NCBI GenBank assembly: GCA_035530195.1
Contig: DATKVG010000103.1
Coordinates: forward strand, 4,069-68,068
DNA length: 64,000 bases
Origin: Candidatus Bathyarchaeia archaeon
Lineage (GTDB): Bacteria; Hydrogenedentota; Hydrogenedentia; Hydrogenedentales; SLHB01
Direction of reading: 5' to 3'
Part shown: piece by piece, positions 1 through 64,000 of the stretch
Numbering within the stretch: position 1 is the stretch's first letter
Layout of the letters: each line of letters starts with the position of its first letter
The notes under the pieces: generated by a model
What the model saw: only the letters and a program-made list of their open reading frames with translations
What the model was told of the DNA's origin: nothing
Databases searched by the model: none
Program-made: the position numbers and the translations under genes

Positions 1-1229
1 TCGATCAGGCCATCGACGCAAGCACCATCAACGGCAACGCCATCTCGGTTATCCTGCTCAAAGAAGCTGGTGCGGAAAGCGCCGACCTTTTTATTTCGGT
101 CACCGGCCAGGACGAGGTCAACCTGCTTACGGCGGCTGCCGCCAAAGGGTTGGGCGCCAAGCAGGTCGTAGCTCGTGTCGACCAGCAGGTCTATATCGAG
201 TCCAGCATCCTCTACGAAGCCATACTCGGCATCGACTACGTGCTGAGCCCGGAAGCACTTACTGCGCTCGACATCGCCAAATACATCGAGACCTCCGGGA
301 TCGCCGCCTTGCAGGATTTCGGCCGCGGCAGGGTCCAGATGCGGCAGGTCCGTGTCACGAAGTCGCCGACGGTCGGCGGCAAGACCCTCAAAGACGTGTG
401 CCCGCCCGGATCGGGCGTACTGCTGGGCGTGGTGAGCCGCAACGAGGACATTATCATCCCCCACGGCGACTCGACCGTGGAGCCCGGAGACATGGTAACG
501 CTCGTTGGCCGCACCGAGGTGCTCGACGAGATGCAAAAACAGTTTCAGGACAAGGAGTCCCGTATCCAGCGTGTTTTCATCATGGGCGGCGGCAGCATGG
601 GCTTCCTGCTCGCGCGCGCCCTCGATCAACGCCGCAGGACTATTAAGATCTTCGAGCGCAACCCGGCCCGCTGCCAGGAACTTGCCAATGCGTTCGATCG
701 GGTCGAAATTATTTGCGCCGATGGAAGTTCGCGCGACGTCCTCGAGCGCGAACTGGCCGGCGAAGCCGACGTGTTCGTGGCCGTAACCGACGACGATGAA
801 CGCAACATCATAGCCAGCGTGCTGGCCCGCGAAGTGGGGGGCGAACGCACCATCTGCGTGGTGCACCAGCCTGACTTTGCCTCGCTCGTGCCCAAGCTGG
901 GCATCGACCATGCCGTTACACCGCGCGCCTGCCTGGCCAACCGGATCCTCCGGATGGTTCATTCCGGCGCCGTCACCTCATTGGCCGTGCTCGAAGAGGG
1001 CAAAGTCGAAGTCGTCGAGTTTTCCGCCAAAGAAAAGTCACCCGTACTAAACCGCCCGCTCAAAGACCTGCGTAACCGATTTCCAAAAAACGCGCTCGTG
1101 GCCGTTATCCTCCACGGCGACCAGGTCATCGTTCCCAGCGGCGCAGATGTCATACAGGCCGGCGACTCGGTGGTCATGATTGTCGACAGCGAATCGCTTG
1201 AATCGGTACAAAGACTGTTTCCCCAATGA
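1..1229 (+). CDS. trkA: Trk potassium uptake protein TrkA (NAD-binding peripheral subunit), 5' end outside window
   Basis: The reading frame is open from the window edge (DQAIDASTINGNAISVILLKEAGAESADLFISVTGQ...). It contains a second Rossmann-like GGGSMG motif and a TrkA-C domain. Its stop overlaps the trkH start (ATGA at 1226). Confidence 0.85.
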   Translation, partial: DQAIDASTINGNAISVILLKEAGAESADLFISVTGQDEVNLLTAAAAKGLGAKQVVARVDQQVYIESSILYEAILGIDYVLSPEALTALDIAKYIETSGIAALQDFGRGRVQMRQVRVTKSPTVGGKTLKDVCPPGSGVLLGVVSRNEDIIIPHGDSTVEPGDMVTLVGRTEVLDEMQKQFQDKESRIQRVFIMGGGSMGFLLARALDQRRRTIKIFERNPARCQELANAFDRVEIICADGSSRDVLERELAGEADVFVAVTDDDERNIIASVLAREVGGERTICVVHQPDFASLVPKLGIDHAVTPRACLANRILRMVHSGAVTSLAVLEEGKVEVVEFSAKEKSPVLNRPLKDLRNRFPKNALVAVILHGDQVIVPSGADVIQAGDSVVMIVDSESLESVQRLFPQ

Positions 1230-2695
1230 ATTACCGCCTGCTCGCACGCTATCTCGGGCTGTTCTCGATAGCGTTAGGCCTTCTTATGCTGCCGTCGGCG
1301 GCTTGGGCGGTGTATTTTCGTGAATGGCATTCGCTGCGGGCGCTTATTTCCGCCAGCGCGGTTTCGGCCCTTTTCGGCGGGCTGCTGGCGTTGGTCGGAG
1401 GCCGGCCAAGGCGCAGCATCGGCCAGCAGGACGCGCTCGGGTTGGTGGGACTGAGCTGGCTGTTGCTGGTGGGACTCGGCGCCCTGCCATACCTTTTCGA
1501 CGGCATCTTCGGCCCCATCGACGCCTACTTCGAAAGCATGTCGGGGTTCACCACAACCGGCTCGACGGTTCTAACTAATATCGAGGCCGCGCCAAGGAGC
1601 ATCCTTTTCTGGCGTTCCTTTACCCACTGGCTGGGCGGCATGGGGGTGGTTGTGCTGTTTATTGCGGTGCTTCCTTTCATCGGTGCGGGCGGAAAGATGC
1701 TGTTCCGCCATGAATCGCCCGGCCCCGATCCCCACGGTCTGCGCCCGCGTATCAAGGACACGGCCTCGATCTTATGGAAAATCTACCTCGGCTTTACGGT
1801 GGCGGAAACCAGCGCGCTGATGTTGGCCGGCTTGAGTTTTTTCGACGCGCTGACACAGACTTTCGCGACCCTCGCCACGGGTGGCTTTTCGACGCGGCAG
1901 GCGAGCATCGCCGGGTTCGACAGTCTGGCGGTGGAAATCATCATCATGGTTTTCATGACCGCGGCAGGCTTGAACTTTACCCTGTATTTCGCGCTGATCC
2001 GCAAGCGTTGGAGCGCCTTCCTGAAGGATACGGAGTGGCGCGTTTACCTTTTCATCCTGGCGGCGGCCATCATCGCTGTTACGGTCAACCTGCACCGTCC
2101 CCACGGCGCCACCCATGTTGTGAGTTATCCAGGAATAGGAAGCGCGTTGCGCCATGCGTCGTTTCAGGTCATCTCCATTATGACCACCACCGGGTTCATC
2201 ACCACGGACTTCGACCTCTGGCCGGATTTCTCGCGTCTGTTGCTAGTTTTGCTGATGTTCGTAGGGGCCTGCGCCGGATCTACCGGGGGCGGCATCAAAG
2301 TTGTGCGCATCGTTGTTCTGCTGAAAATGGCTTACTTGCGCCTCGAATCCACGTTCCGCCCCAAGAATGTCCGCGTAGTCCGGGTGGCGGGCGTGGTTGT
2401 CGAAGAAGGCCTGCAGCGGACTATCTACGCCTTTTTCGTGCTTTACATCGCCGTGTTTGTTTGTGCGACGCTTTTTATTGCCTACCTGGGCCTTTCCTTC
2501 GAGACGGCCGTTTCCTCCGTCGCCGCAACGTTGAACAACATCGGGCCGGGTCTCGAAGTGGTAGGGGCGGTGCGGGATTATAACGCGGTGCCTCCCGTGG
2601 GAAAGCTTGTCCTGTCGTTGTGCATGGTGCTGGGCCGGCTCGAACTGTTCAGCATTCTCGTCCTCTTCATCCCCAGTTTTTGGCGCCGGGCCTGA
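1226..2695 (+). CDS. trkH: Trk-type K+ transporter membrane subunit TrkH
   Basis: 489-aa polytopic membrane protein carrying the TrkH/KtrB family motifs (GFTTTG, TGGFS, TTTGF pore-loop repeats). It is translationally coupled to trkA. Confidence 0.85.
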   Translation: MNYRLLARYLGLFSIALGLLMLPSAAWAVYFREWHSLRALISASAVSALFGGLLALVGGRPRRSIGQQDALGLVGLSWLLLVGLGALPYLFDGIFGPIDAYFESMSGFTTTGSTVLTNIEAAPRSILFWRSFTHWLGGMGVVVLFIAVLPFIGAGGKMLFRHESPGPDPHGLRPRIKDTASILWKIYLGFTVAETSALMLAGLSFFDALTQTFATLATGGFSTRQASIAGFDSLAVEIIIMVFMTAAGLNFTLYFALIRKRWSAFLKDTEWRVYLFILAAAIIAVTVNLHRPHGATHVVSYPGIGSALRHASFQVISIMTTTGFITTDFDLWPDFSRLLLVLLMFVGACAGSTGGGIKVVRIVVLLKMAYLRLESTFRPKNVRVVRVAGVVVEEGLQRTIYAFFVLYIAVFVCATLFIAYLGLSFETAVSSVAATLNNIGPGLEVVGAVRDYNAVPPVGKLVLSLCMVLGRLELFSILVLFIPSFWRRA

Positions 2696-2766
2696 TCCAG
2701 ACGCCGGCGCCGCGGGCGCCACGGCGTTATCATGGCGTAATCAAGACAGGCGGGAGGATTCGCTCA

Positions 2767-4707
2767 ATGGGCCGCATTTTGTTCGCAGCAATCTTGGGCA
2801 TGTTTTGCATCGCCGCCGCAGCGGGCGCGCAGGACGCCGCTCCTGACTCCAATTCTGCAGATATGGTGAAGAACCGCTTCTTCCGCCTGTCGGACGAGGC
2901 GTTCGCACGGCGCCAGACAGCACGCGACGCGCTCGCAACGCCCGAAGAAATCGCCGCATACCAGGCGGAGATGCGACAGTTCTTCACGGATCAGCTCGGC
3001 GGCTTTTGGGAAAAGGGCCCGCTGAACGCGCAGGTTGTCGGCACGGGCGAACGCGACGGGTTCCGCTATGAGAAAGTCATTTATGAGAGCATGCCCGGTC
3101 TGCTAATCACGGGCATCGTGTTTCTGCCGCTCGAGGCGGGCCCGTACCCGGGGGTGATCGTGCCGTGTGGACATGATGACGGGGGCAAGGTGTGCGAAGC
3201 GTACCAGCGGCTTTGCATCCTGCTGGCCAGGAACGGGATTGCGGCGCTGATCTACGACCCGATCGGCCAGGGGGAGCGCGTTCAGGTTTTTGGCGAGGAC
3301 GGCAAACCGAAGTACAGTTGCACGATCGAGCACACGGTGGTCGGGGCGGCCGCGATACCGCTGGGGTGGAGCACGGCGAAGTTTCGGGTGTGGGACGGGA
3401 TGCGCAGCATCGACTATTTGGCGAGCCGGCCGGATATCCACCCCGAGCGGATCGGGTGCACCGGCAACAGCGGCGGCGGCACGCTCACCAGCTACATCAT
3501 GGCGCTCGACCCGCGCGTAAAATGCGCCGCGCCCAGTTGCTACATCACCAGCCAGCAGCTTTTCTTCCGCAAAGACGGGCCGCAGGACGCCGAGCAGAAT
3601 ATCCACGGCCAGATCGCGCGGGGTATGGAGCATGCGGACTACGTGATGATGCGGGCGCCGCGGCCAACGCTGATCTGCTCCGCCACACGGGATTTTTTCA
3701 ACATCGAGGGGACGTGGGACAGTTTCCGCGACGCCAAACGCCTCTACACCAAGCTGGGGTTTCCCGAGCGCGTGAGCCTGGTCGAGGCGGACGAGGAGCA
3801 CGGGTTCACGGCGCCGTTGCGGCAGGGTGCGGCGCGGTGGATGCGCCGGTGGTTGCTGGAAAAGGACGACGCGGCGGTCGAACAGGACGCGACCGTACTG
3901 ACGATCGAGGAGGCGCGGTGTACGCCGGACGGGCAGGTGACCAGGATGCCCGGCGCGCGCACGGTCTTCGACGTGATGGCCGAGGAAGAGTCGCGGTTGG
4001 CGACCGGACGCGCGGAATGGCTGAAGTCGACGCCGCGTGAACAGGTGCTGGCGAAGATACGCGAACTGACCGGCATCCGGCTGCTGGCCGATTTGCCGGA
4101 GCCGGGCGTGGAAACGGGGCCGGTCGAGGAACGGGACGGGTACCGGGTGGAAAACCTGGTGTTCAGCCCTGAGGAGGGAATCCAGCTGCGGGCGAGATAT
4201 TACGTTCCAGCGAATCCAACAGGCGGGGCCGAGCTTCACGTGTCTCCGGAAGCGGTTGGGGAACCCTCACAGGAGGTGGTTGCTCTGGTCGCTAATGGAA
4301 CGGCGGTTTTGGCGCTGGAAGTGCGCGGGACAGGTCAGACGGCACCCAAGACGCGGCTCGAGAGTTTCGACAAGGTTTTTGGCGGGGGGTGGCGGGACTT
4401 TTTCACGGCTTACATGCTCGACAAGACCTACCTTGGCATGCAGGCCGAAGATATGATCGCATGCGGCCGGTGGCTGGCGGGCAAGATGGGCGGGAAAGTC
4501 ATGTTACGCGTGGGCGGAAACGGGTTGCAGCCAGCGGGGCTGCATGCGGCGGCGCTGGCGCGGGAAGTGTTCGAGACGTGCGAGCTTGAGCAGCCTCCGG
4601 TAAGCTGGGCGGAGACGGTTCGGGATCCGGAGCGGCCCGGCGCGTTAATCAACACGGTTCACGGCACCCTGCGGTATTACGACATCCCCGATCTTGAGAG
4701 GCTGTGA
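2767..4707 (+). CDS. secreted alpha/beta hydrolase (dienelactone-hydrolase/acetylxylan-esterase-like) with an extra C-terminal domain
   Basis: The internal ATG at 2767 follows a GGGAGG RBS and starts a signal peptide (MGRILFAAILGMFCIAAAAGAQD). A nucleophile elbow G-N-S-G-G-G (CTGNSGGGT) is present. The protein is a paralog of the 58885-60999 product. The ORF-track start at 2620 was rejected. Confidence 0.6.
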   Translation: MGRILFAAILGMFCIAAAAGAQDAAPDSNSADMVKNRFFRLSDEAFARRQTARDALATPEEIAAYQAEMRQFFTDQLGGFWEKGPLNAQVVGTGERDGFRYEKVIYESMPGLLITGIVFLPLEAGPYPGVIVPCGHDDGGKVCEAYQRLCILLARNGIAALIYDPIGQGERVQVFGEDGKPKYSCTIEHTVVGAAAIPLGWSTAKFRVWDGMRSIDYLASRPDIHPERIGCTGNSGGGTLTSYIMALDPRVKCAAPSCYITSQQLFFRKDGPQDAEQNIHGQIARGMEHADYVMMRAPRPTLICSATRDFFNIEGTWDSFRDAKRLYTKLGFPERVSLVEADEEHGFTAPLRQGAARWMRRWLLEKDDAAVEQDATVLTIEEARCTPDGQVTRMPGARTVFDVMAEEESRLATGRAEWLKSTPREQVLAKIRELTGIRLLADLPEPGVETGPVEERDGYRVENLVFSPEEGIQLRARYYVPANPTGGAELHVSPEAVGEPSQEVVALVANGTAVLALEVRGTGQTAPKTRLESFDKVFGGGWRDFFTAYMLDKTYLGMQAEDMIACGRWLAGKMGGKVMLRVGGNGLQPAGLHAAALAREVFETCELEQPPVSWAETVRDPERPGALINTVHGTLRYYDIPDLERL

Positions 4708-4815
4708 CTAGATCGGGCCTTGGCCGTTCACAATGGGCGGCTTTAATTTTCCCGGCGTTTGTGCTATACAAGTTCGTAGTTATCCTGTTCTACATAAAGG
4801 CTGAATGGCGGGGGG

Positions 4816-5631
4816 ATGTGGCGTATGTTGAGCCGGCTCATGACGCGGAAAGAGCAACTGGTGCTGCTTTTGTTTGCCGGGGCGATACTAGTTGGCGCGG
4901 TCGCGCTGTGGTACAGCCGGTCGGGTGCCGACGAAGCTACCTTGGCGGTTGCCGCGGCGATTCCTCAGCCCGCAGCCGCGGCCATGCCGGCGGCCGCCCC
5001 GGCTGCGTCTCCGGCGCCCGAGCCGCTTCCCATCGCGCCGCCGCCGCAGCCGCCGCTACAGCGGGCGCTGCAACCGGAGTTGCCGCGGGCGCCGGAAATG
5101 GTCGGTGTGAGCGCGGCGGGCGAGGTGGCGCGGCCCGATGTCTATATGCTGCCCGAGGGGGCGCGTGTGCGCGACCTACTGGAGAAAGCCGGTGGTGCGA
5201 CAGAGCGGGCCGACCTTTCGGACATCAACCTCGCCGCCAGACTTATAGACGGGTCGACGCTCACGATTCCGGCGCGGCGCCAGCCGGGAAAGAGGACGCT
5301 GCCGGCTTTTTACGTGAACCCGCCGCATTACACGATTTCGGGCTGGCAACCGGCGCCGCAGGAGGCCCCGGCTGAGACGCCGCCTCTTGCAGGTTCGCAA
5401 GTGCCGGCGGCCGGGGCGCCCGGCGCGCAGGGAAAAGGGGCCCTGCTGGACCTGAACAGCGCCAGCCAGGATGAGTTGGAAACCCTGCCGGGGATCGGCC
5501 CCAAACTGGCGGCGGAGATCATTGCGTACCGGTCATGGGCCCCGTTTGCGTCCGTAGACGATCTGACCAACGTCAGCGGGATCGGGCCAAAGAAGTTGGA
5601 AGGCGTGCGGAATCTGGTCACGGTGCGGTAA
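4816..5631 (+). CDS. comEA: ComEA-like DNA-binding competence protein (SLBB domain plus tandem helix-hairpin-helix)
   Basis: N-terminal membrane anchor, then an Ala/Pro-rich linker and an SLBB-like segment, then a C-terminal LLDLNSASQDELETLPGIGPKLAAEII...VSGIGPKKLE tandem HhH motif typical of ComEA. The start could alternatively be 4828 or 4840. Confidence 0.75.
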   Translation: MWRMLSRLMTRKEQLVLLLFAGAILVGAVALWYSRSGADEATLAVAAAIPQPAAAAMPAAAPAASPAPEPLPIAPPPQPPLQRALQPELPRAPEMVGVSAAGEVARPDVYMLPEGARVRDLLEKAGGATERADLSDINLAARLIDGSTLTIPARRQPGKRTLPAFYVNPPHYTISGWQPAPQEAPAETPPLAGSQVPAAGAPGAQGKGALLDLNSASQDELETLPGIGPKLAAEIIAYRSWAPFASVDDLTNVSGIGPKKLEGVRNLVTVR

Positions 5632-5690
5632 TCTACGCGGGAATTCGATCAGGCGCATACGAGTGTTTCCCTCCGCAAAGGTGTTTTTCG

Positions 5691-8249
5691 ATGAAGGCCC
5701 GTAGAACGCTTCACATAGCGGCATCTCTGATCCCGGTCGTGGTTGTCGTCGCCGTTGCGGTGGCGGTGCACTATGCGTTAAAAGAATTCCGGTATTCGGA
5801 CCTGCAATCGGCGATACGCGCTATTCCGCGACAAGCCATTCTCGAGTCGGTGCTTTTAACGGCGTTCGGCTATTTTCTCATGACGTGCTATGACACGCTG
5901 GCCTTCCGATACGTGCGCAAAGACCTGCCCTATTCGAAGATCGCGTTTACCTCTTTTATTGGCTACACCCTCAGCAACAACATTGGCTATTCGTTCCTCA
6001 GCGGGGGCTCGATCCGTTACCGGTTCTATTCGGGGTGGGGCCTGACGCCGGCGGAGATCTTTGGCGTCATCACGTTCTGCACGGTTACCGGGTGGCTGGG
6101 TTTCATGACGCTGGCCGGCTCGAGTTCGCTGCTGGAACCCACGGTGGTGCTCGAGGCGGCATCCCTGCCGCCCGCGGTGGCCCATGTCGCGGGTATTCTA
6201 CTGATCCTGTTTCCCATTATTTACCTTGGCGCAGCGATTCTCGGGCGCGAGACGGTGTCGGTGGGGAAGTGGTCGATCCGGCTGCCGAACCGTAGGCTGG
6301 CGGTGACCCAATGGGGTTTGGGGGTGGTGGATTTTTCCGTGGCATGCGCGGCGTTGTACGTGCTGTTGCCGGCGCATGCGGGTCTTTCCTTTGCGGGTTT
6401 TCTGGGGCTGTTCATGATTTCGCTGGTGGCCGGAATAGCCAGCCAGATGCCCGGCGGGCTTGGCGTTTTTGAAGGGGCGATGACGCTGCTGCTGGCGTCG
6501 AGGATCCCGCCGGCGCAGGCGTTGAGCGCGCTGGTGGTATTTCGCCTCATCTATTATGTTTTCCCATTGTGCGCGGGGCTGGCCGTACTTACCGCCTATG
6601 AAATCCGGCGGCGGCGCCGTTACGTCAGCCGGCTGTACAGCTTTGCGGACCTTCATCTCTACCCGCTGGTTCCGCACCTGTTTGTGGTGTCGGTTTTTGT
6701 TTGCGGCATTATCCTGTTGGTTTCAGGCGCCACGCCTGCCACGGAAGGCCGGATGAGATTCCTGCGCGATTTCCTGCCGCTTCCGGTGATTGAGATGTCG
6801 CATTTCCTGGCCAGCATGGCGGGGCTGGGAATGCTCTTGCTGGCCCAGGCGCTGCAGCACCGGGTGAAGGCCGCTTATTGGCTCACCTGCGGATTGCTCG
6901 GCGCGGGAGTTGTCTTTTCCCTGTTGAAAGGATTCGATTACGAGGAGGCGATCATTCTTTTGCTGATGCTGGTGGCGCTGATTCCCAGCCACAGACATTT
7001 CCGGCGCAAGGCGCGCCTGTTCTCGCAGGTGACGGACCCGCGATGGCTGGCGGCGGTGGCCGCGGCAACGGCGGGCTCGATTTGGCTGGGCATCTTTGTT
7101 CACCGCCACGTGGAATATACGGGTGACGTGTGGTGGCGGTTCAGTTTCAACGCCGACGCCCCCAGGTTTCTGCGGGCCAGTGTAGGGCTCGTCATAGGGA
7201 TGGTGGCCCTGGTGGCGGCCCGGCTGTTGCGGTCTACCCCCATCAAACCCGCGCCGCCTACCGCCGAAGACAGGGAGGCGGTGCGCGAACTCGTGAAGCA
7301 GGCGCAAAACGTGCAGGCCAACCTCGCCCTGCTTCCCGACAAGAATTATCTGTTCAATGACAACAAGACCGGGTTCATCATGTACGGCATGCATGATCGG
7401 GCGTGGGTTTCGATGGGGGATCCGGTGGCCCCTGACGCGGAAAAAGCGGACTTGGTGTGGCGGTTTCGCGAGGCGTGCGACGCAAGCGGGGCCTGGCCTG
7501 TGTTTTATGAGGTAAGACCGGCATTCTTGCCGCTGTACATTGACGCGGGCCTCATGCTGTACAAGCTGGGCGAGGAAGCCCGGGTCCCGCTCGAATCGTT
7601 CTCGCTGGAGGGGAGCAGCCATAAGAGCGATAGGAACCTTCTCCACAAGCTCGGTCGGGAGGCGTATGAGTTCACGGTTCTTAGCCCGGACGAGGTGGCG
7701 CCCCTGCTTCCGGAGTTGTGCGAAATTTCCGATCAATGGCTGGCGCAGAAGAACGTGCGGGAAAAAGGGTTCAGTCTTGGCCGGTTTGACCCGCAGTACC
7801 TGTTGAATTTTCCTCACGCGATTGTCAGGAAAGAGGCAAAAGTGATCGCTTTCGCCAACCTCTGGCAGGGCGGCGGACGCGACGAGGTCTCGCCCGACCT
7901 GATGCGTTATCTGCCGGGCGGGCATGGGGGTGTGATCGATTTCCTGTTCTTGAATATAATGCTTTGGGCGAAACAAGAGGGGTACCAGTGGTTCAACCTC
8001 GGCATGGCTCCGCTGGCGGGGCTTGAGCATCATGCGGGTGCCGCGCTGTGGAACCGGCTGGGTGTGTTGATGTACCGGCATGGCGAGATGTTTTACAACT
8101 TCCAGGGCCTGCGGAAGTTCAAGGAGAAATTCGACCCGGTGTGGGAGCCGCGCTACCTGGCCAGCCCCAGACTCGTGCTGCTTCCTACGGTGTTGGTCGA
8201 CACGGCCGCCCTCATCAGCGGGGGGATCGCCGGAATCGTATCCAAATAA
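5691..8249 (+). CDS. mprF: bifunctional lysyl-phosphatidylglycerol synthase/flippase MprF
   Basis: N-terminal multi-TM flippase domain and a C-terminal DUF2156/LPG-synthase domain (motifs YGMHDRAWV, FYNFQGLRKFKEKF). The ATG at 5691 begins MKARRTLH; the longer upstream extension in the ORF track lacks an RBS and was rejected. Confidence 0.8.
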   Translation: MKARRTLHIAASLIPVVVVVAVAVAVHYALKEFRYSDLQSAIRAIPRQAILESVLLTAFGYFLMTCYDTLAFRYVRKDLPYSKIAFTSFIGYTLSNNIGYSFLSGGSIRYRFYSGWGLTPAEIFGVITFCTVTGWLGFMTLAGSSSLLEPTVVLEAASLPPAVAHVAGILLILFPIIYLGAAILGRETVSVGKWSIRLPNRRLAVTQWGLGVVDFSVACAALYVLLPAHAGLSFAGFLGLFMISLVAGIASQMPGGLGVFEGAMTLLLASRIPPAQALSALVVFRLIYYVFPLCAGLAVLTAYEIRRRRRYVSRLYSFADLHLYPLVPHLFVVSVFVCGIILLVSGATPATEGRMRFLRDFLPLPVIEMSHFLASMAGLGMLLLAQALQHRVKAAYWLTCGLLGAGVVFSLLKGFDYEEAIILLLMLVALIPSHRHFRRKARLFSQVTDPRWLAAVAAATAGSIWLGIFVHRHVEYTGDVWWRFSFNADAPRFLRASVGLVIGMVALVAARLLRSTPIKPAPPTAEDREAVRELVKQAQNVQANLALLPDKNYLFNDNKTGFIMYGMHDRAWVSMGDPVAPDAEKADLVWRFREACDASGAWPVFYEVRPAFLPLYIDAGLMLYKLGEEARVPLESFSLEGSSHKSDRNLLHKLGREAYEFTVLSPDEVAPLLPELCEISDQWLAQKNVREKGFSLGRFDPQYLLNFPHAIVRKEAKVIAFANLWQGGGRDEVSPDLMRYLPGGHGGVIDFLFLNIMLWAKQEGYQWFNLGMAPLAGLEHHAGAALWNRLGVLMYRHGEMFYNFQGLRKFKEKFDPVWEPRYLASPRLVLLPTVLVDTAALISGGIAGIVSK

Positions 8250-8263
8250 CGAGGAGCATTGTC

Positions 8264-8719
8264 ATGAAGCTTCAATTTCCCGAGCCGTACGCTCACAAGC
8301 ATCCGCCGGTCAGAAACGTGAACGACCTCCTCCAGGAGCATCTGACGCCCGGCCAGCGCGCCAGCGACCAAATCGCCCGGATAGTCGGATCCTGGACCTT
8401 TATCATCACCCAATCGATTTTGCTGGTTTTCTGGGTAGCGCTGAACGTGATGGCCTGGATCAGCCATTGGGACCCATACCCGTTCATTCTGCTGAACCTG
8501 TTCTTGTCGCTCCAGGCGGCTTATACGGCGCCCATCATCATGATGAGCCAAAACCGTCTCGCCGCCCGCGATCGGCTCGAAGCCCATGAAGACTACCACA
8601 CAAACCTCAAGGCCGAAGAAGAAATCCGGGCGATTATGAATCATCTCGCCGCCCAGGACACCGCGCTTACCACTATTCATGACATCCTCGTTGGCCTGCA
8701 GGAGAAACCCGCCGCTTAA
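8264..8719 (+). CDS. DUF1003-family small membrane protein
   Basis: The ATG at 8264 is preceded by GAGGAG. It encodes 151 aa with two TM helices and a coiled-coil tail, a pattern typical of DUF1003. The ORF-track start at 8048 overlaps mprF and was rejected. Confidence 0.6.
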   Translation: MKLQFPEPYAHKHPPVRNVNDLLQEHLTPGQRASDQIARIVGSWTFIITQSILLVFWVALNVMAWISHWDPYPFILLNLFLSLQAAYTAPIIMMSQNRLAARDRLEAHEDYHTNLKAEEEIRAIMNHLAAQDTALTTIHDILVGLQEKPAA

Positions 8720-8746
8720 GCCTAAATTCGGCATTTAGGTTAAGCC
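8714..8746. terminator. hairpin between convergent DUF1003 gene and Crp/Fnr gene (probable bidirectional terminator)
   Basis: gcttaagcctaaat-tcggc-atttagg(t)taagc forms a roughly 12-bp stem with a single bulge. Confidence 0.4.
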
Positions 8747-9435
8747 TGCCCCAGGCGCCGTTCGGCCTGTGCGATTTCGATGAGGGCGGCCCGGTCGAGG
8801 ATTCGGATCTGGCGTGGGTCGGGCATGTCGATGAGGCCTTCTTTGGTCATCCGTGCGAGGATCCGCGAGAGTGTTTCGGGGATCGTGCCAAGCATGCTGG
8901 CGAGTTGGGCCTTGGGCAGCTCGAGGACGAGTGTGTCGCTTCCTTCCTGGCGTGTGCTGAGGTAAAGGAGGTGCGCCGCGAGCCGGGCGGGAACTTCACG
9001 CAACGAGAGGTCTTCGATCAGCGAGGCAAACCGGCGCAACTTGAACGACAACTCCGCCAGCATGCCCAACGCGAGGTCCGGCTCGCTGCGAATCAGGCTG
9101 ATAAACCTGTTGCGCGGGAAAAAGAGCGTGTAGGCGGGTTCGAGCGGTTCGGCGTACGCGGGGAAGTCTTTGCCGGCGAACACGACCGCCTCGCCGAACA
9201 CATCGCCCGGGCCGAACACGTGCAGGATCTGCTCTTTTCCCTCCGGCGAGAGCTTGTACACCTTGACGCGGCCGGAAACGATGGCATGGAAGCCGGTCGC
9301 GCGCTCACCGTCGGCGAAGATGACCTGGCCTTTGTCGTAATTGCGCGTAACCGCAATCTCGGCAAGCTTTTGCCGCAGGTTTTCGGGCAGCCCGCCGAAT
9401 AGGGGGATTGCGCCGATTGTTCTGGAGATGGCCAT
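8740..9435 (-). CDS. Crp/Fnr-family transcriptional regulator (HcpR-like, divergent from hcp)
   Basis: N-terminal cNMP-binding beta-barrel (GDVFGE motif) and C-terminal HTH (ETLSRILARM). It is divergently arranged with hcp, as HcpR regulators are. Confidence 0.8.
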   Translation of the reverse strand: MAISRTIGAIPLFGGLPENLRQKLAEIAVTRNYDKGQVIFADGERATGFHAIVSGRVKVYKLSPEGKEQILHVFGPGDVFGEAVVFAGKDFPAYAEPLEPAYTLFFPRNRFISLIRSEPDLALGMLAELSFKLRRFASLIEDLSLREVPARLAAHLLYLSTRQEGSDTLVLELPKAQLASMLGTIPETLSRILARMTKEGLIDMPDPRQIRILDRAALIEIAQAERRLGQA

Positions 9436-9469
9436 GGTTTTCCTCTTTTTACAGAAATTACCGTTCGGC

Positions 9470-9483
9470 TTGACCTAAGTCAA
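9470..9483. promoter_or_regulatory. perfect TTGAC-N4-GTCAA inverted repeat (FNR/HcpR-type box) in the divergent regulator-hcp intergenic region
   Basis: The sequence ttgacctaagtcaa is read directly. Crp/Fnr regulators bind TTGAT/C-N4-A/GTCAA boxes. It lies about 125 nt upstream of the hcp ATG. Confidence 0.45.
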
Positions 9484-9556
9484 GGCAACTAGGCGGTGCG
9501 GGTGGTAAATTGCCTGCATGAGATTTGAGTGGCTCGAGCCGGAGCGGCGGGGCGAA

Positions 9557-9575
9557 ACCCTGCCGAAACGGCAGG
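9557..9575 (+). other. perfect 8-bp stem / 3-nt loop hairpin in the hcp 5' leader
   Basis: ccctgccg-aaa-cggcaggg is read directly. Confidence 0.4.
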
Positions 9576-9606
9576 GACCGAACCCAACCGACAAGGAGAC
9601 GCGACA

Positions 9607-11235
9607 ATGTTCTGTTACCAGTGCGAGCAAACGGCAAAAGGCACAGGATGCACCAGTGTGGGCGTATGTGGCAAAAAATCGGACGTGGCGGCCCTCCAGG
9701 ATTTGCTCACCTACGTCCTGAAAGGATTCGGCGCCGTGGCCGTGGCCGCCCGAAAGGCCGGGATCGTGGACCGGGATGCGGAGCGCCAGATGTGCGATGG
9801 CTTGTTTGCCACGCTGACAAACGTCAACTTCGACCCGGACCGGTTCGCCGAATACGTCCGCGACGCGGCTCGCATTCGCGACGGGCTGAAAGCCCGTCTG
9901 GCCGCAGCGGGCGTTGCTGTTGAGTTTCCGGCGGGCCCGGCGGACCTGGTGCCGGCGTCGGGCGTGACGGAGATGGTGGCTCAAGGGGAGCGGCACGGCA
10001 TGCTGGAAGACGGAAGCCCGAACGAAGACATCCGCTCGTTGCAGCACATCCTGCTTTACGGCGTGCGGGGCGTGGCGGCGTACGCGCACCATGCGTATGT
10101 CCTTGGCCAGGAAGACGTTGCGGTGTACGAGTTTGTGGAAGAGGCGCTCGATGCGTCGCACCGGCCGGACATCTCGCTGGATGAGGCGCTCGGGCTGGTG
10201 TTGAAGTGCGGCGAGATCAACCTGCGGGTGATGGAGTTGCTCGACGCGGGGCATACGGGCACGTACGGCCACCCCGTCCCGACCTCGGTGCCGCTGGGCG
10301 CCAAAGCCGGCAAGGCCATCCTGGTTTCCGGCCACGACCTGATGGATTTGGCGGCCCTGCTGAAACAAACTGAAGGCACCGGCATCAACGTGTACACCCA
10401 CGGCGAAATGCTGCCGGCGCACGGTTACCCGGGCCTGAAAAAGCACGCGCACCTGTATGGCCACTACGGGACGGCGTGGCAAAACCAGGTTTCCGAGTTT
10501 CAAAAGTTCCCCGGCGCCATCGTCATGACGACCAACTGCATCCAGGCCCCGCGGCCCGCGTACATGGACCGGATCTACACGACGGGCACCGTGGGCTGGC
10601 CGGGAGTCCAGCATGTCGTGAACAGGGATTTCTCGAAGGTGATTCAAAAGGCGTTGGCAATACCGGGATTTGTAGAGGATACCGACGCAGGTTCGGTGAT
10701 GGTAGGTTTTGCGCGGAACGCCGTACTGGGCGTGGCCGACAAGGTCATCGCGGCGGTCAAATCCGGCGCGATCCGGCACTTCTTCCTGGTGGGAGGGTGC
10801 GACGGGGCCAAGCCCGGCAGAGACTATTACACCGAGTTCGTCGAGAAGGTCCCGCAGGATTGCGTGGTGCTGACGCTGGCGTGCGGCAAGTTCCGGTTTT
10901 TCGACAAGCAGCTTGGCGACATTGGCGGGATCCCGCGGTTGCTCGACGTCGGCCAGTGCAACGATGCGTATTCGGCAATCCAGATTGCGGCGGCGCTGGC
11001 CGGGGCGTTCAAGTGCGGCGTCAACGACCTGCCGCTGTCGATGGTGCTGTCGTGGTACGAGCAGAAGGCGGTGTCGATCCTGCTTTCGTTGCTTCACCTG
11101 GGCATCAAAGGCATCCGGCTCGGGCCGTCGCTGCCGGCATTCATCACGCCCAACGTGCTCGATGTGCTGGTTAAGAATTTCGATATCAAACCGATTTCGA
11201 CACCGGACGCGGACTTGGCGGCCATATTGGGCTAG
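9607..11235 (+). CDS. hcp: hydroxylamine reductase / hybrid-cluster protein
   Basis: Begins MFCYQCEQTAKGTGCTSVGVCGK, the characteristic N-terminal Cys cluster of Hcp. Length 542 aa. AGGAGA RBS sits 7 nt upstream. The GTG at 9529 in the ORF track was rejected. Confidence 0.9.
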   Translation: MFCYQCEQTAKGTGCTSVGVCGKKSDVAALQDLLTYVLKGFGAVAVAARKAGIVDRDAERQMCDGLFATLTNVNFDPDRFAEYVRDAARIRDGLKARLAAAGVAVEFPAGPADLVPASGVTEMVAQGERHGMLEDGSPNEDIRSLQHILLYGVRGVAAYAHHAYVLGQEDVAVYEFVEEALDASHRPDISLDEALGLVLKCGEINLRVMELLDAGHTGTYGHPVPTSVPLGAKAGKAILVSGHDLMDLAALLKQTEGTGINVYTHGEMLPAHGYPGLKKHAHLYGHYGTAWQNQVSEFQKFPGAIVMTTNCIQAPRPAYMDRIYTTGTVGWPGVQHVVNRDFSKVIQKALAIPGFVEDTDAGSVMVGFARNAVLGVADKVIAAVKSGAIRHFFLVGGCDGAKPGRDYYTEFVEKVPQDCVVLTLACGKFRFFDKQLGDIGGIPRLLDVGQCNDAYSAIQIAAALAGAFKCGVNDLPLSMVLSWYEQKAVSILLSLLHLGIKGIRLGPSLPAFITPNVLDVLVKNFDIKPISTPDADLAAILG

Positions 11236-11263
11236 TCGCGGTTTCAGAGTGGGAGTAGCAGAA

Positions 11264-12007
11264 ATGCGGGTGAAGCGAAAGATCATCGAGATTAACGAGG
11301 AGCTCTGCAACGGTTGCGGGCAGTGTGTTCGGGCTTGCGCTGAAGGGGCGATTCAGATGGTGGACGGCAAGGCGCGGCTGGTATCGGACGTATACTGCGA
11401 CGGGTTGGGCGCGTGCATCGGCGACTGCCCGACGGGCGCGCTCGAGGTGGTCGAGCGCGAGGCGGAGAACTTTCACGAAGTGGCTGTCCACACCCACTTG
11501 CATCAGTTGGCTGAAAAAACCGGCGGTTGCCCATCGGCGCAGGCGATGACGTTTGCGCCGGCCGCCGCGGCCGATTTGGACGTTGCCGTTGAACCGGCGC
11601 TCGGCCACTGGCCTGTTCAGATCCGGCTGGTATCGGCGGCTGCGCCGTTTCTGGAGGACGCGGACATCACGGTGGCGGCGGATTGCGTACCGGTGGCGTA
11701 TCCGGCGTTTCACCGTGATTTTGTGGCGGGCAAGGTGGTGCTGATCGGTTGCCCGAAGTTTGACGACCCGACGCCGTACGTGGGGCGTTTTGTGGAGATT
11801 TTCAGCCGCAACCGGGTTCGGCGGGTGACGGTGGTGGTGATGGAAGTGCCGTGCTGCCAGGGACTGCCGGTGCTGGTCGAGCAGGCGCGCAAGATGGCCG
11901 GGGCCGACGTGCCAATCGAAAAAGTGGTGGTCAGCCGCGACGGCAGAATCGTACATCGCCAGCTTTTGTCGAAAAACGCGAATAAAAGCGGCGCCTCGGT
12001 TGGTTAA
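11264..12007 (+). CDS. 4Fe-4S dicluster ferredoxin-like protein (hcp-associated)
   Basis: The ATG at 11264 follows GGGAG. Two ferredoxin-type motifs are present (CNGCGQCVRAC and CDGLGACIGDCP), plus a CxxC-containing C-terminal domain. Its position immediately after hcp is a common arrangement. Confidence 0.6.
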   Translation: MRVKRKIIEINEELCNGCGQCVRACAEGAIQMVDGKARLVSDVYCDGLGACIGDCPTGALEVVEREAENFHEVAVHTHLHQLAEKTGGCPSAQAMTFAPAAAADLDVAVEPALGHWPVQIRLVSAAAPFLEDADITVAADCVPVAYPAFHRDFVAGKVVLIGCPKFDDPTPYVGRFVEIFSRNRVRRVTVVVMEVPCCQGLPVLVEQARKMAGADVPIEKVVVSRDGRIVHRQLLSKNANKSGASVG

Positions 12008-12065
12008 CCTCGAATTACACCGGGTAAAATCAGGTGAGAGGCAGTAAGAGCATTAGAGGTAACCT

Positions 12066-13697
12066 GTGATCAACCGAGAAGTTCAGTTTAAGGGCCTTCC
12101 GATCAGCGGCGGCATTGCCTTCGCCAAGATCTGCCTGTTTAACGAAAATCGCCATGACCGTGCGCCCGCCCACCAGGTCGAGGGGCCGGGGATCGAACGG
12201 GAAACGGCGCGGATCGAGCAGGCGGTGAAGGTGGCGTCGGAACGGACGCAGGCGCTTGTCGACCAAATCCAGGCCCGGCTGGGATCGGCGCAGGCGGGCA
12301 TTTTCGTGGCGCAGAAAATGATGGTTGAAGACGCCGCGCTGTACGCGAAAATGCTGGCGCTGATTGAACACGAGGGGCTGAACGCGGAGGCCGCTGTCAC
12401 CCGGGCACTGGACGAGTACGAGGCGGTCCTCAGCGCCATCGACAACCAGTACCTGCGGGAGCGGGCGTCGGATATCGGCGAGATTAAGCGGCGGCTGCTC
12501 GACGTGCTGGGCAACACGACCCCGTCGCTGCAATGCGACGGGTTTGCCCACTGCCAGCGTGGCAAGAACCGGGTGGTCGCGGCCGTCGAACTCACCCCCT
12601 CACTCACCACCGAACTCGACACCGACAATCTGCGCGGGTTTATCACCGAACACGGCGGCGCGGGTTCGCACGCGGCCATTCTGGCGCGCGCGTTGGGCAT
12701 CCCGGCCGTCAGCGGCCTGGCGGGTAGCCACAGTACTGTCACCTGCGGAAACGACGTGATCGTGGACGGCGACCGGGGCCTGGTGATTCTGTGGCCGACC
12801 CGGGAAACGCTGGCCAGCTACAAGCTGGTCGAGGGGGCGGTGGTTAAGGCGGCTGTCGACATCGAGCCGGCGGTGCCCAGCTACCAGGTGATGGCCAACG
12901 CCAGCCGGTTCAAAGATATCGAGAAAGCACTGGCGGCCGGCGCAGAAGGCATCGGCCTGTACCGAACGGAGTTCGGGGTGTTCGTGCCCAACCGGATCCT
13001 GGATGAGCAGGAGCAGTACGACCAGTACGTCCGCATCCTGGAGATGATGGGGCCGCGGCCCGTCACAATCCGCCTGCTCGACCTCGGCGGCGACAAGGGC
13101 GGCGAGTGGCTCAACCTCCCGCCCGAGGAAAACCCGCAGTTGGGCCTGAGAGGCAGCCGGCTGTTGTTGGCGCGCCGCGACCTGTTCGACGCGCAGGCGC
13201 GGGCGCTCGCGCGCGCTTCCGTCCACGGGCCCGTCAACGTGATGTATCCGATGATCGTGGATGCGGCGCAGTTCTTGAAGATGCGCGAGGCGTTCGAGAA
13301 CGCGGTGGAAGGCGTCGAGCGGGGCACGTTGCGGCACGGCGTGATGTTCGAGGTGCCCGCGGCATGCCTCCACGCGGGCCAGATCCTCGAGCACGCCGAG
13401 TTCGGCAGCATCGGCACCAACGACCTCACCCAGTATCTGTTTGCGGTGGACAGAAACAACGAGCTGGTCGCCGAATATTACAACCCGGATGCGCCGGCAT
13501 TCTGGGCGCTGATCCGGATGACGGTCGACGCGGCGGCCCACCGGGGCCGGCCGCTGTCGGTTTGCGGGGAGATGGCGGGTGACGAGCAGTTTGTTGAGCG
13601 GTTCATCGAACTGGGGATCAAGTCGGTCAGTGTCAGCTCGCGGCTGATCGCCCGGACGCGGCGCACCGCTCGGAAAATCTTGGGCAGTCAAAACTAA
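12066..13697 (+). CDS. ptsI: phosphoenolpyruvate-protein phosphotransferase (PTS enzyme I)
   Basis: EI N-terminal HPr-binding domain; phospho-histidine domain with GGAGSHAAILARALGIPAV; C-terminal PEP-utilising TIM barrel (NDLTQY). GTG start preceded by GAGGT. Confidence 0.8.
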   Translation: MINREVQFKGLPISGGIAFAKICLFNENRHDRAPAHQVEGPGIERETARIEQAVKVASERTQALVDQIQARLGSAQAGIFVAQKMMVEDAALYAKMLALIEHEGLNAEAAVTRALDEYEAVLSAIDNQYLRERASDIGEIKRRLLDVLGNTTPSLQCDGFAHCQRGKNRVVAAVELTPSLTTELDTDNLRGFITEHGGAGSHAAILARALGIPAVSGLAGSHSTVTCGNDVIVDGDRGLVILWPTRETLASYKLVEGAVVKAAVDIEPAVPSYQVMANASRFKDIEKALAAGAEGIGLYRTEFGVFVPNRILDEQEQYDQYVRILEMMGPRPVTIRLLDLGGDKGGEWLNLPPEENPQLGLRGSRLLLARRDLFDAQARALARASVHGPVNVMYPMIVDAAQFLKMREAFENAVEGVERGTLRHGVMFEVPAACLHAGQILEHAEFGSIGTNDLTQYLFAVDRNNELVAEYYNPDAPAFWALIRMTVDAAAHRGRPLSVCGEMAGDEQFVERFIELGIKSVSVSSRLIARTRRTARKILGSQN

Positions 13698-13744
13698 GCC
13701 GCATTGGCTTAGATCCGGCCAAACGTGTTACGCTGGTGGCACTT

Positions 13745-16405
13745 ATGGACTTTTTCTCTGCTTCCATGCTGTTGAAGCTCAAGGTGCTGTCGAAACCGGG
13801 CCTGGCGTTTGCGGGCCTGGCGATCGTGGCGCTGGTTCTCTTGCTGCAATTGCTCGGGGTGAAGTCGCGGAAAGTGCGCTGGGCGGTCACGGCGCTGCTG
13901 ACGGTGGCGGGTGCGGTTGCGGTTGCGTCCTACCTCGAGTTCGGCCAGTTCCGTTACGACCGGTACATCAACCCGCACGACGTGTTCCACTACTACATGG
14001 GGTCGAAATACTCGCGCGAAATCGGCTACTCCCACCTTTACGCCAGCGCGCTGGTCGCCGACTCGCAAATGAACAGCGTCTACGACCGCAACCGGTCCAT
14101 CAGAAGCCAGGAGGACTACGGTTACATCCCCGCAAGGATGGTGCTGAAAGACTCCGCGAAGTATGAGGGGTTATTCACGCCGCGACGTTGGGTTGAGTTC
14201 AAACGGGACATAGCGTTTTTTCAGTCGCGGATGCCCAAGGCGAAGTGGAACAACGTGCTGCGGGATAAGGGTTACAACGCCACGCCGGTGTGGAATATGG
14301 TTGCACGGGCGCTGGCGAACACGTTTGACACATCGAGCATAAACGCGCTGCTGTTTCTCGATCTGGCGATGCTGGCGGCGATGCTGGTGATGATCTGGGC
14401 GGCGTTCGGCTGGAACGTGGCGATGCTGGCAGCGGTTTTTTTTGCGTCGAACTTTTTCATGAGTTTTGTACACATCCGTGGTGCGTTTCTGCGGCTGGAC
14501 TGGGTGGCGTTGCTGGTGATGTCCGTCTGCGCCCTGAAACTGGGCTGGTACAAGACGGCCGGCGGGATGATGGCGTACGCGGCGCTGGCGCGGGTGTTTC
14601 CCACAGTTTTCGTGTTTGGCATCGGGGCGTGTTTTGTGTGGGACGTGATCAAGAATCGGCGGTTAAGCCGCAGATACGTCGAGTTTTTTGCGGTGTTCGT
14701 GCTGACGGTGTCGGTGCTCGTTGGTTTGTCCATCTTTGACGACGGAAACCTCCATCTCTGGCGCGAATTCAGCGACAAAATCACCCTGCACAACAACGAC
14801 TTGTCCACAACGCGTGTCGGGTTCAAGTACATCTTCCTCGATACACGGGCAGTTACAGGCTCGTGGCCGCAGTTTGTGGCGGCCAAACAGCACGAGTTCG
14901 CGGGCCGGCGCCTGCAATGGCTGGCAATCCAGGCGGCGGTCCTGGCGGCGTGTTTTCTGGCGTCGCGGAAACTGCGCGACCACGAGGCGCTGGCGCTGGG
15001 TTTTGTGCCGGCCTTTTTCCTGGTGGCGCCGACGTTTTACTACCACGTGATGCTGATCGTGCCGTTCATGTTTTTTGCCGCGCGGCCCGAATCGCTGTCT
15101 CGGCTTATTGGGGCGGCGGGCATGTTCGCGTTGAGCGCCGCCGCGTATCGTCTCAACCAGAAGCTCGGGTTTACCATCTTCCTCAGTTACGTCCTTTCGT
15201 GGATGCTGCTGGGGTTGGCAGCGTACCAGTTGGCGGCGGCGTTCTTGACTCGGCGCGACGAGGAAACCGCAGGCGAAGTAGTGGCAACGGCTAAACCCGC
15301 CATCACGCGGCCGCAGAAGGCCCTGCTATGTACGGTGCCGGTGTGCTGGCTGATCTTCGCGGGTGTTGGGCTGATGCGTGCGCATGCGGGCCCGGCCCCG
15401 GCGTCGTCAGCCCTTGCCGATCGGCTCAAATCGCAGCCGGGGATCGTGCAACTGGCGCTGACGGGCGACGTGATGATGGCGCGCGGCGTCAATCGCACGC
15501 TGGTGGCAAGCGGCCAGGATTTCGCGTCGCCGATGATGAACGTGGCGCGTTACCTGCGCAACGCCGATGCGGCCTTCTGCAACCTGGAGACGGCCGTGTC
15601 GACCCTGGGCCAACAGATCAAAAAGCGGTATACGTTCCGATCGTCGCCCCAGACGGTTGCGGCGTTGTCGACGGCGGGGTTTGACGTGGTCAGCCTGGCC
15701 AATAACCACGTGTTGGATTTTGGCACCGACGCGCTGGCCGATACGATGAAGCGGCTCGATGCCGCCGGCATAAAACAGGCCGGCGTTGCCGCCGACGGCG
15801 CAAGGCAGCAGCCGGTCGTTCTGACTGCCAAGGGCGTGAAAATCGGGTTCCTTGCCTATGTCGATCCCGAAAGCCGGTACGCGGACGCGCCCGAATATGA
15901 CTCGATGACGGGCCTGAGGCCGGTCAAAGCCACGCGCGAGCAATGCGCGGCGGACATCTCCGCGCTGAAACGGGCGGCGGATATTGTGGTGGTATCGATG
16001 CACTGGGGGACGGAGTACATCGAGAAACCCGACCGTCGTCAGGTCGAGTTCGGGCGTTTCTTGATCGACGCGGGCGCCAATATCGTGGCAGGGCATCATC
16101 CGCACGTCCAGCAGGAGCCGGAGTGGTACCGGGGCGGCGTCATCATCCACAGCATGGGCAACTTTGTGTTCGACCAGTGGAGCCGGCCGCTCACGCGCGT
16201 CAGCCGGCTTTATCGCGTCTATTGCGACAAGACCGGCGTGAAAGGCCTCGAGTACCTGCCGCTGGACAAAGAGAAAGATACGTGGCTGCTGTTCGCCACG
16301 TCGCGGCGGTTTATTGAAGTGCCCGCCCAACCCGGCACGCGCCGCATGCCCGTCAAACAACCCCCGGCGCCGCCCGCACGTGCCAAGTCTGGAGGAAGCA
16401 GATGA
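13745..16405 (+). CDS. fusion protein: N-terminal polytopic membrane domain of unknown function plus C-terminal CapA/PgsA-type metallophosphoesterase
   Basis: About 530 aa with at least 10 predicted TM helices, followed by a CapA-family domain (motifs LTGDVMMARGV, SLANNHVLDFG, VSMHWGTEY, AGHHPHV). An alternative GTG start lies at 13736. Confidence 0.65.
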   Translation: MDFFSASMLLKLKVLSKPGLAFAGLAIVALVLLLQLLGVKSRKVRWAVTALLTVAGAVAVASYLEFGQFRYDRYINPHDVFHYYMGSKYSREIGYSHLYASALVADSQMNSVYDRNRSIRSQEDYGYIPARMVLKDSAKYEGLFTPRRWVEFKRDIAFFQSRMPKAKWNNVLRDKGYNATPVWNMVARALANTFDTSSINALLFLDLAMLAAMLVMIWAAFGWNVAMLAAVFFASNFFMSFVHIRGAFLRLDWVALLVMSVCALKLGWYKTAGGMMAYAALARVFPTVFVFGIGACFVWDVIKNRRLSRRYVEFFAVFVLTVSVLVGLSIFDDGNLHLWREFSDKITLHNNDLSTTRVGFKYIFLDTRAVTGSWPQFVAAKQHEFAGRRLQWLAIQAAVLAACFLASRKLRDHEALALGFVPAFFLVAPTFYYHVMLIVPFMFFAARPESLSRLIGAAGMFALSAAAYRLNQKLGFTIFLSYVLSWMLLGLAAYQLAAAFLTRRDEETAGEVVATAKPAITRPQKALLCTVPVCWLIFAGVGLMRAHAGPAPASSALADRLKSQPGIVQLALTGDVMMARGVNRTLVASGQDFASPMMNVARYLRNADAAFCNLETAVSTLGQQIKKRYTFRSSPQTVAALSTAGFDVVSLANNHVLDFGTDALADTMKRLDAAGIKQAGVAADGARQQPVVLTAKGVKIGFLAYVDPESRYADAPEYDSMTGLRPVKATREQCAADISALKRAADIVVVSMHWGTEYIEKPDRRQVEFGRFLIDAGANIVAGHHPHVQQEPEWYRGGVIIHSMGNFVFDQWSRPLTRVSRLYRVYCDKTGVKGLEYLPLDKEKDTWLLFATSRRFIEVPAQPGTRRMPVKQPPAPPARAKSGGSR

Positions 16406-18165
16406 CCGGTTCGACGCGGAAGTTGGCGGCGGTGTTGGCGACACTTTTGGCGATGGTCATGGTCCCGGGAACATGGGCTCAGGTTTCGGGCGCTGGTTCC
16501 GCGGGGCCTTCTGTTTTGATGGAGGGTGTGTGGGAGTCGAGCGGTGCGAGGCCGGGCGAGACGGTGCGGCTTGCGGCGGCGGTAACAGTCGAAGAGGGCT
16601 GGCACGTCAACGCCCACAAACCCAGCGACCCGTACATCATCCCGACGACGCTCGATCTGTCGCTGCCCGAGGGCGTTACGGCGGGGCGGACGGCCTATCC
16701 CGAGCCGACATTGTTCGAGGTGCAGGGGTTCCCGGAAAAGCTGGCGGTATACGGCGGGAAGTTTGTGATTGGGGTTGAAGTTCACGTGGGTGCGGAGGTC
16801 AAGCCGGGCACGTTTAACGTGCCGATGACGCTCCACTACCAGGCGTGCAACGACCGGCAGTGCATGATGCCGACGCAAACACCGGCGTTGGCGGAGTTGG
16901 CGGTGGTGGAACCGGGGGCTGCGGTAACGCCGCAACGGCTTGACTTGTTCGAGGGGCTGGTTTTCTCCGAAGAGGCGGGGGCCCAGACGCCTCCAGAGAC
17001 GCCCGCAACCGAAGCGCCGGCCGATACCGGCGACTGGCGGGCGTTGATAGGCGGGTTTGAAGTTGCGGGGACGGCGGGCGGGTATCTGTCGGCATCGGAG
17101 TTCCTGGCGTTTCTCGATAGAGTGGAAAAGGGCGAGGCGGAAGCAGGCCTGTTTGAGAACAAATCGGTGTGGCTTGTGGTGGTGCTGGTCATTGTCGGCG
17201 GCATACTGCTGAACCTGACGCCGTGCGTGTTGCCGCTGATCCCGATTAATCTGGCCATTATCGGCGCGGGCGCGAAAGCCGGCTCAAGACGGCGCGGATT
17301 CCTGCTTGGGGGGACGTATGGGCTGGGGATGGCGGCGACGTACGGGCTGCTGGGGCTGGTCGTGGTGCTAGGCCTTTCGAGCACGTTTGGCGCGTTGAAT
17401 TCGACGATCTGGTTCAACGCCGTAATCGCGGCGGTGTTTGTGGCGCTGGCGCTGGCAATGTTTGACGTGTTCATCCTGGACTTCAGCCGGCTACAGGGCC
17501 GGCTTGGTGTGGCGCGGTTGCAGGGTGGGACGTTCGTGGCGGCGGGCGTGATGGGTGCGGTGGCGGCACTGCTGGCGGGTGCGTGTGTGGCGCCGGTGAT
17601 CATTTCGACGATCGTCTACGCGCAGGATCAGTATGCGCGCGGCAACCGCGTGGCGTTGTTGTTGCCGTTCCTGATCGGGCTCGGGATGGGGCTTCCGTGG
17701 CCGTTTGCGGGGGCGGGCCTGTCGTTCCTGCCCAAGCCGGGGAAATGGATGGAGCGGGTGAAGTATGTTTTTGGCGCGGTTATCCTGGTGGCCGCCGGGT
17801 ATTTCGCTTATCAGACGTGGCTGTTGTTCAGCAACAAATACCTGGTGGATCGACAGGCGGTTCAGGCGAGCGCCGCGGCGTTGGACAAAGAAGGCTGGCA
17901 TTCGGATCTGGCGACGGCACTCGACGAGGCCAGGCGCGACGGGAAACCCGTCTTGATCGACTTCTGGGCGACGTGGTGCAAGAACTGCCTGTGGATGAAT
18001 GAGACGACGTTCAGGGACCCCGCGGTTAAGGCGCGCCTCGAGAAGTACGTGAAGGTGAAGTACCAGGCGGAACGGCTCAGCGAGCCGGCCACACGCGCCG
18101 TGATGGAACGGTTCGACGTGATCGGCCTGCCGACGTACGTGGTGCTGAAACCGCGTCCTGGCTGA
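16402..18165 (+). CDS. dsbD: thiol:disulfide interchange protein DsbD
   Basis: Signal peptide and N-terminal DsbD-alpha domain, a CcdA-like TM core with conserved Cys, and a C-terminal thioredoxin domain (WATWCKNC). Its start overlaps the upstream stop (ATGA). Confidence 0.85.
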   Translation: MTGSTRKLAAVLATLLAMVMVPGTWAQVSGAGSAGPSVLMEGVWESSGARPGETVRLAAAVTVEEGWHVNAHKPSDPYIIPTTLDLSLPEGVTAGRTAYPEPTLFEVQGFPEKLAVYGGKFVIGVEVHVGAEVKPGTFNVPMTLHYQACNDRQCMMPTQTPALAELAVVEPGAAVTPQRLDLFEGLVFSEEAGAQTPPETPATEAPADTGDWRALIGGFEVAGTAGGYLSASEFLAFLDRVEKGEAEAGLFENKSVWLVVVLVIVGGILLNLTPCVLPLIPINLAIIGAGAKAGSRRRGFLLGGTYGLGMAATYGLLGLVVVLGLSSTFGALNSTIWFNAVIAAVFVALALAMFDVFILDFSRLQGRLGVARLQGGTFVAAGVMGAVAALLAGACVAPVIISTIVYAQDQYARGNRVALLLPFLIGLGMGLPWPFAGAGLSFLPKPGKWMERVKYVFGAVILVAAGYFAYQTWLLFSNKYLVDRQAVQASAAALDKEGWHSDLATALDEARRDGKPVLIDFWATWCKNCLWMNETTFRDPAVKARLEKYVKVKYQAERLSEPATRAVMERFDVIGLPTYVVLKPRPG

Positions 18166-18194
18166 GACGGCTGGGACGTCCGCACCGCAATAGC

Positions 18195-18228
18195 GGTCGC
18201 GCAGGAGCGCGACCCCACCGCATGCAGC
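18195..18228. repeat. REP-like hairpin element GGTCGCGC-rGGA-GCGCGACC followed by CCACCGCAT(T)GCAGC, copy 1
   Basis: It lies between the convergent dsbD and cysE genes. A near-identical copy sits at 37175-37209. Confidence 0.6.
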
Positions 18229-18304
18229 CTGAGCCGGCGGCTTCCATCAAAAGCGCAGGATATTTTGTGCGGCAGCTTGCTGCCGCAATCCAAACAGGCT
18301 TCCC

Positions 18305-19129
18305 CTACAAAAGAGCGTCGTCGGCCAGTTTCTTTTCGGTTTCTTCGTCGATCCGCTGGTCCATTTCGAGGGCGGGCAGGGCGTGGGCTGGGTATCCGAC
18401 GGGTTTTGCGGGTACGCCGGCAACGGTGCAGTGAGGTGGGACGTCTTCGAGCACGACGCTGCCGGCGCCGATTTTTGCGCCTTCGCCGATGATGACGTTG
18501 CCGAGCACCTTGGCGCCGGCCCCGATCAGCACACCCTTGCCGATCCTGGGGTGGCGTTGGCCGCCGGCCTTGCCGGTGCCGCCAAGCGTGACCTCGTGCA
18601 ACATCGAGAAGTCGTCGTCGATGACGGCGGTCTCGCCGATGACGATGCTGGTGGCGTGGTCGAACAGGAGGCCTTTTCCGAGCCGCGCCCCGGGGTGGAT
18701 GTCGACGGCAAACACTTCGGACATCCGGCTCTGAAGGTACAGGGCCAGCGGTTTCCGGTCCTGTTGCCAGTAGTAATGGGCGGCACGGTAGGACTGGATG
18801 GCGTGGTAGCCCTTGAAGTAGAGGAGCGGCTGCGAGCAGCCGCGGCATGCCGGGTCGCGGGTGACGACGGCGTTGATGTCGGCGCGCAATGCGGCGGCAA
18901 TCTTGTGGTCGCTGCGAAACGCTTCGTCAATGAGGTCGCGCAGCGTAACCGCGGGGACGGTCGAGCTCCCCAGCTTGCTGGCGAGGATGAAGCTGAGCGC
19001 GTCCTCGAGTGTTTTGTGGTTCAAGACCACCGAGTAGAGGAAACTGGCCAGCATCGGCTCGGTTTGCGCGTCTCGCGCGGCTTCCTCGCGTATTTTTTCC
19101 CAAATCGGGTCGTTTTTCTGCTTCGTCAT
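18305..19129 (-). CDS. cysE: serine O-acetyltransferase
   Basis: SATase N-terminal helical domain and a left-handed beta-helix with hexapeptide repeats (GARLGKGLLFDHATSIVIGETAVIDDD...). The ATG at 19129 (MTKQKN) has an AAGGAGAG RBS. The 10 upstream codons in the ORF track were rejected. Confidence 0.85.
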   Translation of the reverse strand: MTKQKNDPIWEKIREEAARDAQTEPMLASFLYSVVLNHKTLEDALSFILASKLGSSTVPAVTLRDLIDEAFRSDHKIAAALRADINAVVTRDPACRGCSQPLLYFKGYHAIQSYRAAHYYWQQDRKPLALYLQSRMSEVFAVDIHPGARLGKGLLFDHATSIVIGETAVIDDDFSMLHEVTLGGTGKAGGQRHPRIGKGVLIGAGAKVLGNVIIGEGAKIGAGSVVLEDVPPHCTVAGVPAKPVGYPAHALPALEMDQRIDEETEKKLADDALL

Positions 19130-19245
19130 TACGCGCTCTCCTTTGAAGAATGATAGCACAGATTAAATCCGCGTATGAAGACGGACGCGGCCCGGGTGCG
19201 CCATGGCGGCCGTTATATATGACGACATAATTTTTGCTGAATGTG

Positions 19246-19266
19246 GGTCCGGAATTATTCCGGACC
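19246..19266. promoter_or_regulatory. perfect 21-bp palindrome in the cysE / MATE divergent promoter region
   Basis: ggtccggaat-t-attccggacc is read directly. It is a candidate dimeric-regulator operator. Confidence 0.3.
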
Positions 19267-19314
19267 TACAGATGCCGAGCCTACAGGAAGGTGCAAAAAT
19301 TCGGTCGTGCTGTA

Positions 19315-19420
19315 TAGAATCTTTGTTCGCGACATCTGCGCGCGCCGCGTAGATGTCGGCTCAAAGTCGCGAACAAAGATTCTGATTCCGGCTTACCAGC
19401 CGGCGGCTTCTTAGCCGCCT
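19315..19420. repeat. palindromic repeat element, copy 1 (18-bp perfect inverted repeats AGAATCTTTGTTCGCGAC flanking 33 bp, plus a GGCGGCTTCTTAGCCGCC hairpin tail)
   Basis: It is directly comparable with copy 2 at 29769-29875, which has the inverse orientation. Confidence 0.7.
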
Positions 19421-19445
19421 TAGAACATGTTATAGTTGGTTCTTT

Positions 19446-20831
19446 ATGAAAGCGTTTGATCGCGAAATAGTGAGTGGCAGCATCGTGCAGTCGGTATGGA
19501 AGCTGGCGTGGCCGATGACGCTGCTGAACCTGGTGAACGGGTCGCACAGCCTGGTCGACCACATCCTGGTGGGCAACTTCATTTCGTCCGCAGACAATGC
19601 GGCCAACGCGGCGATCGGGGTGGCGTGGCAGGTTTTCCTGGTGTTTGTGGTGATGATCGCGTCGCTTTTCCAGGGCAACAACGTTTTGATCGCGCGTTAC
19701 GCGGGCAAGCAGGATAGAGAAAAAATCAGCGGGGTGGCGTACGACGTGTTTGTGGCGTCGGTGGCAATCCTGGTGCTGGTGCTTGGGCCGCTGGGCTTTC
19801 TGTTGAGCCCGGCGCTGGTCAGGTTTGCGACGGCGGACGCGTCGGTGGCGGCTCACGCGCTGCCGTACCTGCGGATCATGTTTGTGGGCGGGGTGCCGCT
19901 GTTCATCATGTTCATGGTGACGGGCGCGCTGCAGGCGTCGGGCCAGCCAAAAGTGCCGTTGAAGCTGGGCGTGCTCACAACAGTGCTGAACATCGTGCTG
20001 AGCACGCTGTTTATTACGGGGTTCGGCCCGTGGCCGCCGATGGGGACGGCGGGGGCGGCGCTGGGAACGTGCCTGGCGCCGCTGGCGAGCGTGGGGATCG
20101 TGCTGGCGCTGGTGATGCGGCGGCGGACGATGTTTCTGCCCCCGAAACGGTTGCGGCTGCCGGACTGGCGCGTACTGCGGGCGGTGGCCCTGATCGGTGT
20201 GCCCACGGGTGTGCAGGCGGTGCTGCTTAACCTAGGCGGGGCGCTGCTGATCGGCAAGATCGGGACGCTGCCGCAGGGGGCGGCGGCGCAGGCCGCGTAT
20301 ACCATCGGGTACATTCAGCTTTTTTCGCTGGTGATGTGGGTGTCGTTCGGACTTCGGGTCGCTTCGGCCACCATCATGGGGCAGAATATCGGCGCGAACC
20401 GGCCTGAACGGGGCACGCGGGGCGTGTACGTGGCGGCGCTGATGGGCATGACGTGGGCGGCGGTGATCGGCGCGGTGTTCTGGCTGTTTCCGGGCGTGCT
20501 GCTGGGGGCGTTTCGGGCTACCGCGGAACCCTTGTTTGGCTACGGGGCGTCGTTGCTCAAGGTGCTGGCGTTTTCCGGCGTGATGCAGGTCGTGACGCTG
20601 GCGTTCACGGGCGGGTTGCAGGGCGCCGGCGACACGCGCACGCCGATGTTCATCGCGTTCATCACGCAGATCGTCATCTTGCTGGGTCTGGCGCAGGTGT
20701 TGGATATGACGGGACATCTGAGCGTGTACACATTGTGGGGTGCGGTCTTCGTGGCGCACGCCTCGCGCTTCCTGCTGACGGCGGCGGTTTTCTATCGCGG
20801 GCGGTGGAAAGGGATCGAACTGGAGGTGTAG
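19446..20831 (+). CDS. MATE-family efflux transporter
   Basis: 461 aa with 12 TM helices and a NorM/DinF-like MATE signature. It is co-directional with the downstream rSAM/GT block. Confidence 0.85.
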   Translation: MKAFDREIVSGSIVQSVWKLAWPMTLLNLVNGSHSLVDHILVGNFISSADNAANAAIGVAWQVFLVFVVMIASLFQGNNVLIARYAGKQDREKISGVAYDVFVASVAILVLVLGPLGFLLSPALVRFATADASVAAHALPYLRIMFVGGVPLFIMFMVTGALQASGQPKVPLKLGVLTTVLNIVLSTLFITGFGPWPPMGTAGAALGTCLAPLASVGIVLALVMRRRTMFLPPKRLRLPDWRVLRAVALIGVPTGVQAVLLNLGGALLIGKIGTLPQGAAAQAAYTIGYIQLFSLVMWVSFGLRVASATIMGQNIGANRPERGTRGVYVAALMGMTWAAVIGAVFWLFPGVLLGAFRATAEPLFGYGASLLKVLAFSGVMQVVTLAFTGGLQGAGDTRTPMFIAFITQIVILLGLAQVLDMTGHLSVYTLWGAVFVAHASRFLLTAAVFYRGRWKGIELEV

Positions 20832-20839
20832 CTGGCACA

Positions 20840-20980
20840 GTGAGCGAAAAGGAACAAGATTGGCTGGAACGTCTGTCGGCATGGCGGCTCGCCGGGCTAC
20901 TGCAAGTAGGTGGCGTGGCCTTTGCGGTGAAAAAGGCTATAAACTGCGCGCTTCATAACCTCAAGGGGGAAAGGCGGTAG
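20840..20980 (+). CDS. candidate small peptide ORF (46 aa) upstream of the rSAM/SPASM pair; speculative precursor
   Basis: A GTG at 20840 lies 13 nt after GGAGG. It encodes MSEKEQDWLERLSAWRLAGLLQVGG|VAFAVKKAINCALHNLKGERR, which has a double-glycine-like LSxx-L-xx-LLQVGG segment. It sits in the gap between the MATE and rSAM genes. There is no independent support. Confidence 0.2.
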   Translation: MSEKEQDWLERLSAWRLAGLLQVGGVAFAVKKAINCALHNLKGERR

Positions 20981-21055
20981 GGGCATATGTTATCATTTGA
21001 CTAACGATTATTTTGCGGCAGGGAAACCGGCCTTGGCGTCCCATGCAGGAAAGAA

Positions 21056-22246
21056 ATGATGAATTACGATTCAAAAAGCGGACGGCTGGTGGCGTGGCAG
21101 GCGGGGGAGGCGCCTGGCCCGTGGCGCATGCTGCTATTTCCCACGTTTCGGTGCAACTTGCGGTGCGCTATTTGCTCACGCGCCTGGTGGGATGACCCGC
21201 CCGCATTTAAACACGAGATGTCGGACGAACGGCTGCTGCGGCTGGTGGATGAGAGTGCGGAACTGGGGGTCCAGGAGTTCTGCATCGGGGGCGGCGGTGA
21301 ACCGTTGGTGCGCGGCGAGATCGTGATGAAACTGTGCGAGCGTATCAAGCACTACAAAATGTACGGCATCCTGCAGACAAACGGAACGCTGCTCACGGCG
21401 GACCGCATTGACCAGCTTGTGCGGATGAACTGGGACCACATCGATCTCAGTATAGACGGGCCGACCGCCGAGACCTGCGATGCTATCCGTCAAAAAGGCG
21501 TTTTCGACAAAGCAATCGCGGCCGTGAGAGAGACGCGGGCCGCCAAAACGCGCCACAAACGAAAACTGCCGCAGATGACGGCGGTGAACGTCATCACGTC
21601 ATTAAACTACGACCGTCTCGACCAGATGATAGAAATGCTTCACGAGGCGGGCGCAGATTCGGTTATCTTCAAAGACATGATTGTCTATGCCGAAGGAATG
21701 CGAGAATTTGCCTTGACAGACACGCAGACGGTGGAACTGCAAGGGCACCTGGAGAAGGCGGGCCGACGCGGGCTTGATCTGGGCCTGTCGCTGTATGGCG
21801 GGTCATATGTCCAATGCGAACAGGGACCGGGCCCGGTGGGGCAGAAATCAGACGTGAAGCACGGATACGAGCAGGCGCTTTGCGTCGAACCCTGGCTGAG
21901 CATGGTGGTGCTATGCAACGGGTCCGCGGCCCCGTGTTGCAGCTTTTGGGAAGGCATCGCAGGCAGTCTGGAAACCAGCTCTCTTAAGGATGTCTGGCTG
22001 GGACCGGAGTACACGCAATTCAGGAAAGACATACTCGAGGGGCGGGGCCCGGCGCCATGCAAGGTGTGCCAGCCACAGTACGTGCTCCAGAAGGAGCAGG
22101 TCCTGGCGCGACTGAGCAATTATGAACGGTACCAGGCGACGCCGTGGAACTTGGCGGCGCGTGTGTTAAACAGTTTGCGCCATCACGGGCTGCGTGCCAG
22201 CTTCGCACGCGGCAAAGAATGGCTCCTGATCCGCAAGCGCCTCTAA
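21056..22246 (+). CDS. radical SAM enzyme with C-terminal SPASM domain
   Basis: CNLRCAIC (CxxxCxxC) lies near the N-terminus. A GGGGEP glycine-rich SAM motif is present. The C-terminal Cys pattern CVEPW...C...CCSFW...C..C fits SPASM/twitch. There is no N-terminal RRE-like extension. RBS AGGAAAG. Confidence 0.85.
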   Translation: MMNYDSKSGRLVAWQAGEAPGPWRMLLFPTFRCNLRCAICSRAWWDDPPAFKHEMSDERLLRLVDESAELGVQEFCIGGGGEPLVRGEIVMKLCERIKHYKMYGILQTNGTLLTADRIDQLVRMNWDHIDLSIDGPTAETCDAIRQKGVFDKAIAAVRETRAAKTRHKRKLPQMTAVNVITSLNYDRLDQMIEMLHEAGADSVIFKDMIVYAEGMREFALTDTQTVELQGHLEKAGRRGLDLGLSLYGGSYVQCEQGPGPVGQKSDVKHGYEQALCVEPWLSMVVLCNGSAAPCCSFWEGIAGSLETSSLKDVWLGPEYTQFRKDILEGRGPAPCKVCQPQYVLQKEQVLARLSNYERYQATPWNLAARVLNSLRHHGLRASFARGKEWLLIRKRL

Positions 22247-22279
22247 GGGCGCGGGGCGGACAGCGCGCATACGACGCAA

Positions 22280-23482
22280 ATGATCAAGAGCAACGCGGGC
22301 ATAATCGATCGGCTGGACGCGTGGCGCCTCGGGCGCCGGGCTGGCCCCGTTCACGTTACGGTGTATCCCACCAACCGCTGTAATCTTCAATGCAGCATCT
22401 GCTGGCAGCGCTGGTCGGAGATCGAACGCCAGGAGTTGCCGGATGATCGCCTGATGCGCCTGGTTGACGAATGCGCGGACGCCGGCGTAGCCGATTGGCT
22501 GTTTGTCGGCGGGGGCGAACCTATGGTGCGCGGCGAACTGATGATGAAAATGATGTCGCGCATTCGGGAACGGGGGATGAATGGCTGCCTGCAAACCAAC
22601 GGGACGCTGTTTAAGGAGGATCAACTCGAGGCGCTGGTGAAAATGGGCTGGTATCGCGTAGCCGTGAGCGTGGATGGGCCGGACGAGGCGACTAACGACG
22701 CCATCCGTAGCAACGGGTCATTCGCCAAAGCTACAGCCAATATCAGGCGGCTCGTGGACATGAAACAGCGGCTTAAATCTTCATTGCCGGGCGTATGCCT
22801 GTATATGACGCTGACAAACCTTACCTACAACCGAATCGATGAGATGGTGGAACTCTCTCATTCGCTTGGTTGCGACACCACATTCAGCATCTCCGAGCTT
22901 ATCGTGAGAGGAAAACGCTGCCAGGAATTGGCGTTGACGCCGGAACAGCGCAGCAGATTGCCCGAGCACCTCAACCGCGCCGAGGACAAAGCACGCGCGT
23001 ACGGGCTCGAAACAAACTTCTCCATGTACCTTTCCACAAGCAAATCCGAAAACAAAAAAACCGCCAGGCGCAGTCAGTTTCCTCCGAACGATATGGCCAA
23101 CGCGGTGTGCTTTGAGCCCTGGTTGAGAATAGCCATCCTGCCAGATGGCCGCACGGGCCCTTGCTGCTCATTTTGGGCCGCCGATGCCGATACCCTTGAA
23201 GCCAAGACCCTCGAGGAAGTGTGGCATGGCGCATATATGGAACGGGTGCGAAAGCAGTTGATCGAGCACCAACCTCCAGCCTACTGCGCCCACTGCTCGT
23301 CGGATAACCTCGCCTTAACGCGCCAATTGAGAGAGGCTTACCGGGAGTACCGCAGCCTTCGCGGGGGCAGACTTATGGTGTATCTGGCATGTAAAGGACT
23401 GAAGAGTTTTCGACGGGATGGACTCATCAAGACCGCGGGCCGCGCCAAAGAATGGATCTTGCTGCAGAGAGGAAGACAATAG
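22280..23482 (+). CDS. radical SAM enzyme with C-terminal SPASM domain (paralog of upstream gene)
   Basis: CNLQCSIC motif, GGGEP motif, and a C-terminal CFEPW...PCCSFW...YCAHC Cys pattern. It is clearly homologous to the 21056-22246 product. Confidence 0.85.
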   Translation: MIKSNAGIIDRLDAWRLGRRAGPVHVTVYPTNRCNLQCSICWQRWSEIERQELPDDRLMRLVDECADAGVADWLFVGGGEPMVRGELMMKMMSRIRERGMNGCLQTNGTLFKEDQLEALVKMGWYRVAVSVDGPDEATNDAIRSNGSFAKATANIRRLVDMKQRLKSSLPGVCLYMTLTNLTYNRIDEMVELSHSLGCDTTFSISELIVRGKRCQELALTPEQRSRLPEHLNRAEDKARAYGLETNFSMYLSTSKSENKKTARRSQFPPNDMANAVCFEPWLRIAILPDGRTGPCCSFWAADADTLEAKTLEEVWHGAYMERVRKQLIEHQPPAYCAHCSSDNLALTRQLREAYREYRSLRGGRLMVYLACKGLKSFRRDGLIKTAGRAKEWILLQRGRQ

Positions 23483-23554
23483 CCCATGGCTCAGAATGTC
23501 CTGCCTTCCCGGCCGCAGACGGTTGCGGTACAATAACGGGTAGAGGCCTCATCA

Positions 23555-25879
23555 TTGACAACTAGATTACAAGATTCTCTGCCACCCGTGCGCGGGCTGG
23601 TCGTGCTGACCAACAGCCGCGGACAAACCTTTCCCCTGCGCGACGTCCAGCGGTGGATCAACCTGAACCGGCTGATGTTCAAGGTCGAGAAAATCGACGT
23701 GCTGGCGCGGCACGTCGACGTGCACCTGATTAAAACGCTCGTCGAATACGCCCGGCTCAACACGGCTGTCAACGCGGCCGTTTCGTTAAGGACGGACTGC
23801 TCGGGGCCGCCGCCCGACCCGGGGCTGCTACGGGACGCCGGCCTGCTCGACGTTTTTCTGACGCCCCCGGAACCCGACGGAGACTTGTTTCATCGCTGGC
23901 TTGATGCGTGCGGGAAGGCGGGGCGTGCGGTGCGGGTGCAACTGTGCGCTCCGTTCGGCGCCTCACTCGATGTGCGGGCCTTGGCGGCGCGTCTTAAGGC
24001 GGCAGGCGCCTTGGCCGTGAACATTGTGCTGTATGACGCCTTCGATACGCCTATGGCGTCGCATGGTAAAGATGTGACGTTGGCCAAGATGAACGAGTTG
24101 GCCGCGGCGGTCGCCGCACAGGAGATTGAAACCAGCCTTTACGGCTTGCCGTTGTGCCTGGTGGTGGACGAGAACATGCCCATGGCGGGCAATAGGCCGC
24201 TGTTTTTCCAGGACCATCAGCAGTACGACCGAGGCGCGTACGAGCTCGCAGCGAAACTGTACCGGCGGCCGGTAAAACGGGCCCGTCTCGCGCTCGCAAT
24301 CTTGATCGCGGGGCGGACGCAAATCGAAAACCCGCTGGATAAATGGGTAGTCGAGTGGCTGCTTGTGAACCGCCCGTGGTGGTACTGCTTCCTGATGCTT
24401 GTGCACAAGGTCACGCTGTATTCGCGGCTGATTAAGAGCCGCGTGCCGGAGGCGGCCGATTCATCGCCGCCCGAGCCGGCCCGCGAGAAGGCGAAGGGCC
24501 CGCGGTGCGGATCGTGCAGCCTGCGGCGGATCTGCGACGGCGAAACGGCCGAGTTCAAGCGCGCGCTTCCGGGCGTCGAGGTGCGGCCGCGCGACGGGCA
24601 ACCGGTGTTGTCGCCGGCTCATTTCTCGGGGCAGCGTCAGCGGCATTATGATGGAATTGACGCGCTGCGCCTGCAGGCGGAGTCGCAACGCCAGGCGCTC
24701 GTGGAGGAAGCAGGCCGGCTGATGGTACAGCAGACGCCCGAGGTTCTGCCGGCGTCTCACTACTGGGCGCTGAACACATACGGGGAGCCGTTGTCGGGCG
24801 CGGTGAGGTGGCATTCGGCGACGCACGCCGAAAAACTCAGCTCGATCGTGGCTTACATCCAGTCGCCGTTCGTCATTTCGTGCAGTATCGGCGGCGGGAT
24901 AGCGGATCTGGCCGGGTTTGCCGTGGGCAGGACCGGGCGGCTGGTTTGCCCGATGCTGCTACCCTCCCACGAGATCTCGCTTTACGTAAAGAAAGGCGGC
25001 GGATACGTGCTGATGCGCGACGGCCAGCCGGTTACGCCAGCCCAGTTGGGAAGGTCGTATTACGTGCCGGCGCTGATGCCGGACTGGAACCCGATCCAGT
25101 TGTCATTATGGAACGTGGATGGGACCATCACCACGCAGGAGGTGAGGATTTGGAAAGAGCCGGACGCGGCGCTGCCCGAACCGCGCGCAAAGTACAGCGT
25201 GGTGATTTTCAGCACGCGGTTTTCGCGGCGTCTGCAGGCGACGCTGCAAAGCCTCGCCCACCAGGAAGGGGTGGTTCCGGGCGATCTCGAGGTGGTGGTG
25301 GGTTACGTGCCGGGCATTGACGCCACGGACGACGTGCTCGAGTCGGTGCGGCTTGCCCACCCGGGGCTGCGGGTGAAACGGGCGGCGTTCCCGGAGCACC
25401 GGGTGAAATCCAAAGGTTTCATCATCAACGAATCGGTTCGCCAAGCGACGGGCGAGTGGGTGGTCCTGATGGATGCGGACATCCTGCTGCCGCCGGACTT
25501 TTTCACCCGCGTCGAGGCCGAAACCGCCGGCTGCGTGTTCATGGCGCCGGACGGACGCGTGATGCTCGATGCCGAGACGACGGCCAAGGTGCTGTTGGGC
25601 GAGATCGAGCCGCGGCTCGAGTGGCGCGCGCTCGTGAACGGCGGCGAATACCGGCACCGGGAGTCTGAGGGCATCCCGATCGGGTTCTGCCAGATTGTGC
25701 GCGCCACGTGTTTTGAGAAGGTACAATACGAAGAGTACGAACATTTTGCGGTGGCTGATTCGAACTTCGGGCTGGCGATGCGCCGGGAGTTCGGGCAGGA
25801 AAAACGCCTCAGCGGGATGCCGGTGATCCATCTGGACCACGGCGGCAGCCGGTGGTTCGGCACGCGCGGGCACCTATGA
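23555..25879 (+). CDS. two-domain protein: N-terminal ~520-aa domain of unknown function fused to C-terminal family-2 glycosyltransferase (GT-A)
   Basis: The C-terminal region has a GT2 signature (YSVVIFSTRFSRR...LEVVVG...VVLMDADILLPPDFF, with a DxD-like DAD). The N-terminal region has no motif I recognise, apart from a CGSCSLRRICDG Cys cluster. The TTG start at 23555 comes from the ORF track; internal GTG/ATG starts are possible. Confidence 0.7.
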   Translation: MTTRLQDSLPPVRGLVVLTNSRGQTFPLRDVQRWINLNRLMFKVEKIDVLARHVDVHLIKTLVEYARLNTAVNAAVSLRTDCSGPPPDPGLLRDAGLLDVFLTPPEPDGDLFHRWLDACGKAGRAVRVQLCAPFGASLDVRALAARLKAAGALAVNIVLYDAFDTPMASHGKDVTLAKMNELAAAVAAQEIETSLYGLPLCLVVDENMPMAGNRPLFFQDHQQYDRGAYELAAKLYRRPVKRARLALAILIAGRTQIENPLDKWVVEWLLVNRPWWYCFLMLVHKVTLYSRLIKSRVPEAADSSPPEPAREKAKGPRCGSCSLRRICDGETAEFKRALPGVEVRPRDGQPVLSPAHFSGQRQRHYDGIDALRLQAESQRQALVEEAGRLMVQQTPEVLPASHYWALNTYGEPLSGAVRWHSATHAEKLSSIVAYIQSPFVISCSIGGGIADLAGFAVGRTGRLVCPMLLPSHEISLYVKKGGGYVLMRDGQPVTPAQLGRSYYVPALMPDWNPIQLSLWNVDGTITTQEVRIWKEPDAALPEPRAKYSVVIFSTRFSRRLQATLQSLAHQEGVVPGDLEVVVGYVPGIDATDDVLESVRLAHPGLRVKRAAFPEHRVKSKGFIINESVRQATGEWVVLMDADILLPPDFFTRVEAETAGCVFMAPDGRVMLDAETTAKVLLGEIEPRLEWRALVNGGEYRHRESEGIPIGFCQIVRATCFEKVQYEEYEHFAVADSNFGLAMRREFGQEKRLSGMPVIHLDHGGSRWFGTRGHL

Positions 25880-25901
25880 AGCCGCACCGGGAAATTCGGG
25901 C

Positions 25902-27152
25902 ATGAAACTGGCCTTTGTCGATCTTGTTTTTTCGTGGCCGCCGCTCGGCGGGGCGCCGCTGGACCTGTACCAAACGATGGTGGGGCTGCAGCAGCTTGGC
26001 CACGAGGCGAAGCTGTTTTTTGCCGCCGACAAGGACAACTGGGACCGCGGCGAAATCCCGCCCGGCTCATTGCCGTTCGAATCGCAGCGGCTGGACTTCG
26101 ATCTGGACACGTTCACGCCCGAGCATGTTCCGGCGCGGTTTCGGGAAGCGGTGGATGCGTGGCGGCCCGACGTGGTTTTTGTTTGTTTCGGTTTTTTCAT
26201 GAAGCCGTTTGTGACCAAAGCGCTGGCGGGTTATCCGCTTGTCTCGCGCTATTACGCGTACGAGGTGGCGTGTCTTCGCGATTACCGCCAGTTTTGGAAG
26301 AAGAAGACGTGCCCCAGCGATTACGTGAACACGCCGAACGCGTGCCGGCGTTGCACCGCGCGCGCGTTGGGCAAAGACATCCGTGCGGGCCGGATCAACT
26401 CGTACGCGCGCGAGTATCTGGCTGCCGGCGCGCACCGTCCCGAATATTATGACGTGCTGGTCGAGTCGGTGAGGTCCTACAATGCCATCATCGTTTACAA
26501 CCACATGACGAAACGCCACCTGTCGGCGTTGAACGCGAACGTCCACGTGATTCCCGGCGGCGTCCACGCGGGCGAGTTTGCCTTTACGCCGCCGCCGTCG
26601 CGCAAGCCGGGCGAGAAAAAAATCATCCTGATGACGGGCCGGGCCACGGATTTCTCGAAGGGGCTGCACATTGTGCAGCGATCCGGAGCCCTGTTGGCGA
26701 AGCGCCGTGACGATTTCGAGTTTTGGGTGACAGTCGAGGCGCCGTTTGTGCGGAAGGCGCCGTGGATCCGGGCCCTGGGCTGGCACGACGTGTCGGAACT
26801 CCCGGCATTTTACCGGCAGGCGGACATTTGCGTCGTGCCGTCGGTTTGGGAAGAGCCGTTCGGGATGGTGGCGGTCGAGGCGATGGCGACGGGCCGGCCG
26901 GTGTGCGTGAGCCGGGTCGGCGGCCTTCAGGAAATCGTCACGCCCGGCGAGACCGGGTTCATCTACGACCGCAACGACGCAAAGGCGCTCGCCGGGCACC
27001 TCGAGACCCTGCTGGATCAGCCTGACCTGCGGGCGCGGATGGGCGAGGCGGGGCGGCGGCGGGTCGAGCAGGAGTACGACTGGCCGCGCATCATGCAGAA
27101 ATACTATCCGCCCATACTTGAAGGGATCGTGAAGAAAGCGAAAACCGCATGA
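25902..27152 (+). CDS. family-4 (GT-B) glycosyltransferase
   Basis: The C-terminal half has the GT4/GT1 signature EPFGMVAVEAMATGRPV...GGLQEIV. Two Rossmann-like domains. Confidence 0.8.
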   Translation: MKLAFVDLVFSWPPLGGAPLDLYQTMVGLQQLGHEAKLFFAADKDNWDRGEIPPGSLPFESQRLDFDLDTFTPEHVPARFREAVDAWRPDVVFVCFGFFMKPFVTKALAGYPLVSRYYAYEVACLRDYRQFWKKKTCPSDYVNTPNACRRCTARALGKDIRAGRINSYAREYLAAGAHRPEYYDVLVESVRSYNAIIVYNHMTKRHLSALNANVHVIPGGVHAGEFAFTPPPSRKPGEKKIILMTGRATDFSKGLHIVQRSGALLAKRRDDFEFWVTVEAPFVRKAPWIRALGWHDVSELPAFYRQADICVVPSVWEEPFGMVAVEAMATGRPVCVSRVGGLQEIVTPGETGFIYDRNDAKALAGHLETLLDQPDLRARMGEAGRRRVEQEYDWPRIMQKYYPPILEGIVKKAKTA

Positions 27153-27610
27153 ACAACTCCGAACGCGCCTGCGTCTTTTTCAGCATCGGCAGCGACTTCG
27201 CCAAAGTGGTAAAAACCGTGCGGGCGCGGCATCCGGGTGCGCGCATCACAGCGATGGCGCCACCCGATTTTCCAATGGACGGCGTGGCGGCCGACGACGT
27301 CGTGCGGATGGAAGTGCAGCGGTACCGGCCATGGCACGTTGCGCGGCTTCGTCGCCTGGCCCGTCAACTCCGGGCGGGCCGGTACGACCGGTTCGTGGTC
27401 CTTTTCCCGAGCGTGAAACTCAAGATGCTCGCCTCGTTGAGCGGCGCGCCAAAATGCGAGTGCTGGGGCGTCGACGGCCGGGTCCGCCGGCTGGACCCCG
27501 GGTTCTGGGGCAATTTCTCCGGCGAACTTCCGCGGCGGTTGCGCGGGTTTTGGCAGTTTCTCGACGTCTGGGTGCAGACGCTGCTGCGGCCGGTGAGGAA
27601 ACGGCGCTAG
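27149..27610 (+). CDS. hypothetical protein (153 aa), translationally coupled to the GT4 gene
   Basis: Its ATG overlaps the GT4 stop (ATGA). Arg-rich. No recognisable domain. Confidence 0.45.
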   Translation: MNNSERACVFFSIGSDFAKVVKTVRARHPGARITAMAPPDFPMDGVAADDVVRMEVQRYRPWHVARLRRLARQLRAGRYDRFVVLFPSVKLKMLASLSGAPKCECWGVDGRVRRLDPGFWGNFSGELPRRLRGFWQFLDVWVQTLLRPVRKRR

Positions 27611-28221
27611 TCTTTCCTTATTGATCGCCTTGTCTTGTAGAGGCGCTCGGTGAAACCACCTTCCTGCTGAAACTTTCTCGCTTGGGTGGCAATTTGGCGA
27701 TCAAGGAGGAACGAAGCCACTGTGATGAGGGCGAGAGCGGCGTTGGCGGCGATTTCGGGGAAAGTGGACGGAGTGGACCTAGTGGACGAAGTGGACGGAG
27801 TGGACGCGGACATTTTTGAGACTGGGCGGCCGTGAATACTCTTTGCCCATTCGGCTACTGCGTCGGCGGTTGCGGGGCGAGACACTATCAAAGCGGTCCT
27901 TCGTGGATCGTTGCGATCCCACTGCGGAAGGCGGCGTTGGCGCAGAAAGTCTTCGTAATCCAAGCGCAGTTCTTCCAGACTGGAGCGGGCTACGCTTGTG
28001 AGTTTTAACTCCGTCTTTTTCGAGGTGGCCGAAGTCTGACTTCCTTCTGCAATGTTCTGGACACCTGATCTGGCGGATTGGACCATTTGCTCATACATCT
28101 TGTGCGACCTGACGTATTTGTCGCAGAAACGGACAGTGACGTCATAAACTAACTGCGCCACCTGAAAGCTCTTCAGTTTCCGAAACCCACCGTGTTTCTG
28201 TATAAGCGGCTCTTTGTCCAC
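27607..28221 (-). CDS. four-helix-bundle protein (TIGR02436 / 23S-IVS / Avd-like family) with Ser/Thr/Pro-repeat C-terminal extension
   Basis: The N-terminal 120 aa show the family signature (...ARSGVQNIAEGSQTS...SLEELRLDYEDFL). The C-terminal extension contains STPSTSSTRSTPST, encoded by a 9-bp tandem repeat. GTG start. Confidence 0.6.
   Translation of the reverse strand: MDKEPLIQKHGGFRKLKSFQVAQLVYDVTVRFCDKYVRSHKMYEQMVQSARSGVQNIAEGSQTSATSKKTELKLTSVARSSLEELRLDYEDFLRQRRLPQWDRNDPRRTALIVSRPATADAVAEWAKSIHGRPVSKMSASTPSTSSTRSTPSTFPEIAANAALALITVASFLLDRQIATQARKFQQEGGFTERLYKTRRSIRKD
27763..27807. repeat. 5 x 9-bp tandem array AGTGGACNN inside the four-helix-bundle gene
   Basis: agtggacgg agtggacct agtggacga agtggacgg agtggacgc. 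On the coding strand it encodes STPSTSSTRSTPST. Confidence 0.75.
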
Positions 28222-28222
28222 G

Positions 28223-28267
28223 GTCCACTCAGTCCACTATGTCCACTACGTCCACTGCGTCCACTAC
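28223..28267. repeat. 5 x 9-bp tandem array GTCCACTNN immediately upstream of the four-helix-bundle gene start (inverted relative to the internal array)
   Basis: gtccactca gtccactat gtccactac gtccactgc gtccactac. It overlaps the tyrS stop codon. Confidence 0.75.
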
Positions 28268-29532
28268 ACAAACTTCAGCAGGTGGTAGTTCTTTTTCCCT
28301 TTGCGAATGACGGCGATGTTTCCTGCGCAAATCACGCCTTCGCTGGTGTTGATGTCGGCGTCAAGGCGTTCGTTGTTGAGGTAGAATCCGCCGCTTTCGA
28401 TGAGTCTCCTGGCCTCGCCTTTGCTCTTGAACACGGTGTGCTCGACCAGCACGTCGACCAGCGGGCGGTTCTTCCCCAGTTCGTCGCGCGAGATCTCCGT
28501 GGAAGGGACTTCGCTGAAGATCTCGGCGAGTGTGGCTTCGTCGAGCCCCTCGAGGGAGCCGCCGAACATGGCTTCGCTGGCCCGGACGGCGTTTTCGATC
28601 GCGGACTCCCCGTGAACTATCCGGGTGAGTTCTTCGGCGAGCCGGCGCTGTGCAGCCCGTTTCTCGGGCTCGTTAACGAGGCGCCGCTCGTACTCGGCGA
28701 TCTCGTCGGGAGCGAGAAACGTGAACAGCCTCAGCCACCGGGGCATGTCGGCGTCGGCCTGGTTGATCCAAAATTGGTAGAACTTGTATGGCGAGGTCCG
28801 GGCCGGGTCCAGCCAGATGTTGCCGCCTTCGCTCTTGCCAAACTTGGACCCGTCCGACTTCGTCACCAGCGGAAACGTGATCCCGAACACCGTGTATTCT
28901 CTTACGCGGCGGATCAGGTCCATTCCCGCCACGATATTGCCCCACTGGTCGCTGCCGCCGACCTGGAGCCGGCAGTTCTGGGTGTCGGCCAGATGGAGAA
29001 AATCGTAGGCCTGCAGGAGAACGTACGAGAACTCGGTAAAACTCATCCCGTGCTCGCGGTCTTCGATGCGCCCGCGTACCGACTCTTTGGCCAGCATGAC
29101 GTTTATCGAGAAATGCTTGCCAACGTCGCGCAGGAAATTGAGCAGCGGCATGTCGCAAAGCCAGTCGGAGTTGTTGAGGAGTCTTGCGGCGCTGGGCCCG
29201 TGGAAATCCAGGAACCGCTCGAGCTGCATCCGGATGCCTTCTGCGTTGGCCTCAACCTGCTTGCGGGTCAGGAGTTGGCGCTCCTGCACCTTGCCGCTGG
29301 GGTCGCCGATCAGGCCGGTCCCCCCGCCAACGAGCACGATCGGCTTGTGGCCGCGCCGCTGGAAATGGACCAGGCCCAGGATGGGAAGCAGGCTGCCGAT
29401 GTGCAGGCTGTCCGCCGTCGGGTCAAACCCGCAATACAGGGTGAACCGGTCCATCTCGAGGAGTTTGCCAACCTCCTCATGGGTCACCTGACTGATAAAG
29501 CCGCGCCAGGATAGCTCTTCAAACAGCGTCAT
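28264..29532 (-). CDS. tyrS: tyrosine-tRNA ligase
   Basis: The class-I HIGH-equivalent motif (FDPTADSLHIGSL) and KMSKS-equivalent (KFGKSEGG) are present, with a C-terminal S4-like domain. The ATG at 29532 has a GGAGAC RBS. The longer ORF-track start was rejected. Confidence 0.9.
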   Translation of the reverse strand: MTLFEELSWRGFISQVTHEEVGKLLEMDRFTLYCGFDPTADSLHIGSLLPILGLVHFQRRGHKPIVLVGGGTGLIGDPSGKVQERQLLTRKQVEANAEGIRMQLERFLDFHGPSAARLLNNSDWLCDMPLLNFLRDVGKHFSINVMLAKESVRGRIEDREHGMSFTEFSYVLLQAYDFLHLADTQNCRLQVGGSDQWGNIVAGMDLIRRVREYTVFGITFPLVTKSDGSKFGKSEGGNIWLDPARTSPYKFYQFWINQADADMPRWLRLFTFLAPDEIAEYERRLVNEPEKRAAQRRLAEELTRIVHGESAIENAVRASEAMFGGSLEGLDEATLAEIFSEVPSTEISRDELGKNRPLVDVLVEHTVFKSKGEARRLIESGGFYLNNERLDADINTSEGVICAGNIAVIRKGKKNYHLLKFV

Positions 29533-29768
29533 TGATTGTCTCCGCCCATTACGCCTAGCAGCCCGTGGGAAATGGCCGCGTGCAGACCGCGACGTCTTTT
29601 GCCGCGGGCTGCCAGGGCCCGGAATTTCGAACGCTACCACATTACCGAATCGGGGTCAAGAATGACCCTAGGGAAACCTGGTACGGCGGGCTGCAGTTCT
29701 TTCATAATTCTTGATTTTGTGTCAATGAAATCCTGTTGACTTTTCCAGCGTGTATCGGCAAACTAGAT

Positions 29769-29875
29769 GCGACGGCTTTTTAAGCCGCGGCTTAAGAAGC
29801 CGCATTCAGAATCTTTGTTCGCGACCTTGAGCTAACATCTACGCGCCGTGCGCAGATGTCGCGAACAAAGATTCT
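29769..29875. repeat. palindromic repeat element, copy 2 (inverted orientation relative to copy 1)
   Basis: It has the same 18-bp inverted repeats. The internal 32 bp is the near reverse complement of copy 1's internal segment. The tail hairpins are on the opposite side. Confidence 0.7.
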
Positions 29876-29919
29876 AATAGCAAGTGAGGTAATGACATAT
29901 ATTTGGGAGGGGTACGTTT

Positions 29920-32163
29920 ATGTTTGGGCGATCCGGTAGCCATATTCTGCCGGCCCTGGTGCTCTTGGGGGCATTGCTGGTTGGGTGCCCGGAGGGTCCG
30001 CGCGACCTTGGAGCGGAACCCGAAGCGCGGTTTGAGGCGGTGCCAAGGTCTGGTCATGTGCCGCTGCTGGTAGAGTTTTTTGACTCATCGGATCCGGGGG
30101 TATCGGGCATAGCGCAGTGGTACTGGGACTTCGGCGACAACACCTCGAGCACCGACCGCGACCCGCGTCACACATATTACATGGCAGGCAACTACACCGT
30201 TTCGCTGCGGGTCACTACGGCGATTGGATCGAGCACAAAGATCGTCCCCAATTGTGTCAGCGTTACGGATCCGATAGCCGTGGTCGCAATAGACAGCGAC
30301 GGCGGAACACTTGAGGCGTTCGACGGGACGTTGACGGCGCCCGCCGGGGCGTTTGCGAGCCGGGTTATAGTGGGTATGACGGCAGGCGAAGGGCAGATGC
30401 CGGTGGATTTCTCGGAACAGGAACAGGTTGTATCGGCCGTCTATACGATCCAGCATGATCAGCCTGACCTGCACGTCGACCCGCGCAAGGCACTGGAAGT
30501 AGACCTTCCATTCTATGCGCCCATGGTGCCGGAATCGGACCGGACGGGCGAGAAGCTGTATTTGTTTGCGCGGTATGGGAACGGGGTTCGCACGCCCATC
30601 CCGGGGCGCGTATCGGGTGAACGATTCATTGCGGACATAGCGGGTCTGCCGCACACGGCCGATTACGCGGTCGTGTACTGCCCGACGATGGCGGCGGTAA
30701 CGGTGATAGCGGAACAAATCTTTAAAACGCCTACCAGCTATCGCTGGGACACGGCCAAGTGGCGGTTGGCCTATTCGGCGGGCATGTTGCAGGCCCTGAC
30801 GGCCCTGCGCGTGGGCAACCCGCACTTCCTGCAACCGTACGACTGGCGCGATTTTTCCGGGCCGGACACAGACCAAACCCTGGCGGAGTTGCGCGATGAG
30901 GTGGCGGAAGTGCATCAGGCGGCGGACGAGGCAGGCTTTATCAGCCCCGCCCTCAATGTGACGCCGGACAACGAGTACAACCTGTTGTTCTACCCCATGA
31001 AACCGCCCGCCAGCAATTTTGACTGCGTGGCCGAAACCCTGTATGCCACTTCGCTTTTCGGCTCGATCGTGATCGACCCGGAACAACTGGTGGCGATCTG
31101 CAAGCGGCAGGCAGACGCCGATTCCGATGGCGTCCAGGAGCTGGAATTCCTGCACGCGTTTACCGAGGAGCTTTTCCGCGCTATGTTCCGTGGCTATGAC
31201 TACCCGTTCTACACGATCGCGGTTGCTCCCCGGTACGGTACCGACAGAAGACCGGTCAACGTACCGTTCACGCTTGGATTCAACGAAGGGCTCGCCGTCT
31301 ACACCAGCCAGATAGCCGCGGGCGAAATCGCCTACCGGCCTGCCGGGACAGGCTACACGGCCATTTTGAAACCGCGCGCGTTCAGCCCCAACGAATACGC
31401 CCTGCTCAGCGAGCCGCTGTTCGCACCGGCTTCCCCGCGGACGTGCGGCTATGCCACCGCCACCCAGGACTTCTTTTTCTACCTCGCCAACAAGTACGCG
31501 CCGGCGGGGGACCCGCTGACGTTTGTCGCGGATTCGTACGACGGCGTGCTCGAGATGTTGCGCATGAACGCGGGCGCGCCGGGTGTCACCGATTATGAAA
31601 CCGCGATGCGGCAGGCCCGGATGGCGGTGGATGTCACGTTGCTCCGGCTGTTCGACAAAGGGCTGCCGGAAATCTATTGGGATTACGCCTGCGACAGGGC
31701 GTTCGAAAACCCCAGCGACTCCAAGATACGCCCCAGCGACTATTTCCGCAAGGCGTACACGTTCAATGACGACCGGTTTGAAACCCAGGCGGTGGTGCGG
31801 GCGACGATCAACGGCCTGTACGAGCAAGTGTTCACCCGCGTGGGGTATCCGCGGCTGGGCGACGTGCCCCCCCTGACCACCGTGGCGGTCGTGCTGACGG
31901 CCGCGAACGCCTTTTCCTGCGACCTGAAGGTGGCCGTCAACGCGTACGACTGGGACGTCGACACGTACGGCAACAGGATGCGCGCAAAAGCCTATCTGAA
32001 CGGATCGGACGGCATCGAAATGACGGCCATCGAGTCGGAAGCCGTCCTGCCGGGATTCGGCGCAACATCGACCACCAAAAAGGCGGTGGTGCTGCTCAGC
32101 AACACTTCGATGGAAGACTCCTACTCCGTAGAGGTGACGGTGACGCCGCGCGCGCGCCTATAA
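29920..32163 (+). CDS. PKD-domain lipoprotein of unknown function
   Basis: Signal peptide with lipobox (LLVGC). A PKD domain is present (WDFGDNTSSTDRDPRHTYYMAGNYTVSLRV). The remaining ~600 aa have no recognisable domain. Confidence 0.7.
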   Translation: MFGRSGSHILPALVLLGALLVGCPEGPRDLGAEPEARFEAVPRSGHVPLLVEFFDSSDPGVSGIAQWYWDFGDNTSSTDRDPRHTYYMAGNYTVSLRVTTAIGSSTKIVPNCVSVTDPIAVVAIDSDGGTLEAFDGTLTAPAGAFASRVIVGMTAGEGQMPVDFSEQEQVVSAVYTIQHDQPDLHVDPRKALEVDLPFYAPMVPESDRTGEKLYLFARYGNGVRTPIPGRVSGERFIADIAGLPHTADYAVVYCPTMAAVTVIAEQIFKTPTSYRWDTAKWRLAYSAGMLQALTALRVGNPHFLQPYDWRDFSGPDTDQTLAELRDEVAEVHQAADEAGFISPALNVTPDNEYNLLFYPMKPPASNFDCVAETLYATSLFGSIVIDPEQLVAICKRQADADSDGVQELEFLHAFTEELFRAMFRGYDYPFYTIAVAPRYGTDRRPVNVPFTLGFNEGLAVYTSQIAAGEIAYRPAGTGYTAILKPRAFSPNEYALLSEPLFAPASPRTCGYATATQDFFFYLANKYAPAGDPLTFVADSYDGVLEMLRMNAGAPGVTDYETAMRQARMAVDVTLLRLFDKGLPEIYWDYACDRAFENPSDSKIRPSDYFRKAYTFNDDRFETQAVVRATINGLYEQVFTRVGYPRLGDVPPLTTVAVVLTAANAFSCDLKVAVNAYDWDVDTYGNRMRAKAYLNGSDGIEMTAIESEAVLPGFGATSTTKKAVVLLSNTSMEDSYSVEVTVTPRARL

Positions 32164-32176
32164 TCGCCGGCGCCGG

Positions 32177-32695
32177 TTACGGGTCCGACAGCGCGTCAAA
32201 CATCGCCACGAGTTCCCGGTGCGCCCGGAACGGCAGCGGGGGGCGATTTTCGCGCGAGAAAAACCGCAGGTCGACCACGTCCGAGCAGGGCTGCAACGTG
32301 CCGGACCATTCGCCCACATAGTAGCCGAGAACCGTCACGGCGCCGTAGAAACGGCTCTGCTGGGTGCTCACGCCGACAAGGCGGAGCGAGGCGATATCGA
32401 GCGTGGTTTCTTCGCGCATCTCCCGCACAATGGCTTCCTCGGTGGTCTCGCCGATTTCGACAAACCCCCCCGGCAGCGTCCATTCGCCCACACACGGCTC
32501 CACCGCCCGCTGCGCCAGCAGCAGGTTGTCGTCTCGCGTGATGAAACAACACACCGCGGGCACGGGATTGCGGTAATAGAACCTGCGGCAGCGGTCGCAC
32601 CGCGGCTGTTCCTTCTCGCCATCGAAGCACAGCCTCAATCTCCCGCCGCAAATCGGGCAATAGTTCCAGCAGAAATCTTCAGGATCGAATGCCAT
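32177..32695 (-). CDS. NUDIX hydrolase with N-terminal zinc-ribbon (NudC-like)
   Basis: A CxxC...CxxC zinc ribbon (CPICGG...CDRCRR) precedes the Nudix box GGFVEIGETTEEAIVREMREETTL. Confidence 0.8.
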   Translation of the reverse strand: MAFDPEDFCWNYCPICGGRLRLCFDGEKEQPRCDRCRRFYYRNPVPAVCCFITRDDNLLLAQRAVEPCVGEWTLPGGFVEIGETTEEAIVREMREETTLDIASLRLVGVSTQQSRFYGAVTVLGYYVGEWSGTLQPCSDVVDLRFFSRENRPPLPFRAHRELVAMFDALSDP

Positions 32696-32797
32696 GCCCT
32701 AACTCTAGCAGGCTTCATGCCAAACGGCAAAAGCCAATCGTCCCAACTGTCCCGCAGTCCCACGTCCGGCGCAACACAAGAAACCTGCCGGCAGCGG

Positions 32798-33799
32798 CTA
32801 AATCCCGCCATATTGTCGCTTATAGTATTCGAGGTACTCGCCGGTCTTGATCTTGCGCCACCACCATTCGTTCTGCTGGTACCACTGCACCGTTAGTTCA
32901 ATGCCTTGGTCCCAATCCATGGCCGGCGCCCAGCCGAGCCGATTGAGTTTGGCGGGGTAGATCGAATAGCGGCGGTCGTGGCCGGGCCGGTCGGGGACGA
33001 GCCGGATCAGGTCTTCGCTCTTGCCCATGATGGCGAGGATGCGGCGGGTCAACTCGATGTTTTCGCGCTCGTTGCCGCCGGCGATGTTGTAGATCTGGCC
33101 GGGCTCGCCTCTGCGCAGCGCGCAATCGATCCCGCTGCAATGGTCTTCGACGTACAGCCAGTCGCGCACGTTGTGCTCGCCGCCCTGATACAGCGGCAGG
33201 GGGAGGTTGTCGATGGCGTTTGTCACGAACAGCGGCAGGACTTTCTCCGGGTATTGGTTGGGCCCGTAGGTGTTTGAACCGCGCGTGATGATGACGGGCG
33301 CCTGGAACGTCGTGAAGTACGCCATGCCCATCAGTTCGCCCCCGGCCTTGCTCGCCGAATACGGGTTGCGCGGCGAGATCGGGTCCGTTTCGGAAAACGA
33401 CCCGCGGTCGATGCTGCCGTAGACCTCGTCGGTCGAGACGAGCAGCACCCGGCTTGTGCCAAGCTTACGGGCGGTTTCGACGATGTTGTGGACGCCGCGC
33501 ACGTCCGTGTCGATGAATTCGGACGCGCCGAGGATGCTGCGATCGACGTGGGTTTCGGCGGCGAAATTGACAACGGCATCGCAGCCCTGCATGGCTTCAG
33601 CGAGCGCGTCGGCGTTAGCGATGTCGCCGCGGATGAATGTGTAACGCGACTCATCAATCCCTTTAAGGTTGTCGAGGTTGCCCGCATAGGTAAGCTTGTC
33701 GAAATTGCGGACTTTGATATCCGCGTAATGGTCAAGCTGGTATTTGACGAAATGCGAGCCGATAAACCCCGCACCGCCCGTGACCAAGATGTTTTTCAC
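32798..33799 (-). CDS. rfbB: dTDP-glucose 4,6-dehydratase
   Basis: Starts MKNILVTGGAGFIGSHFV (Rossmann fold). The YxxxK catalytic motif is present. Typical RmlB length (333 aa). Confidence 0.9.
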   Translation of the reverse strand: MKNILVTGGAGFIGSHFVKYQLDHYADIKVRNFDKLTYAGNLDNLKGIDESRYTFIRGDIANADALAEAMQGCDAVVNFAAETHVDRSILGASEFIDTDVRGVHNIVETARKLGTSRVLLVSTDEVYGSIDRGSFSETDPISPRNPYSASKAGGELMGMAYFTTFQAPVIITRGSNTYGPNQYPEKVLPLFVTNAIDNLPLPLYQGGEHNVRDWLYVEDHCSGIDCALRRGEPGQIYNIAGGNERENIELTRRILAIMGKSEDLIRLVPDRPGHDRRYSIYPAKLNRLGWAPAMDWDQGIELTVQWYQQNEWWWRKIKTGEYLEYYKRQYGGI

Positions 33800-34644
33800 T
33801 GGTTTTGCCGCCTCCTTTGGATGTAACCGGCGAGCGCCTCCTGCCAGGCGCGCATGGTATTGCCGGTCAGCTTCTCATATTTCTCGTTGGAGAGCACCGA
33901 GTATAACGGCCGCTTCGCCTTCATCGGGAAAGCCTCCGCGGAACACGGTTCCACGCGCGTATCAAGCCCGGCCAGTTCAACAATTGTTCGCGCAAACTCG
34001 TAACGCGAGCACGAGCCGCTGTTGACGACATGGAACGTGCCGACCGCCCCGGCCGATGCCAGCGCCGCCGTAGCTTCCACCAAGTCGAACGTGTAGGTTG
34101 GCGAGCCGACCTCGTCCTCGACGACGGTGAGCGAAGGGCGCGTCTGGGCGGCGCGGATAATTTTTTCCACGAAGTTATTGCCGCCGGGGCCGTAAAGCCA
34201 CGCGGTCCGGATGATGCAGTGGCGGTCGTTGTTTTCGCGCGTCGCTTCCTCGCCGGCCAGCTTGGATGTGGCATAGACGCAAAGCGGGGTCGGCGCGTCT
34301 TCGGGCACGTAGGGAGACCTTTTTGTGCCGTCGAAGACGAAATCGGTGCTGTAATAAACAACGGCGGCGCCCGCACGCGCAGAAGCCCGCGCGATATGGC
34401 CTGCCCCCGTTTCGTTCACCCTGAATGCGGAGGCGGGGTTGTCTTCCGCGGCCTCGACGTCCGTGTATGCGGCCGCATTGATGACCAGATCCGGCCGGGC
34501 TTCCCGCATGAACTCCTCCACCGCACCAAAATCCGCGATGTCCACTTCCGGAAGGTCGGCCGCAAAAACCTCGCCGTCACGGCTAAACCGCGCGCACAGG
34601 TCGCGCCCCAGTTGGCCTTTCGATCCGAATAGGATTGTCAGCAT
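33796..34644 (-). CDS. rfbD: dTDP-4-dehydrorhamnose reductase
   Basis: An RmlD-like short Rossmann protein (MLTILFGSKGQLG...). It overlaps the rfbB start by 4 nt. Confidence 0.85.
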   Translation of the reverse strand: MLTILFGSKGQLGRDLCARFSRDGEVFAADLPEVDIADFGAVEEFMREARPDLVINAAAYTDVEAAEDNPASAFRVNETGAGHIARASARAGAAVVYYSTDFVFDGTKRSPYVPEDAPTPLCVYATSKLAGEEATRENNDRHCIIRTAWLYGPGGNNFVEKIIRAAQTRPSLTVVEDEVGSPTYTFDLVEATAALASAGAVGTFHVVNSGSCSRYEFARTIVELAGLDTRVEPCSAEAFPMKAKRPLYSVLSNEKYEKLTGNTMRAWQEALAGYIQRRRQNQ

Positions 34645-34936
34645 GATGCCCTATGCGGCCTCGCCGCCCGTTTTAGCCCTATTGTACACGATTTCAAAAC
34701 GCCCACCCAGCAAGACCTGTCACTATTATAGTTTTATACCCATATAAACTAAAGATTTCCCGATTCGAGCCGATGAATTGAGTAAGCCAAGACACGGAGG
34801 TCGGAGGCGGCAGGACAAGCGACACGGAGGTCGCGACAGTTGAAGAGAGACTGACGCAAACGGTGGGGCGCCTATCCCGCGGGATAAAATCCCGGCGCCA
34901 ACGCGGCCAGCGTTTGTTTTTACGGTCTTCCTCCTT

Positions 34937-34980
34937 GAGTGGCGCCACGGTTCGTCGTGGCGCTTTTTCTTTGCCCGCCG
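34937..34980 (+). other. terminator-like hairpin A in the 950-bp non-coding region (GGCGCCACG-gttcgt-CGTGGCGC then TTTTTCTTTG)
   Basis: Read directly. It is preceded by a CCUCCU (anti-SD-like) motif. Confidence 0.4.
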
Positions 34981-35116
34981 CTAAAGTTTAGGCGCTCGCA
35001 GCCGATAAAAAAATCGTAAGGTTCAGGCACTTGAATCCAATCAAGAACGCGCCGGCGGGTGCCAATCCCAACACCCGGCAGTCCGGCGCCGTCCCAAGAA
35101 TCTTACCTCCTTTGAG

Positions 35117-35160
35117 TGCGCCATGACGCGGGTTATGGCGCTCTTCCTTTTGCCGCCGTT
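35117..35160 (+). other. terminator-like hairpin B (GCGCCAT-gacgcgggtt-ATGGCGC then TCTTCCTTTT), paralogous to hairpin A
   Basis: Read directly. It has the same upstream CCUCCUUUGAGUG context as hairpin A. Confidence 0.4.
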
Positions 35161-35498
35161 GAAACACCTCGCGCGTCTAAACCCATTCCGCTAAAGTTCC
35201 CGAACCGCCGGTCGATAAGTACTTCAGAGCCGGACAGGGAGGTCCAAAAACGTGACAAGGACGTCGCCGGCCTTAAGGCTGGGTTGTAAGGACGGTTGAA
35301 TCGGGCTCGGCGGGCGGCCCACTCGGTCCGAGCGAGTGCCGGCCGCAGGATTCAACAGTCAATCCTCTGAGAGTGGCGCTGTGGCGGCCGCAACGACGGC
35401 CGGCACGGCGCCGCATTCTTTATTGCAGGTTGCGGATTAACTGCGGCCGATCTAAACGCGCTTGAGACAATTGGAACCTATTCAATCCGCAATCTGTC

Positions 35499-35545
35499 GG
35501 GGCGCCCCCCGGCAGTTCGTGGGGGGTGTCCCCATTTTAGCTTTG
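35499..35545 (+). other. very stable G/C hairpin (GGGG..CCCCCC-ggcagttcgt-GGGGGG..CCCC) followed by ATTTTAGCTTTGG
   Basis: Read directly. It lies 55 nt beyond the truA stop on the opposite strand. Confidence 0.4.
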
Positions 35546-35599
35546 GGCTTAACCGCGGTTTGTTCTATTCGCTGTTCCGTTTAATCCGCAATCCGCAAT

Positions 35600-36373
35600 T
35601 CACTCATACTCGACCGCCATCAGCACGAGGCCGTGGGCCGGCGCCGTGTAGCCGCGGTACGGACCCGGCGAAGTAAGACGCTCATCGAGCGTCGACGCGG
35701 GCAGCAGGCCGCGCGCAATGTCAATCAGGGTGCCGGTAAGGTTGCGCACCATCTTGTAGAGGAACGCATCGCCGCGGAATTCCAGACGCCACAAGCCTTC
35801 GGCGTCAACGGGACCGGCAAACCCGCCCTCGATCAACTCGACCGAATGCAGGGTTCGGACGGTGGTCGCGCTCGAGGCGCCCGCGCATTGAAACCCGGCG
35901 AAATCGCGCCGGCCCGTGATGTGCCCGGCCAGTTCGGCGAGCCGTTGGAGGTCTACGGGCCACGGGACCAGCCACGCGTACCGCGCCGTGAACGGGTCCG
36001 GGAATTTGGCAAAGGAAAATGCATACGCATAGCGTTTGCCCGTGGCGGAGAAACGGGCATCGAAGTCATCCGGCGCAACTTCAACCGACTCGGCACGCAA
36101 ATCGGGGCTGAGCATGCCCGAGATCGATCTCCGCAGCTTTTCCGTATCGGGTTCGAGCGGCCATTGAAAGTTGCAAACCTGCCCGAGCGCGTGGGCGCCC
36201 GCGTCGGTTCTCCCGGCCCCGCGTACACTGATCGCGCGCGACGCAATCGTGGACAATACGCGCTCGAGTTCCCCCTGGACGGTTCTCAGACCCGGCTGGA
36301 CCTGCCAGCCGGCGAACCCCGAGCCGTCGTACCGGACCGTGGCTTTGATGTTCACGTTGCCCTGGCCGCGCAC
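35600..36373 (-). CDS. truA: tRNA pseudouridine(38-40) synthase
   Basis: The TruA signature (RYDGSGFAGWQVQ) and a catalytic Asp region are present. The start is either the ATG at 36373 (22-nt overlap with eda) or the GTG at 36355 (GTGA overlap). Confidence 0.85.
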   Translation of the reverse strand: MRGQGNVNIKATVRYDGSGFAGWQVQPGLRTVQGELERVLSTIASRAISVRGAGRTDAGAHALGQVCNFQWPLEPDTEKLRRSISGMLSPDLRAESVEVAPDDFDARFSATGKRYAYAFSFAKFPDPFTARYAWLVPWPVDLQRLAELAGHITGRRDFAGFQCAGASSATTVRTLHSVELIEGGFAGPVDAEGLWRLEFRGDAFLYKMVRNLTGTLIDIARGLLPASTLDERLTSPGPYRGYTAPAHGLVLMAVEYE

Positions 36374-37017
36374 ACCGCGTTGGCAAACCGTTTGGCGTTT
36401 TCCGTCAGGCCTTTGTAGTCGCGGGCCGCCAAGAGTTTCTTGCTCACCAGGTTACCCCCGACTCCCAGCGCGGACGCGCCCGCCTTGAGGAACGCGCCGA
36501 TGTTGTCGAGTTCGACGCCGCCGGTGGGAACGAGCGGCACCTGCGGCAACGGCCCTTTCAGCGCCTTGATGTAATCGGGCCCGCCGATGCTTGCCGGAAA
36601 CACTTTGACAAAATCGGCGCCGTTTTCCCACGCCGTCAGGATTTCCGTGGGCGTGTACGCGCCGGCGAACACGGGTTTGCCGTACCGGCGCGCCATCTGG
36701 ATGACGGGGATTGATAGCGTCGGCGTCACAACGTACTGCGCCCCCGCCAGGATCGCCATCCGGCACGTCTCCGAATCCAGCACCGTCCCCACCCCCAGCA
36801 GGACGTCCGCGCCCGCCAGGTTTCTCGACGCGGTCTCGATACACTCGAGGGCGCCGGGCGTCGTCATCGTAACCTCGATACACTGGACGCCGCCCGCGGC
36901 AACAGCTTCCACGACTCGCGACAACTCCTCCCCGCCCGACTTGGCAGCCGAATCGGCGCGAACCACGGCCACAATGCATTTATCCAGCACGTATTGAATA
37001 GCGGCGTACTTGTCCAT
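36352..37017 (-). CDS. eda: KDPG / KHG aldolase
   Basis: TIM-barrel aldolase of the Eda family (VVRADSA...IEVTMTTPGALE...GVGTVL...FVKVFPA), 221 aa. Confidence 0.8.
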   Translation of the reverse strand: MDKYAAIQYVLDKCIVAVVRADSAAKSGGEELSRVVEAVAAGGVQCIEVTMTTPGALECIETASRNLAGADVLLGVGTVLDSETCRMAILAGAQYVVTPTLSIPVIQMARRYGKPVFAGAYTPTEILTAWENGADFVKVFPASIGGPDYIKALKGPLPQVPLVPTGGVELDNIGAFLKAGASALGVGGNLVSKKLLAARDYKGLTENAKRFANAVCAARAT

Positions 37018-37174
37018 GGCATTTCTCCGATCTAACAGTCGCTAAGTCCTTTGTTTCTGGCGAAGAGCCTTTAGTAACTCTGTCCTTGGAAGCAGCGGTG
37101 GGGTCGAGATCCTGCTCGACCGTGGCTCCAACATCCCAACCTGCGCCTCCGGGGTACCGCCTCTGCCACCACCC

Positions 37175-37209
37175 GGTCGCGCGGGAGCGCGACCCCACCG
37201 CATTGCAGC
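37175..37209. repeat. REP-like hairpin element, copy 2
   Basis: ggtcgcgcgggagcgcgaccccaccgcattgcagc lies in the eda / LmbE-like divergent region. Confidence 0.6.
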
Positions 37210-37235
37210 ACATGGGCCGCAACCGATGCAACCTT

Positions 37236-37271
37236 TTGGCACATCGGATCGGTCGGATCCGTCGGATCGGT
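37236..37271. repeat. 4 x 9-bp tandem repeat (CGGATCGGT / CGGATCCGT) upstream of the LmbE-like deacetylase gene
   Basis: Read directly as cggatcggt cggatccgt cggatcggt cggatcggt. Confidence 0.7.
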
Positions 37272-37341
37272 CGGATCGGTTCTGTAGCCCACGTGCACAA
37301 AACCCCAAAAATTCGTTATAGTACCCGAGGGAGGATTTGCA

Positions 37342-38142
37342 ATGGCAAAGCCGGTCGCGTTTGCGGTGGGTGCACACCCGGACGACATCGAGTTTATGAT
37401 GGCGGGCACGTTGTTGATGCTGGGCCGGGCGGGGTATGAACTGCACACGATGAACATCTGCAACGGCTCGTGCGGAACCGCCGTCGAGGATCGCGAGGCC
37501 ATCATCGCCCGCAGAACCGCCGAGGCCCGCGAGGCCGCTCGCTCGCTCGGCGCGCATTTCCACGAGCCGCTGGTGGACGATATCGATCTGTTTTACGAGC
37601 CGGGCGTCCTGCATCGGGTCGCGGCAGTCGTGCGGGACGTGAAACCGGCCGTGCTGCTGACGGCCTCACCGCAGGATTACATGGAAGACCACATGACGGC
37701 GTCGCGCGTGGCGGTGACGGCGGCGTTCTGCCGGGGCATGCGCAATTTTCCAACCGACCCGCCGCGCCCGCCCATCGACGTCGAGGTGACGGTGTACCAC
37801 GCCCTGCCCTGGGGGTTGAGCGACAGCCTCAGGCGTGTTGTCCGCGCCGGTCAGTACGTGGATATCGCGCCGGTGCTTGAACAGAAACGGGCCGCGCTGG
37901 CGTGTCACAAAAGCCAGAAGGAATGGCTCGACTCGAGCCAGGGGCTCGACAGCTACCTGACCACGATGGAAGAAATGAGCCGCGAGGTCGGCAAACAGTC
38001 GGGCCAATTCGAGTACGCCGAGGGATGGCGGCGTCATCTGCACCTGGGTTTTTGCTCGGAGGCGGCCGACCCGCTTTCCGAGGCGGTTGGCAAACACGGA
38101 ATCATATCGCGGGCCTACGAGGACGGCCCGAACAGGGCTTGA
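37342..38142 (+). CDS. PIG-L/LmbE-family N-acetylglucosaminyl deacetylase
   Basis: The AHPDDIE metal-binding motif sits near the N-terminus. Length and fold fit the LmbE family. Confidence 0.8.
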
Positions 38143-38180
38143 CGCGCGTCCGCGCGCGCCGACGCGCGTCCGCGCGCGCC
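38141..38180. repeat. perfect 2 x 20-bp tandem duplication GACGCGCGTCCGCGCGCGCC between the LmbE-like and NagB-like genes
   Basis: Read directly. Each unit contains the palindromes GACGCGCGTC and CGCGCGCG. Confidence 0.75.
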
Positions 38181-38194
38181 GAAAGGAGAAACCA

Positions 38195-39151
38195 ATGGCT
38201 ATCGATTTGATCGGCACCATCAAGGGATCGCTGCTCGAGGGCTATTTCCCGGCAGGGTGGGATCTGAAAAAGCTCAACAAAATCTGCGCGCAACCGCCGG
38301 GAAAAGCCACCGCCCGCGAGAAATGGTGGAACAGGAGCTTCACGCCGATCCCGTGCGACTCGCTCGAGGATTTCAACATCATGCTTGGCCACGAAATCGC
38401 GCTCGAGATCGCCAACGCGGCCAAAGCCGGGCACGAAATCGTATTCATCCTGCCGGTCGGGCCGATGGGCATGTACCGCTGGGTGGTGTTCTTCCTGAAA
38501 GAATGGAACGTGGGCTGCCGGCACGTCCACGGGTTCAACATGGATGAGTGGAGCGACCACGCCGGCAACACACTCCCCGGCGACAACCCCGGCGCGTTCC
38601 AGAACGCCATGGAACAGGCGTTCTACGGCCCGCTGGGCAAGTTGACGGTGCCCAAAAACCAGCGCCATTTCGCCACGCGCCGCCAACTGCCCAAGTACGG
38701 CGGCCAAATCAGGGCGCTCAAAGACAAAGGCGCGCGGCTGGTGACGGTGTTCGGGATCGGGCGCGCGTGCCACATCGCGTTTTGGGAGCCCCATTTCGCC
38801 GCCGAGTTCAAGTCGGTGAACGAGTGGAAGGCGCAGGAATACCGGCTCGGCGCGATGCTTCATCCGATGACGATCGAGCAAAACGCCATCACCAGTTTCA
38901 AGAGCCGGACCACGCTCGTCCCCACAACGGCCAACACGGTCGGGCCGGGGCTGTTCCTCAAGTCCGACAAGATCATCGGCGGGGCCGACGGCGCGCTCGG
39001 GCGCGGCATGATGTGGCAAGGCATGTCGTTGTGGATGACGCTGCACCACGCCCCCACGCCCTGGATCCCAAGCACGTTCATGCCAACGCTGGCCGGCAAG
39101 CTGTTTTTCCTTAAAGAACTCGCCGGCCCCCTTGAACCTGAATGCAATTAA
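38195..39151 (+). CDS. glucosamine-6-phosphate deaminase/isomerase-family protein (NagB/SOL-like)
   Basis: The GFNMDEW motif (NagB TFNMDEY equivalent) and a Rossmann-like sugar-phosphate isomerase fold are present. AAAGGAGA RBS. Confidence 0.7.
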
Positions 39152-39196
39152 TTCGGTAGGTCCGAAATTATTTCGGGCCTACAGAGGAGGATCACG

Positions 39197-40390
39197 ATGA
39201 CCGAGCGGGATCTGTTTCGCGTACGGATAGCGTTGGTGCAGGCGTTCCTGCGCGACCACCAATACGACGGCGTGCTGCTGTCGCGGGTGGATAACTTCGC
39301 CACGGCCACCGGCGGCAAGCGCAACTACGTCTACATTATGGGCGACATCGGGGTATGCTCGCTGTTCGTTACCGCCGCTGGCGACGTCTACTACGTCGGC
39401 ACCAATATCGAAGAGGCCAGGGTGTTGGAAGAGGAACTGGCGGGGCTTGGGTGCAAAAGCCGCCGGTTCCTTTGGTTTGAAACCAACGCCGCCGAGGTGG
39501 TCCGGCGCGAGTTCCGCGGCAACTTCGTGTCCGACGACGGGTCGCTGGGCAAGAACGTCCACGACGAGATGGCCTACGTCCGCTCGCTGTTGACGCCGGA
39601 CGAACTCGAGAAGTACCGGCGGCTGGGAACGCTGGCCGCGGAAGCCATGACGGCCGCGGTCGGGTCAGTCGAGCCGGGCATGCCGGAGTGGGACATCGCG
39701 GCGCGGCTCGTGGCGGAAGGGACGAAGCGGCGGTGCCTCGTGCCCGTATCGCTCATTGCGGCTGACGAGAGGATCGCCAAGTACCGCCACCCCATCCCGA
39801 CCGAACAACCCCTGCTCAGGGCCGATACCTCCGAACGCCCGGTTCACGGGTACGTGATGATCGTCGGCTGTTTCTGGAAGGAGGGTTTGGTGGCGTCGAT
39901 AACGCGGTTCCGGCAAGTCGGCGACATCCCGGCGTCGATCCACGACGCCTACGCCCGCGTGGCCGGCGTCGACGCGCTGATGCAGGAAGCCAGCGAGCCC
40001 GGCAAGACGCTGGGCGACGTGTTCTCCGCGTGCCAGGAGGCCTATGCGCGGCTGGGATTCCCGGCCAACGAGTGGCACAACCACCACCAAGGCGGGACCG
40101 CCGGGTACGCCGGCAGGACATGCAAAGCCACGCCCGGCGAGCCGTTTCCGATCCTCGAAAAAGGGTGGAGCGAGCGTGTCAAGGAAATTTCGGGCGTTTC
40201 CGTCGAGTTTGGGCAGGCGTTTGCCTGGAATCCGTCGGCGGTGGGAGTCAAGTCGGAAGATACGTTCATCTTGATGCCGGACGGGCGGAAGGAGATCGTG
40301 ACTACTACGCCCACATTGCCGCGGGTTGACCTCGAGGCGGTGCTGGGACGAAAAACAACCGTGACTAAATCGGGCATCGCCGGCCCCTGA
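39197..40390 (+). CDS. M24-family metallopeptidase (Xaa-Pro dipeptidase/creatinase-like)
   Basis: N-terminal creatinase-like domain and a pita-bread fold with HHQGGTAGY metal ligands. Confidence 0.75.
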   Translation: MTERDLFRVRIALVQAFLRDHQYDGVLLSRVDNFATATGGKRNYVYIMGDIGVCSLFVTAAGDVYYVGTNIEEARVLEEELAGLGCKSRRFLWFETNAAEVVRREFRGNFVSDDGSLGKNVHDEMAYVRSLLTPDELEKYRRLGTLAAEAMTAAVGSVEPGMPEWDIAARLVAEGTKRRCLVPVSLIAADERIAKYRHPIPTEQPLLRADTSERPVHGYVMIVGCFWKEGLVASITRFRQVGDIPASIHDAYARVAGVDALMQEASEPGKTLGDVFSACQEAYARLGFPANEWHNHHQGGTAGYAGRTCKATPGEPFPILEKGWSERVKEISGVSVEFGQAFAWNPSAVGVKSEDTFILMPDGRKEIVTTTPTLPRVDLEAVLGRKTTVTKSGIAGP

Positions 40391-40402
40391 AAAGGCACAC
40401 AT

Positions 40403-41746
40403 ATGGAACACGTCAAGAAGATCCGGATTGACCTCGAAACCGCACTGGCCGCCTTGCCGTGGGTCGACGTCCACACCCACATCGATGCCGCCCACCTGTC
40501 CGCACGCGGGCTCGACGACATCCTTCTCTACCACATGTCGATCAGCGACCTGTACGCCGCCGGATGCGGATGCGGCGCACGGCTCAGCGAAAATAGAACC
40601 GAAGACGAAGCCGTCTCCCGCCTCGAACAGGCCGTTCCATACCTGCCCAAGACGTTCAACACGTTCATCGCGTGGGGCATCAGGATCATCCTCGAGGACC
40701 TGTACGGCTGGCGCGAACCCGTCACACGGGACAACTGGCGCCGGCTGCACGCCCTGATCGCCGAACGCAGAGACGACCCCACATGGCCGCGCGAAATACT
40801 CAAGCGGGCGGGAATTGTCCGGTCGGCTACGGAACTGTGGCGCGGCCGCGATGGATCCGCCGACGACCTGTTCGATTACAGCCTCGAATGGGCGTTTTTC
40901 TCGCGCACCCAGTGCGGCCAGCCCGATATACCCCTGTACGAACTCGAACGGGCCTGGGCCGAAACTAAACCCGGCATACCACTCCCCGTCACGTTCGACC
41001 GGGCCGACGCGCCGCCCCTCCCGCGAACAATCTGCAACCTCGACGACCTGCACGAAGCCGTCAGCCATTACGCCGGGCTTATCCCCTACGGAAAAGTCTT
41101 CTCGACCGCCACGCATTTCTCGACCGAGATCGATTATGCCCCCGTCACCGACGCCGCGATGTCCGAGGCCCTGCGGCTCAGAGATGTCGCGACCGACAAG
41201 CAGCGCGATGTCTACGCCAGCTACATCACCCACGCCCTGCTCGACGCGCTTTCCCCGCACGGGAGCGAAATGGCGTTCCAGTTTTCGCTGGGCGCCGAGC
41301 CGTTGCCCCACGAATCCGCCAGTCTCCTCAGGCAGCGCACCATCGGCCAGTTGGCAGAACTGATCAACCGGTTCCCAAGCGTGCGGTTCGTCTGTTTTCT
41401 CTCGAGCCGGCACGCCAACCAATCCCTGTGCACCCTCGCTCGAGAACTGCCCAACCTCTCACTCGCCGGATATTGGTGGCACAACTTCTTCCCCGGAGCT
41501 ATCCGCCACGTGTTCGACGAGCGGCTCGACATGCTGCCCCTCAACAAGCAAATCGGCTTTTTCAGCGACGCCTACTGCGCCGACTGGGCTTACGCCAAGG
41601 CTGTCCTAGTGCGGAAACTCATGGCCGAAGTCCTGGCGAACAGGATCGATTCAGGCCAGTACAGTTTCGACGACGCCGTCAACATCTCGCGCACCCTCGT
41701 CTACAACACGCCCCTCGAGGTGCTGGGAATCCGCCTGAAAAAATAG
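40403..41746 (+). CDS. uxaC: glucuronate (uronate) isomerase-family protein
   Basis: The N-terminal VDVHTHID HxH motif and C-terminal ARELPNLSLAGYWWHNFFPG align well with the UxaC signature ARAFPNVYVGAPWWFNDSP. Confidence 0.65.
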   Translation: MEHVKKIRIDLETALAALPWVDVHTHIDAAHLSARGLDDILLYHMSISDLYAAGCGCGARLSENRTEDEAVSRLEQAVPYLPKTFNTFIAWGIRIILEDLYGWREPVTRDNWRRLHALIAERRDDPTWPREILKRAGIVRSATELWRGRDGSADDLFDYSLEWAFFSRTQCGQPDIPLYELERAWAETKPGIPLPVTFDRADAPPLPRTICNLDDLHEAVSHYAGLIPYGKVFSTATHFSTEIDYAPVTDAAMSEALRLRDVATDKQRDVYASYITHALLDALSPHGSEMAFQFSLGAEPLPHESASLLRQRTIGQLAELINRFPSVRFVCFLSSRHANQSLCTLARELPNLSLAGYWWHNFFPGAIRHVFDERLDMLPLNKQIGFFSDAYCADWAYAKAVLVRKLMAEVLANRIDSGQYSFDDAVNISRTLVYNTPLEVLGIRLKK

Positions 41747-42013
41747 AACAGGATATCTCCGGACGCTGCCCTTATCGCGCCGCCGCAATGCCTTAACCTG
41801 AGACTCCTTCCTATACTCGCGGTGACGTAATCCCGAAGGGATGTGGGTGCCATAGCCGGGGGTGCGGGAGCGCGAGTCTTCGAGTGCGACCAAACCCCCG
41901 GTAGCGACGCCCCCCGCGTTATAGCCCCGCAAGGGGCGCAGGACCTTTACAGGGACGTGGTTTGGTTGTGCCGTCCGTGGATCCGGAACGTAGGTTGCCC
42001 TACCATATTTCCG

Positions 42014-42592
42014 TCAGGCGATTTCTTTAGCGTTCTTGACGATTTTGGATACCAGCCCGTATTGGACGGCTTCTTCGGCGGACATCCAGAAGTCGCGGTC
42101 GCTGTCGACGGCCACTTTATCGATGGGCTGGCCGGTTTCCTCGGAGATGAGGTTGTTGATCCGCTCGCGGATTTTCAGGATTTCCTGCGCCGTGATGCGG
42201 ATGTCCGAGGCGACGCCGGCGGCGCCCGTGCTCGGCTGGTGCATCATGAAGCGCGTGTTGGGCAGGGTGTAGCGGTCCTGCCGAACCGCCGAGAGCATAA
42301 TCGGCACGCCCATGCTGGCCACGAACCCCGCACCGATACAGATCACCTTCGATTCCACGTACCGCAGGATGTCGTAAATGGCAAACCCCACGTCCACCAT
42401 CCCGCCGGGCGTGGTTACCAGTACGCGGATCGGGTCGTGCGAGTCCGAGTCCAGCACCAGCGCCTGCGTGATGACGCGTTCCCCGAGATCCTCTTCGAGG
42501 GGGCCGTTGATGAGAATCGTGCGCGCCTTCAACAGCTTGGCGCTGATGATACCAACTCCCCGTTCTTCTTTTTCTTCGTCGGGACAAGGCAT
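42014..42592 (-). CDS. clpP: ATP-dependent Clp protease proteolytic subunit
   Basis: 192 aa with the ClpP Ser-His-Asp triad context (GFVASMG, MHQP). Confidence 0.9.
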   Translation of the reverse strand: MPCPDEEKEERGVGIISAKLLKARTILINGPLEEDLGERVITQALVLDSDSHDPIRVLVTTPGGMVDVGFAIYDILRYVESKVICIGAGFVASMGVPIMLSAVRQDRYTLPNTRFMMHQPSTGAAGVASDIRITAQEILKIRERINNLISEETGQPIDKVAVDSDRDFWMSAEEAVQYGLVSKIVKNAKEIA

Positions 42593-42663
42593 GGTTATTC
42601 CCTCGTTATCGTTTCATAACAAATCGCAGTATTTTGCCATTCCGCCCCGGAACCGGTCAAAAA

Positions 42664-42687
42664 AGTCCGGAGTCCGGAGTCCGGAGG
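42664..42687. repeat. 3 x 7-bp tandem repeat AGTCCGG upstream of clpP
   Basis: Read directly as agtccgg agtccgg agtccgg agg. Confidence 0.6.
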
Positions 42688-42815
42688 AACTGCAGATTTC
42701 GGATTGCGGATGAACTGCTGAGACGGAAACCGATAGGCAGTCCCAGTTGTCCCAAAGATCAAATCTGCCTCCGCCTGAATCGACAACATCCTGCTAATCC
42801 CGTTATCCTGTCGAA

Positions 42816-44861
42816 ATGAAGAGTCTGGACTCCCCCGTCGAAACCCTCTCGGGCATCGGCCCAAAACGCGCGGGCCTGCTGGCCAACCTGGGAATCGCCA
42901 CGTTGCGCGACCTGTTGTTCCACCTGCCGCGCGACTACCAGGACAGACGTCACATCACGCCGATTGCCGAAGCGCGCGAAGGCCAAACGGTGACGGTCGA
43001 GGTGGAGGTGGTGCGCGCGCGGCAGGTCCGGCTGCGTGGCCGGATGTCGTTGGCGGTGGTGACGTTGCGCGACGCGTCGGGCGAGATGCAGGCAACGTGG
43101 TTCGGCCGGGGGTTCCTCGCGAAGGCGTTCGTGGCGGGCGCGCGGGGGCTGTTCACGGGGCCGGTGGGCAAATACAAGGGCCCCGCGCTGAAAAACCCGG
43201 ACTACGAGATGTTGTCCGGCGACGAGGAAGACCGCCTGCACACAGGCCGGATCGTGCCCATCTACCGGCTCACGGAGAAGGTGACCCAGCGGATGTTGCG
43301 CCGCTGGGCGTGGGAAGCCCTGAACGCGTTCGGCCCGGAACTGGACGAGCCGCTGCCCGGACGCCTGCGCGCGAAATACAAGTTCCCGGAGGTCGGCCAG
43401 GCCATCCGCACGGCCCATTTCCCGGACGAAATCGAGCTGGCCGAGAAAGCCCGTGCTCGATTTGCCTACGAGGAGCTTCTGGAAATTCAGCTTGGCGTGC
43501 TCGGTGAGCGGGCGCAACGGCTCCACGAGGAAAAGGGCATCCGGCACACTACAGACGGCCCGCTGTTGGCGGCGTTCCGCGAATCCCTGCCGTACAAATT
43601 GACCTCGGCCCAAGCCCGCGCCGTGGACGACATCCTGGCCGACCTCGAGTCGCCGCGGCCGATGTTGCGGCTGGTTCAGGGCGACGTGGGCAGCGGCAAA
43701 ACCGTCGTGGCGCTCCACGCGATCGCGGCCGCCGCCGACGGCGCGTACCAGACCGCCGTCATGGCGCCGACGGAAGTGCTCGCCGAACAGCATTTCCTGG
43801 TGTTGCGCGAGATGCTCGAACCGCTGGGCCTATGGGTGGAACTGCTGACGGGATCGATACGCGGCTCGGCGGCAGTGCGGCGGCGCATTCACCGCGGCGA
43901 GGCCCACGTCATCGTCGGTACGCACGCGCTTATCCAGGAAAAGACCGAGTTCAAGCGGCTCGGGCTCGTCATTATTGACGAACAGCACCGGTTCGGCGTG
44001 TACCAGCGCAGCGAACTTGCCGCAAAGGGCACCAACCCCGACGTCCTCCACATGACGGCCACGCCCATCCCGCGCACCCTTGCCATCACCGTGTACGGCG
44101 GGATGGACATCACCGTCATCGACGAGATGCCGCCGGGCCGGCTGCCGGTCAAGACACGTCGAGTGCCTGTCGACAAAATCCCGGACCTCTACACCTACGT
44201 CGCCGAGCGGGCGCGCGAACACCTCCAGACGTACTATGTCTGCCCGCTCGTCGAGGAAAGCGACAAACGCGAGCTCGCCGCCGTCACCACGCATTTCCAG
44301 GAGCTGTCGGCCGGCCCGTTTTCGGATCTGCGCACGGCCCTGATGCACGGGCGGCTCGATCCGGATGAAAAAGACCGCATCATGCGCGAATTCAAGCAGG
44401 GCCGGATCGACGTGCTGTTCAGCACGACCGTGATCGAAGTCGGTGTCGACATCCCCAATGCTACCACCATGGTGATTGAAGACGCCTCGCAGTTCGGCCT
44501 CACCCAGCTTCACCAGTTGCGGGGCCGCGTCGGGCGTGGCAACGTGCAGTCCTACTGTTTTCTCTTGGGAACGCCGAAGACGGAGGATGGGGCGCGCCGC
44601 CTTGAAATTATGTGCAAAACAACCAGCGGGTTTGAAATTGCCGAGGAAGACCTCAAACTCCGCGGGCCCGGAGAGTTCTACGGCGTCCGGCAGGCCGGGC
44701 TGAGCGACCTTCGCGCCGCGGACCTCGTCCGCGACGGGCGCCTACTCGACCACGCCCGGCGCGACGCCCAGGATATCCTCCAACGCGACCCGGCGCTGGC
44801 CGAGCCGCAGAACGCCCTGCTCGCCCAACGCGCCACCAGGTTCCGCCAGATGCTGGCCTAG
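42816..44861 (+). CDS. recG: ATP-dependent DNA helicase RecG
   Basis: N-terminal wedge/OB domain, helicase motif I (GDVGSGKT), DEQH box and a C-terminal helicase domain. 681 aa. Confidence 0.9.
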   Translation: MKSLDSPVETLSGIGPKRAGLLANLGIATLRDLLFHLPRDYQDRRHITPIAEAREGQTVTVEVEVVRARQVRLRGRMSLAVVTLRDASGEMQATWFGRGFLAKAFVAGARGLFTGPVGKYKGPALKNPDYEMLSGDEEDRLHTGRIVPIYRLTEKVTQRMLRRWAWEALNAFGPELDEPLPGRLRAKYKFPEVGQAIRTAHFPDEIELAEKARARFAYEELLEIQLGVLGERAQRLHEEKGIRHTTDGPLLAAFRESLPYKLTSAQARAVDDILADLESPRPMLRLVQGDVGSGKTVVALHAIAAAADGAYQTAVMAPTEVLAEQHFLVLREMLEPLGLWVELLTGSIRGSAAVRRRIHRGEAHVIVGTHALIQEKTEFKRLGLVIIDEQHRFGVYQRSELAAKGTNPDVLHMTATPIPRTLAITVYGGMDITVIDEMPPGRLPVKTRRVPVDKIPDLYTYVAERAREHLQTYYVCPLVEESDKRELAAVTTHFQELSAGPFSDLRTALMHGRLDPDEKDRIMREFKQGRIDVLFSTTVIEVGVDIPNATTMVIEDASQFGLTQLHQLRGRVGRGNVQSYCFLLGTPKTEDGARRLEIMCKTTSGFEIAEEDLKLRGPGEFYGVRQAGLSDLRAADLVRDGRLLDHARRDAQDILQRDPALAEPQNALLAQRATRFRQMLA

Positions 44862-44919
44862 TTGGGACGCCTACATCACAATGACGGACCGTCCCTGTGG
44901 TTGATTGTTGACAACCGTG

Positions 44920-44931
44920 CTATAATGTAGG
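44920..44931 (+). promoter_or_regulatory. candidate extended -10 promoter (TGcTATAAT) for the 44974 gene
   Basis: gtgctataat carries a TGn extension. An upstream TTGACA is only 7 nt away, so no canonical -35 exists at 17-nt spacing. Confidence 0.3.
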
Positions 44932-44973
44932 AGGGAAAGGTGGAGATCGAGGCGTAGTGAGGGAACCATTACG

Positions 44974-45546
44974 ATGAAAACGACCAGAGTTTTGGCAGGA
45001 CTTGCCGCGGTTGCGGCGGCCTTGATAATTGCCGGGGGGGCATTTGCGCAGACAGCCAACGCCGCCTACGACCAAGCCGCGGGTGAGGCCGTAAAACAAG
45101 CCAGGCCGGCAGATACAGCCGTAGTCACGTTTGTGGGGCGCGGCAACCGGGCAGTGGAAGTCGGTAAAGACGGTACCATAACAGAATTTACGCCTGACAA
45201 ACTCGTTCTCCGAAACCGGGGCAAACGTATGATGCAGTTGCCGGCCCCGCCCGCGCCCGTACCCGCCAAACCGGACGTTCAACCAAACCTTGTGGAAGAA
45301 GCCCAAAAAGCCGCCAGAGAAGAGGGCGAGAAAGCCGTACAGGAGGCGCTAAAAGAAGCCGACGTCAAATCCATCGAGGAAATGAGAAAAAGCCGGTACA
45401 TGTGGTTTTTCGACGAGACCGGCAAAGTCATGACCCAAGAAGAACTGGACCGCCGCGTCGCCGACAAGAACGTGGCCGGCATCAAAGCCATGAACGACGA
45501 CCGGGACGAGTGGACTCCCCGAAGCGCTAAATCCGAGCAAAAGTAA
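44974..45546 (+). CDS. secreted hypothetical protein
   Basis: Signal peptide (MKTTRVLAGLAAVAAALIIAGGAFAQ) and a charged, coiled-coil-like C-terminus. An extended -10 promoter lies upstream and a hairpin terminator downstream. Confidence 0.55.
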   Translation: MKTTRVLAGLAAVAAALIIAGGAFAQTANAAYDQAAGEAVKQARPADTAVVTFVGRGNRAVEVGKDGTITEFTPDKLVLRNRGKRMMQLPAPPAPVPAKPDVQPNLVEEAQKAAREEGEKAVQEALKEADVKSIEEMRKSRYMWFFDETGKVMTQEELDRRVADKNVAGIKAMNDDRDEWTPRSAKSEQK

Positions 45547-45589
45547 CCTGTAGTCCCAGCCCAATAAGACCATCTTTTCCGCGGCGAAT

Positions 45590-45635
45590 TCCCCGCCAAA
45601 GGGAACGCATCCGAACCCGGGGTTTTGTCTGTTCT
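45590..45635 (+). terminator. GC-rich hairpin plus U-tract downstream of the 44974-45546 gene
   Basis: ccccgccaaagggaacgcatccgaacccgggg followed by ttttgtctgttctg. Confidence 0.4.
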
Positions 45636-46094
45636 GAGTTGTTTTCATACGTCCATCCGGGGGACCTATCTTGATCTGGCCGCAGATGAGTCCCGGCATG
45701 GATGGTTTGATAATAACCCAGGAGGACACCCCTGGGGAAAAGGATTGCCATTAGCGGAAAGTCCCGTAAGGGACGACTGAAATCGTCCGTGTAAAAGTGG
45801 TCTGGGCGTTCCTGGAGTTGTGATGTCGCCCAACGCCGCCGTCGCCGCGCGACGTCCTTGTCGTGCCACGTCACCGTCGACCCAATGAAGCGGCGAGGAC
45901 GCCGCTTCCACAAGCGCACCATGGCAAGAATTGTAAAGACCCGCGCTTTGCTGACGCGGGCCCAGCCATGTTTGATTTTCTTTTTCTGACGCGGCTTCGG
46001 GCGTAAAATGTGGCCCGACATGAGGAGTGGCGTCTGGTGTGTTGTCTGTCGTATTGGGTGGCGCTGTTTCTTTGACGCCACCCGGTGGAGCGCA

Positions 46095-46334
46095 ATGGGA
46101 ACACCGGGCAAAAGTTCGTCTTCGGGCGTCGCGCAAGGGCTGGCCCTGGTGACGGAACTCGGGCTGTCGATCGGCATCCCGATAACCCTGGGCGCCCTGC
46201 TTGGCGACTACCTGGAGCAACGCTATGGCGGACGCCGCGGGCTGCTTTTTGCGGTTGTTTTCCTCCTCGGCATTGGAGCGGGCTTATACAACGGCTACCG
46301 GTTGCTGCGCCACGCGGTGGAATCGACCAAATGA
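46095..46334 (+). CDS. atpZ: AtpZ/AtpI-family small membrane protein (putative F0F1 accessory subunit)
   Basis: The ATG at 46095 follows GGTGGAG. It encodes 79 aa with two TM helices, at the head of the atp operon. The upstream extension in the ORF track was rejected. Confidence 0.6.
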   Translation: MGTPGKSSSSGVAQGLALVTELGLSIGIPITLGALLGDYLEQRYGGRRGLLFAVVFLLGIGAGLYNGYRLLRHAVESTK

Positions 46335-46388
46335 AGATACCTTTTGTTGAGCGTCGGACCCCGGCCCCACCCACCCGGCTTTCCCGCC

Positions 46389-46751
46389 ATGAATAATTTC
46401 CGAAACCGGTTTTGCCGCCTTTCGGTTTTATTACTGGCCGGCGCTTTCCTAGTGTTGCTGCCGTTGAGCCGTGCGGCGGCCGCGGGCCTTTTTGTGGGTG
46501 GCGCGGCCAACTTGATCGTGCAGCTCGGCCGGATCAGGGCGCTCCGCCTTGCAGGGGGTTCTGTCAATGGTATAAAGTGGAGTACAACTACTTGGGGGAT
46601 TTTAGGTTGGGCCGTGTACGCGGCCGTTTTTTACATTGGGTACAAGTTTGGCGACGGTCGGGCCGCAGGCATTTTGGGCACGGCGGCCGGTTTAATGATA
46701 CCTCTGGCGGTGATGGTCTACACAGGCGCGACCGAAACGGCGGCTTCTTAG
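46389..46751 (+). CDS. atpI: ATP synthase protein I-like membrane protein
   Basis: 120 aa with four TM helices, located between atpZ and atpB. Start MNNFRNRF. Confidence 0.55.
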   Translation: MNNFRNRFCRLSVLLLAGAFLVLLPLSRAAAAGLFVGGAANLIVQLGRIRALRLAGGSVNGIKWSTTTWGILGWAVYAAVFYIGYKFGDGRAAGILGTAAGLMIPLAVMVYTGATETAAS

Positions 46752-46775
46752 CCGCGTTAGGCCGCACGGGTTGAA

Positions 46776-47543
46776 ATGGAACATCTTATAGAGCGGTTTA
46801 CTTGGCATTATGTGCCATTTACCGACTATCGCATCCCGTTAGGCGGGATCAACATGTCCACGATTGTCAATACCCTGCTGGTGATGGCGCTCCTGCTCGG
46901 CGTGCTTCGGGCGCTGACCCGGCGGATGTTGCCGGCGCCAGGCCGCGGGCAGGCGTTGGCCGAATTGCTTGTGGAGAGTTGGGACCGGATGTACGCGGTG
47001 ACGTTTGACGAGGTGGGAGACCCCCACTACGAAGAAAAGCGGAGGAGGCTGGTGCCGCTGCTCTCGGCGCTGTTCATATTCATCCTGATCTCGAACGCGA
47101 TTGTGGCGCTGCCCGTGCCTTTCGTCCAGGAACCCACGAGCGACCTCAATTGCACGCTGGCCCTGGGGTTTTTCAGCCTCTCGTGCGCAACCGTTTATGG
47201 TATTCGCTACAAGGGCGTCCGGGGCACCTTGAAAGAAATGGCGGGCCCCCTGTGGCAAACAGAAAGCGCGGCATGGTGGGCATCGGCCGCGGGCAAGGCG
47301 TCGGCCCTGCTGTTTTTCCCGATCCACGTGATCGGCGAGGTCTCGCGGATGCTGTCGATCTCGTTCCGGTTGTTCGGCAACATTCTGGGCGGTGCGACCA
47401 TCATTGCAGTGATTTTCCTGCTGGTGCGCGGGCTTTTTGTCCCGCTGATCATGGACAGTTTCTTCCTGGCGTTTGAAGCCGCCGTACAGGCTTACGTGTT
47501 TTCCATGCTGACCCTTGTTTACGTAGCGGTAGCCACAGAATGA
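46776..47543 (+). CDS. atpB: F0F1 ATP synthase subunit a
   Basis: The conserved Arg-containing helix (ISFRLFGNILGG) is present. 255 aa with 5-6 TM helices. Confidence 0.85.
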   Translation: MEHLIERFTWHYVPFTDYRIPLGGINMSTIVNTLLVMALLLGVLRALTRRMLPAPGRGQALAELLVESWDRMYAVTFDEVGDPHYEEKRRRLVPLLSALFIFILISNAIVALPVPFVQEPTSDLNCTLALGFFSLSCATVYGIRYKGVRGTLKEMAGPLWQTESAAWWASAAGKASALLFFPIHVIGEVSRMLSISFRLFGNILGGATIIAVIFLLVRGLFVPLIMDSFFLAFEAAVQAYVFSMLTLVYVAVATE

Positions 47544-47615
47544 GATTGCCTGCCGCCTGGATAAATCCGGCGCCCGCTGCGCCGGCAACATCAAATTGTA
47601 GAAAGGATTGCCCCT

Positions 47616-47924
47616 ATGGATGTGAGTACTGCATTGACTCTACTGCAAGCGACGGTGGCCCAGGCCGCGCAGACAGCGCCCACCGGCCTCGATCTACGCG
47701 CCATAGCCGGCGTGGCCGCGGCGGCTTTTGCAATTTCGTTTGGCGTAATCGGGGCGGCGCTCAGCGAGGGCTACGCCACCGCCCGCGCCTGCGAGAGCAT
47801 TGCCCGGAACCCGCAGGCTGCCGGGGCTATTACGCGCACCATGTTGATCGGCCAGGCCATCACCGAGTCCACCGCCATTTACGCCCTGTTGATTGCGCTG
47901 CTGATCCTGGTGTTGGCTGTTTGA
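47616..47924 (+). CDS. atpE: F0F1 ATP synthase subunit c
   Basis: 102-aa hairpin proteolipid with the conserved carboxylate helix (LIGQAITESTAIYALLIALLIL). Confidence 0.9.
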   Translation: MDVSTALTLLQATVAQAAQTAPTGLDLRAIAGVAAAAFAISFGVIGAALSEGYATARACESIARNPQAAGAITRTMLIGQAITESTAIYALLIALLILVLAV

Positions 47925-47952
47925 ATCAACCGGCCGCGAAAGCAGACCCGAC

Positions 47953-48384
47953 ATGGTTTCCCTGAACCTCACTTTTGTGGTGCAACTGGCGTTGTTCCTG
48001 GTTTTCTACGCCGTGTCCCGCCGTCTCATTTTTGAGCCGCTCCACCGCCTGATGCTCGAGCGTCAGGCCAGAATCCGGCACGAAGAAGATCTGGCCAAAA
48101 AAGACCAGCAAGAATCCGAGCGGCTGCAAGAACTCGAGGCGGAGCGGCTCGCGGCCGCCCAGCAGCAGGGCGCGCAGCGCCTCCGCGATGCACGGTTCAA
48201 CGCCTACCGGCAGAACCGCATCGAGGCCGACGAACGGCGCCAGAACGCCGACGCCGAGGTGGCCGCATTCCACGCGCGGGTTCAAAACCAAATCGACGGC
48301 GAGCAGGGGCGTTACAGCCAGGTGCTCCCGGACCTGGTCGAGGCCATGGATCGCCAGGTCAACGTAGAAGGGAGCCTGATGTGA
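47953..48384 (+). CDS. F0F1 ATP synthase subunit b' (second b-type subunit)
   Basis: N-terminal single TM helix and a long charged coiled coil. It precedes a second b-type gene. Confidence 0.7.
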   Translation: MVSLNLTFVVQLALFLVFYAVSRRLIFEPLHRLMLERQARIRHEEDLAKKDQQESERLQELEAERLAAAQQQGAQRLRDARFNAYRQNRIEADERRQNADAEVAAFHARVQNQIDGEQGRYSQVLPDLVEAMDRQVNVEGSLM

Positions 48385-49139
48385 GACCTGTCAGGCGGTT
48401 CCTTCTGATTTCGCTTGCGGCCTACGCGGTGCTTGCGGCGATCGGGCTTGTCTGGTTGCGGTCGTCCGACCTGTCCAAGCGGTACCTGGCGCAAAACCAG
48501 GCCGCCCACGAACGATTTGTAGCCATAACCAAGGATCCCGCCTTTCAGTTGTTCCGGGAACGGCCGCACCTTTATTCGCCGGAAGATGCGCGCCACGAAC
48601 AACTGGCGTTTGTCCAGGCGTACCAGGCGCACCCCGAATACCGTGCGGAGCGGCTGCGGATCGAGGCGTTCACGCTGTACTTTCATGTCTTGAACGGCGT
48701 GACGTTCCTGGTGCTGGTGATCCGGTTCGCGTATCGGCCGACACTCAATTACCTGGACAAGCGGGTTCAGGATATTAAGGCCCAAATGACCAACGCTTCC
48801 GGAACCCGCACTGCGGCTATGCACCGGCTGGCCGAGGTCCAGGCGGAGGCCGACCAATGGCCGCAGAAGGAAGCCAAAATAAGAGCCCGCGCCGACGAGG
48901 CCATAAACGCCAGCCTGGTCCAAATCCACGAGGAAGCCCGGCTGGCCCGAATACAGCTTGCCCGCGAAACCGAAGATCGCAAACGCGCCGAACTCTTTCG
49001 GGCCGCCGCCTTGATTAAGCAGGAGTTGGTGTCTCAGGCCGTCGAAACGCTCGAGGCGCGTTACGCGGCGGAAACCTCGGAGCGCGACTTGCGGGATAAG
49101 GTAGATGAGTTTGTGCGCCTGCTGGATCTGATTGCATGA
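48381..49139 (+). CDS. atpF: F0F1 ATP synthase subunit b
   Basis: Single TM helix plus coiled coil. Its GTG start overlaps the upstream stop (GTGA). At 252 aa it is unusually long for a b subunit. Confidence 0.7.
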   Translation: MRPVRRFLLISLAAYAVLAAIGLVWLRSSDLSKRYLAQNQAAHERFVAITKDPAFQLFRERPHLYSPEDARHEQLAFVQAYQAHPEYRAERLRIEAFTLYFHVLNGVTFLVLVIRFAYRPTLNYLDKRVQDIKAQMTNASGTRTAAMHRLAEVQAEADQWPQKEAKIRARADEAINASLVQIHEEARLARIQLARETEDRKRAELFRAAALIKQELVSQAVETLEARYAAETSERDLRDKVDEFVRLLDLIA

Positions 49140-49699
49140 GAAAATCGCTCCTCATAGAACGTTACGCAAAGGCACTGGGAGAGTCGCTGGCCGGACCCGA
49201 TGTCTTGCGAAACACAACCAAGGCCCTCTCGGGGCTGGCGCTGTTTTTTGAGCGCACACCCTCGCTCAGGAACGCACTGGGAAACCCCGCCCACGCTATG
49301 AGCCGGCGCCGGCAAATCCTCGACTTGGTCCTCGATAATCACCAAGCCGACCAACCGCTGCGCAACTTCATGCACGCCCTGCTCGACCGAAACAGAATGG
49401 CCCTGTTGCCCGCCATCGCCGAGCAGTTTGATCGCAGCATCGACGAGTTGCTCAACACCGTCGATGTGCGCGTCGTGACAGTCATCCCGCTGGCCGAAGA
49501 CGTCCGTGGGCGGCTGGTGAAGGCACTGGAACGGCTGGCGGGGAAAACGGTGCGCTTGCGCAATGAGCTAGACCCGGCCATCGTCGCAGGCCTCATTGTC
49601 TACATGTGGGGCGTCTATTTTGATTTCAGCCTGCGCACGAGGCTCGAACGGCTCAAGCAACTGTTGCTTGCGGAGGAAAAGACGCAGTATGGATATTAA
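49136..49699 (+). CDS. atpH: F0F1 ATP synthase subunit delta (OSCP)
   Basis: 187-aa OSCP-like helical protein, positioned between b and alpha. Confidence 0.8.
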
Positions 49700-51221
49700 G
49701 GCCCGAGCCGACGAACTCAGCGAACTGATCCGCCGCCAAATCAGCGATTTCAAGTGGAGCATCGACATCGCCGAAGTCGGAACCGTCGTCCAGGCCGGCG
49801 ACGGCATCGCCTCGATCTACGGGCTGGAAAAAGCGATGGCCGGCGAGTTGCTCGAGTTCCCCCACGATGTGACCGGAATGGTGTTCAACCTCGAAGAAAA
49901 CAACGTCGGCGCGGTCCTGTTGGGCGACTTCGACAAGATCGGCGAAGGCGATACCGTCAAACGCACCGGCCGGATTGCTTCGGTGCCGGTGGGCGAGGGA
50001 CTGATAGGGCGGGTCGTCAACGCATTGGGGCAGCCGCTGGATGGCCGCGGCCCCATCGACGTCACCCGCTACAATCCCGTCGAGCACATCGCTCCCGGAA
50101 TTGTCGAGCGCCAGCCCGTCCGACGGCCCCTGCAAACCGGCATCAAGGCCATCGACTCCATGACGGCCATTGGCCGCGGCCAGCGCGAGTTGATTATCGG
50201 CGACCGCCAAACCGGCAAGACCGCCATCGTCGTCGACACCATCATCAGCCAGCGCAACAGCGACGTGATCTGCATCTACGTCGCCATCGGCCAGAAACAA
50301 TCAAGCGTGGCCCGGGTGGTGCAGGACCTGGTGGCGCATGGCGCGATGGACTACGTGATCGTGGTGCTGGCGTCGGCCTCCGAATCCGCCCCCATGCAGT
50401 ATCTGGCCGCGTATGCCGGGTGTGCCATGGGCGAATATTTCCGCGACAAAGGCCTCCACGCCCTCGTCGTCTACGACGACCTCAGCAAGCACGCCGTCGC
50501 ATACCGGCAGTTGAGCCTGCTGTTGCGCCGCCCGCCCGGCAGAGAGGCTTATCCGGGCGACATTTTCTACCTGCACTCGCGGCTACTCGAGCGCGCCGCC
50601 ACCCTCAACGAACATCACGGCGGCGGCACCCTGACCGCCCTGCCCATCATCGAAACCCAGGCCGGCGACATCTCCGCCTACATCCCCACCAACATCATCT
50701 CGATTACGGACGGACAGATCTTCCTCGAGTCAAGCCTGTTCTACGCGGGCGTCCGGCCCGCCATCAACCCCGGCATCAGCGTGTCCCGCGTCGGCGGCGC
50801 CGCGCAGACCCCCGCCATGAAAAAAGTCGCCGGCATGTTGCGCCTCAACCTGGCGCAGTACCGCGAGCTCGAGGCCTTTGCCCAGTTCGGCACCGAACTC
50901 GATGCCTCGACCCGCGCCCAGTTGAACCGCGGCGCGCATCTGGTCGAGATCCTCAAACAGCCGCTGTACCAGCCGCTGCCGATCGAAAAACAAACCATCA
51001 TCATCCACGCCGCGGCCTCCGGCTTCCTGGACGACATCCCGCTCAGCGAGGTCGGAACGCTTGAACAGGAACTCTACAGCTACCTGGATACACAGCACGC
51101 CAATCTGCTTAGCGAACTCGCCAAAACCGGCGAACTTTCCGACCAACTAATGGCCGCCATTGATAACGCCATCCGCACCTTCCTCGAAACCGTCTGGCAC
51201 GAAGGCAAAGGCCGCCGATGA
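49689..51221 (+). CDS. atpA: F0F1 ATP synthase subunit alpha
   Basis: Walker A (GDRQTGKT). 510 aa. The ATG at 49689 overlaps the atpH stop. The ORF-track extension was rejected. Confidence 0.92.
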
Positions 51222-52069
51222 ACCTCCAAGAAATCAGACGCCGCATCAACAGCGTAAAAAACACGCAGAAAATCACGCGCGCCATGAAAATGGTGGCCGC
51301 GTCAAAGCTGCGCAGGGCCCAGGAAGCCATCCGGCGAACCCGACCATACGCCCATAACATGGGCGACCTCACAAAGGCGCTCGCCTCGCGCGCCGACCCC
51401 GAAAAACACCCCCTGTTACGGCCCGGCAGCGGCAGCACGGTCGGGCTGGTGGTCGTGACCTCCGACAGGGGTTTGTGCGGCGGGTTCAACGTCAACATCA
51501 TCAACGAAACAATGCGGGCGATACACGAGGAGTTCGCCGGCAGGCCCGTCGAACTGATTGTCATCGGGCGCAAAGGCGTCGACACGTTCAAACGGCGCAA
51601 CGTGACGGTTCGCCGGGCGTTTCCGGGCCTGTTTGACCGGTTCAGCGTGAATTCCGCTTCCGCCGTTGTGGATGATTTCGTGCAGCGGTTCACGGGTGGC
51701 GAGTTCAGCGAGGTCTATTGCGTCTACAACGAGTTTAAGACGGCCGTCACACAGCGGGTCGTGCTCGAACGGCTGCTTCCTTATCCGTCTTTGGAGGCCG
51801 CGGAAACGTCACAGGTTGACTATATTTTCGAGCCGTCTGAAGACCAGATCCTGTTTCAGTTGCTTGTAAACAACGGCTACGTCCAGATGTACCGGATCCT
51901 GCACGAGTCCGCGGCCAGCGAGCACGGCGCACGGATGAGCTCGATGGACTCGGCTACCCGCAACGCCGGCGACATCGTCGGAAAGCTAACGCTGACATAC
52001 AACAAGGCGCGCCAGGCGGAAATCACACGTGAAGTCACCGAGGTGATCAGCGCCGCCGAGGCCGTATAA
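51218..52069 (+). CDS. atpG: F0F1 ATP synthase subunit gamma
   Basis: Starts [35 protein letters not shown], the canonical gamma N-terminus. Confidence 0.9.
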
Positions 52070-52084
52070 TGCAAACTATAAGCA

Positions 52085-52150
52085 AAAAACGGGGACTGAC
52101 TCGCTTTTCTCGGCAGTTTGAGAAAAGCGTGTCTGTCCCCGCTTTTCGCG
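52085..52150 (+). terminator. long hairpin (10-bp inner plus 6-bp outer stem) with U-rich tail between atpG and atpD; likely partial terminator/attenuator
   Basis: ggggac-tgact-cgcttttctc-ggcagttt-gagaaaagcg-tgtct-gtcccc-gcttttcg is read directly. Confidence 0.5.
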
Positions 52151-52214
52151 GACCTACCTTCATCGTTTACGGGCGAGGCAAAGCTTCAGGGCAGAATTTG
52201 CGAGGCAAGCTTGA

Positions 52215-53624
<1,410 letters not shown>

Positions 53625-53626
53625 CC

Positions 53627-54058
53627 GTGCCCGGCCCATACGGAGATTTGCTAATCCTTGAAATTTCCGCCCTCGACCGCGACCCGGTCCGGCTCGAAGT
53701 TGCCGACGTCTCCCTGCCCGGCACCGAAGGCGTATTTACCGTCCTCCCCGGCCACGCGCCTATGGTGGCCACCATCACGATAGGCGTATTGACCGCCACC
53801 CTCTTGTCGGGCATCCGCCACTCGTTCGCCGTCAGCAGCGGGTTGGTCCACGTCATCCAGAACAAAGTCCTCGTCCTGACGCAAACCGCCGAAATGGACA
53901 CCGAAATCGACCTCGATCGTGCCGAAGCCGCACAAAAATGGGCCGAGCAGGAAATCGACAAGGCAAAAGGCACCGCCGACGTCGGCGTCGCAGAAATCGC
54001 CCTCAAACGAGCCATCATACGCATCCGCGCCCGACACGGCGAATCCGCCGGCACATAG
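53627..54058 (+). CDS. atpC: F0F1 ATP synthase subunit epsilon
   Basis: Beta-sandwich N-terminus (LLILEISALDRDPVRLEVADVSLPGTEGVFTVLPGHAPM) and a helical hairpin C-terminus. The GTG start at 53627 is inferred; the ORF-track start inside atpD was rejected. Confidence 0.75.
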   Translation: MPGPYGDLLILEISALDRDPVRLEVADVSLPGTEGVFTVLPGHAPMVATITIGVLTATLLSGIRHSFAVSSGLVHVIQNKVLVLTQTAEMDTEIDLDRAEAAQKWAEQEIDKAKGTADVGVAEIALKRAIIRIRARHGESAGT

Positions 54059-54143
54059 CGAAAAACGGGAACTTGGCTCGCGACGCCTCCGGCAGTTTGG
54101 GGTTTTCCTTGAAAATTAGCAGTCTATCTGCTATTATTCAATC

Positions 54144-55292
54144 ATGATAAAGGTCCCAAGATACCGCCTTTTGGAGTCGGTTGAGTGCGAACTCGGGCGG
54201 TTTCCCGTTGTCCTGCTGCTTGGGCCGCGTCAGTGCGGGAAGACGACGCTGGCTCGCGAAATCGCCGAGATCCGCGGCGCCCACTACTACGACCTTGAGG
54301 ACCCGGAGAATCCGCTCTTGCCGGAGTCGGCCGGCATAACACTTCGCGCGCTGGAGGGGCTGGTCGTCATTGACGAGTTCCAGCGGATGCCTCAACTTTT
54401 CAACCTGCTTCGCGTCCTGGCTGATCGGCGCCCGTTGCCGGCACGTTTCCTGATTCTGGGGAGCGCGTCCCCCGATCTGGTCAAGGGGGTTTCAGAAACC
54501 TTGGCGGGCCGTGTGGCGTATGTGGCCATGGGTGGTTTCGATCTTGGCGAGGTTGGCAGTGACTCGTGGCGGAACCTGTGGATACGGGGACGGTTTCCGG
54601 ATTCATTTCTGGCGCCGGATGATTCTCACAGTTACGACTGGCGGCAGAACTTTATCCTGTCGTTCTTGGAGCGAGACATTCCTCAGTTGGGCATCCGGGT
54701 CCCCGCGTCGACACTCAGACGTTTCTGGACGATGCTGGCTCATTGGCACGGCCAAACATGGAATGCTTCGGAACTGGCTCGAGCCCTCGGCACGCGTGAG
54801 AACACCGCACGGCATTATCTGGACATCTTGTGCGGCGCTTTCATGATCAGGCAGTTGCAGCCGTGGCTCGAGAACGTGGGTAAGCGGCTCGTCAAATCGC
54901 CAAAGATCTATTTCCGCGACACCGGGCTGCTCCACACGTTGCTCGGGCTTGGCAACCTTGACCAGGTATTGGCTCACCCCCGCCTTGGGTTCTCCTGGGA
55001 AGGCTTCGCCCTCGAAGAAGTGCTCTGCCGGCTCAACGTGGAGCAGGGCGCTTATTTCTACAAGACGCATGGAGGGGCCGAATTGGACCTCTTGATCATG
55101 CAAACCGGAAAGAGATATGGCTTTGAGTTCAAATTCCAGGATGCCCCCCGCCTAACCAAGGCCATGCACGTCGTCCTGGACGACCTCAGGTTGGACCGTC
55201 TCTTCGTGGTCTACCCCGGCTCTCAAAACTATGCCTTGGACGAGCGTATATCGGTCGTGCCGCTTAGTACTCTAAAGGAAAACTTGGCCTAA
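54144..55292 (+). CDS. AAA+ ATPase with C-terminal DUF4143 domain
   Basis: Walker A (GPRQCGKTT) and Walker B (VVIDEF). The C-terminal DUF4143-like winged-helix/restriction-fold region is typical of this widespread orphan ATPase family. Confidence 0.8.
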   Translation: MIKVPRYRLLESVECELGRFPVVLLLGPRQCGKTTLAREIAEIRGAHYYDLEDPENPLLPESAGITLRALEGLVVIDEFQRMPQLFNLLRVLADRRPLPARFLILGSASPDLVKGVSETLAGRVAYVAMGGFDLGEVGSDSWRNLWIRGRFPDSFLAPDDSHSYDWRQNFILSFLERDIPQLGIRVPASTLRRFWTMLAHWHGQTWNASELARALGTRENTARHYLDILCGAFMIRQLQPWLENVGKRLVKSPKIYFRDTGLLHTLLGLGNLDQVLAHPRLGFSWEGFALEEVLCRLNVEQGAYFYKTHGGAELDLLIMQTGKRYGFEFKFQDAPRLTKAMHVVLDDLRLDRLFVVYPGSQNYALDERISVVPLSTLKENLA

Positions 55293-55473
55293 AGCGGGTG
55301 AATTCGGCCCGCCTGCGCATGACCGGCTACAAACCACGTTTCCCAAATGACGCGTGTCCTGTGTTGGAGATCGGCAACCTTTCCTTCCCAACGGGACACG
55401 CCGGTTGAAGTCCCACTGTGAATCGTGGTCAAATGCCAAGGCAGCCACGGGCACAAAAACGGAGGGATGAATC

Positions 55474-56922
55474 ATGTGTACACATTGCACGCGTCGGCAT
55501 TTTCTAGGGGTAAGCGCGGCGACCGGGATAGCGCTGGCTACGGGCCATTTGGCGGTTGCCGCGAATGCGCCGACGTCCGCGGCCGCTACTGATTCAAAGG
55601 TCCGAATCTGTGCCATCATTGCCGGCAAGCCGGGGGAGATCAGTTGGAACCCGTCCGAAGCGGAAATCACGGCTGCGCGGGACCGCCTGGCCAAAGCAGA
55701 AAAAAACCTTGGCAACGTCGAATTCGTTGTCGGCCAGGCAAATAATGCCGAGGAGACCGCTCAGTTGCTGGACCAAGCCGGGCCCGACGCGCCCGTGCTC
55801 GTGATCAGCGCACACATCTTCGGGCCGACAAAGGTCATGCCGACCATCTTCGAACAGCGCCGGCCGGCCGCCTTGTTTCACCTCCCGGTCGTTGGCGGGC
55901 ACGACTGGTGCCTGGTGAAGCCGTGGCGCGAGGAAGGCAACCGGGTCACGCTCTTTAACAGCAGCGACTACAACGAACTGGAGCGGGCTGCGGCACTGCT
56001 TCGGGTGGTTCCGCTGTTGCGACGAAGCCGGGTACTCGTTTCTCCGCCGTTCAAGGGCACGCCCGAATCCTATGCGCCGGATAAGGTCAAAGAGCGGCTT
56101 GGGGTCGAACTCGTGCAGATCGCCGATGGGCGTTATGACGAGGTTATGGCGAATGTGGACGCTGCCGCCGCAGAGACCGAAGCGAAGACGTGGCTTGACG
56201 AGGCACAGAGTATCGTCGAACCGGCCCGCGAGGACGTTGTCAAGGCCGCCAAGGCTAGCCTGACCTTGGACCAGTTGATCGCCGAGAACCACGCTGACGC
56301 GTTGTGCGTCGGGACATGCATGGGCTGGCTCAACCGCGGTTTTCCATGCCTGGGCTTTTCGCGCCTTAACGACCGCGGAATCCCCGCCGCCTGCGACGGG
56401 GACGTGGACTGCGTCCTCACCATGTTGATGTTCCAGCACGCGCTGAACCAGGCCGGTTTCCTGGGCAACGCGGCGGGCGTGGATACGTCCAAGAACGCGT
56501 TTCACCTCTCCCACTGCTCAGCCCCGCTGCGAATGGAAGGCCCTGAGAGCCCCAGATCACCCTACCTGCTTCGCCGGCATGCGGAGGTCCGTGGCGGCGC
56601 AGTGACCGAAGTCCATTATCGCATCGGACAGAAAGTCACCTTCACCAAACTGGTCCACCTTGACACCCTGTTGATGTTTACCGGAAAGATCATCGAAGTC
56701 CCCGAGGTTCCCAAAGGCCAAGAACGGGGTTGCCGGACCGAAATCGCCGCCGAGGTAAATGACGCAGACAAGCTGCTGGAAAACTGGGGCGGCGGGGCAC
56801 TGGGCGCGAGCGCCAAGGACTACTACGCCTCGTTGCACCGGGTGGCCTACTACGGCGACCATACCCAAACCATCCGGCACTTGGCCCACCTGACTGGAAT
56901 GAAGGTCGTCGAGGAAGTCTGA
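55474..56922 (+). CDS. Tat-exported protein of unknown function
   Basis: Twin-arginine signal (TRRHFLGVSAATGIALATG...AVAANA). The 480-aa mature protein has no recognised motif. A long hairpin terminator follows. Confidence 0.6.
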   Translation: MCTHCTRRHFLGVSAATGIALATGHLAVAANAPTSAAATDSKVRICAIIAGKPGEISWNPSEAEITAARDRLAKAEKNLGNVEFVVGQANNAEETAQLLDQAGPDAPVLVISAHIFGPTKVMPTIFEQRRPAALFHLPVVGGHDWCLVKPWREEGNRVTLFNSSDYNELERAAALLRVVPLLRRSRVLVSPPFKGTPESYAPDKVKERLGVELVQIADGRYDEVMANVDAAAAETEAKTWLDEAQSIVEPAREDVVKAAKASLTLDQLIAENHADALCVGTCMGWLNRGFPCLGFSRLNDRGIPAACDGDVDCVLTMLMFQHALNQAGFLGNAAGVDTSKNAFHLSHCSAPLRMEGPESPRSPYLLRRHAEVRGGAVTEVHYRIGQKVTFTKLVHLDTLLMFTGKIIEVPEVPKGQERGCRTEIAAEVNDADKLLENWGGGALGASAKDYYASLHRVAYYGDHTQTIRHLAHLTGMKVVEEV

Positions 56923-56940
56923 CCGAACAAGACAATCGAA

Positions 56941-57030
56941 TCTGGAACTCAGGAACTCAGGAAGCAGACAGCCGCGCGATCGCAGACCTTCCCTGATCTC
57001 ATGAGTTCCAGATTTTCCTGACTTTGAAGC
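56941..57030 (+). terminator. long imperfect hairpin with U-rich tail after the Tat-exported protein gene; part of the segmental duplication
   Basis: atctggaactca...(~50 nt)...tgagttccagattttcc. A diverged copy lies at 61052-61135. Confidence 0.4.
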
Positions 57031-57073
57031 CGCGTTTTCATCTGGCTGTTTGCGGATTCCAATAAGAATCGGA

Positions 57074-57277
57074 TTACAGTCCGCACAACGCGTAGATCGT
57101 GCCGGCATGGTCTCCCACGAGGATAGACGCTTCGCCGCGGCCTTCGATGTCGGCCACAATCGGCGGCCCCAGGGTTTCCGGTGCTTCCCAACGCCACAGC
57201 ACGTGTCCCGCGGCCGTGTCAGTGGAGGTGGTGAAAAAAGGCGGTGGTTGTACTAAGGTTGCGGGGCACGTCTCCAT
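57074..57277 (-). pseudogene. remnant of the 3' end of a paralog of the FG-GAP repeat protein gene (61277-63961)
   Basis: The 67-aa ORF (…TDTAAGHVLWRWEAPETLGPPIVADIEGRGEASILVGDHAGTIYAL) matches the last ~50 aa of the 894-aa protein. The flanking DNA (56941-57250) is about 85% identical to 61052-61420. Confidence 0.5.
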
Positions 57278-58656
57278 ACGAGGTTTCCTCGCTCATCGAT
57301 TCCCAAGTTTCGGCGAAGGTGCTCGTTGAGGCTAAGGGCGCTCCCCATCGCGCTGTACAGCGAGTAACTATCCCCTGACGATTCGTAGCCAAAAGGCTGA
57401 CCCGTGAACGGGTCCAAAGGGATTGACCCGCCCAGCGTCGGCGCAACCCCGTTCAGCGTCGCGGGATATTCGCCGTTTTGCGCGTGATACTGCTCGATGG
57501 CGAGTCCCAGGCTCATGAGGCCCAGATAGGCCTCGTGCCGGGCTTGGGCTTCTGCGGCCCGGGTCAGCGCCGGCAGCACCATCCGCGACATAACCCGCGT
57601 GCGCGGCAAGCCCTGGATATCCGCGTCGATTTGGTCGAACACCGGCTTGGCCTCGTAGTAGGGCAGGGCGGCGGCCTCGCCTATCCGCCCGATGATGTCC
57701 GCGTAAGCCTCTTCGTCCATGTTCAGCCAAGGCCGGGCGACGGGACTGCCGTAAATGCGCATCAGGAAACCGTTCCAGGGATCGGACGAGGAGTAGATGA
57801 CTTGGTTGATGTTGCCGCTCCGGATTTCCTCAAAAGCACCCAGCCCGAAAAAGCCTTCTCCGTTGAACGAATTGGCGAAGGCCTCCCGCTGACCTGCCCG
57901 GGAAGCGTACTCAATGAGTTCCCTGGCCGCCTCGGGCGGCAATTCCTCACCGGGAATCGACGCGCTCACTGTTTCGTACACAATGCCGTCCATGGTAATA
58001 CGGACCAGTTGTGAGATGAGGATGGGCTCCTTGTCGAGGGCGTCGGCAAGCTTCATTGTGGCCAGCAGGTCTTGTACCGCTTCGCCGTACTCGCCCCGGT
58101 CGGCCTGCATCACGGCATCCGCCGCCAGCAGGCGCGCACAATCCCGAAGCTGCGCAAGATGTGGCAGCTCCATCGCAAACCCTTTCGAGAAATCTAACTC
58201 GTATACCGGCCCGCCCGATCGGGCCAGTTCGCGCAACTCGCGAATCACGTCGCTGCAAGCCGACAAATACTCCTTGATCTTCTCGCGGTCCGCGTCAGTC
58301 CACTCTGAGGTTTTCTTTGCGACAATCTCCTCCACCTCCTCCCAGGATGGATCGGCCTGCATGACCCTCCGTTTCTTGAATACATCCTCAAAACGGGCAA
58401 TGCTTTCTTCTTCTGAAGGTCCTGCATCGGGCATTTCAATGGACGGCTGTACGGGCGCGGCTTTCCCGTTTGGAGATGTCCCCGATACGAGGCTTTGGGC
58501 CACGTGCGGGTCGAGGGCTGCCGCGGTTTTGGCTCGGAGTTTTGACACGGCGGCGGCGCGGTTCCCTTCCGTGACGAGATAGCCAATCGTCGCAGCCACC
58601 CCGATGGCGGTCACGCCAACCATTCCGATCAACCATTTATCCCGGGACGCGGCCAT
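57253..58656 (-). CDS. membrane-anchored hypothetical protein
   Basis: N-terminal signal-anchor TM helix. The ~440-aa periplasmic region has no recognised domain. Confidence 0.55.
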   Translation of the reverse strand: MAASRDKWLIGMVGVTAIGVAATIGYLVTEGNRAAAVSKLRAKTAAALDPHVAQSLVSGTSPNGKAAPVQPSIEMPDAGPSEEESIARFEDVFKKRRVMQADPSWEEVEEIVAKKTSEWTDADREKIKEYLSACSDVIRELRELARSGGPVYELDFSKGFAMELPHLAQLRDCARLLAADAVMQADRGEYGEAVQDLLATMKLADALDKEPILISQLVRITMDGIVYETVSASIPGEELPPEAARELIEYASRAGQREAFANSFNGEGFFGLGAFEEIRSGNINQVIYSSSDPWNGFLMRIYGSPVARPWLNMDEEAYADIIGRIGEAAALPYYEAKPVFDQIDADIQGLPRTRVMSRMVLPALTRAAEAQARHEAYLGLMSLGLAIEQYHAQNGEYPATLNGVAPTLGGSIPLDPFTGQPFGYESSGDSYSLYSAMGSALSLNEHLRRNLGIDERGNLVWRRAPQP

Positions 58657-58884
58657 TGTTCCCTTCCTCCTGAATGAGTATGACTGCCGTACTGAACCTC
58701 GATCAACCGTAGCGAGTCAGTAGTGCATCACTGGGGCATTTTAAGGTTGAGATGCGTCACGCGCCGAAACTGTTCGATTAAACGTAGAAGAGGCTTCTAG
58801 CCTCTTGCTCTCCACGGCCAAGCCGCAAGCACGCGGCAAGATGCCGCGTCTACTACCTACTGAAGCCGCTGCAAAAAACGCGGG

Positions 58885-60999
58885 CTACGGAATTGCAATG
58901 TGAAGGCCATCCTCGTTACGGGCGGCGGCAAAGGCCTGTTTGAGCCAAGTCGACTCGCTCGCGTCCACGCTCAGGTTGTGTGCAGTGACCTCGCGATCAC
59001 CAAGCACGGCCAGCCATTGGGGTACGTCGCCGTAACGCAGGATAAACGGGATGATCGGCAGGCCGTCCGGTTGGTCCCGCCAATTCCTGTAGGTTTCGTA
59101 CCGGCAACCGTTCAGATCCACGTCCAACACGCGAATTCGGGGATCGAGGATGCCGGCGAAAACGGCCGCCAGACCCAAGTATGCCGTGCCGTGAGTCTCG
59201 ATGCGGACCGATTCGAGGTTCGCCGCCGGATACTGCTCGAGCGCCTGCAGCACGCTCCGGATGTCCGACACGGCCATGCCCACAATCGGCCGCCCCCACA
59301 CGATGCCGTTGCGCTCCCAGGCCCAGAGCAGATGATTCAGTTGGTCTTCGGGTTTCTCATAAGCGCTCAGGTTCGAAGCGACGTTATGCTTGACAAGGTC
59401 CGGTCCAATCTTGCCCGCAAGTCCCGCAAGGTCGTACACGCCCGTGAAACGGATGTCGGCCAGCACAACCAATTCGCCTTTCATTGCGCGTTCAACATAT
59501 GAGCCGGCCTTGTCGCGGCCAGTCGAACCGCCGCTTCGAAGCACGAGTGAGACGGGCCACGGGCGCGCTGCATCGCCGGCAGGCCGAACGATGAGCCCCG
59601 GCAAGCGGAGATCTCCCTCCGAAGGGAAAAGTACTTGTTCGACGAGTGCCCCGCCGTCGCGTCGCGCCTCTCCCAACTCCATTCCCTTGCGGGCGGTAGG
59701 GAGCCGGGCGTCCAATCCCAGCAATTGCGGAAGCACGCCAGCCATTTCCTTCTGATAGGGTGCCCAGTCGGCTTGCGTATCGAGATTCCGCTGCACAAAG
59801 TGGAACCGCTCGCGAAATATCGTCGATAGATGGCTGAGGCCCTTGTTACGCGGATTGTCGATGGGCAGGTCGTTTATGGTTTCCGGCGGAGAGATGGTCA
59901 CGACCTCTTTGGGCTCGTCCGGAATGGGCTGCTTGAAGTCGCCGTCGTTCCTGAGCCATTTCTCCATCCACCAGTAGGTCCGCTCCCTCTTTGGCTGATC
60001 GTACGCGTGCTCGGTAGGCCAGTATGTGCAACTCGCACGGTCAGGGTGGCCGTTGGCGCGGTATAAGTCCAATATCGTGGGGTAGTTGTCGTGCGGGAAG
60101 TGGCGCGTCCAATCGTTCATGACGAGGTACTGTATGGGGCGCGGGAAAGCCAGTGCGCTGATCTCGGGCCAGTCGGTGTAGGACATGACGTTGGGCCAGT
60201 GGTTGCACTCACAATGCGCAGCATGGGGAAACATAATCTCCCGGTAGTCGCATGTGAGCCCGACAATGGTGGCGGCTTGCACGCGGGCGTCCAACGCGGT
60301 GACCATCTGTGTCTGAAGACCGCCGCCCGATGCCCCCGCCACGCCGATCCGCTCGGGATCGACCTCCGGCAGCGATTGCAACAAATCGATACCCCGCATG
60401 TTGGTCCAGATCATGTGCGTTTGATGCGAAATCCCCAAGGCAAGGTCCTCGTAATGGTTTTGCTTCGGGCTCAACACGACATAACCCATCTTGGCGAGAA
60501 CAACGCAGCGTTTCTGCACGTCGGGGGCCGCGTAACCCTCTTTCCAGTGACCGTGCGGGCACAGCATCCCCGGCGCGGGCCGGTCGACGAACTCCTTGGG
60601 CGTGAACAGCAGTCCGGACGTATACACACCCGGCCACAGTTGGTACTCGATCTTTTCGATCGTGCACCACGGGTGATCGATGGGCGCCGACTTGTGAACA
60701 TCCAGATCGATCCGTTCCGGCAGAGGATCGAGGCCCACGTCGTTCAGCAACCTCGAACGCAGCTCCTGCTGGCGGGCAGTCAACGCGTCTCCCGTTAACA
60801 CAGGGAACGGTTCAGGGACGGACATGGCCTCAAAGTAGGCCGTCAACGCTGTCGCCGCTTCCCGGCCCGTTACGGGCGATTGAGCATGCACCGCCGCCGT
60901 CCCAAGTATCATCAGGACAAGACACGTAGCCGGAACGGACGCCCGGCGCACCTTCAGACGAACTGCCGGCTTGAAAAGGCTCACATACACCAGGAGCAC
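58885..60999 (-). CDS. secreted alpha/beta hydrolase, paralog of the 2767-4707 product
   Basis: Signal-like N-terminus. It has a nucleophile elbow GVAGASGGG and a two-lobed architecture equivalent to the first hydrolase. The start may be an internal ATG about 29 codons downstream. Confidence 0.6.
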   Translation of the reverse strand: MLLVYVSLFKPAVRLKVRRASVPATCLVLMILGTAAVHAQSPVTGREAATALTAYFEAMSVPEPFPVLTGDALTARQQELRSRLLNDVGLDPLPERIDLDVHKSAPIDHPWCTIEKIEYQLWPGVYTSGLLFTPKEFVDRPAPGMLCPHGHWKEGYAAPDVQKRCVVLAKMGYVVLSPKQNHYEDLALGISHQTHMIWTNMRGIDLLQSLPEVDPERIGVAGASGGGLQTQMVTALDARVQAATIVGLTCDYREIMFPHAAHCECNHWPNVMSYTDWPEISALAFPRPIQYLVMNDWTRHFPHDNYPTILDLYRANGHPDRASCTYWPTEHAYDQPKRERTYWWMEKWLRNDGDFKQPIPDEPKEVVTISPPETINDLPIDNPRNKGLSHLSTIFRERFHFVQRNLDTQADWAPYQKEMAGVLPQLLGLDARLPTARKGMELGEARRDGGALVEQVLFPSEGDLRLPGLIVRPAGDAARPWPVSLVLRSGGSTGRDKAGSYVERAMKGELVVLADIRFTGVYDLAGLAGKIGPDLVKHNVASNLSAYEKPEDQLNHLLWAWERNGIVWGRPIVGMAVSDIRSVLQALEQYPAANLESVRIETHGTAYLGLAAVFAGILDPRIRVLDVDLNGCRYETYRNWRDQPDGLPIIPFILRYGDVPQWLAVLGDREVTAHNLSVDASESTWLKQAFAAARNEDGLHIAIP

Positions 61000-61276
61000 C
61001 TCCTGTCGGGTACGGTGTTGCGTTCAAGCACGTACAGACAAAACTCACACACCATCTGGAACTCAAGAACCCAGGAAACAGACAACTGCGCGAATACCAA
61101 CCTTCCTGATTTCCTGAGTTCGAGATTCTCTTGGTTTTGGAACCGTAATTGTATCTGTTTGTTCGCGAATTGGTATGAGTCACAGCATTTAAGCGCCTTG
61201 AGAGTACCAGATTGCATACGGCTTGTAGTACCAGCGTTTCCCGCGCCCGCGTGGCAATAGACCGCGGGACCTGGCC

Positions 61277-63961
61277 CTACCCGCGCAAGGCGTAGATCGT
61301 GCCGGCCTGGTCTCCCACGAGGATAGACGCCTCGCTCTTGCCTTCCAGGTCGGCCACAATCAGCGGGCCGAGGGTTGACGGCGCTTCCCAACGCCACAGC
61401 ACGTGTCCCGCGGCCGTGTCTGCGGCGGTGGTGACGGCGCAGAGGGTTGTACCTGCGGTCGCGAGGATATCGCATCGCCCGTCGCCATTGATGTCGGCGC
61501 TGGCCACGCCCGTAAGCGTGCCCGGCAAGGGCGGCGACATGGTCCATTCGACGGTGCCCTTCCGCACGTCGTAGCATCGCCAGCCGTCGCCAAAACCTGT
61601 GCCCATCGTCTCGAGCGCGCCGTCCCCGTCAAAATCGCCGAAGGCGAACAGTCCCAGCCCTTTTCCCGATTCGTCGGACCAGACCAGTTGTCCGGCGTGG
61701 TCGATCAGCGCGGTCAAGTCGGTGCCCGCCATGAACAGATAAGGTTTGGCCTCGAGGCCCGCCAACTCAGGCATGGCCACGGGCCGGCCCCAGTACACGG
61801 GATTATCCTTGACCGTGGGCCAGCTCGTATCCCGCTTGAGCAACAGTTCGCCCGTTGCGCCATCGAGTACATAGAGCAGCGAAGGATAGAACGAGGCCAC
61901 GTCGTCCAGCCCGTCGCCATCGAAGTCGGCGAGCGCAAAGGCCGTCCCGCCCACTCCGCGGTTCTGGTGCGGGGTCGCTTGACGCCGTTGCCGCCAGCAT
62001 TCCCGACCGTCCTGGCCTGACAACAGCGCCGTCTCTTCGCTGTGCATCATAGACCGGCGCACGGTCACCAAGACGTCCATGCGCTCAGGATGCGTGAAGT
62101 GGCCCGCTTGCCACAACACAATCCCGCCTACGTTCCAGGTAGGCAGGTCCCCGGGAATGTCGGGAAAATCGTGATGCCAAACCTCTTTGCCGGTGACTAC
62201 GTCTTCCGCCACAAAACGGGCGCAGCCTTCCGGGGCTCTGGCGGCATACAGCAACGCCCTGCGTCCGTCGCCCGCGAGATCGGCAAGCACCGGCCCCGGC
62301 GAAATCGATCCTTCCCACGAGGTGTCCTGCACCCTTCCGGTTGTGCGGCGCACTATTTCCGCCGGTTGGTCTCCGCGCGGTGGATGCAACAGCACGATTT
62401 CCTCGCCACTGCCCCGGACAACCACGACAGGTTGCGCGTCCGCGCGCGCGTTTTCCTGCCCAGCCCACACCACCGCCGGAGGCGCCAGCGATACCCCTGG
62501 ATGTTGGGTTGCCTGCATGTCCACGCGGCCCTGGACAGTGAGGGTTTGCCCGGCGCGTGACTGAAAAAGCAGCGACCCAGAACCGTCAATCGCCAGACCG
62601 GACAGCCCCGCGCCTGTAACCGAGCCCTCCTGCCGGAATCCATTGTCCCACCGGGCGAGCGCCAGGACGGACTCGGTCCTCAATGCCGCGACGAACCCCC
62701 GGGACGAAGCTCGCGCCAGCACGGTTTCCTGGCCCAGCGTTGCCCCGGCGTATACGTGCTCCGCTACGGGTGCGCGATGATGCTCCCAGGCCCTGCCCGA
62801 CGATTGCCAGACGCACTCCAATCTGTTCGCGCCCGCCCCTGCGCGCCATTTCCACACCCGGATCGGGCCCCACTGCGCCACGGCCGCCCCTTGGGTATCG
62901 GTGGTCAACAGTTCGGCCCGGCCGTCGCCGTCCACGTCCATGGCTGCTTCGAAATAAGCGTCGTCAAGCTCCGCTTTCACCACCCCGGTCAGCCCGTCGC
63001 GCACGTGCGCGTGCCAACGACTGTCGCGCCGCTCGTTGTAGCCGCTCCATATCACCTCCGCCACGCCGTCGCCATCCATGTCCGCCACGCAAGTCGGCCT
63101 CACACGCACGATCGTGCTTGGATCGTCGATGATCAACTCGATTTCCTGTTTCCACAGCAGTTCGAGACGCCCTTCCCGAAACCCGAGCACGTCCACGTGC
63201 TTGGCGAAATCCGCCAACACTACAAATTCCCACAACCCGTCTCCGTTCAAATCGTGCGCGCCAAAATAGCCATAGTTTCGGCCCGGCGTGAACTTGCATC
63301 GCTGTTCAAGCCGGCCCGTGGCCGCGTCGAAAAGATGCAGGGCGTACCATGGCAGCACGGCGATCTCGAGTTGGCCGTCATGATCGTAATCTTCCGCCAG
63401 CAGGCCCACGTTGCTCGTGTTGCCGCCGGGCCGCCAGTCGCTTTCCCACTGCACTTGCCACACCCCGTCTTTCCACGCCCGGCACACCACCCGGAAATCC
63501 TTGTCGTATTGGCCCCGGGGCCGCATTTCATAAACCACTTCTTCGACGCCGGGTATCTCCGGCAAGACGTCCGCCAGTACCCGCGCCGATACGTTTTCCG
63601 GGCGCGGCTGAACCTTGCCATCGAGTAATACGTCCCTCGCCTGCGGATACCACCTCGCCATATCCGGCAACGATTGCGGCAGGCCGGCCGTCTCCACCGC
63701 AACAGTGTGTTCCGCGATTCCGTCCAACGCCAGCGATCCCAGCGCCAACACCGTTCCCACGTCGTACTGCCACGCCACCCGCGGCGACTCGATATGGCCC
63801 TTGAGCGGCGAGTACGAGAGCCGCGTGCCATCGCGCTTTTCGCACGGCCATTCCGCGGCATTGGGAAATGCCGACGGCTTCGGAAACGCCGGTTCCGAGT
63901 GACCCGCGATGCAGACAGCAAGAGCCGCCAACGCCGCGCACAATGTTCTGCGCGTCATCAC
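61277..63961 (-). CDS. secreted FG-GAP/beta-propeller repeat protein
   Basis: Signal peptide (MMTRRTLCAALAALAVCIAG). It carries multiple DxDGDG / DFDGDG calcium-binding FG-GAP-like repeats. Confidence 0.65.
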   Translation of the reverse strand: MMTRRTLCAALAALAVCIAGHSEPAFPKPSAFPNAAEWPCEKRDGTRLSYSPLKGHIESPRVAWQYDVGTVLALGSLALDGIAEHTVAVETAGLPQSLPDMARWYPQARDVLLDGKVQPRPENVSARVLADVLPEIPGVEEVVYEMRPRGQYDKDFRVVCRAWKDGVWQVQWESDWRPGGNTSNVGLLAEDYDHDGQLEIAVLPWYALHLFDAATGRLEQRCKFTPGRNYGYFGAHDLNGDGLWEFVVLADFAKHVDVLGFREGRLELLWKQEIELIIDDPSTIVRVRPTCVADMDGDGVAEVIWSGYNERRDSRWHAHVRDGLTGVVKAELDDAYFEAAMDVDGDGRAELLTTDTQGAAVAQWGPIRVWKWRAGAGANRLECVWQSSGRAWEHHRAPVAEHVYAGATLGQETVLARASSRGFVAALRTESVLALARWDNGFRQEGSVTGAGLSGLAIDGSGSLLFQSRAGQTLTVQGRVDMQATQHPGVSLAPPAVVWAGQENARADAQPVVVVRGSGEEIVLLHPPRGDQPAEIVRRTTGRVQDTSWEGSISPGPVLADLAGDGRRALLYAARAPEGCARFVAEDVVTGKEVWHHDFPDIPGDLPTWNVGGIVLWQAGHFTHPERMDVLVTVRRSMMHSEETALLSGQDGRECWRQRRQATPHQNRGVGGTAFALADFDGDGLDDVASFYPSLLYVLDGATGELLLKRDTSWPTVKDNPVYWGRPVAMPELAGLEAKPYLFMAGTDLTALIDHAGQLVWSDESGKGLGLFAFGDFDGDGALETMGTGFGDGWRCYDVRKGTVEWTMSPPLPGTLTGVASADINGDGRCDILATAGTTLCAVTTAADTAAGHVLWRWEAPSTLGPLIVADLEGKSEASILVGDQAGTIYALRG

Positions 63962-64000
63962 CGCTGTTCTCCCGGCGCAGACTCCGCCGCCCGTTCGCGA

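Follow-up and report, generated by a model that had tools for sequence, protein, structure and literature searches.

Radical SAM (rSAM) enzymes and glycosyltransferases encoded side by side on one strand raise the question of what they make together, and of how many neighboring genes take part. For the window, that is, the whole 64-kb stretch of DNA analyzed here, the sequence-only reading had proposed a block of seven consecutive genes acting on either a glycosylated peptide or a modified glycan. Our data show that this block was drawn too wide and that the conserved unit comprises five genes (21056-27610), encoding two rSAM proteins (rSAM-A and rSAM-B), a 774-aa fusion protein, a GT4 glycosyltransferase and its 153-aa partner. 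This five-gene operon is real, conserved and restricted to the uncultured phylum Hydrogenedentota, and what it makes is most likely a glycan of the cell surface, not a modified peptide. The features discussed below are as follows.

19446-20831, + strand: MATE efflux transporter (PF01554, TIGR00797)
20840-20980, + strand: 46-aa ORF with a GTG start, probably non-coding
20832-23572, no strand: variable cassette, spacer plus both rSAM genes (blastn against L006 and L090; GC3)
21056-22246, + strand: rSAM-A, 396 aa (PF04055, PF13186)
22280-23482, + strand: rSAM-B, 400 aa (PF04055, PF13186)
23555-25879, + strand: 774-aa fusion protein, whole gene (GT2 is the sole Pfam match, from aa 547)
23555-24739, + strand: fusion aa 1-395, pseudo-radical-SAM domain (hhalign to rSAM c7; triad gone)
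24740-25156, + strand: fusion aa 396-534, all-beta sandwich-like domain (predicted secondary structure; invariant GGGIA..GF motif)
25193-25879, + strand: fusion aa 547-774, GT-A (GT2-like) domain (DxD; HLDHGG motif)
25902-27152, + strand: GT4-family (GT-B) glycosyltransferase, 416 aa (PF00534, PF13692)
27149-27610, + strand: 153-aa GT4 partner (putative GT9-like N-terminal half-domain plus basic amphipathic C-terminal helix)

Extent of the conserved unit

Six of the seven genes were confirmed with unchanged boundaries, all on the plus strand; what did not hold were the 46-aa ORF and the MATE gene as a conserved neighbor. The 46-aa ORF is probably not a gene. None of 88 related loci contains a homolog of it (best tblastn E 2.1), it matches neither Pfam nor the rSAM profile, its GC3 (0.62) is below that of every real gene of the block, and in the close relative L006 its position is taken up by a mere ~100-nt spacer. 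The MATE gene product is a member of the MATE efflux transporter family (PF01554, 124.8 bits in two stretches; TIGR00797, 152.3 bits against a cutoff of 147.4; ~12 predicted hydrophobic segments), and the gene probably lies outside the functional unit because it is adjacent only in some close relatives: it adjoins the block in the window and in L006, and is missing in L090, L083, L086, L079, L084 and L088. In L090, an equally close relative, an opposite-strand GH127 gene occupies the MATE position. A gap of 224 nt separates the MATE gene from rSAM-A, and the subsequent gaps are 33 nt (rSAM-A to rSAM-B), 72 nt (rSAM-B to fusion), 22 nt (fusion to GT4) and -4 nt, an overlap, between GT4 and the 153-aa ORF. 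Transmembrane segments and signal peptides are absent from all five proteins of the unit. No nucleotide-sugar gene is found within the operon, and rmlB and rmlD were observed 5 kb downstream of it. A PADLOC search for defense systems returned only partial pVip matches to the rSAM core (47-58 bits) and no match for the other five proteins.

The arrangement of the five genes is beyond chance, because the same order recurs in L089 (identical), in L090 and L006 (85-89% DNA identity) and, with protein identities as low as 35-50%, in L083 and L086. Within this conserved order, the rSAM pair is a replaced cassette with sharp edges relative to the close relatives. In blastn comparisons, the sequence is collinear at 85-89% identity up to 20829 (L006) and again from 23573 onwards (L006 and L090), and between these points (20832-23572) only patches of ~69% identity in swapped order were detected. 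The cassette rSAM proteins are 44-53% identical to those of the close relatives, with inverted gene order; in L006 and L090 alike, rSAM-B is matched by the first rSAM (53% identity). GC3 is 0.73 and 0.69 within the cassette versus 0.80-0.86 in the flanking genes, and overall GC falls to 0.59 at 21-24 kb.

The five proteins of the unit

rSAM-A and rSAM-B are members of the radical SAM superfamily with an intact radical-SAM cluster site. Both exceed the gathering scores of PF04055 (70.5 and 79.9 bits, respectively, against a cutoff of 29.5) and PF13186 (41.3 and 34 bits); the CX3CX2C triad begins at residue 33 in rSAM-A and 34 in rSAM-B, and that of rSAM-A (C33/C37/C40) is invariant in the clade. 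The two proteins have the same architecture and share 37% identity, in agreement with their first description as paralogs. The other clade-invariant cysteines of rSAM-A are C276, C294, C295, C335 and C338, and the SPASM CX2CX5CX3C block is cut down to CX2C. Despite the PF13186 match, neither protein contains the full SPASM set of seven or eight C-terminal cysteines for AuxI and AuxII; as judged from the sequences, the remaining C-terminal cysteines would suffice for one auxiliary cluster, which fits a twitch-like, truncated SPASM domain of the one-cluster type defined in PMC9012708. Twitch enzymes, such as BtrN, work on sugar-like small molecules (PMC9012708).

The clade of rSAM-A and rSAM-B is isolated and phylum-restricted, with ~25 members, all from Hydrogenedentota, after which scores fall from 162 to 59 bits, and with a conserved basic C-terminal tail. 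rSAM-A reaches no NCBIfam equivalog (the best, TIGR04317, gives 124 bits and has its cutoff at 380); the NCBIfam matches of the rSAMs are all far under cutoff, and no equivalog points to a substrate. Their best-scoring relatives are mixed, including the peptide and cofactor maturases PqqE, MftC, SkfB and the W-cofactor maturase together with sugar enzymes. Neither Pfam nor NCBIfam detected an RRE/PqqD domain in the rSAMs, in which only ~30 residues precede the triad, and the scan of window ORFs revealed no sulfatase; both results bear out remarks of the sequence-only reading. Orthology to anSME, which that reading had raised against its own proposal, was rejected, since TIGR03942 lies outside the best 25 NCBIfam matches and so below ~50 bits against a cutoff of 349, and the PDB match to anSME is confined to the core (E 4e-4).

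The fusion protein had been described as an unknown 520-aa domain fused to GT2. The GT2 assignment stands from aa 547 onwards, and the N-terminal part can now be placed: it consists of a pseudo-radical-SAM domain and, after it, a beta-sandwich. Residues ~10-395 are homologous to a true rSAM family, c7 (hhalign E 1.2e-17, with clean controls). The domain contains no CX3CX2C triad, having no cysteine before residue 100, and no GGE motif, the region aligned to 'QGGEPT' of c7 reading 'DVLARHVD'; four auxiliary-cluster cysteines (C201, C318, C321 and C327) are retained. The N-terminal domain is therefore rSAM-derived and catalytically dead, and not an rSAM enzyme. Foldseek searches with a model of this region returned generic TIM barrels rather than rSAM enzymes. 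In an exhaustive search of 1.84 billion representatives (89 hits), the pseudo-rSAM domain occurred only in the ~760-820 aa fusion architecture. Residues 396-534 are all-beta in the structure model, carry the invariant GGGIA..GF motif in the alignment columns and have no Pfam match even at E 10. The C-terminal domain is a member of the GT2 (GT-A) glycosyltransferases, with a GT-A fold, a DxD motif (D640, D642), the C-terminal HLDHGG motif and a Pfam match above cutoff.

The fourth protein is a GT4 (GT-B) family member, matching PF00534 (99.8 bits) and PF13692 (86.4 bits), with an N-terminal PF13579 match of 29.2 bits just under the cutoff of 29.7. Its gene lies 3' of the fusion gene in ~25 loci, and the protein is 91-94% identical in L006 and L090. 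The 153-aa partner is translationally coupled to it, its ORF overlapping the GT4 stop by 4 nt, and the ATGA overlap is kept in L004, L086, L088 and L090. This partner belongs to a family of 20 members, all Hydrogenedens-like, the profile of which matches heptosyltransferase II (1psw) over aa 22-114 (E 5e-4); the single sequence matches RfaF (E 9e-4). The protein thus resembles the acceptor-binding half of a GT9 enzyme, a likeness that is marginal at E 5e-4. With a hydrophobic moment of 1.66 and lacking a transmembrane segment, its C-terminal tail is predicted to form an amphipathic helix.

A proposed surface glycan and its rivals

The genomic context of the fusion family supports a glycan reading, in that its relatives lie beside Wzm/Wzt (TagH-type) exporters. 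A TagH/Wzt-type ATPase gene (c2) was found no more than 10 kb from the fusion gene in 24 loci and a Wzm-type permease gene (c12) near it in seven, and typical related operons carry the fusion gene co-oriented with both. Genes for GT2, GT4, methyltransferase and GFO/IDH/MocA sugar oxidoreductase proteins also recur near fusion relatives. Of the two products first considered, the modified glycan is favored by this Wzm/Wzt, GT2, GT4 and methyltransferase context, and the glycosylated peptide is not.

We propose, at what we judge to be even chances, that the operon builds a glycoconjugate at the cytoplasmic face of the membrane and tailors it by radical chemistry; this glycoconjugate would most likely be a lipid-linked surface glycan resembling O-antigen or teichoic acid. 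rSAM-A and rSAM-B would remove a hydrogen atom from a sugar, which could be a nucleotide-sugar or a residue on the growing glycan, to yield an oxidized, epimerized, deoxygenated or otherwise tailored residue in the manner of BtrN and BlsE. The inactive ancestral rSAM pocket of the fusion protein may recognize the rSAM substrate or dock an active rSAM; its GT-A domain would next add a sugar with inversion, GT4 and the 153-aa partner would attach one or more further residues at the membrane surface, and export would depend on a transporter encoded elsewhere (Wzm/Wzt in the relatives). The rSAM pair probably sets a variable, strain-specific feature of the product, because it is swapped between near-identical backbones. 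More tentatively, we speculate that this is an undescribed glycan machinery, in which a glycosyltransferase has captured a dead rSAM that binds an auxiliary Fe-S cluster and that, in complex with the active rSAMs, recognizes the radical-tailored sugar or exchanges electrons with it. If this is true, the exchangeable rSAM pair would be a serotype-like cassette through which Hydrogenedentota diversify their surface glycan.

Four other explanations were weighed against this glycan proposal. Cyclitols are glycosylated by GT4 enzymes in aminoglycoside pathways, which favors a small-molecule glycoside, such as an aminoglycoside- or nucleoside-like product or a glycosylated cofactor, for which twitch rSAMs would tailor a sugar or cyclitol, the glycosyltransferases would build a pseudo-oligosaccharide and the MATE protein would export it. 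The operon is small and set among housekeeping genes (window ORFs scanned), the best natural-product exporter models of NCBIfam for the MATE protein are SolL (137 bits) and WgkD (47 bits), both far under their cutoffs, and the twitch enzymes BtrN and BlsE belong to such pathways (PMC9012708). However, no scaffold enzyme (cyclase, aminotransferase or NRPS/PKS) was found within the operon or close to it, the MATE gene does not stay with the module, and the fusion family is phylum-wide, with several paralogs per genome beside Wzm/Wzt genes, as is typical of envelope polymers. We therefore regard such a product as improbable.

It also seems quite unlikely that the substrate of the rSAMs and glycosyltransferases is a protein, folded or secreted, such as a 747-aa PKD-domain surface protein, an S-layer protein or a pilin. 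SPASM/twitch enzymes like anSME do modify proteins, cytoplasmic GT-A and GT-B enzymes are able to glycosylate proteins directly, and the PKD-domain gene (29920-32163) lies downstream of the operon and is syntenic in L006 and L090. Against this, tyrS and a four-helix-bundle gene, both housekeeping genes in convergent orientation, lie between the operon and the PKD gene, the PKD gene is not found with the module in the distant loci L083, L086, L079 and L088, and the export context in the relatives is of the polysaccharide type.

An unrelated mobile rSAM cassette may instead have landed beside an ordinary glycosyltransferase operon, as the differing composition of the replaced cassette and the many fusion-family and fusion-GT4 loci without a nearby rSAM gene would allow; the sequence-only reading had itself named such coincidence as a possible outcome. 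We consider this very improbable. In ~21 of ~82 independent loci, spanning several fusion subfamilies and two rSAM types (the c7 type in 15 loci, the window type in at least six), the gene immediately upstream of the fusion gene encodes an rSAM, and all rSAM matches fall within 5.6 kb of the fusion gene in flanks searched up to 10 kb. Moreover, replacement always affects the same slot, with incoming genes from the same rSAM clade. Because of this recurrence, the pairing of window-clade rSAMs with the GT4/153-aa pair in L088, where the fusion gene is missing, and the rSAM-derived N-terminus of the fusion itself, the adjacency of rSAM and glycosyltransferase genes is not coincidental. Finally, a RiPP or glycopeptide pathway, in which the rSAM/SPASM proteins cross-link or oxidize a precursor such as the 46-aa ORF, the glycosyltransferases glycosylate it and MATE exports it, is highly improbable, given that the 46-aa ORF is missing in every related locus including the closest relative, that no small ORF is conserved in the eight loci with the rSAM clade (the shared ones all being shadows of real genes), that no peptidase was found, that the RRE is lacking and the conserved cysteines are enough for one auxiliary cluster only, that MATE does not travel with the module and that the relatives adjoin polysaccharide exporters.

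Comparison with known systems

The surface-glycan proposal finds its closest parallel in Wzm/Wzt-dependent O-antigen and galactan synthesis and in TagGH-dependent wall teichoic acid synthesis, where soluble or peripheral GT-A and GT-B enzymes likewise act in series in the cytoplasm. An ATPase gene of this type is a neighbor of the fusion gene in the 24 related loci, and the nearest structural neighbors of the GT-A domain (TarP, RmlT, WrtF and K4CP) come from such pathways. The window differs, however, in containing no Wzm/Wzt genes within its 64 kb and, among the window ORFs scanned with Pfam, no initiating phosphoglycosyltransferase of the polyprenyl-phosphate type, ligase, anchor step, polymerase or terminator. 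The locus may work like a Wzm/Wzt pathway, and we do not file it as a member of one. A literature search found no radical SAM partners and no glycosyltransferase-fused pseudo-rSAM in described Wzm/Wzt-type pathways, and we know of none.

For the rSAM pair, two groups of enzymes are instructive. The twitch enzymes BtrN and BlsE (a sugar-nucleoside, cytosylglucuronate decarboxylase) share with rSAM-A and rSAM-B the CX3CX2C core, C-terminal cysteines for one auxiliary [4Fe-4S] cluster and a gene position next to glycosyltransferases, and BlsE, at E 5e-8, ranks high among the PDB sequences matching rSAM-A. The similarity is nevertheless limited to the rSAM core, TIGR04466 (BlsE) being far below cutoff, and the isolated clade and its basic C-terminal tail set the pair apart. 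PqqE, MftC, SkfB and anSME share the SPASM Pfam match above gathering and are the best PDB and NCBIfam neighbors by score; rSAM-A and rSAM-B differ from them in lacking an RRE, a precursor and a sulfatase, in their incomplete seven-cysteine SPASM set and in nearing no equivalog cutoff.

The 153-aa protein recalls Alg13/Alg14 and the N-domain of WaaF in its putative acceptor-binding GT-B N-half, its predicted membrane-seeking helix and its translational coupling to a glycosyltransferase. It differs from the Alg13/Alg14 pair in that its GT4 partner by itself is a complete GT-B enzyme with two domains, and its likeness to GT9 is the marginal one described above. The dead domain of the fusion protein is most reminiscent of the halobacterial 'pseudo-SAM/SPASM' family TIGR04347, in which an rSAM-derived fold has similarly lost the SAM-cluster cysteines and kept the C-terminal ones; the true-rSAM relative c7 scores best against this model (72.9 bits, far below the cutoff of 525). 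In contrast to TIGR04347, the dead domain described here is joined to a beta-sandwich and a GT-A glycosyltransferase.

Extent and conservation of the gene block

The sequence-only reading of this stretch had grouped seven co-directional genes, beginning with a MATE exporter, into one candidate system. All of its listed ORFs are present on the + strand at 19446-27610, and their domain identities and flanking genes are as follows.

Genes of the block and its flanks
18305-19159, - strand, cysE, flanking housekeeping gene unrelated to the block
19446-20831, + strand, MATE transporter (Pfam and NCBIfam)
21056-22246, + strand, rSAM-A, radical SAM (rSAM) protein with a SPASM-model match (Pfam/NCBIfam)
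22280-23482, + strand, rSAM-B, radical SAM protein with a SPASM-model match (Pfam/NCBIfam), 37% identical to rSAM-A
23555-25879, + strand, fusion protein of 774 aa, sole database match GT2, from residue 547
25902-27152, + strand, GT4 glycosyltransferase
27149-27610, + strand, 153-aa ORF, 4-nt overlap with the GT4 stop
27607-28221, - strand, four-helix-bundle '23S IVP' protein, flanking, unrelated to the block
28264-29640, - strand, tyrS, flanking housekeeping gene unrelated to the block

The search for this gene order in other genomes, proposed in the same reading, was productive: rSAM-A, rSAM-B, the fusion, the GT4 and the 153-aa ORF keep their order in the related loci L089 (an identical contig), L090 and L006 (85-89% DNA identity), and again in the distant loci L083 and L086 (35-50% protein identity). 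The MATE gene adjoins this unit only in the window and L006, its position in L090 being occupied by an opposite-strand GH127 gene, and the 46-aa ORF that follows it has no counterpart; the unit therefore comprises five genes, not seven. For this reason the MATE protein was rejected as a conserved exporter of the system; by Pfam it is not a Wzx/PST-type flippase. No Wzm/Wzt-type exporter was found within the 64-kb window, whose remaining ORFs are housekeeping genes, including rmlB/rmlD, RecG and ATP synthase.

Several neighbours may be recorded here. The '23S rRNA IVP' gene, whose product carries a TIGR04258 suffix domain, runs convergently into the 153-aa gene, overlapping it by 4 nt, and is itself kept in L006, L089 and L090. 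Downstream of the operon, L006 and L090 also preserve the synteny of a gene (29920-32163) for a 747-aa protein in which an N-terminal PKD domain is the sole match. The opposite strand carries, a few kb off, the sugar-nucleotide genes for an rmlB-like dehydratase (32798-33799) and rmlD (33796-34644), which overlap by 4 nt and adjoin a NUDIX gene (region 32177-34644, - strand); a PIG-L family de-N-acetylase (37342-38142, +) lies beyond them. Elsewhere are an MprF-like lysyl-PG synthase (5535-8249) and, at 13736-18165, two genes that overlap by 4 nt, one for an 889-aa protein ending in a PGA_cap (CapA-like) domain and one for a DsbD-like thiol:disulfide interchange protein. With its GC content of 62%, the sequence can contain long ORFs that are spurious: a 611-aa antisense ORF (9475-11310, -) without family match covers the whole of the hybrid-cluster (prismane) protein gene at 9529-11235.

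A protein 100% identical to the fusion carries the NCBI label 'Candidatus Bathyarchaeia archaeon'. The related loci, including those at 85-89% DNA identity, are all from Hydrogenedentota MAGs, so the contig bearing this label is probably mis-binned, to judge by sequence relationships. The labels of several relatives, 'uncultured Nitrospiraceae/Nitrospirales', look doubtful likewise.

A putative dead radical SAM domain fused to a glycosyltransferase

The fusion had been described earlier as a GT2 enzyme with an unplaceable N-terminus; the GT2 assignment stands, and the N-terminus can now be placed as a putative dead rSAM domain followed by an all-beta domain. In an AlphaFold2 model (pLDDT 83 for the whole protein and 87 for aa 1-395), a beta/alpha barrel-like domain with a helical extension (aa ~10-395) precedes an all-beta domain (aa 396-534), a beta-sandwich without a Pfam match at E 10, and a GT-A domain (aa 547-774). 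In many related loci the gene immediately upstream belongs to a cluster, c7, that encodes a true radical SAM protein of ~420 aa with the motif CNQRCYFC and a match to PF04055. Profile-profile comparison aligned fusion residues 27-370 with c7 over 344 columns (probability 98.9%, E 1.2e-17; reversed and shuffled controls, E 0.44 and 0.54), and the c7 HMM by itself detects fusion-family members at E 1.5e-11. The fusion is devoid of the CX3CX2C-bearing strand and the GGE motif, and its C201, C318, C321 and C327 align with four c7-invariant cysteines. Together, the homology, the two losses and the retained cysteines argue that the N-terminal domain is a dead rSAM domain, which may still hold an auxiliary cluster. 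Foldseek searches of the PDB with the N-terminal model returned generic TIM barrels and therefore provided no independent confirmation of this assignment. An exhaustive HMMER scan of 1.84 billion representatives found the domain in only 89 proteins, and the complete ones among them all have the fusion architecture of ~760-820 aa.

The fusion family comprises 61 indexed relatives, aligned almost end to end, and 117 loci among GTDB species representatives, practically all of them Candidatus Hydrogenedentota MAGs. We clustered the neighbour genes in 88 loci and named the clusters via Pfam and NCBIfam. Two recurrent operons have an exporter context: Wzm - Wzt/TagH-type ATPase - c7 rSAM - fusion, in some cases followed by GT4, GT4 and the 153-aa gene, and Wzt - GT2 - fusion - GT4 - 153aa. 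Tandem fusion genes also recur, and methyltransferases and GFO/IDH/MocA oxidoreductases are frequent nearby. In a rough NJ tree of 89 fusion proteins, subfamilies follow operon partners, and the window fusion falls in a GT4-linked group with other rSAM-pair loci. The Wzt/TagH-type ATPases (cluster c2; L074:6238-8325 and 23 other loci) that adjoin fusion genes are ~700 aa long, with a ~450-aa C-terminal extension that has no Pfam or NCBIfam match. In the tandem-fusion loci L001/L008, L009 and L014, the opposite strand bears a different, distant rSAM/SPASM gene, situated 2.3-5.6 kb downstream and next to PfkB, ribulose-phosphate epimerase and CYTH genes.

The 4-nt overlap between the GT4 and 153-aa genes is kept in distant loci. 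The 153-aa family (20 members, all from Hydrogenedens-like MAGs) gave no Pfam match at E 10 for the window protein; its profile aligns (E 5e-4) to heptosyltransferase II (1psw) in the N-terminal, acceptor half, and the C-terminus forms a basic amphipathic helix (hydrophobic moment 1.66). No TM segment was predicted in any of the five unit proteins, so their chemistry would be cytoplasmic or at the inner membrane face.

The radical SAM pair and its cassette

rSAM-A and rSAM-B belong to an isolated clade of ~25 sequences, all from Hydrogenedentota, beyond which scores drop from 162 to 59 bits. Neither approaches an NCBIfam equivalog, the best model, TIGR04317, giving 124 and 110 bits where the cutoff is 380; identities as anSME, PqqE, MftC, W-cofactor maturase, HpnH or viperin were rejected, all being far under curated cutoffs. 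The refuting case posed earlier, anSME orthology of the pair, is not upheld, anSME being absent among the best 25 NCBIfam matches. A defence system was also rejected, PADLOC showing only weak core similarity to pVip. Invariant in the clade are the SAM-triad cysteines together with C276, C294, C295, C335 and C338, which are predicted to suffice for one auxiliary cluster, the twitch pattern, not the two of a full SPASM domain (definitions as in PMC9012708). The nearest solved structures by sequence, matching in the core only, are PqqE, BlsE (a sugar-nucleoside decarboxylase), SkfB, MoaA and anSME.

The genomic contexts of the clade are mutually consistent. Two or three copies precede fusion-GT4-153aa in the window, L006, L090, L083 and L086; one divergent and one remote copy precede fusion-GT4-GT4-153aa in L079 and L084; and a single copy lies directly upstream of GT4-153aa, without a fusion gene, in L088. 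At L087:8599-13797, four paralogues occur with methyltransferase, AlgX/SGNH-like and GDSL-like genes and a sulfatase, with no fusion gene within 10 kb. TAT-signal sulfatase genes (cluster c9) also lie beside fusion genes in several loci (L007, L023, L030, L032, L070, L087), and the scanned ORFs of the window yielded none; as the rSAMs are not anSME-like, these neighbours may reflect only the sulfatase richness of the phylum.

Relative to the close loci L006 and L090, the fusion (85-86% protein identity), GT4 (91-94%) and 153-aa protein (88-90%) are well conserved; rSAM-A shares only 44% identity with their second rSAM, and rSAM-B 53% with their first, so the rSAM gene order is inverted. Collinear DNA identity of 85-89% ends at 20829 (MATE stop; L006) and restarts at 23573 (fusion start), with only patches of ~69% identity in between. 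GC3 of the rSAM genes is 0.73 and 0.69 against 0.80-0.86 in their neighbours, in agreement with a local GC dip. The replaced segment is:

20832-23572, replaced cassette (spacer and both rSAM genes), sharply delimited by the MATE stop codon and the fusion start codon

The divergence, inverted order, identity break and lower GC3 thus mark the rSAM pair as a replaceable module in a conserved backbone.

The spacer contains the 46-aa ORF, a candidate precursor under a RiPP or glycosylated-peptide reading. As a precursor peptide it was rejected, having no homologue in 88 related loci, no Pfam family match and the lowest GC3 of the region, and its position being missing in L006. Its 'LSAWRLAG' resembles rSAM N-termini; a relic of a third rSAM gene was rejected because a spacer profile search gave no signal (scores <0). 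Across the eight loci examined, the clade has no conserved small ORF beside it, and other shared small ORFs nearby proved to be shadow ORFs within real genes. The rSAMs have no RRE, as first noticed; with each defining test failed, the peptide reading is very improbable. For genome mining, rSAM/SPASM, small ORF and exporter do not on their own point to a RiPP.

A candidate module for radical tailoring of a glycoconjugate

The data above show the domain identities, the shared gene order, the descent of the fusion N-terminus from an rSAM, the exporter setting in relatives and the exchange of the cassette. We favour a glycoconjugate assembly module with radical tailoring, and infer substrate nature, reaction type, complex formation and the export route in the window genome as follows. 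The target would most likely be a lipid-linked surface glycan. The variable rSAM pair would determine a feature of it that differs between strains, and the fusion would use its dead rSAM domain either to recognise the substrate or to dock an active rSAM, with export as suggested by the Wzm/Wzt context of relatives. A small-molecule glycoside pathway and protein glycosylation, each with specific evidence against it, strike us as equally improbable alternatives. The rSAM matches in fusion flanks all lie <=5.6 kb from the fusion, mostly directly adjacent and on the same strand; that rSAM and glycosyltransferase genes adjoin by mere coincidence, against which there is also specific evidence, is less probable still than these two.

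If the glycoconjugate module is real, the partnership of rSAM enzymes with a dead-rSAM-glycosyltransferase could yield new carbohydrate tailoring reactions, and the fusion would exemplify a pseudoenzyme domain reused for substrate recognition. There would also be a first functional handle on the fusion, 153-aa and rSAM-clade families, which are core families of the uncultured phylum Hydrogenedentota, present in multiple copies, and now bear just the labels 'glycosyltransferase' or 'hypothetical'. That the cassette is swapped suggests that cell surfaces differ between strains, a matter of consequence for encounters with phages and predators in sediments and digesters.

In the literature searched we found no account of any fusion between a glycosyltransferase and a dead radical SAM domain or of rSAM enzymes in Wzm/Wzt-type operons of Hydrogenedentota, and nothing relevant on Hydrogenedentes with rSAM and GT. 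For peptides, cofactors and antibiotic sugars there is ample literature on radical SAM chemistry; for cell-envelope glycans there is, to our knowledge, hardly any. The components all come from known superfamilies, and the locus is best read as glycan biosynthesis with an unusual twist.

Follow-up and report, generated by a model that had tools for sequence, protein, structure and literature searches.

ORFs encoding S23p/IVP proteins are found in the intervening sequences of 23S rRNA in Leptospira, Coxiella, and Brucella. They belong to the same superfamily as the protein described below, covered by PF05635 and TIGR02436 and with the folds represented by 2gsc and 2rld (PMC4990558). The start of such an ORF lies inside a long stem formed by flanking inverted repeats, as is also predicted for the locus analysed here. 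In Coxiella the ORF is situated in a stem that is cut by RNase III, and strain-variable tandem heptamers (GACAGAT) are found just upstream of its start codon. The 2gsc protein is described in the literature as a homopentameric toroid (PMC4990558). Avd, an accessory protein of the diversity-generating retroelements (DGRs), is a homologous, basic four-helix bundle that forms pentamers and works while bound to nucleic acid. This S23p/IVP/Avd-like superfamily has a very large membership, and no function is known for it apart from that of the Avd proteins of DGRs.

Short repeats are also found beside genes in other systems that share features with the present locus. In the REP/RAYT systems (REPtrons) a single gene is flanked by inverted short repeats, and such repeats are also present as intergenic hairpins. 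The leaders recognized by TRAP (GAG/UAG every 5 nt) and HutP contain a short core in a fixed phase with free spacers, placed next to a start codon, and the number of repeats is close to the number of subunits in the toroid. Plasmid iterons and the operators of restriction-modification controllers are phased sets of direct and inverted sites beside the gene of their own regulator, the latter, like many relatives of the gene described here, in a restriction-modification context.

The locus described here is related to two of these known kinds, the stem-enclosed S23p ORFs and the repeat-associated genes. It was analysed within a stretch of DNA of 64 kb, called the window, and its features are collected in Table 1. 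A preliminary description had pointed to two arrays of 9-nt repeats, inverted relative to each other and with five units on each side, and both arrays were confirmed. Tandem Repeats Finder reports a period of 9 for both, with 4.9 copies of the consensus AGTGGACGG for the internal array and 5.0 copies of GTCCACTAC for the upstream one. Read on the plus strand they are AGTGGACNN x 4.9 and GTCCACTNN x 5.0, respectively. In the direction of the gene, which lies on the minus strand, this gives AGTGGACNN for the upstream array and GTCCACTNN for the internal array, and the latter encodes ASTPSTSSTRSTPST. A search for GTCCACTNNGTCCAC allowing at most one mismatch gave eight matches, all of them within the two arrays, where 0.12 were expected from shuffled sequences. 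The arrays are a non-random inverted pair and are linked to the four-helix-bundle gene. No further TGGAC or GTCCA array of at least three units in 9-nt phase was found in the 64 kb. The arrays are paired by a repeat finder as inverted arms (43 nt, 88% complementary) with a gap of 417 nt, which had earlier been given as about 410 bp. The overlap between the upstream array and the end of tyrS, and the location of the internal array in a linker-encoding part of the gene, likewise proved correct, the tyrS stop codon TAG being found at 28264-28266.

Table 1. Features of the four-helix-bundle gene, its repeat arrays, and the preceding gene in the window (Model: AlphaFold model of the protein).
Feature	Position	Strand	Remark
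tyrS, tyrosine-tRNA ligase, 422 aa	28264..29532	-	Directly upstream of the four-helix-bundle gene
Upstream array 'A', 5 x AGTGGAC+NN (gene sense)	28223..28267	-	First unit holds the tyrS stop codon
Sixth, degenerate unit (C)GTGGAC, 8-nt phase	28215..28222	-	Supplies the GTG start codon of the four-helix-bundle gene
Four-helix-bundle suffix protein gene, 204 aa, GTG start	27607..28221	-	Matches to TIGR04258/TIGR02436
Helices 1-3, residues 17-95	27937..28173	-	Most conserved part of the family
Two short inserted helices, residues 106-131	27829..27906	-	Between helix 3 and the repeat-encoded loop; model
Internal array 'A-prime', 5 x GTCCACT+NN (gene sense)	27763..27806	-	Encodes STPSTSSTRSTPST, disordered loop
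Helix 4 and basic tail, the TIGR04258 'suffix' domain, residues 155-203	27613..27759	-	Profile and model

The earlier description of the arrays was otherwise accurate, and the sixth, degenerate unit that provides the start codon of the gene is an addition to it. On the plus strand this unit is GTCCACG (28216-28222). The corresponding position in relatives is ATGGAC, and in the predicted RNA fold the unit is base-paired.

The gene encodes a member of the four helix bundle suffix family (TIGR04258 with TIGR02436), both the suffix domain and the N-terminal bundle being recognized. TIGR04258 (four helix bundle suffix domain) is matched over the full length of the profile with 67.4 bits (cut-off 40), and TIGR02436 with 34.3 bits (cut-off 24), while the score for PF05635 (23S rRNA intervening sequence protein), 33.2 bits, is just below the gathering score of 33.8. 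An AlphaFold model with a mean pLDDT of 81 displays helices at residues 17-36, 40-63, 68-95, and 155-187, and the repeat-encoded stretch is a disordered loop at residues 135-152, with a pLDDT below 50 at about residues 139-153. The nearest solved structures are 2gsc (Xcc0516) and 2rld (S23 family), and the bAvd protein of a DGR complex is a weak match. Both profiles and folds place the gene in the S23p/IVP/Avd-like superfamily, in agreement with the relationship to Avd that had been proposed from the sequence. The protein is strongly basic (pI 10.2, net charge +14), as is the family (median pI 9.9, net charge +10), and it is probably a pentameric toroid. Structure comparison gave no evident helix-turn-helix or similar DNA-binding fold, and no nuclease or transposase domain was recognizable in profile and structure searches of the protein. 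None of the PADLOC models for anti-phage defence was matched, and only a single distant relative was found on viral contigs, so that the family is not one of phage genes. The identical protein (P0001) is present on five contigs. The family is already catalogued in NCBIfam. Full-text searches of the literature gave nothing on the arrays, on nucleotide conservation in the linker, or on the function of the suffix family, and nothing specific on stand-alone proteins similar to Avd.

In several respects the locus differs from the 23S intervening sequences. Those elements are inserted in helix 9, 25, or 45 of the 23S rRNA, while this locus is found outside rRNA, between tyrS and a glycosyltransferase operon, and Rfam gave no rRNA or other family in the region or in the window. 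The arms of the predicted stem are phased nonamer arrays and not unique sequence, and one of them lies inside the ORF, the predicted stem enclosing only the 5' two-thirds of it. Moreover, purifying selection on the protein is clear, and it contains an extra insert together with the suffix domain.

The tyrS gene and the four-helix-bundle gene are probably co-transcribed, and no promoter-like or terminator-like site was found between them. The genes within 2.5 kb encode a PKD protein, TyrS, and glycosyltransferases, and there is also an unannotated ORF of 153 aa. Homologues of TyrS place the organism in Candidatus Hydrogenedentes/Hydrogenedentota, and among the Hydrogenedentota the order PKD protein, tyrS, four-helix-bundle gene, 153-aa ORF, and glycosyltransferases is kept down to a protein identity of 78%. 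Six close relatives (78-100% protein identity) have retained the upstream array with 5-6 units, and their internal array has 4-6 units. In related Hydrogenedentota whose TyrS is about 75% identical, other genes are found downstream of tyrS; there is no four-helix-bundle gene there, nor any array in the loci that were fetched. This joint absence indicates that the gene and the arrays come and go together. In a search for empty sites by means of tyrS homologues the synteny was already lost at about 75% identity, and the joint absence was observed without exact insertion boundaries. Neither target-site duplications nor cleanly bounded empty sites were found.

Codon usage within the repeats was analysed in 58 loci with GC contents from 41% to 65%. 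Serine is encoded by TCC in 94% of the cases in the repeat units and in 16% elsewhere in the same genes, while the corresponding numbers for the glycine codon GGA are 95% and 12%. The wobble base ahead of the serine codon is G in 99% of the cases and that ahead of the glycine codon is T in 93%; the amino-acid-determining positions in the third codon of each unit are free. A purine is found 5' of TGGAC in at least 92% of the units, and a pyrimidine 3' of GTCCA in about 92%, and the unit can thus be written as RTGGAC or GTCCAY followed by three free bases. Among the six close relatives 50 of 54 core positions are invariant, compared to 324 of 382 at codon positions 1 and 2, 70 of 191 at third positions, and 9 of 20 in the array spacers. 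The conservation acts on nucleotides and not on amino acids. The core variant GTCCAC resembles the high-GC DnaA box TTGTCCACA. A DnaA box was considered and dropped: the flanking TT and A positions are free or divergent here, and the core allows GTCCAT.

The repeats are not confined to the close relatives. A protein search gave at least 8000 clusters at 90% identity for the subfamily, and more than 575 genomic loci. The best 120 of these clusters were analysed. Their identity to the query ranges from 62 to 100% and is mostly 62-72%, and they originate from Acidobacteria, Deltaproteobacteria, NC10, Planctomycetota, Verrucomicrobia, Chloroflexi, Nitrospirae, and others. Some relatives are found in MAGs assigned to Chthoniobacter (L076), Geobacter (L049), and Desulfosarcina (L005). 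At least two consecutive S[TIM]x units are found in 118 of the best 120 clusters, and at least three such units before helix 4 in 113. Two or more x-G-[QRPLH] units lie just ahead of the S[TIM]x run in 95 of them, and 13 contain a second, C-terminal S-T-x run.

At the nucleotide level the motif was mapped in 80 genomic loci from many phyla, using a conserved HGG[YF] as the anchor. RTGGAC is found in two zones, at -60 to -120 (the leader) and at +360 to +400, while GTCCAY is found at +390 to +450 and, in a subset of the loci, at +600 to +660. If the architectures are written as four digits denoting upstream A, linker A, linker A-prime, and 3' A-prime, the commonest ones are 0110 (27 loci), 1110 (20 loci), 1010 (eight loci, the type found in the window), and 0111 (seven loci). 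The linker arm, found in some 71 of the 80 loci, is accordingly the near-constant part of the design, while its partner is placed directly beside it in some loci and in the leader or at the 3' end in others. Only 34 of the 80 loci have three or more upstream units with the exact core. Most upstream arrays end less than about 50 nt from the start codon (median about 21 nt), and in 20 of 39 loci an upstream ORF in the same direction ends at, in, or just after the array, although some of the read-through ORFs may be spurious. The flanks of the 80 loci are highly diverse, with 83 Pfam families upstream and 74 downstream, and at 60-70% identity the gene occupies unrelated contexts across phyla. Type I restriction-modification genes are enriched beside the loci (HsdS in 9 of 76 upstream flanks, as well as HsdR and methylases), and about a quarter of the family loci are found within restriction-modification operons. 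Eight further arrays were found away from the position of the gene in the 80 loci, which together comprise about 460 kb. Some of these are inside restriction-modification genes, and no second copy of the gene was found near them. The arrays of the window represent the local version of a signature seen at the level of nucleotides, a core of RTGGAC/GTCCAY every 9 bases, that accompanies a single, very widespread and uncharacterised family in many bacterial phyla.

A large sister subfamily, about 45% identical and found in Lentisphaeria and others, has units of the forms GTCCGAC-NN and GTCGGAC-NN, again in inverted pairs. These may be placed in the linker and the 3' flank (L212, L214) or form a leader hairpin (L214, L206), and in one locus (L216) an adjacent single-unit palindrome is found in the linker. 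The change from T to C in one orientation and from A to G in the other is concordant between the subfamilies, and the arms stay complementary. In the proteins of the sister subfamily SDx repeats are found in 82 of 120, xRT in 12 of 120, and S[TIM]x in one of 120, while no SDx-type repeats occur in subfamily 1. A single motif is thus read in two frames, which excludes selection at the protein level.

It could be imagined that the repeats merely encode a flexible or modified Ser-Thr linker, maintained through selection on the protein, homogenized by replication slippage, and with the upstream copy as a by-product. The repeat-encoded segment is indeed a disordered loop, and the number of units varies among close relatives as slippage predicts. 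Such a purely protein-level explanation is nevertheless very improbable. It is contradicted by the codon usage, where synonymous positions are conserved and the amino-acid-determining ones are free, by the reading of the motif in two frames in the sister subfamily, and by the cores being more conserved than codon positions 1 and 2. In addition, the motif is found in the complementary orientation in non-coding leaders and 3' flanks.

The preliminary description compared the inverted arrays to an invertible DNA switch, in which recombination between them would flip 27807-28222 and toggle the gene. The arms do bracket the 5' part of the gene as inverted repeats, with the length and complementarity given above, but they match only in cores of 7 bp with mismatched spacers. 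The absence of a recombinase, remarked upon at the same time, was confirmed among the neighbours in the window, and none was found among the first 25 families listed for the flanks of the 80 related loci. All six assemblies of close relatives, which originate from different samples, share one orientation, and it is predominant in the 80 distant loci; no inverted variant was found. Furthermore, the arms are adjacent in most family members, which leaves nothing between them to invert, and at this locus an inversion would disrupt a reading frame that is strongly constrained by purifying selection. An invertible switch is therefore very improbable. The link to DGRs fared no better. There is no reverse transcriptase adjacent to the gene, and no template/variable repeat pair, which would be about 100 bp long and differ at adenines; a search for direct repeats of at least 30 nt involving the locus, in which such a pair was sought, found none. 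Avd proteins also differ from the present protein in having neither a suffix domain nor a repeat-encoded linker. With no recombinase, reverse transcriptase, or inverted variant, both readings are unsupported, and a nucleotide signature that travels with the family looks more like a built-in control or recognition element than like an inversion switch.

We tentatively favour the view that the arrays are a cis-acting nucleic-acid element that forms an integral and co-inherited part of the gene cassette, and whose cores pair with each other, are read by a protein, or both. The unit is the 6-nt core (RTGGAC or GTCCAY) with its three free bases, and an array consists of 3-6 such units in strict 9-nt phase. 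In nearly all loci one arm is within the ORF, where it corresponds to the disordered loop that follows the helix-3 insert and precedes helix 4, and the protein tolerates it there as Ser-Thr-x or x-Gly-x. For the locus in the window one of the two arms is the linker and the other is the leader, which abuts the tyrS stop codon and takes in the start codon. In a co-transcript of tyrS and the gene these might pair to a duplex of about 45 bp, in which helices of 7 bp are split by small internal loops. This duplex would bury the start codon and enclose the first two-thirds of the ORF. It may then gate the initiation of translation, and possibly also processing by RNase III, as for the S23p stems in 23S rRNA. 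The phased cores are candidate contacts for a protein that is oligomeric and binds nucleic acid. As such a protein the very basic and probably pentameric toroid encoded by the gene itself would be the most economical choice, and this would create an autoregulatory loop.

The pairing was evaluated by RNA folding of the region 27745-28280 on the minus strand of the window. The minimum free energy is -204.6 kcal/mol compared to a mean of -167.6 for shuffled sequences (z = -5.6), and in the predicted fold the arrays form one long interrupted helix in which the GUG start codon is paired. Opposed spacers are complementary only at the level of chance (0.29 versus 0.27). This implies that continuous pairing is not selected, and it neither proves nor excludes that the cores alone pair. 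Variant units in the non-coding upstream arrays displayed no bias toward G-U-compatible transitions, the numbers, 8 versus 6, being uninformative, and the numbers of A and A-prime units are neither balanced nor correlated (r = 0.02). The complementarity of the arms is equally expected if a single double-stranded DNA motif is used in both orientations. A conserved core in a strict phase with free spacers fits repeated protein contacts, and this is why a cis element acting together with an oligomeric, basic protein is favoured.

The same properties keep alive the suggestion, made in the preliminary description, that the arrays are iteron-like sites for a regulator, since phased protein contacts would yield a 6-nt core, a 9-nt phase, and free spacers. 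In that case a protein filament or ring, either encoded by the gene or supplied by the host, would bind the phased cores in double-stranded DNA, the two orientations would represent head-to-head sets of sites, and the effect would be on transcription or on local DNA structure. The lack of spacer complementarity is more easily reconciled with binding sites than with a helix, there are single arrays without a partner, and the protein is basic. Restriction-modification operons, where about one in four of the loci are situated, are known for small autoregulatory controller proteins. On the other hand, the 9-bp phase does not match the helical repeat of B-DNA, and the arrays are mostly found in or after ORFs and not in recognizable promoters, with the constant arm in the middle of a coding region. 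The locus has no replication origin, and there is no evident helix-turn-helix or similar fold in the protein; unlike iterons and controller operators, the sites also reach into the coding region. We regard DNA operators as an unlikely explanation that still deserves consideration.

Metagenome contigs were scanned for the pattern only, defined as five exact TGGAC units in 9-nt phase, which gave at least 120 contigs. Among the 120 contigs listed, 70 contain perfect or collagen-like repeats, which were filtered out by means of the R/Y flank and the diversity of the spacers, and 50 have both the R/Y flank and diverse spacers. Eight of these 50 carry the gene and 42 do not, and 16 of the latter have more than 1.2 kb on both sides. 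The gene-free arrays are often A...A-prime hairpins between unrelated housekeeping genes (L106, L194, L160, L161, L204, L199, L163, and L171), while some are single intergenic arrays without a partner arm. No neighbouring gene is shared by them, the flanks matching 81 different Pfam families. The existence of such arrays means that the element also occurs outside the cassette, and it does not have to be a target of the encoded protein. The preliminary description had named, as an observation that would speak against its reading, a repeat that is simply dispersed and unassociated with this gene. The first half of this holds, as the repeat class is dispersed, but not the second: the family accounts for 16% of this unbiased sample and has its arrays at fixed positions.

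These observations bear on the possibility that the locus is similar to the REP/RAYT systems, with RTGGAC-N3 arrays as mobile or amplifiable intergenic repeats that the gene maintains, spreads, or exploits, and with the flanking arrays as the ends of an element or the scars of its insertion. Arrays of this type in 50 of the 120 listed pattern-found contigs, 42 of the 50 being gene-free and many forming hairpins, would be explained in this way. So would the one gene family that still covers eight of the 50, its occurrence at 60-70% identity in unrelated contexts across phyla, the joint absence of gene and arrays downstream of tyrS in related genomes, and the arrays within neighbouring restriction-modification genes. 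However, the protein is a small helical bundle matched only by four-helix-bundle families, and not a HUH/Y1 transposase as in RAYT, nor does it contain any other recognizable nuclease or transposase domain. The repeats are 6-nt cores in 9-nt phase and not palindromes of about 35 nt as in REP, and one array is inside the ORF. There is no other array in the 64-kb window, no target-site duplications or cleanly bounded empty sites were found, and the Hydrogenedentota locus is stably syntenic down to the 78% level. A repeat-and-gene system of this kind is accordingly judged to be improbable.

The cis element proposed above, with its putative binding protein, would resemble the TRAP and HutP leaders. 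The proteins that read those leaders have an unrelated fold, and a complementary array is also present here. A stronger version of the proposal is that the TIGR04258 toroid is the cognate reader of phased nonamers (RTGGAC-N3, and the co-varying GTCGGAC-NN in the other subfamily), using them for self-control in its own gene, while the arrays are also dispersed as intergenic hairpins. This is a credible but not a likely possibility. A motif that is kept at synonymous sites, in both orientations and in many phyla, and that switches concordantly between subfamilies is a testable clue to a specific nucleic-acid element as the working partner of these proteins.

The phased nonamer arrays constitute a class that had not been remarked upon before. 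Such arrays break assemblies and give rise to low-complexity peptides of the types STxSTx, SGxSGx, MDxMDx, and WTxWTx in annotations, and they may serve as regulatory or structural elements between genes. If the protein and the repeats do form a cognate system, this would be a new kind of repeat-associated gene, functionally placed between REP/RAYT and the ring regulators of the TRAP type. It would also provide the first functional handle on the superfamily of S23p, IVP, and stand-alone Avd proteins.

Arrays of the RTGGAC-N3 and GTCCAY-N3 type are also found between genes at seven other loci (L106, L194, L160, L161, L204, L199, and L163), the contigs of which are without a four-helix-bundle gene. 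At each of these sites an RTGGAC-N3 array is followed by a GTCCAY-N3 array, the neighbours are unrelated housekeeping genes, and some of the gene-free contigs hold several such hairpins inside 10 kb. The gene bracketed by the L199 arrays appears, from its sequence, to be ruvX/yqgF-like. The coordinates are collected in the table.

Close to the four-helix-bundle gene, arrays of the same type are also present within other ORFs. Those of L020, L054, L036, and L073 are translated as DGRDGQSGR, STASTLSTLS, SSTPSITSTTST, and VDLVDDMDMMDEVDMVDNMD, respectively, and two of these four ORFs look like restriction-modification proteins, the sole basis for this assignment being sequence motifs. In the Acidobacteriales locus L010 the leader holds an 8-unit array, and behind it comes a short arm complementary to that array; the locus also has a linker arm of seven units, and past the stop codon a separate inverted pair of six and four units is found about 150 nt apart. 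In the sister subfamily (~45% identity) the repeated core is the 7-mer GTCGGAC/GTCCGAC, likewise in a 9-nt phase; these units code for SDx, or in another frame for xRT, and the arms either occupy the linker plus the 3' flank or make up a leader hairpin. One member of this subfamily has cas9-cas1-cas2 directly upstream (L217:1-2591).

The window contains further repeats. Two copies of an ~80-nt element, 86% identical, each form a nested palindrome with the outer arms AGAATCTTTGTTCGCGAC...GTCGCGAACAAAGATTCT and the inner hairpin ACATCTGCGCG...CGCGTAGATGT, and the element gave no match in Rfam. The copies of the 154-nt and 53-nt direct repeats are separated by 4.1-4.2 kb and look like duplicated gene 5' regions. 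The two copies of CGGTCGCGCAGGAGCGCGACCCCACCGCAT (97% identity) have 19 kb between them.

Location of repeats in the window and of arrays at other loci (L-numbers)
Feature	Position	Strand	Remark
Direct repeat, 154 nt	window 57081-57234, 61281-61434		88%
Direct repeat, 53 nt	window 56940-56992, 61054-61106		81%
CGGTCGCGCAGGAGCGCGACCCCACCGCAT, 30 nt	window 18194-18223, 37174-37203		hairpin-like
TCGGATCGG x 4.1	window 37244-37280		short tandem repeat, period 9, 92% matches
GACGCGCGTCCGCGCGCGCC x 2.1	window 38141-38182		short tandem repeat, 20-nt unit, perfect
~80-nt element, copy 1	window 19313-19390	+	
~80-nt element, copy 2	window 29782-29876	-	leader between PKD-protein gene and tyrS
Intergenic array hairpins	L106:2315-2410; L194:4051-4219; L160:2312-2561; L161:829-947; L204:689-761; L199:352-392, 882-964; L163:749-832, 9332-9427		
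Arrays within other ORFs	L020:~636; L054:~5018; L036:~2386; L073:~2656		
Sister-subfamily arrays	L212:2400-2900; L214:1780-2900; L216:1351-1941; L206:3780-4573		
L010 arrays	L010:2859-2960, 3665-3920		Acidobacteriales

Many of the database proteins of the four-helix-bundle family (hit list P0245-P0390) end early, at around residue 100-150, and as this is the position of the arrays it suggests that the repeats often disrupt assemblies or gene calls.

Follow-up and report, generated by a model that had tools for sequence, protein, structure and literature searches.

The gap between the genes rfbD and truA of a Candidatus Hydrogenedentota bacterium contains three consecutive + strand units, each of which has a sigma-28-type promoter motif, ends in a terminator motif and belongs to a conserved RNA family with covarying helices, and two of the three carry a pair of hairpins that match the optimal CsrA/RsmE motif exactly. 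We consider it somewhat better than an even chance that this spacer contains, in tandem and on the other strand from truA and rfbD, three sRNA genes with separate transcription, which would be read by sigma-28, would titrate CsrA and may in addition pair with ribosome-binding sites. The wider proposal, that these genes belong to an sRNA family not described before, by which the late-flagellar sigma factor would be linked to CsrA, with sigma-28-transcribed decoys in a non-gammaproteobacterial and presumably FliW-type lineage, is put forward tentatively and in our estimate falls a little short of an even chance. The initial annotation had treated the gap as one ncRNA locus, of which the non-coding RNA is retained whereas the single locus resolves into three apparently independent genes, each with its own sigma-28-type promoter.

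Three predicted transcription units between rfbD and truA

In the window, by which we mean the whole 64-kb stretch of DNA that was analysed, rfbD (33796-34644) and truA (35600-36373) are both on the - strand, and the stretch between them (34645-35599) had been singled out as unusually long and non-coding. At 955 nt it is indeed the largest intergenic stretch of the window, the runner-up being about 550 nt, and nearly all the features listed for it earlier were found in place. The ORFs of 30-84 aa in the gap were without a Pfam match, and the indels in the gap relative to relatives were of 1, 2, 13, 15 and 17 nt. The part next to rfbD (34645-34749, - strand), which is divergent from the first unit, is the rfbD upstream region comprising the 5' UTR and presumably the rfbD promoter. 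It is only about 75% identical to one relative, L009, and the letters show an AT-rich stretch at 34720-34750 with TATAAT on the - strand at 34725-34730.

The three + strand units are A (about 34783-34973), B (about 35015-35152) and C (about 35225-35428). Unit A, of type 1 and about 190 nt, has its start placed by the position of its promoter and scores 134.5 bits with the covariance model R1 described below. It has two hairpins with the sequence GACACGGAGGUC, H1 at 34791-34802, with a lower stem of GCC at 34786-34788 and GGC at 34806-34808, and H2 at 34821-34832; both are invariant in alignment A2. A UUG-initiated frame after H2 was considered as a small ORF and was rejected because by our own reading of the sequences its length is not conserved. 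The two hairpins had been noted before as a 13-bp direct repeat, and GACACGGAGGTCG does occur at 34791-34803 and 34821-34833, but the repeat actually consists of two CsrA-type GGA hairpins, and it has degenerate copies at 35233 and at 35254. Further downstream is a GGCGCC/GGCGCC hairpin (34867-34899) with AAAUCCC in its loop, into which the previously noted 14-bp palindrome TATCCCGCGGGATA (34873-34886) is inserted; this palindrome is lineage-specific and is missing from the two relatives L009 and L091. The unit then has CUUCCUCCUU at 34927-34936, 5' of the terminator (34941-34964), which is followed by a U tract.

Unit B, of type 2 and about 137 nt, scores 55 bits with R1 and is without the GGA hairpins. 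Its minimum free energy is -56.2 kcal/mol (z = -3.97), and in the predicted fold a closing stem P1 pairs GUAAGGUUC (35016-35024) with GAAUCUUAC (35098-35106), a hairpin at about 35057-35076 has the loop CCAAUCCCAA, and ACCUCCUUU (35105-35113) is single-stranded. A terminator hairpin follows at 35118-35141, with a U tract behind it. The two units of CUUCCUCC/ACCUCC, hairpin and U tract that had been described are found as + strand terminator-like sites in units A and B. P1 and the single-stranded CCUCC of unit B recur with altered sequence in six of seven homologues. Unit C, again of type 1 and about 200 nt, scores 115.5 bits (fold z = -3.2) and has H1, GACAGGGAGGUC, at 35233-35244 and H2, GACAAGGACGUC, at 35254-35265. 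These are followed by nested stems (35291-35360), whose outer arms, GTTGAATC at 35291-35302 and GATTCAAC at 35349-35360, are the long-range stem reported before, by AAUCCUCUG at 35361-35369 and by a long terminator hairpin at about 35369-35418 with the tail UUCUUUAUU; the GGCGC/CGGCCG double stem of the initial annotation is this terminator hairpin. All three units thus end on the + strand in a GC-rich hairpin with a U-rich tail, and the stems of these terminators covary.

Conservation and covariation of the RNA family

The units are 89-97% identical to those of the two relatives L009 and L091, compared to 83-85% for the coding sequences of truA and rfbD; by unit, the identities are 94.8-96.6% for A, 94-95% for B and 88.6-89.8% for C. 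Insertions between the genomes are confined to loops. With the covariance model R1, 36 units were collected from roughly 20 loci in genomes and metagenomes, and in most cases they converge with truA. Among the MAGs with the family are JAPLKX01, CAXXYE01, JADLGB01 and CAZWDH01. True members score 45-162 bits, the RNAs range from 140 to 280 nt, and there are exactly three matches in the window. A pattern scan of metagenomes returned mostly unrelated hairpin repeats, which the model places at 38 bits or less. Of the cells 90.8% are paired, compared to 30-50% in slid controls, and 18 of 28 pairs show double changes, a number which none of 500 shuffles reached. One to three copies of the unit are present at the same place in relatives whose truA is only 50-62% identical. 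In L012 and L019 the units adjoin truA without rfbD, and in L200 and L145 they lie away from truA, where their neighbours, isochorismatase/NAPRTase and glycogen phosphorylase, are uninformative.

Rfam gave no family match at gathering score in the whole window, nor in 18 loci of the family, and on the spacer at E values up to 10 it gave only weak, terminator-driven matches. Among these, the mmgR/suhB sRNA reached 22.1 bits (threshold 41) and the Burkholderia ncS54 sRNA 25.1 bits (threshold 43), and both matches cover only the terminator and the CUCC stretch. A scan for tRNA and tmRNA found none. The reading offered from the letters, a non-coding RNA locus with hairpins that are + strand intrinsic terminators or the 3' ends of sRNAs, is therefore supported, because the core at 34750-35430 shows higher conservation than the genes beside it, its helices covary, it is without coding signal and it is without an Rfam match. 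These results also speak against the two explanations that had been named as contrary to it, that the spacer is not conserved in relatives and that it is a degraded pseudogene.

Conservation stops directly after the tail of unit C. The initial annotation had included in its single locus the last 170 nt or so, with the AATCCGCAAT repeats and a hairpin of 10 GC pairs, and this part has to be taken out, as it forms a structure of its own at the truA 3' end, which is not conserved and cannot be aligned between genomes. The structured region after the truA stop codon (35418-35603, - strand) has a fold z of -3.5, and arms of inverted heptamer repeats at 35422-35440 and 35581-35599 (19 nt, 89% complementary) enclose the GC-rich hairpin, which spans 35499-35532 and has 13 pairs, of which 10 are G-C. 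AATCCGCAAT does recur, but exact copies number only three, always within 35484-35599, and the further copies reported at 42701 and 57052 are only 9/10 matches. In the place of this structured region L009 has an unrelated stem of about 38 bp (z = -9.8). The stretch 35433-35599 is probably separate from the sRNAs, either as a hairpin at the 3' end of truA or as an element that insulates the convergent transcripts from each other.

Sigma-28-type promoters and CsrA-type hairpins

When both strands were scanned with the sigma-28/FliA consensus from the literature, TAAAGTTT-N11-GCCGATAA, allowing up to three mismatches, only three matches were found in 64 kb, all of them in the spacer and on the + strand and one of them perfect. 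The number expected was 0.25, and none of 100 shuffles reached three. The perfect match, TAAAGTTT-N11-GCCGATAA at 34982-35008, belongs to unit B, and the other two, with two mismatches each, are TAAAGATT-N11-GCCGATGA at 34750-34776 for unit A and TAAAGTTC-N11-GTCGATAA at 35192-35218 for unit C; the distance from each to the predicted transcript start is as it should be. Across the three aligned genomes there is hardly any change in the -35 and -10 boxes, and the 11-nt spacers are free to vary. Both boxes of unit A are the same in L009 and L091, with the spacer altered in L091; those of unit B are kept in all three genomes except for one -35 change in L091, with most of the 11 spacer positions different; and the promoter of unit C is kept in L091 and, with a spacing of 12, in L009. 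All 36 units of the covariance model carry the motif at the right distance, with a spacer information of about 0 bits, and the promoter was not part of the pattern used to search metagenomes. A sigma-70 promoter scan found none.

Units A and C each have two GAC-ANGGAN-GUC hairpins, 20-30 nt apart. These match the CsrA/RsmE optimal motif (A/U)CANGGANG(U/A) exactly, two per type-1 unit, and they fit the SELEX result for CsrA, in which ACA and GGA were 100% conserved. In 20 aligned units G-A-C-A-n-G-G-A-n-G-U-C is invariant in both hairpins, and variation occurs only at the two n positions; in four long units outside this alignment the middle stem pair of H1 is changed from A-U to G-C. This invariance is partly by construction at the loci found by pattern, because the search pattern contained both hairpins, but units found by synteny with truA are equally invariant. 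ACANGGANGT occurs eight times in the window against 1.17 expected, and four of the eight are in units A and C. GGA heptad repeats, considered as a genome-wide CsrA feature, were not enriched (2 found, 0.66 expected) and were dropped.

A probable course of events can be outlined from these motifs. Each gene would be read from its sigma-28 (FliA, late-flagellar) type promoter to its own intrinsic terminator, giving RNAs of about 190, 137 and 200 nt. In those of units A and C the two short hairpins, each with a GAC/GUC stem of 3 bp below a hexaloop A-N-G-G-A-N, would lie 8-10 nt from the predicted 5' end and would form an optimal CsrA/RsmE ligand, with a spacing that one CsrA dimer could bridge. 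When sigma-28 is active, these RNAs would bind and titrate CsrA, and repression of flagellin and other GGA-containing targets would be lifted, as happens with the Campylobacter flaA leader and CsrB/RsmZ. The AAUCCCA loop and the single-stranded CCUCC of all three units, a second module and the only one that unit B has, could pair with ribosome-binding sites.

CsrA is among the most widespread post-transcriptional regulators. To our knowledge dedicated RNA antagonists of it are known essentially only in Gammaproteobacteria; elsewhere it is antagonised by the protein FliW and in Campylobacter also by flagellin mRNA. Whether sRNAs and FliW ever act together remains to be determined according to a review (PMC7652899). 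If the proposal is true, the flagellar hierarchy would for the first time be seen to include sRNAs that antagonise CsrA, and the phylum, which is without known CsrA decoy RNAs, would have some. This would bear on whether sRNAs are used in FliW-type systems too, and RNAs that join a sigma-28 promoter to a pair of optimal CsrA hairpins would offer a concrete candidate circuit. Although the phylum is uncultured, the proposal is easily tested in vitro, since synthesis is possible for the RNAs as well as for the promoters and the proteins, and the family is ready as a covariance model for annotators of long "empty" spacers beside truA in Hydrogenedentota.

Searches for csrA, fliW, fliA and flagellin (tblastn, and Pfam annotation of the window) found none in the window or in about 1.5 Mb of related loci, and the genomic neighbours of the units are housekeeping and not flagellar genes; flagellins are on record in Ca. 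Hydrogenedentes. Two GGA sites per RNA (four in one unit, L012u2) are few for a sponge, as CsrB and RsmZ have many more, and more than five were not found in any. Csr/Rsm families of Rfam had no match in the spacer at E up to 10, and none of nine chance-level matches to the GacA/UvrY box TGTAAG-N6-CTTACA lay in the spacer.

Alternative explanations and known systems

What CsrA binding leaves unexplained is the role of unit B and the C-rich motifs. In the predicted folds all three units have an AAUCCCA loop and, between closing stem and terminator, a single-stranded (A)CCUCCUU(U), which we take to resemble the anti-Shine-Dalgarno tail of 16S rRNA. The units could be ordinary trans-acting sRNAs, in which this loop and the CCUCC block target Shine-Dalgarno sequences and the GGA hairpins are structural or serve another factor, without CsrA. 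It is consistent with this that most members leave the CCUCC/CCCUC stretch unpaired in their predicted folds, that unit B and other type-2 units carry the C-rich motifs only and yet are conserved like type 1, and that the weak Rfam likeness, to ncS54 (25 bits) and mmgR/suhB (22 bits), is to sRNAs of such design. However, CCUCC is not universal, as L203u2, L117u2 and L123 have U-rich or other sequence there, and in every type-1 unit the GACANGGANGUC hairpins vary only at the two positions that CsrA does not read. Because a structural hairpin needs no invariant loop, hairpins of mere structure are disfavoured, and we hold this explanation to be unlikely.

Less probable still is a self-contained structured RNA, in which the GGAGG/GGAUG loops pair with CCUCC/AUCCC of their own or a neighbouring unit as a pseudoknot or kissing interaction. 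GGAGG is complementary to CCUCC and GGAU to AUCC, and in the minimum free energy fold of unit A the H1 and CCUCC regions are paired with each other, but H1 and H2 are free hairpins in the folds of most members, and L203u2 and L117u2 have two GGAGG loops without any CCUCC. A GGAGG-CCUCC or GGAUG-CAUCC kissing interaction is ruled against by the absent covariation: the variable loop base changes among G, U, C and A, and the AUCCC loop and the 3' motif stay constant.

A sigma-28-type promoter followed by two GGA hairpins is also the layout of the C. jejuni flaA leader, and we presume the 5' module to resemble the B. subtilis hag leader as well, so that the units might be relics of flagellin-type mRNA leaders that lost their coding part and decay without a function of their own. 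This we regard as very improbable, since the units surpass the protein genes around them in conservation, have terminators of their own that are maintained by compensatory changes, persist as one to three copies in relatives with a much diverged truA and have no detectable coding remnant. That the gap is instead a cis-acting structured intergenic region of the - strand, on which truA and rfbD both lie, with REP-like hairpins or processing sites and with the previously noted AAGGAGG as ribosome-binding sites, is hardly credible, as the promoter motifs and the conserved U tracts 3' of the hairpins are on the + strand only, the AAGGAGG sites have no downstream start codon or conserved ORF, and units occur beside truA without rfbD or away from truA.

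Seen as sRNA genes with sigma-28-type promoters and CsrA-type hairpins, the units may be compared with several known systems. The TwoAYGGAY RNA motif of Rfam has two hairpins with AYGGAY loops, a pattern which ACGGAU fits; the loops here are mostly ACGGAG, and the motif was not among the Rfam matches of the spacer at E up to 10. Like the units, CsrB/CsrC and RsmX/Y/Z are non-coding, have GGA in hairpin loops and an intrinsic terminator and often occur as paralogous copies, but they have roughly 5-22 sites per RNA, GacA/UvrY-dependent and not sigma-28-like promoters, Rfam families which the units do not match, and belong to another phylum. E. coli also has small RNAs under its late flagellar sigma factor, which are UTR-derived and base-pairing, whereas the units are free-standing tandem genes; none of the known RNAs of this kind is described as a CsrA decoy, and the units have neither sequence similarity to them nor Rfam matches.

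The flaA leader of C. jejuni is a CsrA target that also titrates CsrA (Dugar et al. 2016, PMC4894983), and its two GGA hexaloops are separated by 21 nt, compared to 20-30 nt for the hairpins here. It is a late flagellar transcript of the FliA class, as the units would be by their promoter motifs, and it counteracts CsrA as an RNA in a FliW-type system outside the Gammaproteobacteria, as is proposed for the units. Unlike it, the units have no downstream coding sequence and no sequence homology to it, and they carry extra C-rich modules; each RNA has a terminator of its own, which closes it at 140-280 nt, and would therefore be a dedicated decoy. Finally, McaS and GadY of E. coli are sRNAs that act by base-pairing and in addition bind CsrA, for which they have two or more GGA motifs (PMC7652899). 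They are Hfq-dependent and enterobacterial, with other promoters and no homology to the units, but the combination of few GGA sites with a separate base-pairing region is the same and suggests a dual mode of action.

The rfbD-truA spacer and its conservation

The gap between rfbD (33796-34644) and truA (35600-36373) is 955 nt long and in the ORF map is the largest non-coding stretch of the window, the runner-up being about 550 nt; both genes are on the - strand, as are rfbB (32798-33799) and an aldolase gene (36352-37017). The small ORFs of the spacer had no Pfam match, a tRNA scan of it found none, and no Rfam family was found in it at the gathering score; at E-values up to 10 the only likenesses, to ncS54 (25 bits) and mmgR (22 bits), were driven by the terminators. 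From the features listed in the initial annotation we recovered the 14-nt palindrome at 34873-34886, the 13-nt direct repeat at 34791 and 34821 (which also has degenerate copies at 35233 and 35254), the terminator-like hairpins of the + strand at 34941-34964, 35118-35141 and 35499-35532, and the GTTGAATC/GATTCAAC stem in its place. The recurrence of AATCCGCAAT is narrower than had been proposed: there are three exact copies, all within 35484-35599, but the copies placed near 42701 and 57052 match at just 9 of 10 positions.

Among genomes, relatives of the truA protein are found in Candidatus Hydrogenedentota MAGs, L009 being the closest with 87% protein identity and about twenty others having 50-62%, and unchanged copies of the protein occur on several metagenome contigs. 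When the spacer was aligned with those of L009 and of L091, a metagenome contig at a distance similar to L009, the stretch from 34750 to about 35430 was highly conserved and that beyond about 35432 was unalignable. Identity to L009/L091 was 94-97% for units A and B and 89-90% for unit C, these being the predicted sRNA genes of the spacer; it was 83-85% for the truA and rfbD coding sequences and about 75%, in L009 only, for the 100 nt proximal to rfbD. The indels were of 1, 2, 13, 15 and 17 nt with the longer ones in hairpin loops, and the 14-nt palindrome belongs to the 15-nt insertion, which is peculiar to the window's lineage. This conservation and the pattern of indels exclude a degraded gene, which the initial annotation had named, along with a lack of conservation in relatives, as evidence that would count against an RNA locus.

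Promoters, terminators and the truA 3' end

Each conserved block opens with CTAAAG(A/T)T(T/C)-N11-G(C/T)CGAT(A/G)A. The sigma-28/FliA promoter consensus is TAAAGTTT-N11-GCCGATAA, and on the + strand it is matched perfectly by the promoter of unit B (34982-35008) and with two mismatches each by those of unit A (34750-34776) and unit C (35192-35218). These are the only sigma-28-like sites with up to three mismatches on both strands of the whole window, where 0.25 are expected, and no shuffle gave three. Across the three genomes the promoter boxes are nearly invariant, with a single change, a terminal C in the L091 copy of the unit B -35 box, and the 11 nt separating the -35 and -10 boxes vary freely, as a promoter footprint would. 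A G+C-rich hairpin and then a U tract close each block on the + strand, and with starts inferred from the promoters the predicted + strand RNAs span about 34783-34973 (A), 35015-35152 (B) and 35225-35428 (C). The spacer very probably holds three sRNA genes, each with a terminator and a conserved promoter of its own, and FliA is the probable sigma factor for them. What had been taken for a single ncRNA locus is indeed non-coding and conserved, but it comprises three predicted genes rather than one, and 35433-35599 is separate from them.

Heptamer repeats (AUUGCGG AUUGCGG ...) directly past the truA stop codon pair with an inverted copy 140 nt off and enclose a GC hairpin, the inverted repeat spanning 35418-35603 (AATCCGC heptamers, z = -3.5). 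At the truA 3' end of related genomes the sequence is wholly different and the long stem is kept; in L009 it is a stem of about 38 bp at 4893-5075 with GTCTGGA (GUCUGGA) repeats unrelated in sequence to those of the window (z = -9.8), and in L091 there are GATTGCA repeats. As it is the architecture and not the sequence that is conserved, we read 35433-35599 as a 3'-end hairpin or an insulator between the convergent transcripts of truA and unit C. Other genes of the window also have heptamer-based inverted repeats on their 3' side, GTCCGGA at 42664-42712 and GGAACTCA at 56940 (56935-57030).

The wider family and its 5' GGA hairpins

In L009, L012, L017, L019, L022, L024, L028 and L033 the stretch immediately downstream of truA holds homologous units, in every case convergent with truA, and rfbD follows in some of these loci and not in others. 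A metagenome scan with the two 5' hairpins alone as the pattern gave a dozen more members (L091, L093, L109/L145, L117, L123, L140, L148, L149, L187, L200, L203, L206) amid many unrelated repeats; truA adjoins five of the loci so found, and not L200 or L145. The covariance model of the family, built from 20 units, gave members 45-162 bits and no unrelated repeat more than 38 bits, and in the window it had exactly three hits, A (134.5 bits), C (115.5 bits) and B (55.0 bits). In a 26-unit alignment, which was fitted to the model so that its pairing counts lean toward structure, 90.8% of cells were paired compared to 30-50% with slid partners and 18 of 28 pairs had changes on both sides, values reached by none of 500 shuffles. 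RNAalifold on a plain MAFFT alignment independently recovered the two mini-hairpins and a covarying terminator. All 36 of 36 units have a sigma-28-like motif upstream, at a spacing of 11 or 12 and with a spacer that carries next to no information, and at the units of 18 family loci there was no Rfam family match. One member (L012 4671-4942, - strand) has four GACANGGAUGU(C/U) hairpins, not two, which suggests that the units can expand toward a multi-site sponge.

The 13-nt direct repeat is the predicted hairpin pair, H1 and H2, that marks type-1 units (A and C). Both hairpins read G-A-C-A-n-G-G-A-n-G-U-C in 20 of 20 aligned type-1 units, which leaves only the n positions variable. The lower stem of H1 covaries (GCC/GGC, GGCG/CGCC, CGG/CCG) beneath a purine-rich internal loop, and in four long units outside that alignment the middle pair of the H1 stem is G-C instead of A-U. 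Metagenome members found by the pattern carry the hairpins by construction, but the same invariance is present in units not so selected, that is, those found by truA synteny and the second units of pattern-found loci. The hairpins match the optimal RsmE/CsrA contact motif, (A/U)CANGGANG(U/A), exactly, and agree with the SELEX consensus for CsrA, RUACARGGAUGU, in which ACA and GGA are 100% conserved. Their starts are 20-30 nt apart; in the flaA leader of C. jejuni, a CsrA-repressed RNA that also titrates CsrA, two CANGGANG-type GGA hexaloops are 21 nt apart, near the optimal inter-site distance (PMC4894983). Of the 8 copies of ACANGGANGT in the window, where 1.17 would be expected, four are within units A and C. 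Going by these motif matches, CsrA may well be the ligand of the type-1 hairpins.

GGA hairpins were also seen elsewhere. At 45844-45862 (- strand) there is a hairpin CGAC-AAGGAC-GUCG nearly identical to H2 of unit C, with no promoter motif and no family-model hit at the site. The gap that holds it, at about 45547-46094, is the window's second longest without coding sequence and precedes the ATP synthase operon. More than 100 unrelated metagenome contigs among loci L089-L207 (e.g. L094 4773-4819, L111 8230-8320, L193 1785-2030) carry tandem arrays of hairpins with a GAC-ACGGAG-GUC core and longer variable stems, e.g. GGACGACACGGAGGTCGTCCCTCC and GGGCGGACACGGAGGTCCGCCCCTAC. These arrays had no sigma-28-like promoter, no Rfam match and family-model scores of 38 bits or less, and they look like a widespread repeat class displaying the CsrA-type loop. 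On the other side of truA in L140 (1-351, - strand) a further sigma-28-like promoter, CTAAAGTTCGGGCTAAAGTTGCCGATAA, precedes a predicted transcript with at least six GGA motifs, including the hairpin GGAACCC-AGGGAC-GGGUUCC; the 3' end of this transcript lies beyond the end of the contig.

Type-2 units, proposed action and known systems

Type-2 units, which are without the GGA hairpins (unit B of the window, L009, L091, L012u1, L017u1, L140u3, L203u1 and L117u1, the suffix giving the unit within the locus), have a closing stem in which 5' GUAAG... pairs with 3' ...CUUAC and whose sequence differs by lineage, e.g. GUAAGGUUC/GAAUCUUAC versus GUAAGCAU/AUGCUUAC. Their internal hairpin has the loop (C)AAUCCCA, and a pyrimidine stretch of 6-9 nt (ACCUCCUUU in unit B) is single-stranded between closing stem and terminator in the predicted folds. 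Type-1 units also have the C-rich loop and the pre-terminator pyrimidine stretch. A test for pairing of these C-rich motifs with the GGA loops of the same molecule gave no support: no covariation links the motifs to the variable base of the loop, and CCUCC is missing entirely from two units whose loops read GGAGG. The pyrimidine stretch resembles the 3' tail of 16S rRNA; sRNAs that act by masking Shine-Dalgarno sequences use seeds of this kind.

Upon activation of sigma-28 the three RNAs would be made alongside the late flagellar genes. A and C would each offer one CsrA dimer a bridged pair of high-affinity sites in competition with mRNA leaders, thereby raising the translation of CsrA-repressed targets, and B as well as the 3' halves of A and C may also pair with ribosome-binding sites. 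For a sponge, two sites in each RNA is a low number. Neither the window nor the 1.5 Mb of related loci searched yielded csrA, fliW, fliA or flagellar genes; the literature records flagellins for the phylum and motility for a sister lineage.

In the proposed mode of action the units are like the flaA leader, CsrB/RsmZ and McaS, and they also have a likeness to the E. coli and C. jejuni sRNAs that depend on sigma-28. They are members of none of these groups because they have no Rfam match, the spacer has no GacA box, their GGA sites are too few to fit the CsrB class and, unlike UTR-derived sRNAs, they are free-standing genes. A review leaves it open whether FliW-type systems also use sRNAs (PMC7652899), and the family is a candidate answer to that question.

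Two further observations concern the surrounding contigs. A Y1 (IS200/IS605-type) transposase gene was seen in L002 (88-540), a metagenome contig of the same organism, next to a 447-aa gene and in the position that clpP occupies in the window and in L001 (3782-4360); this points to a rearrangement at strain level some 8 kb from truA. The Hydrogenedentota-like contig L117 has an Acido-Lenti-1 RNA (RF01687) at 64-110 (- strand), about 9 kb from its sRNA array, with a score of 48.8 bits against a gathering threshold of 37.
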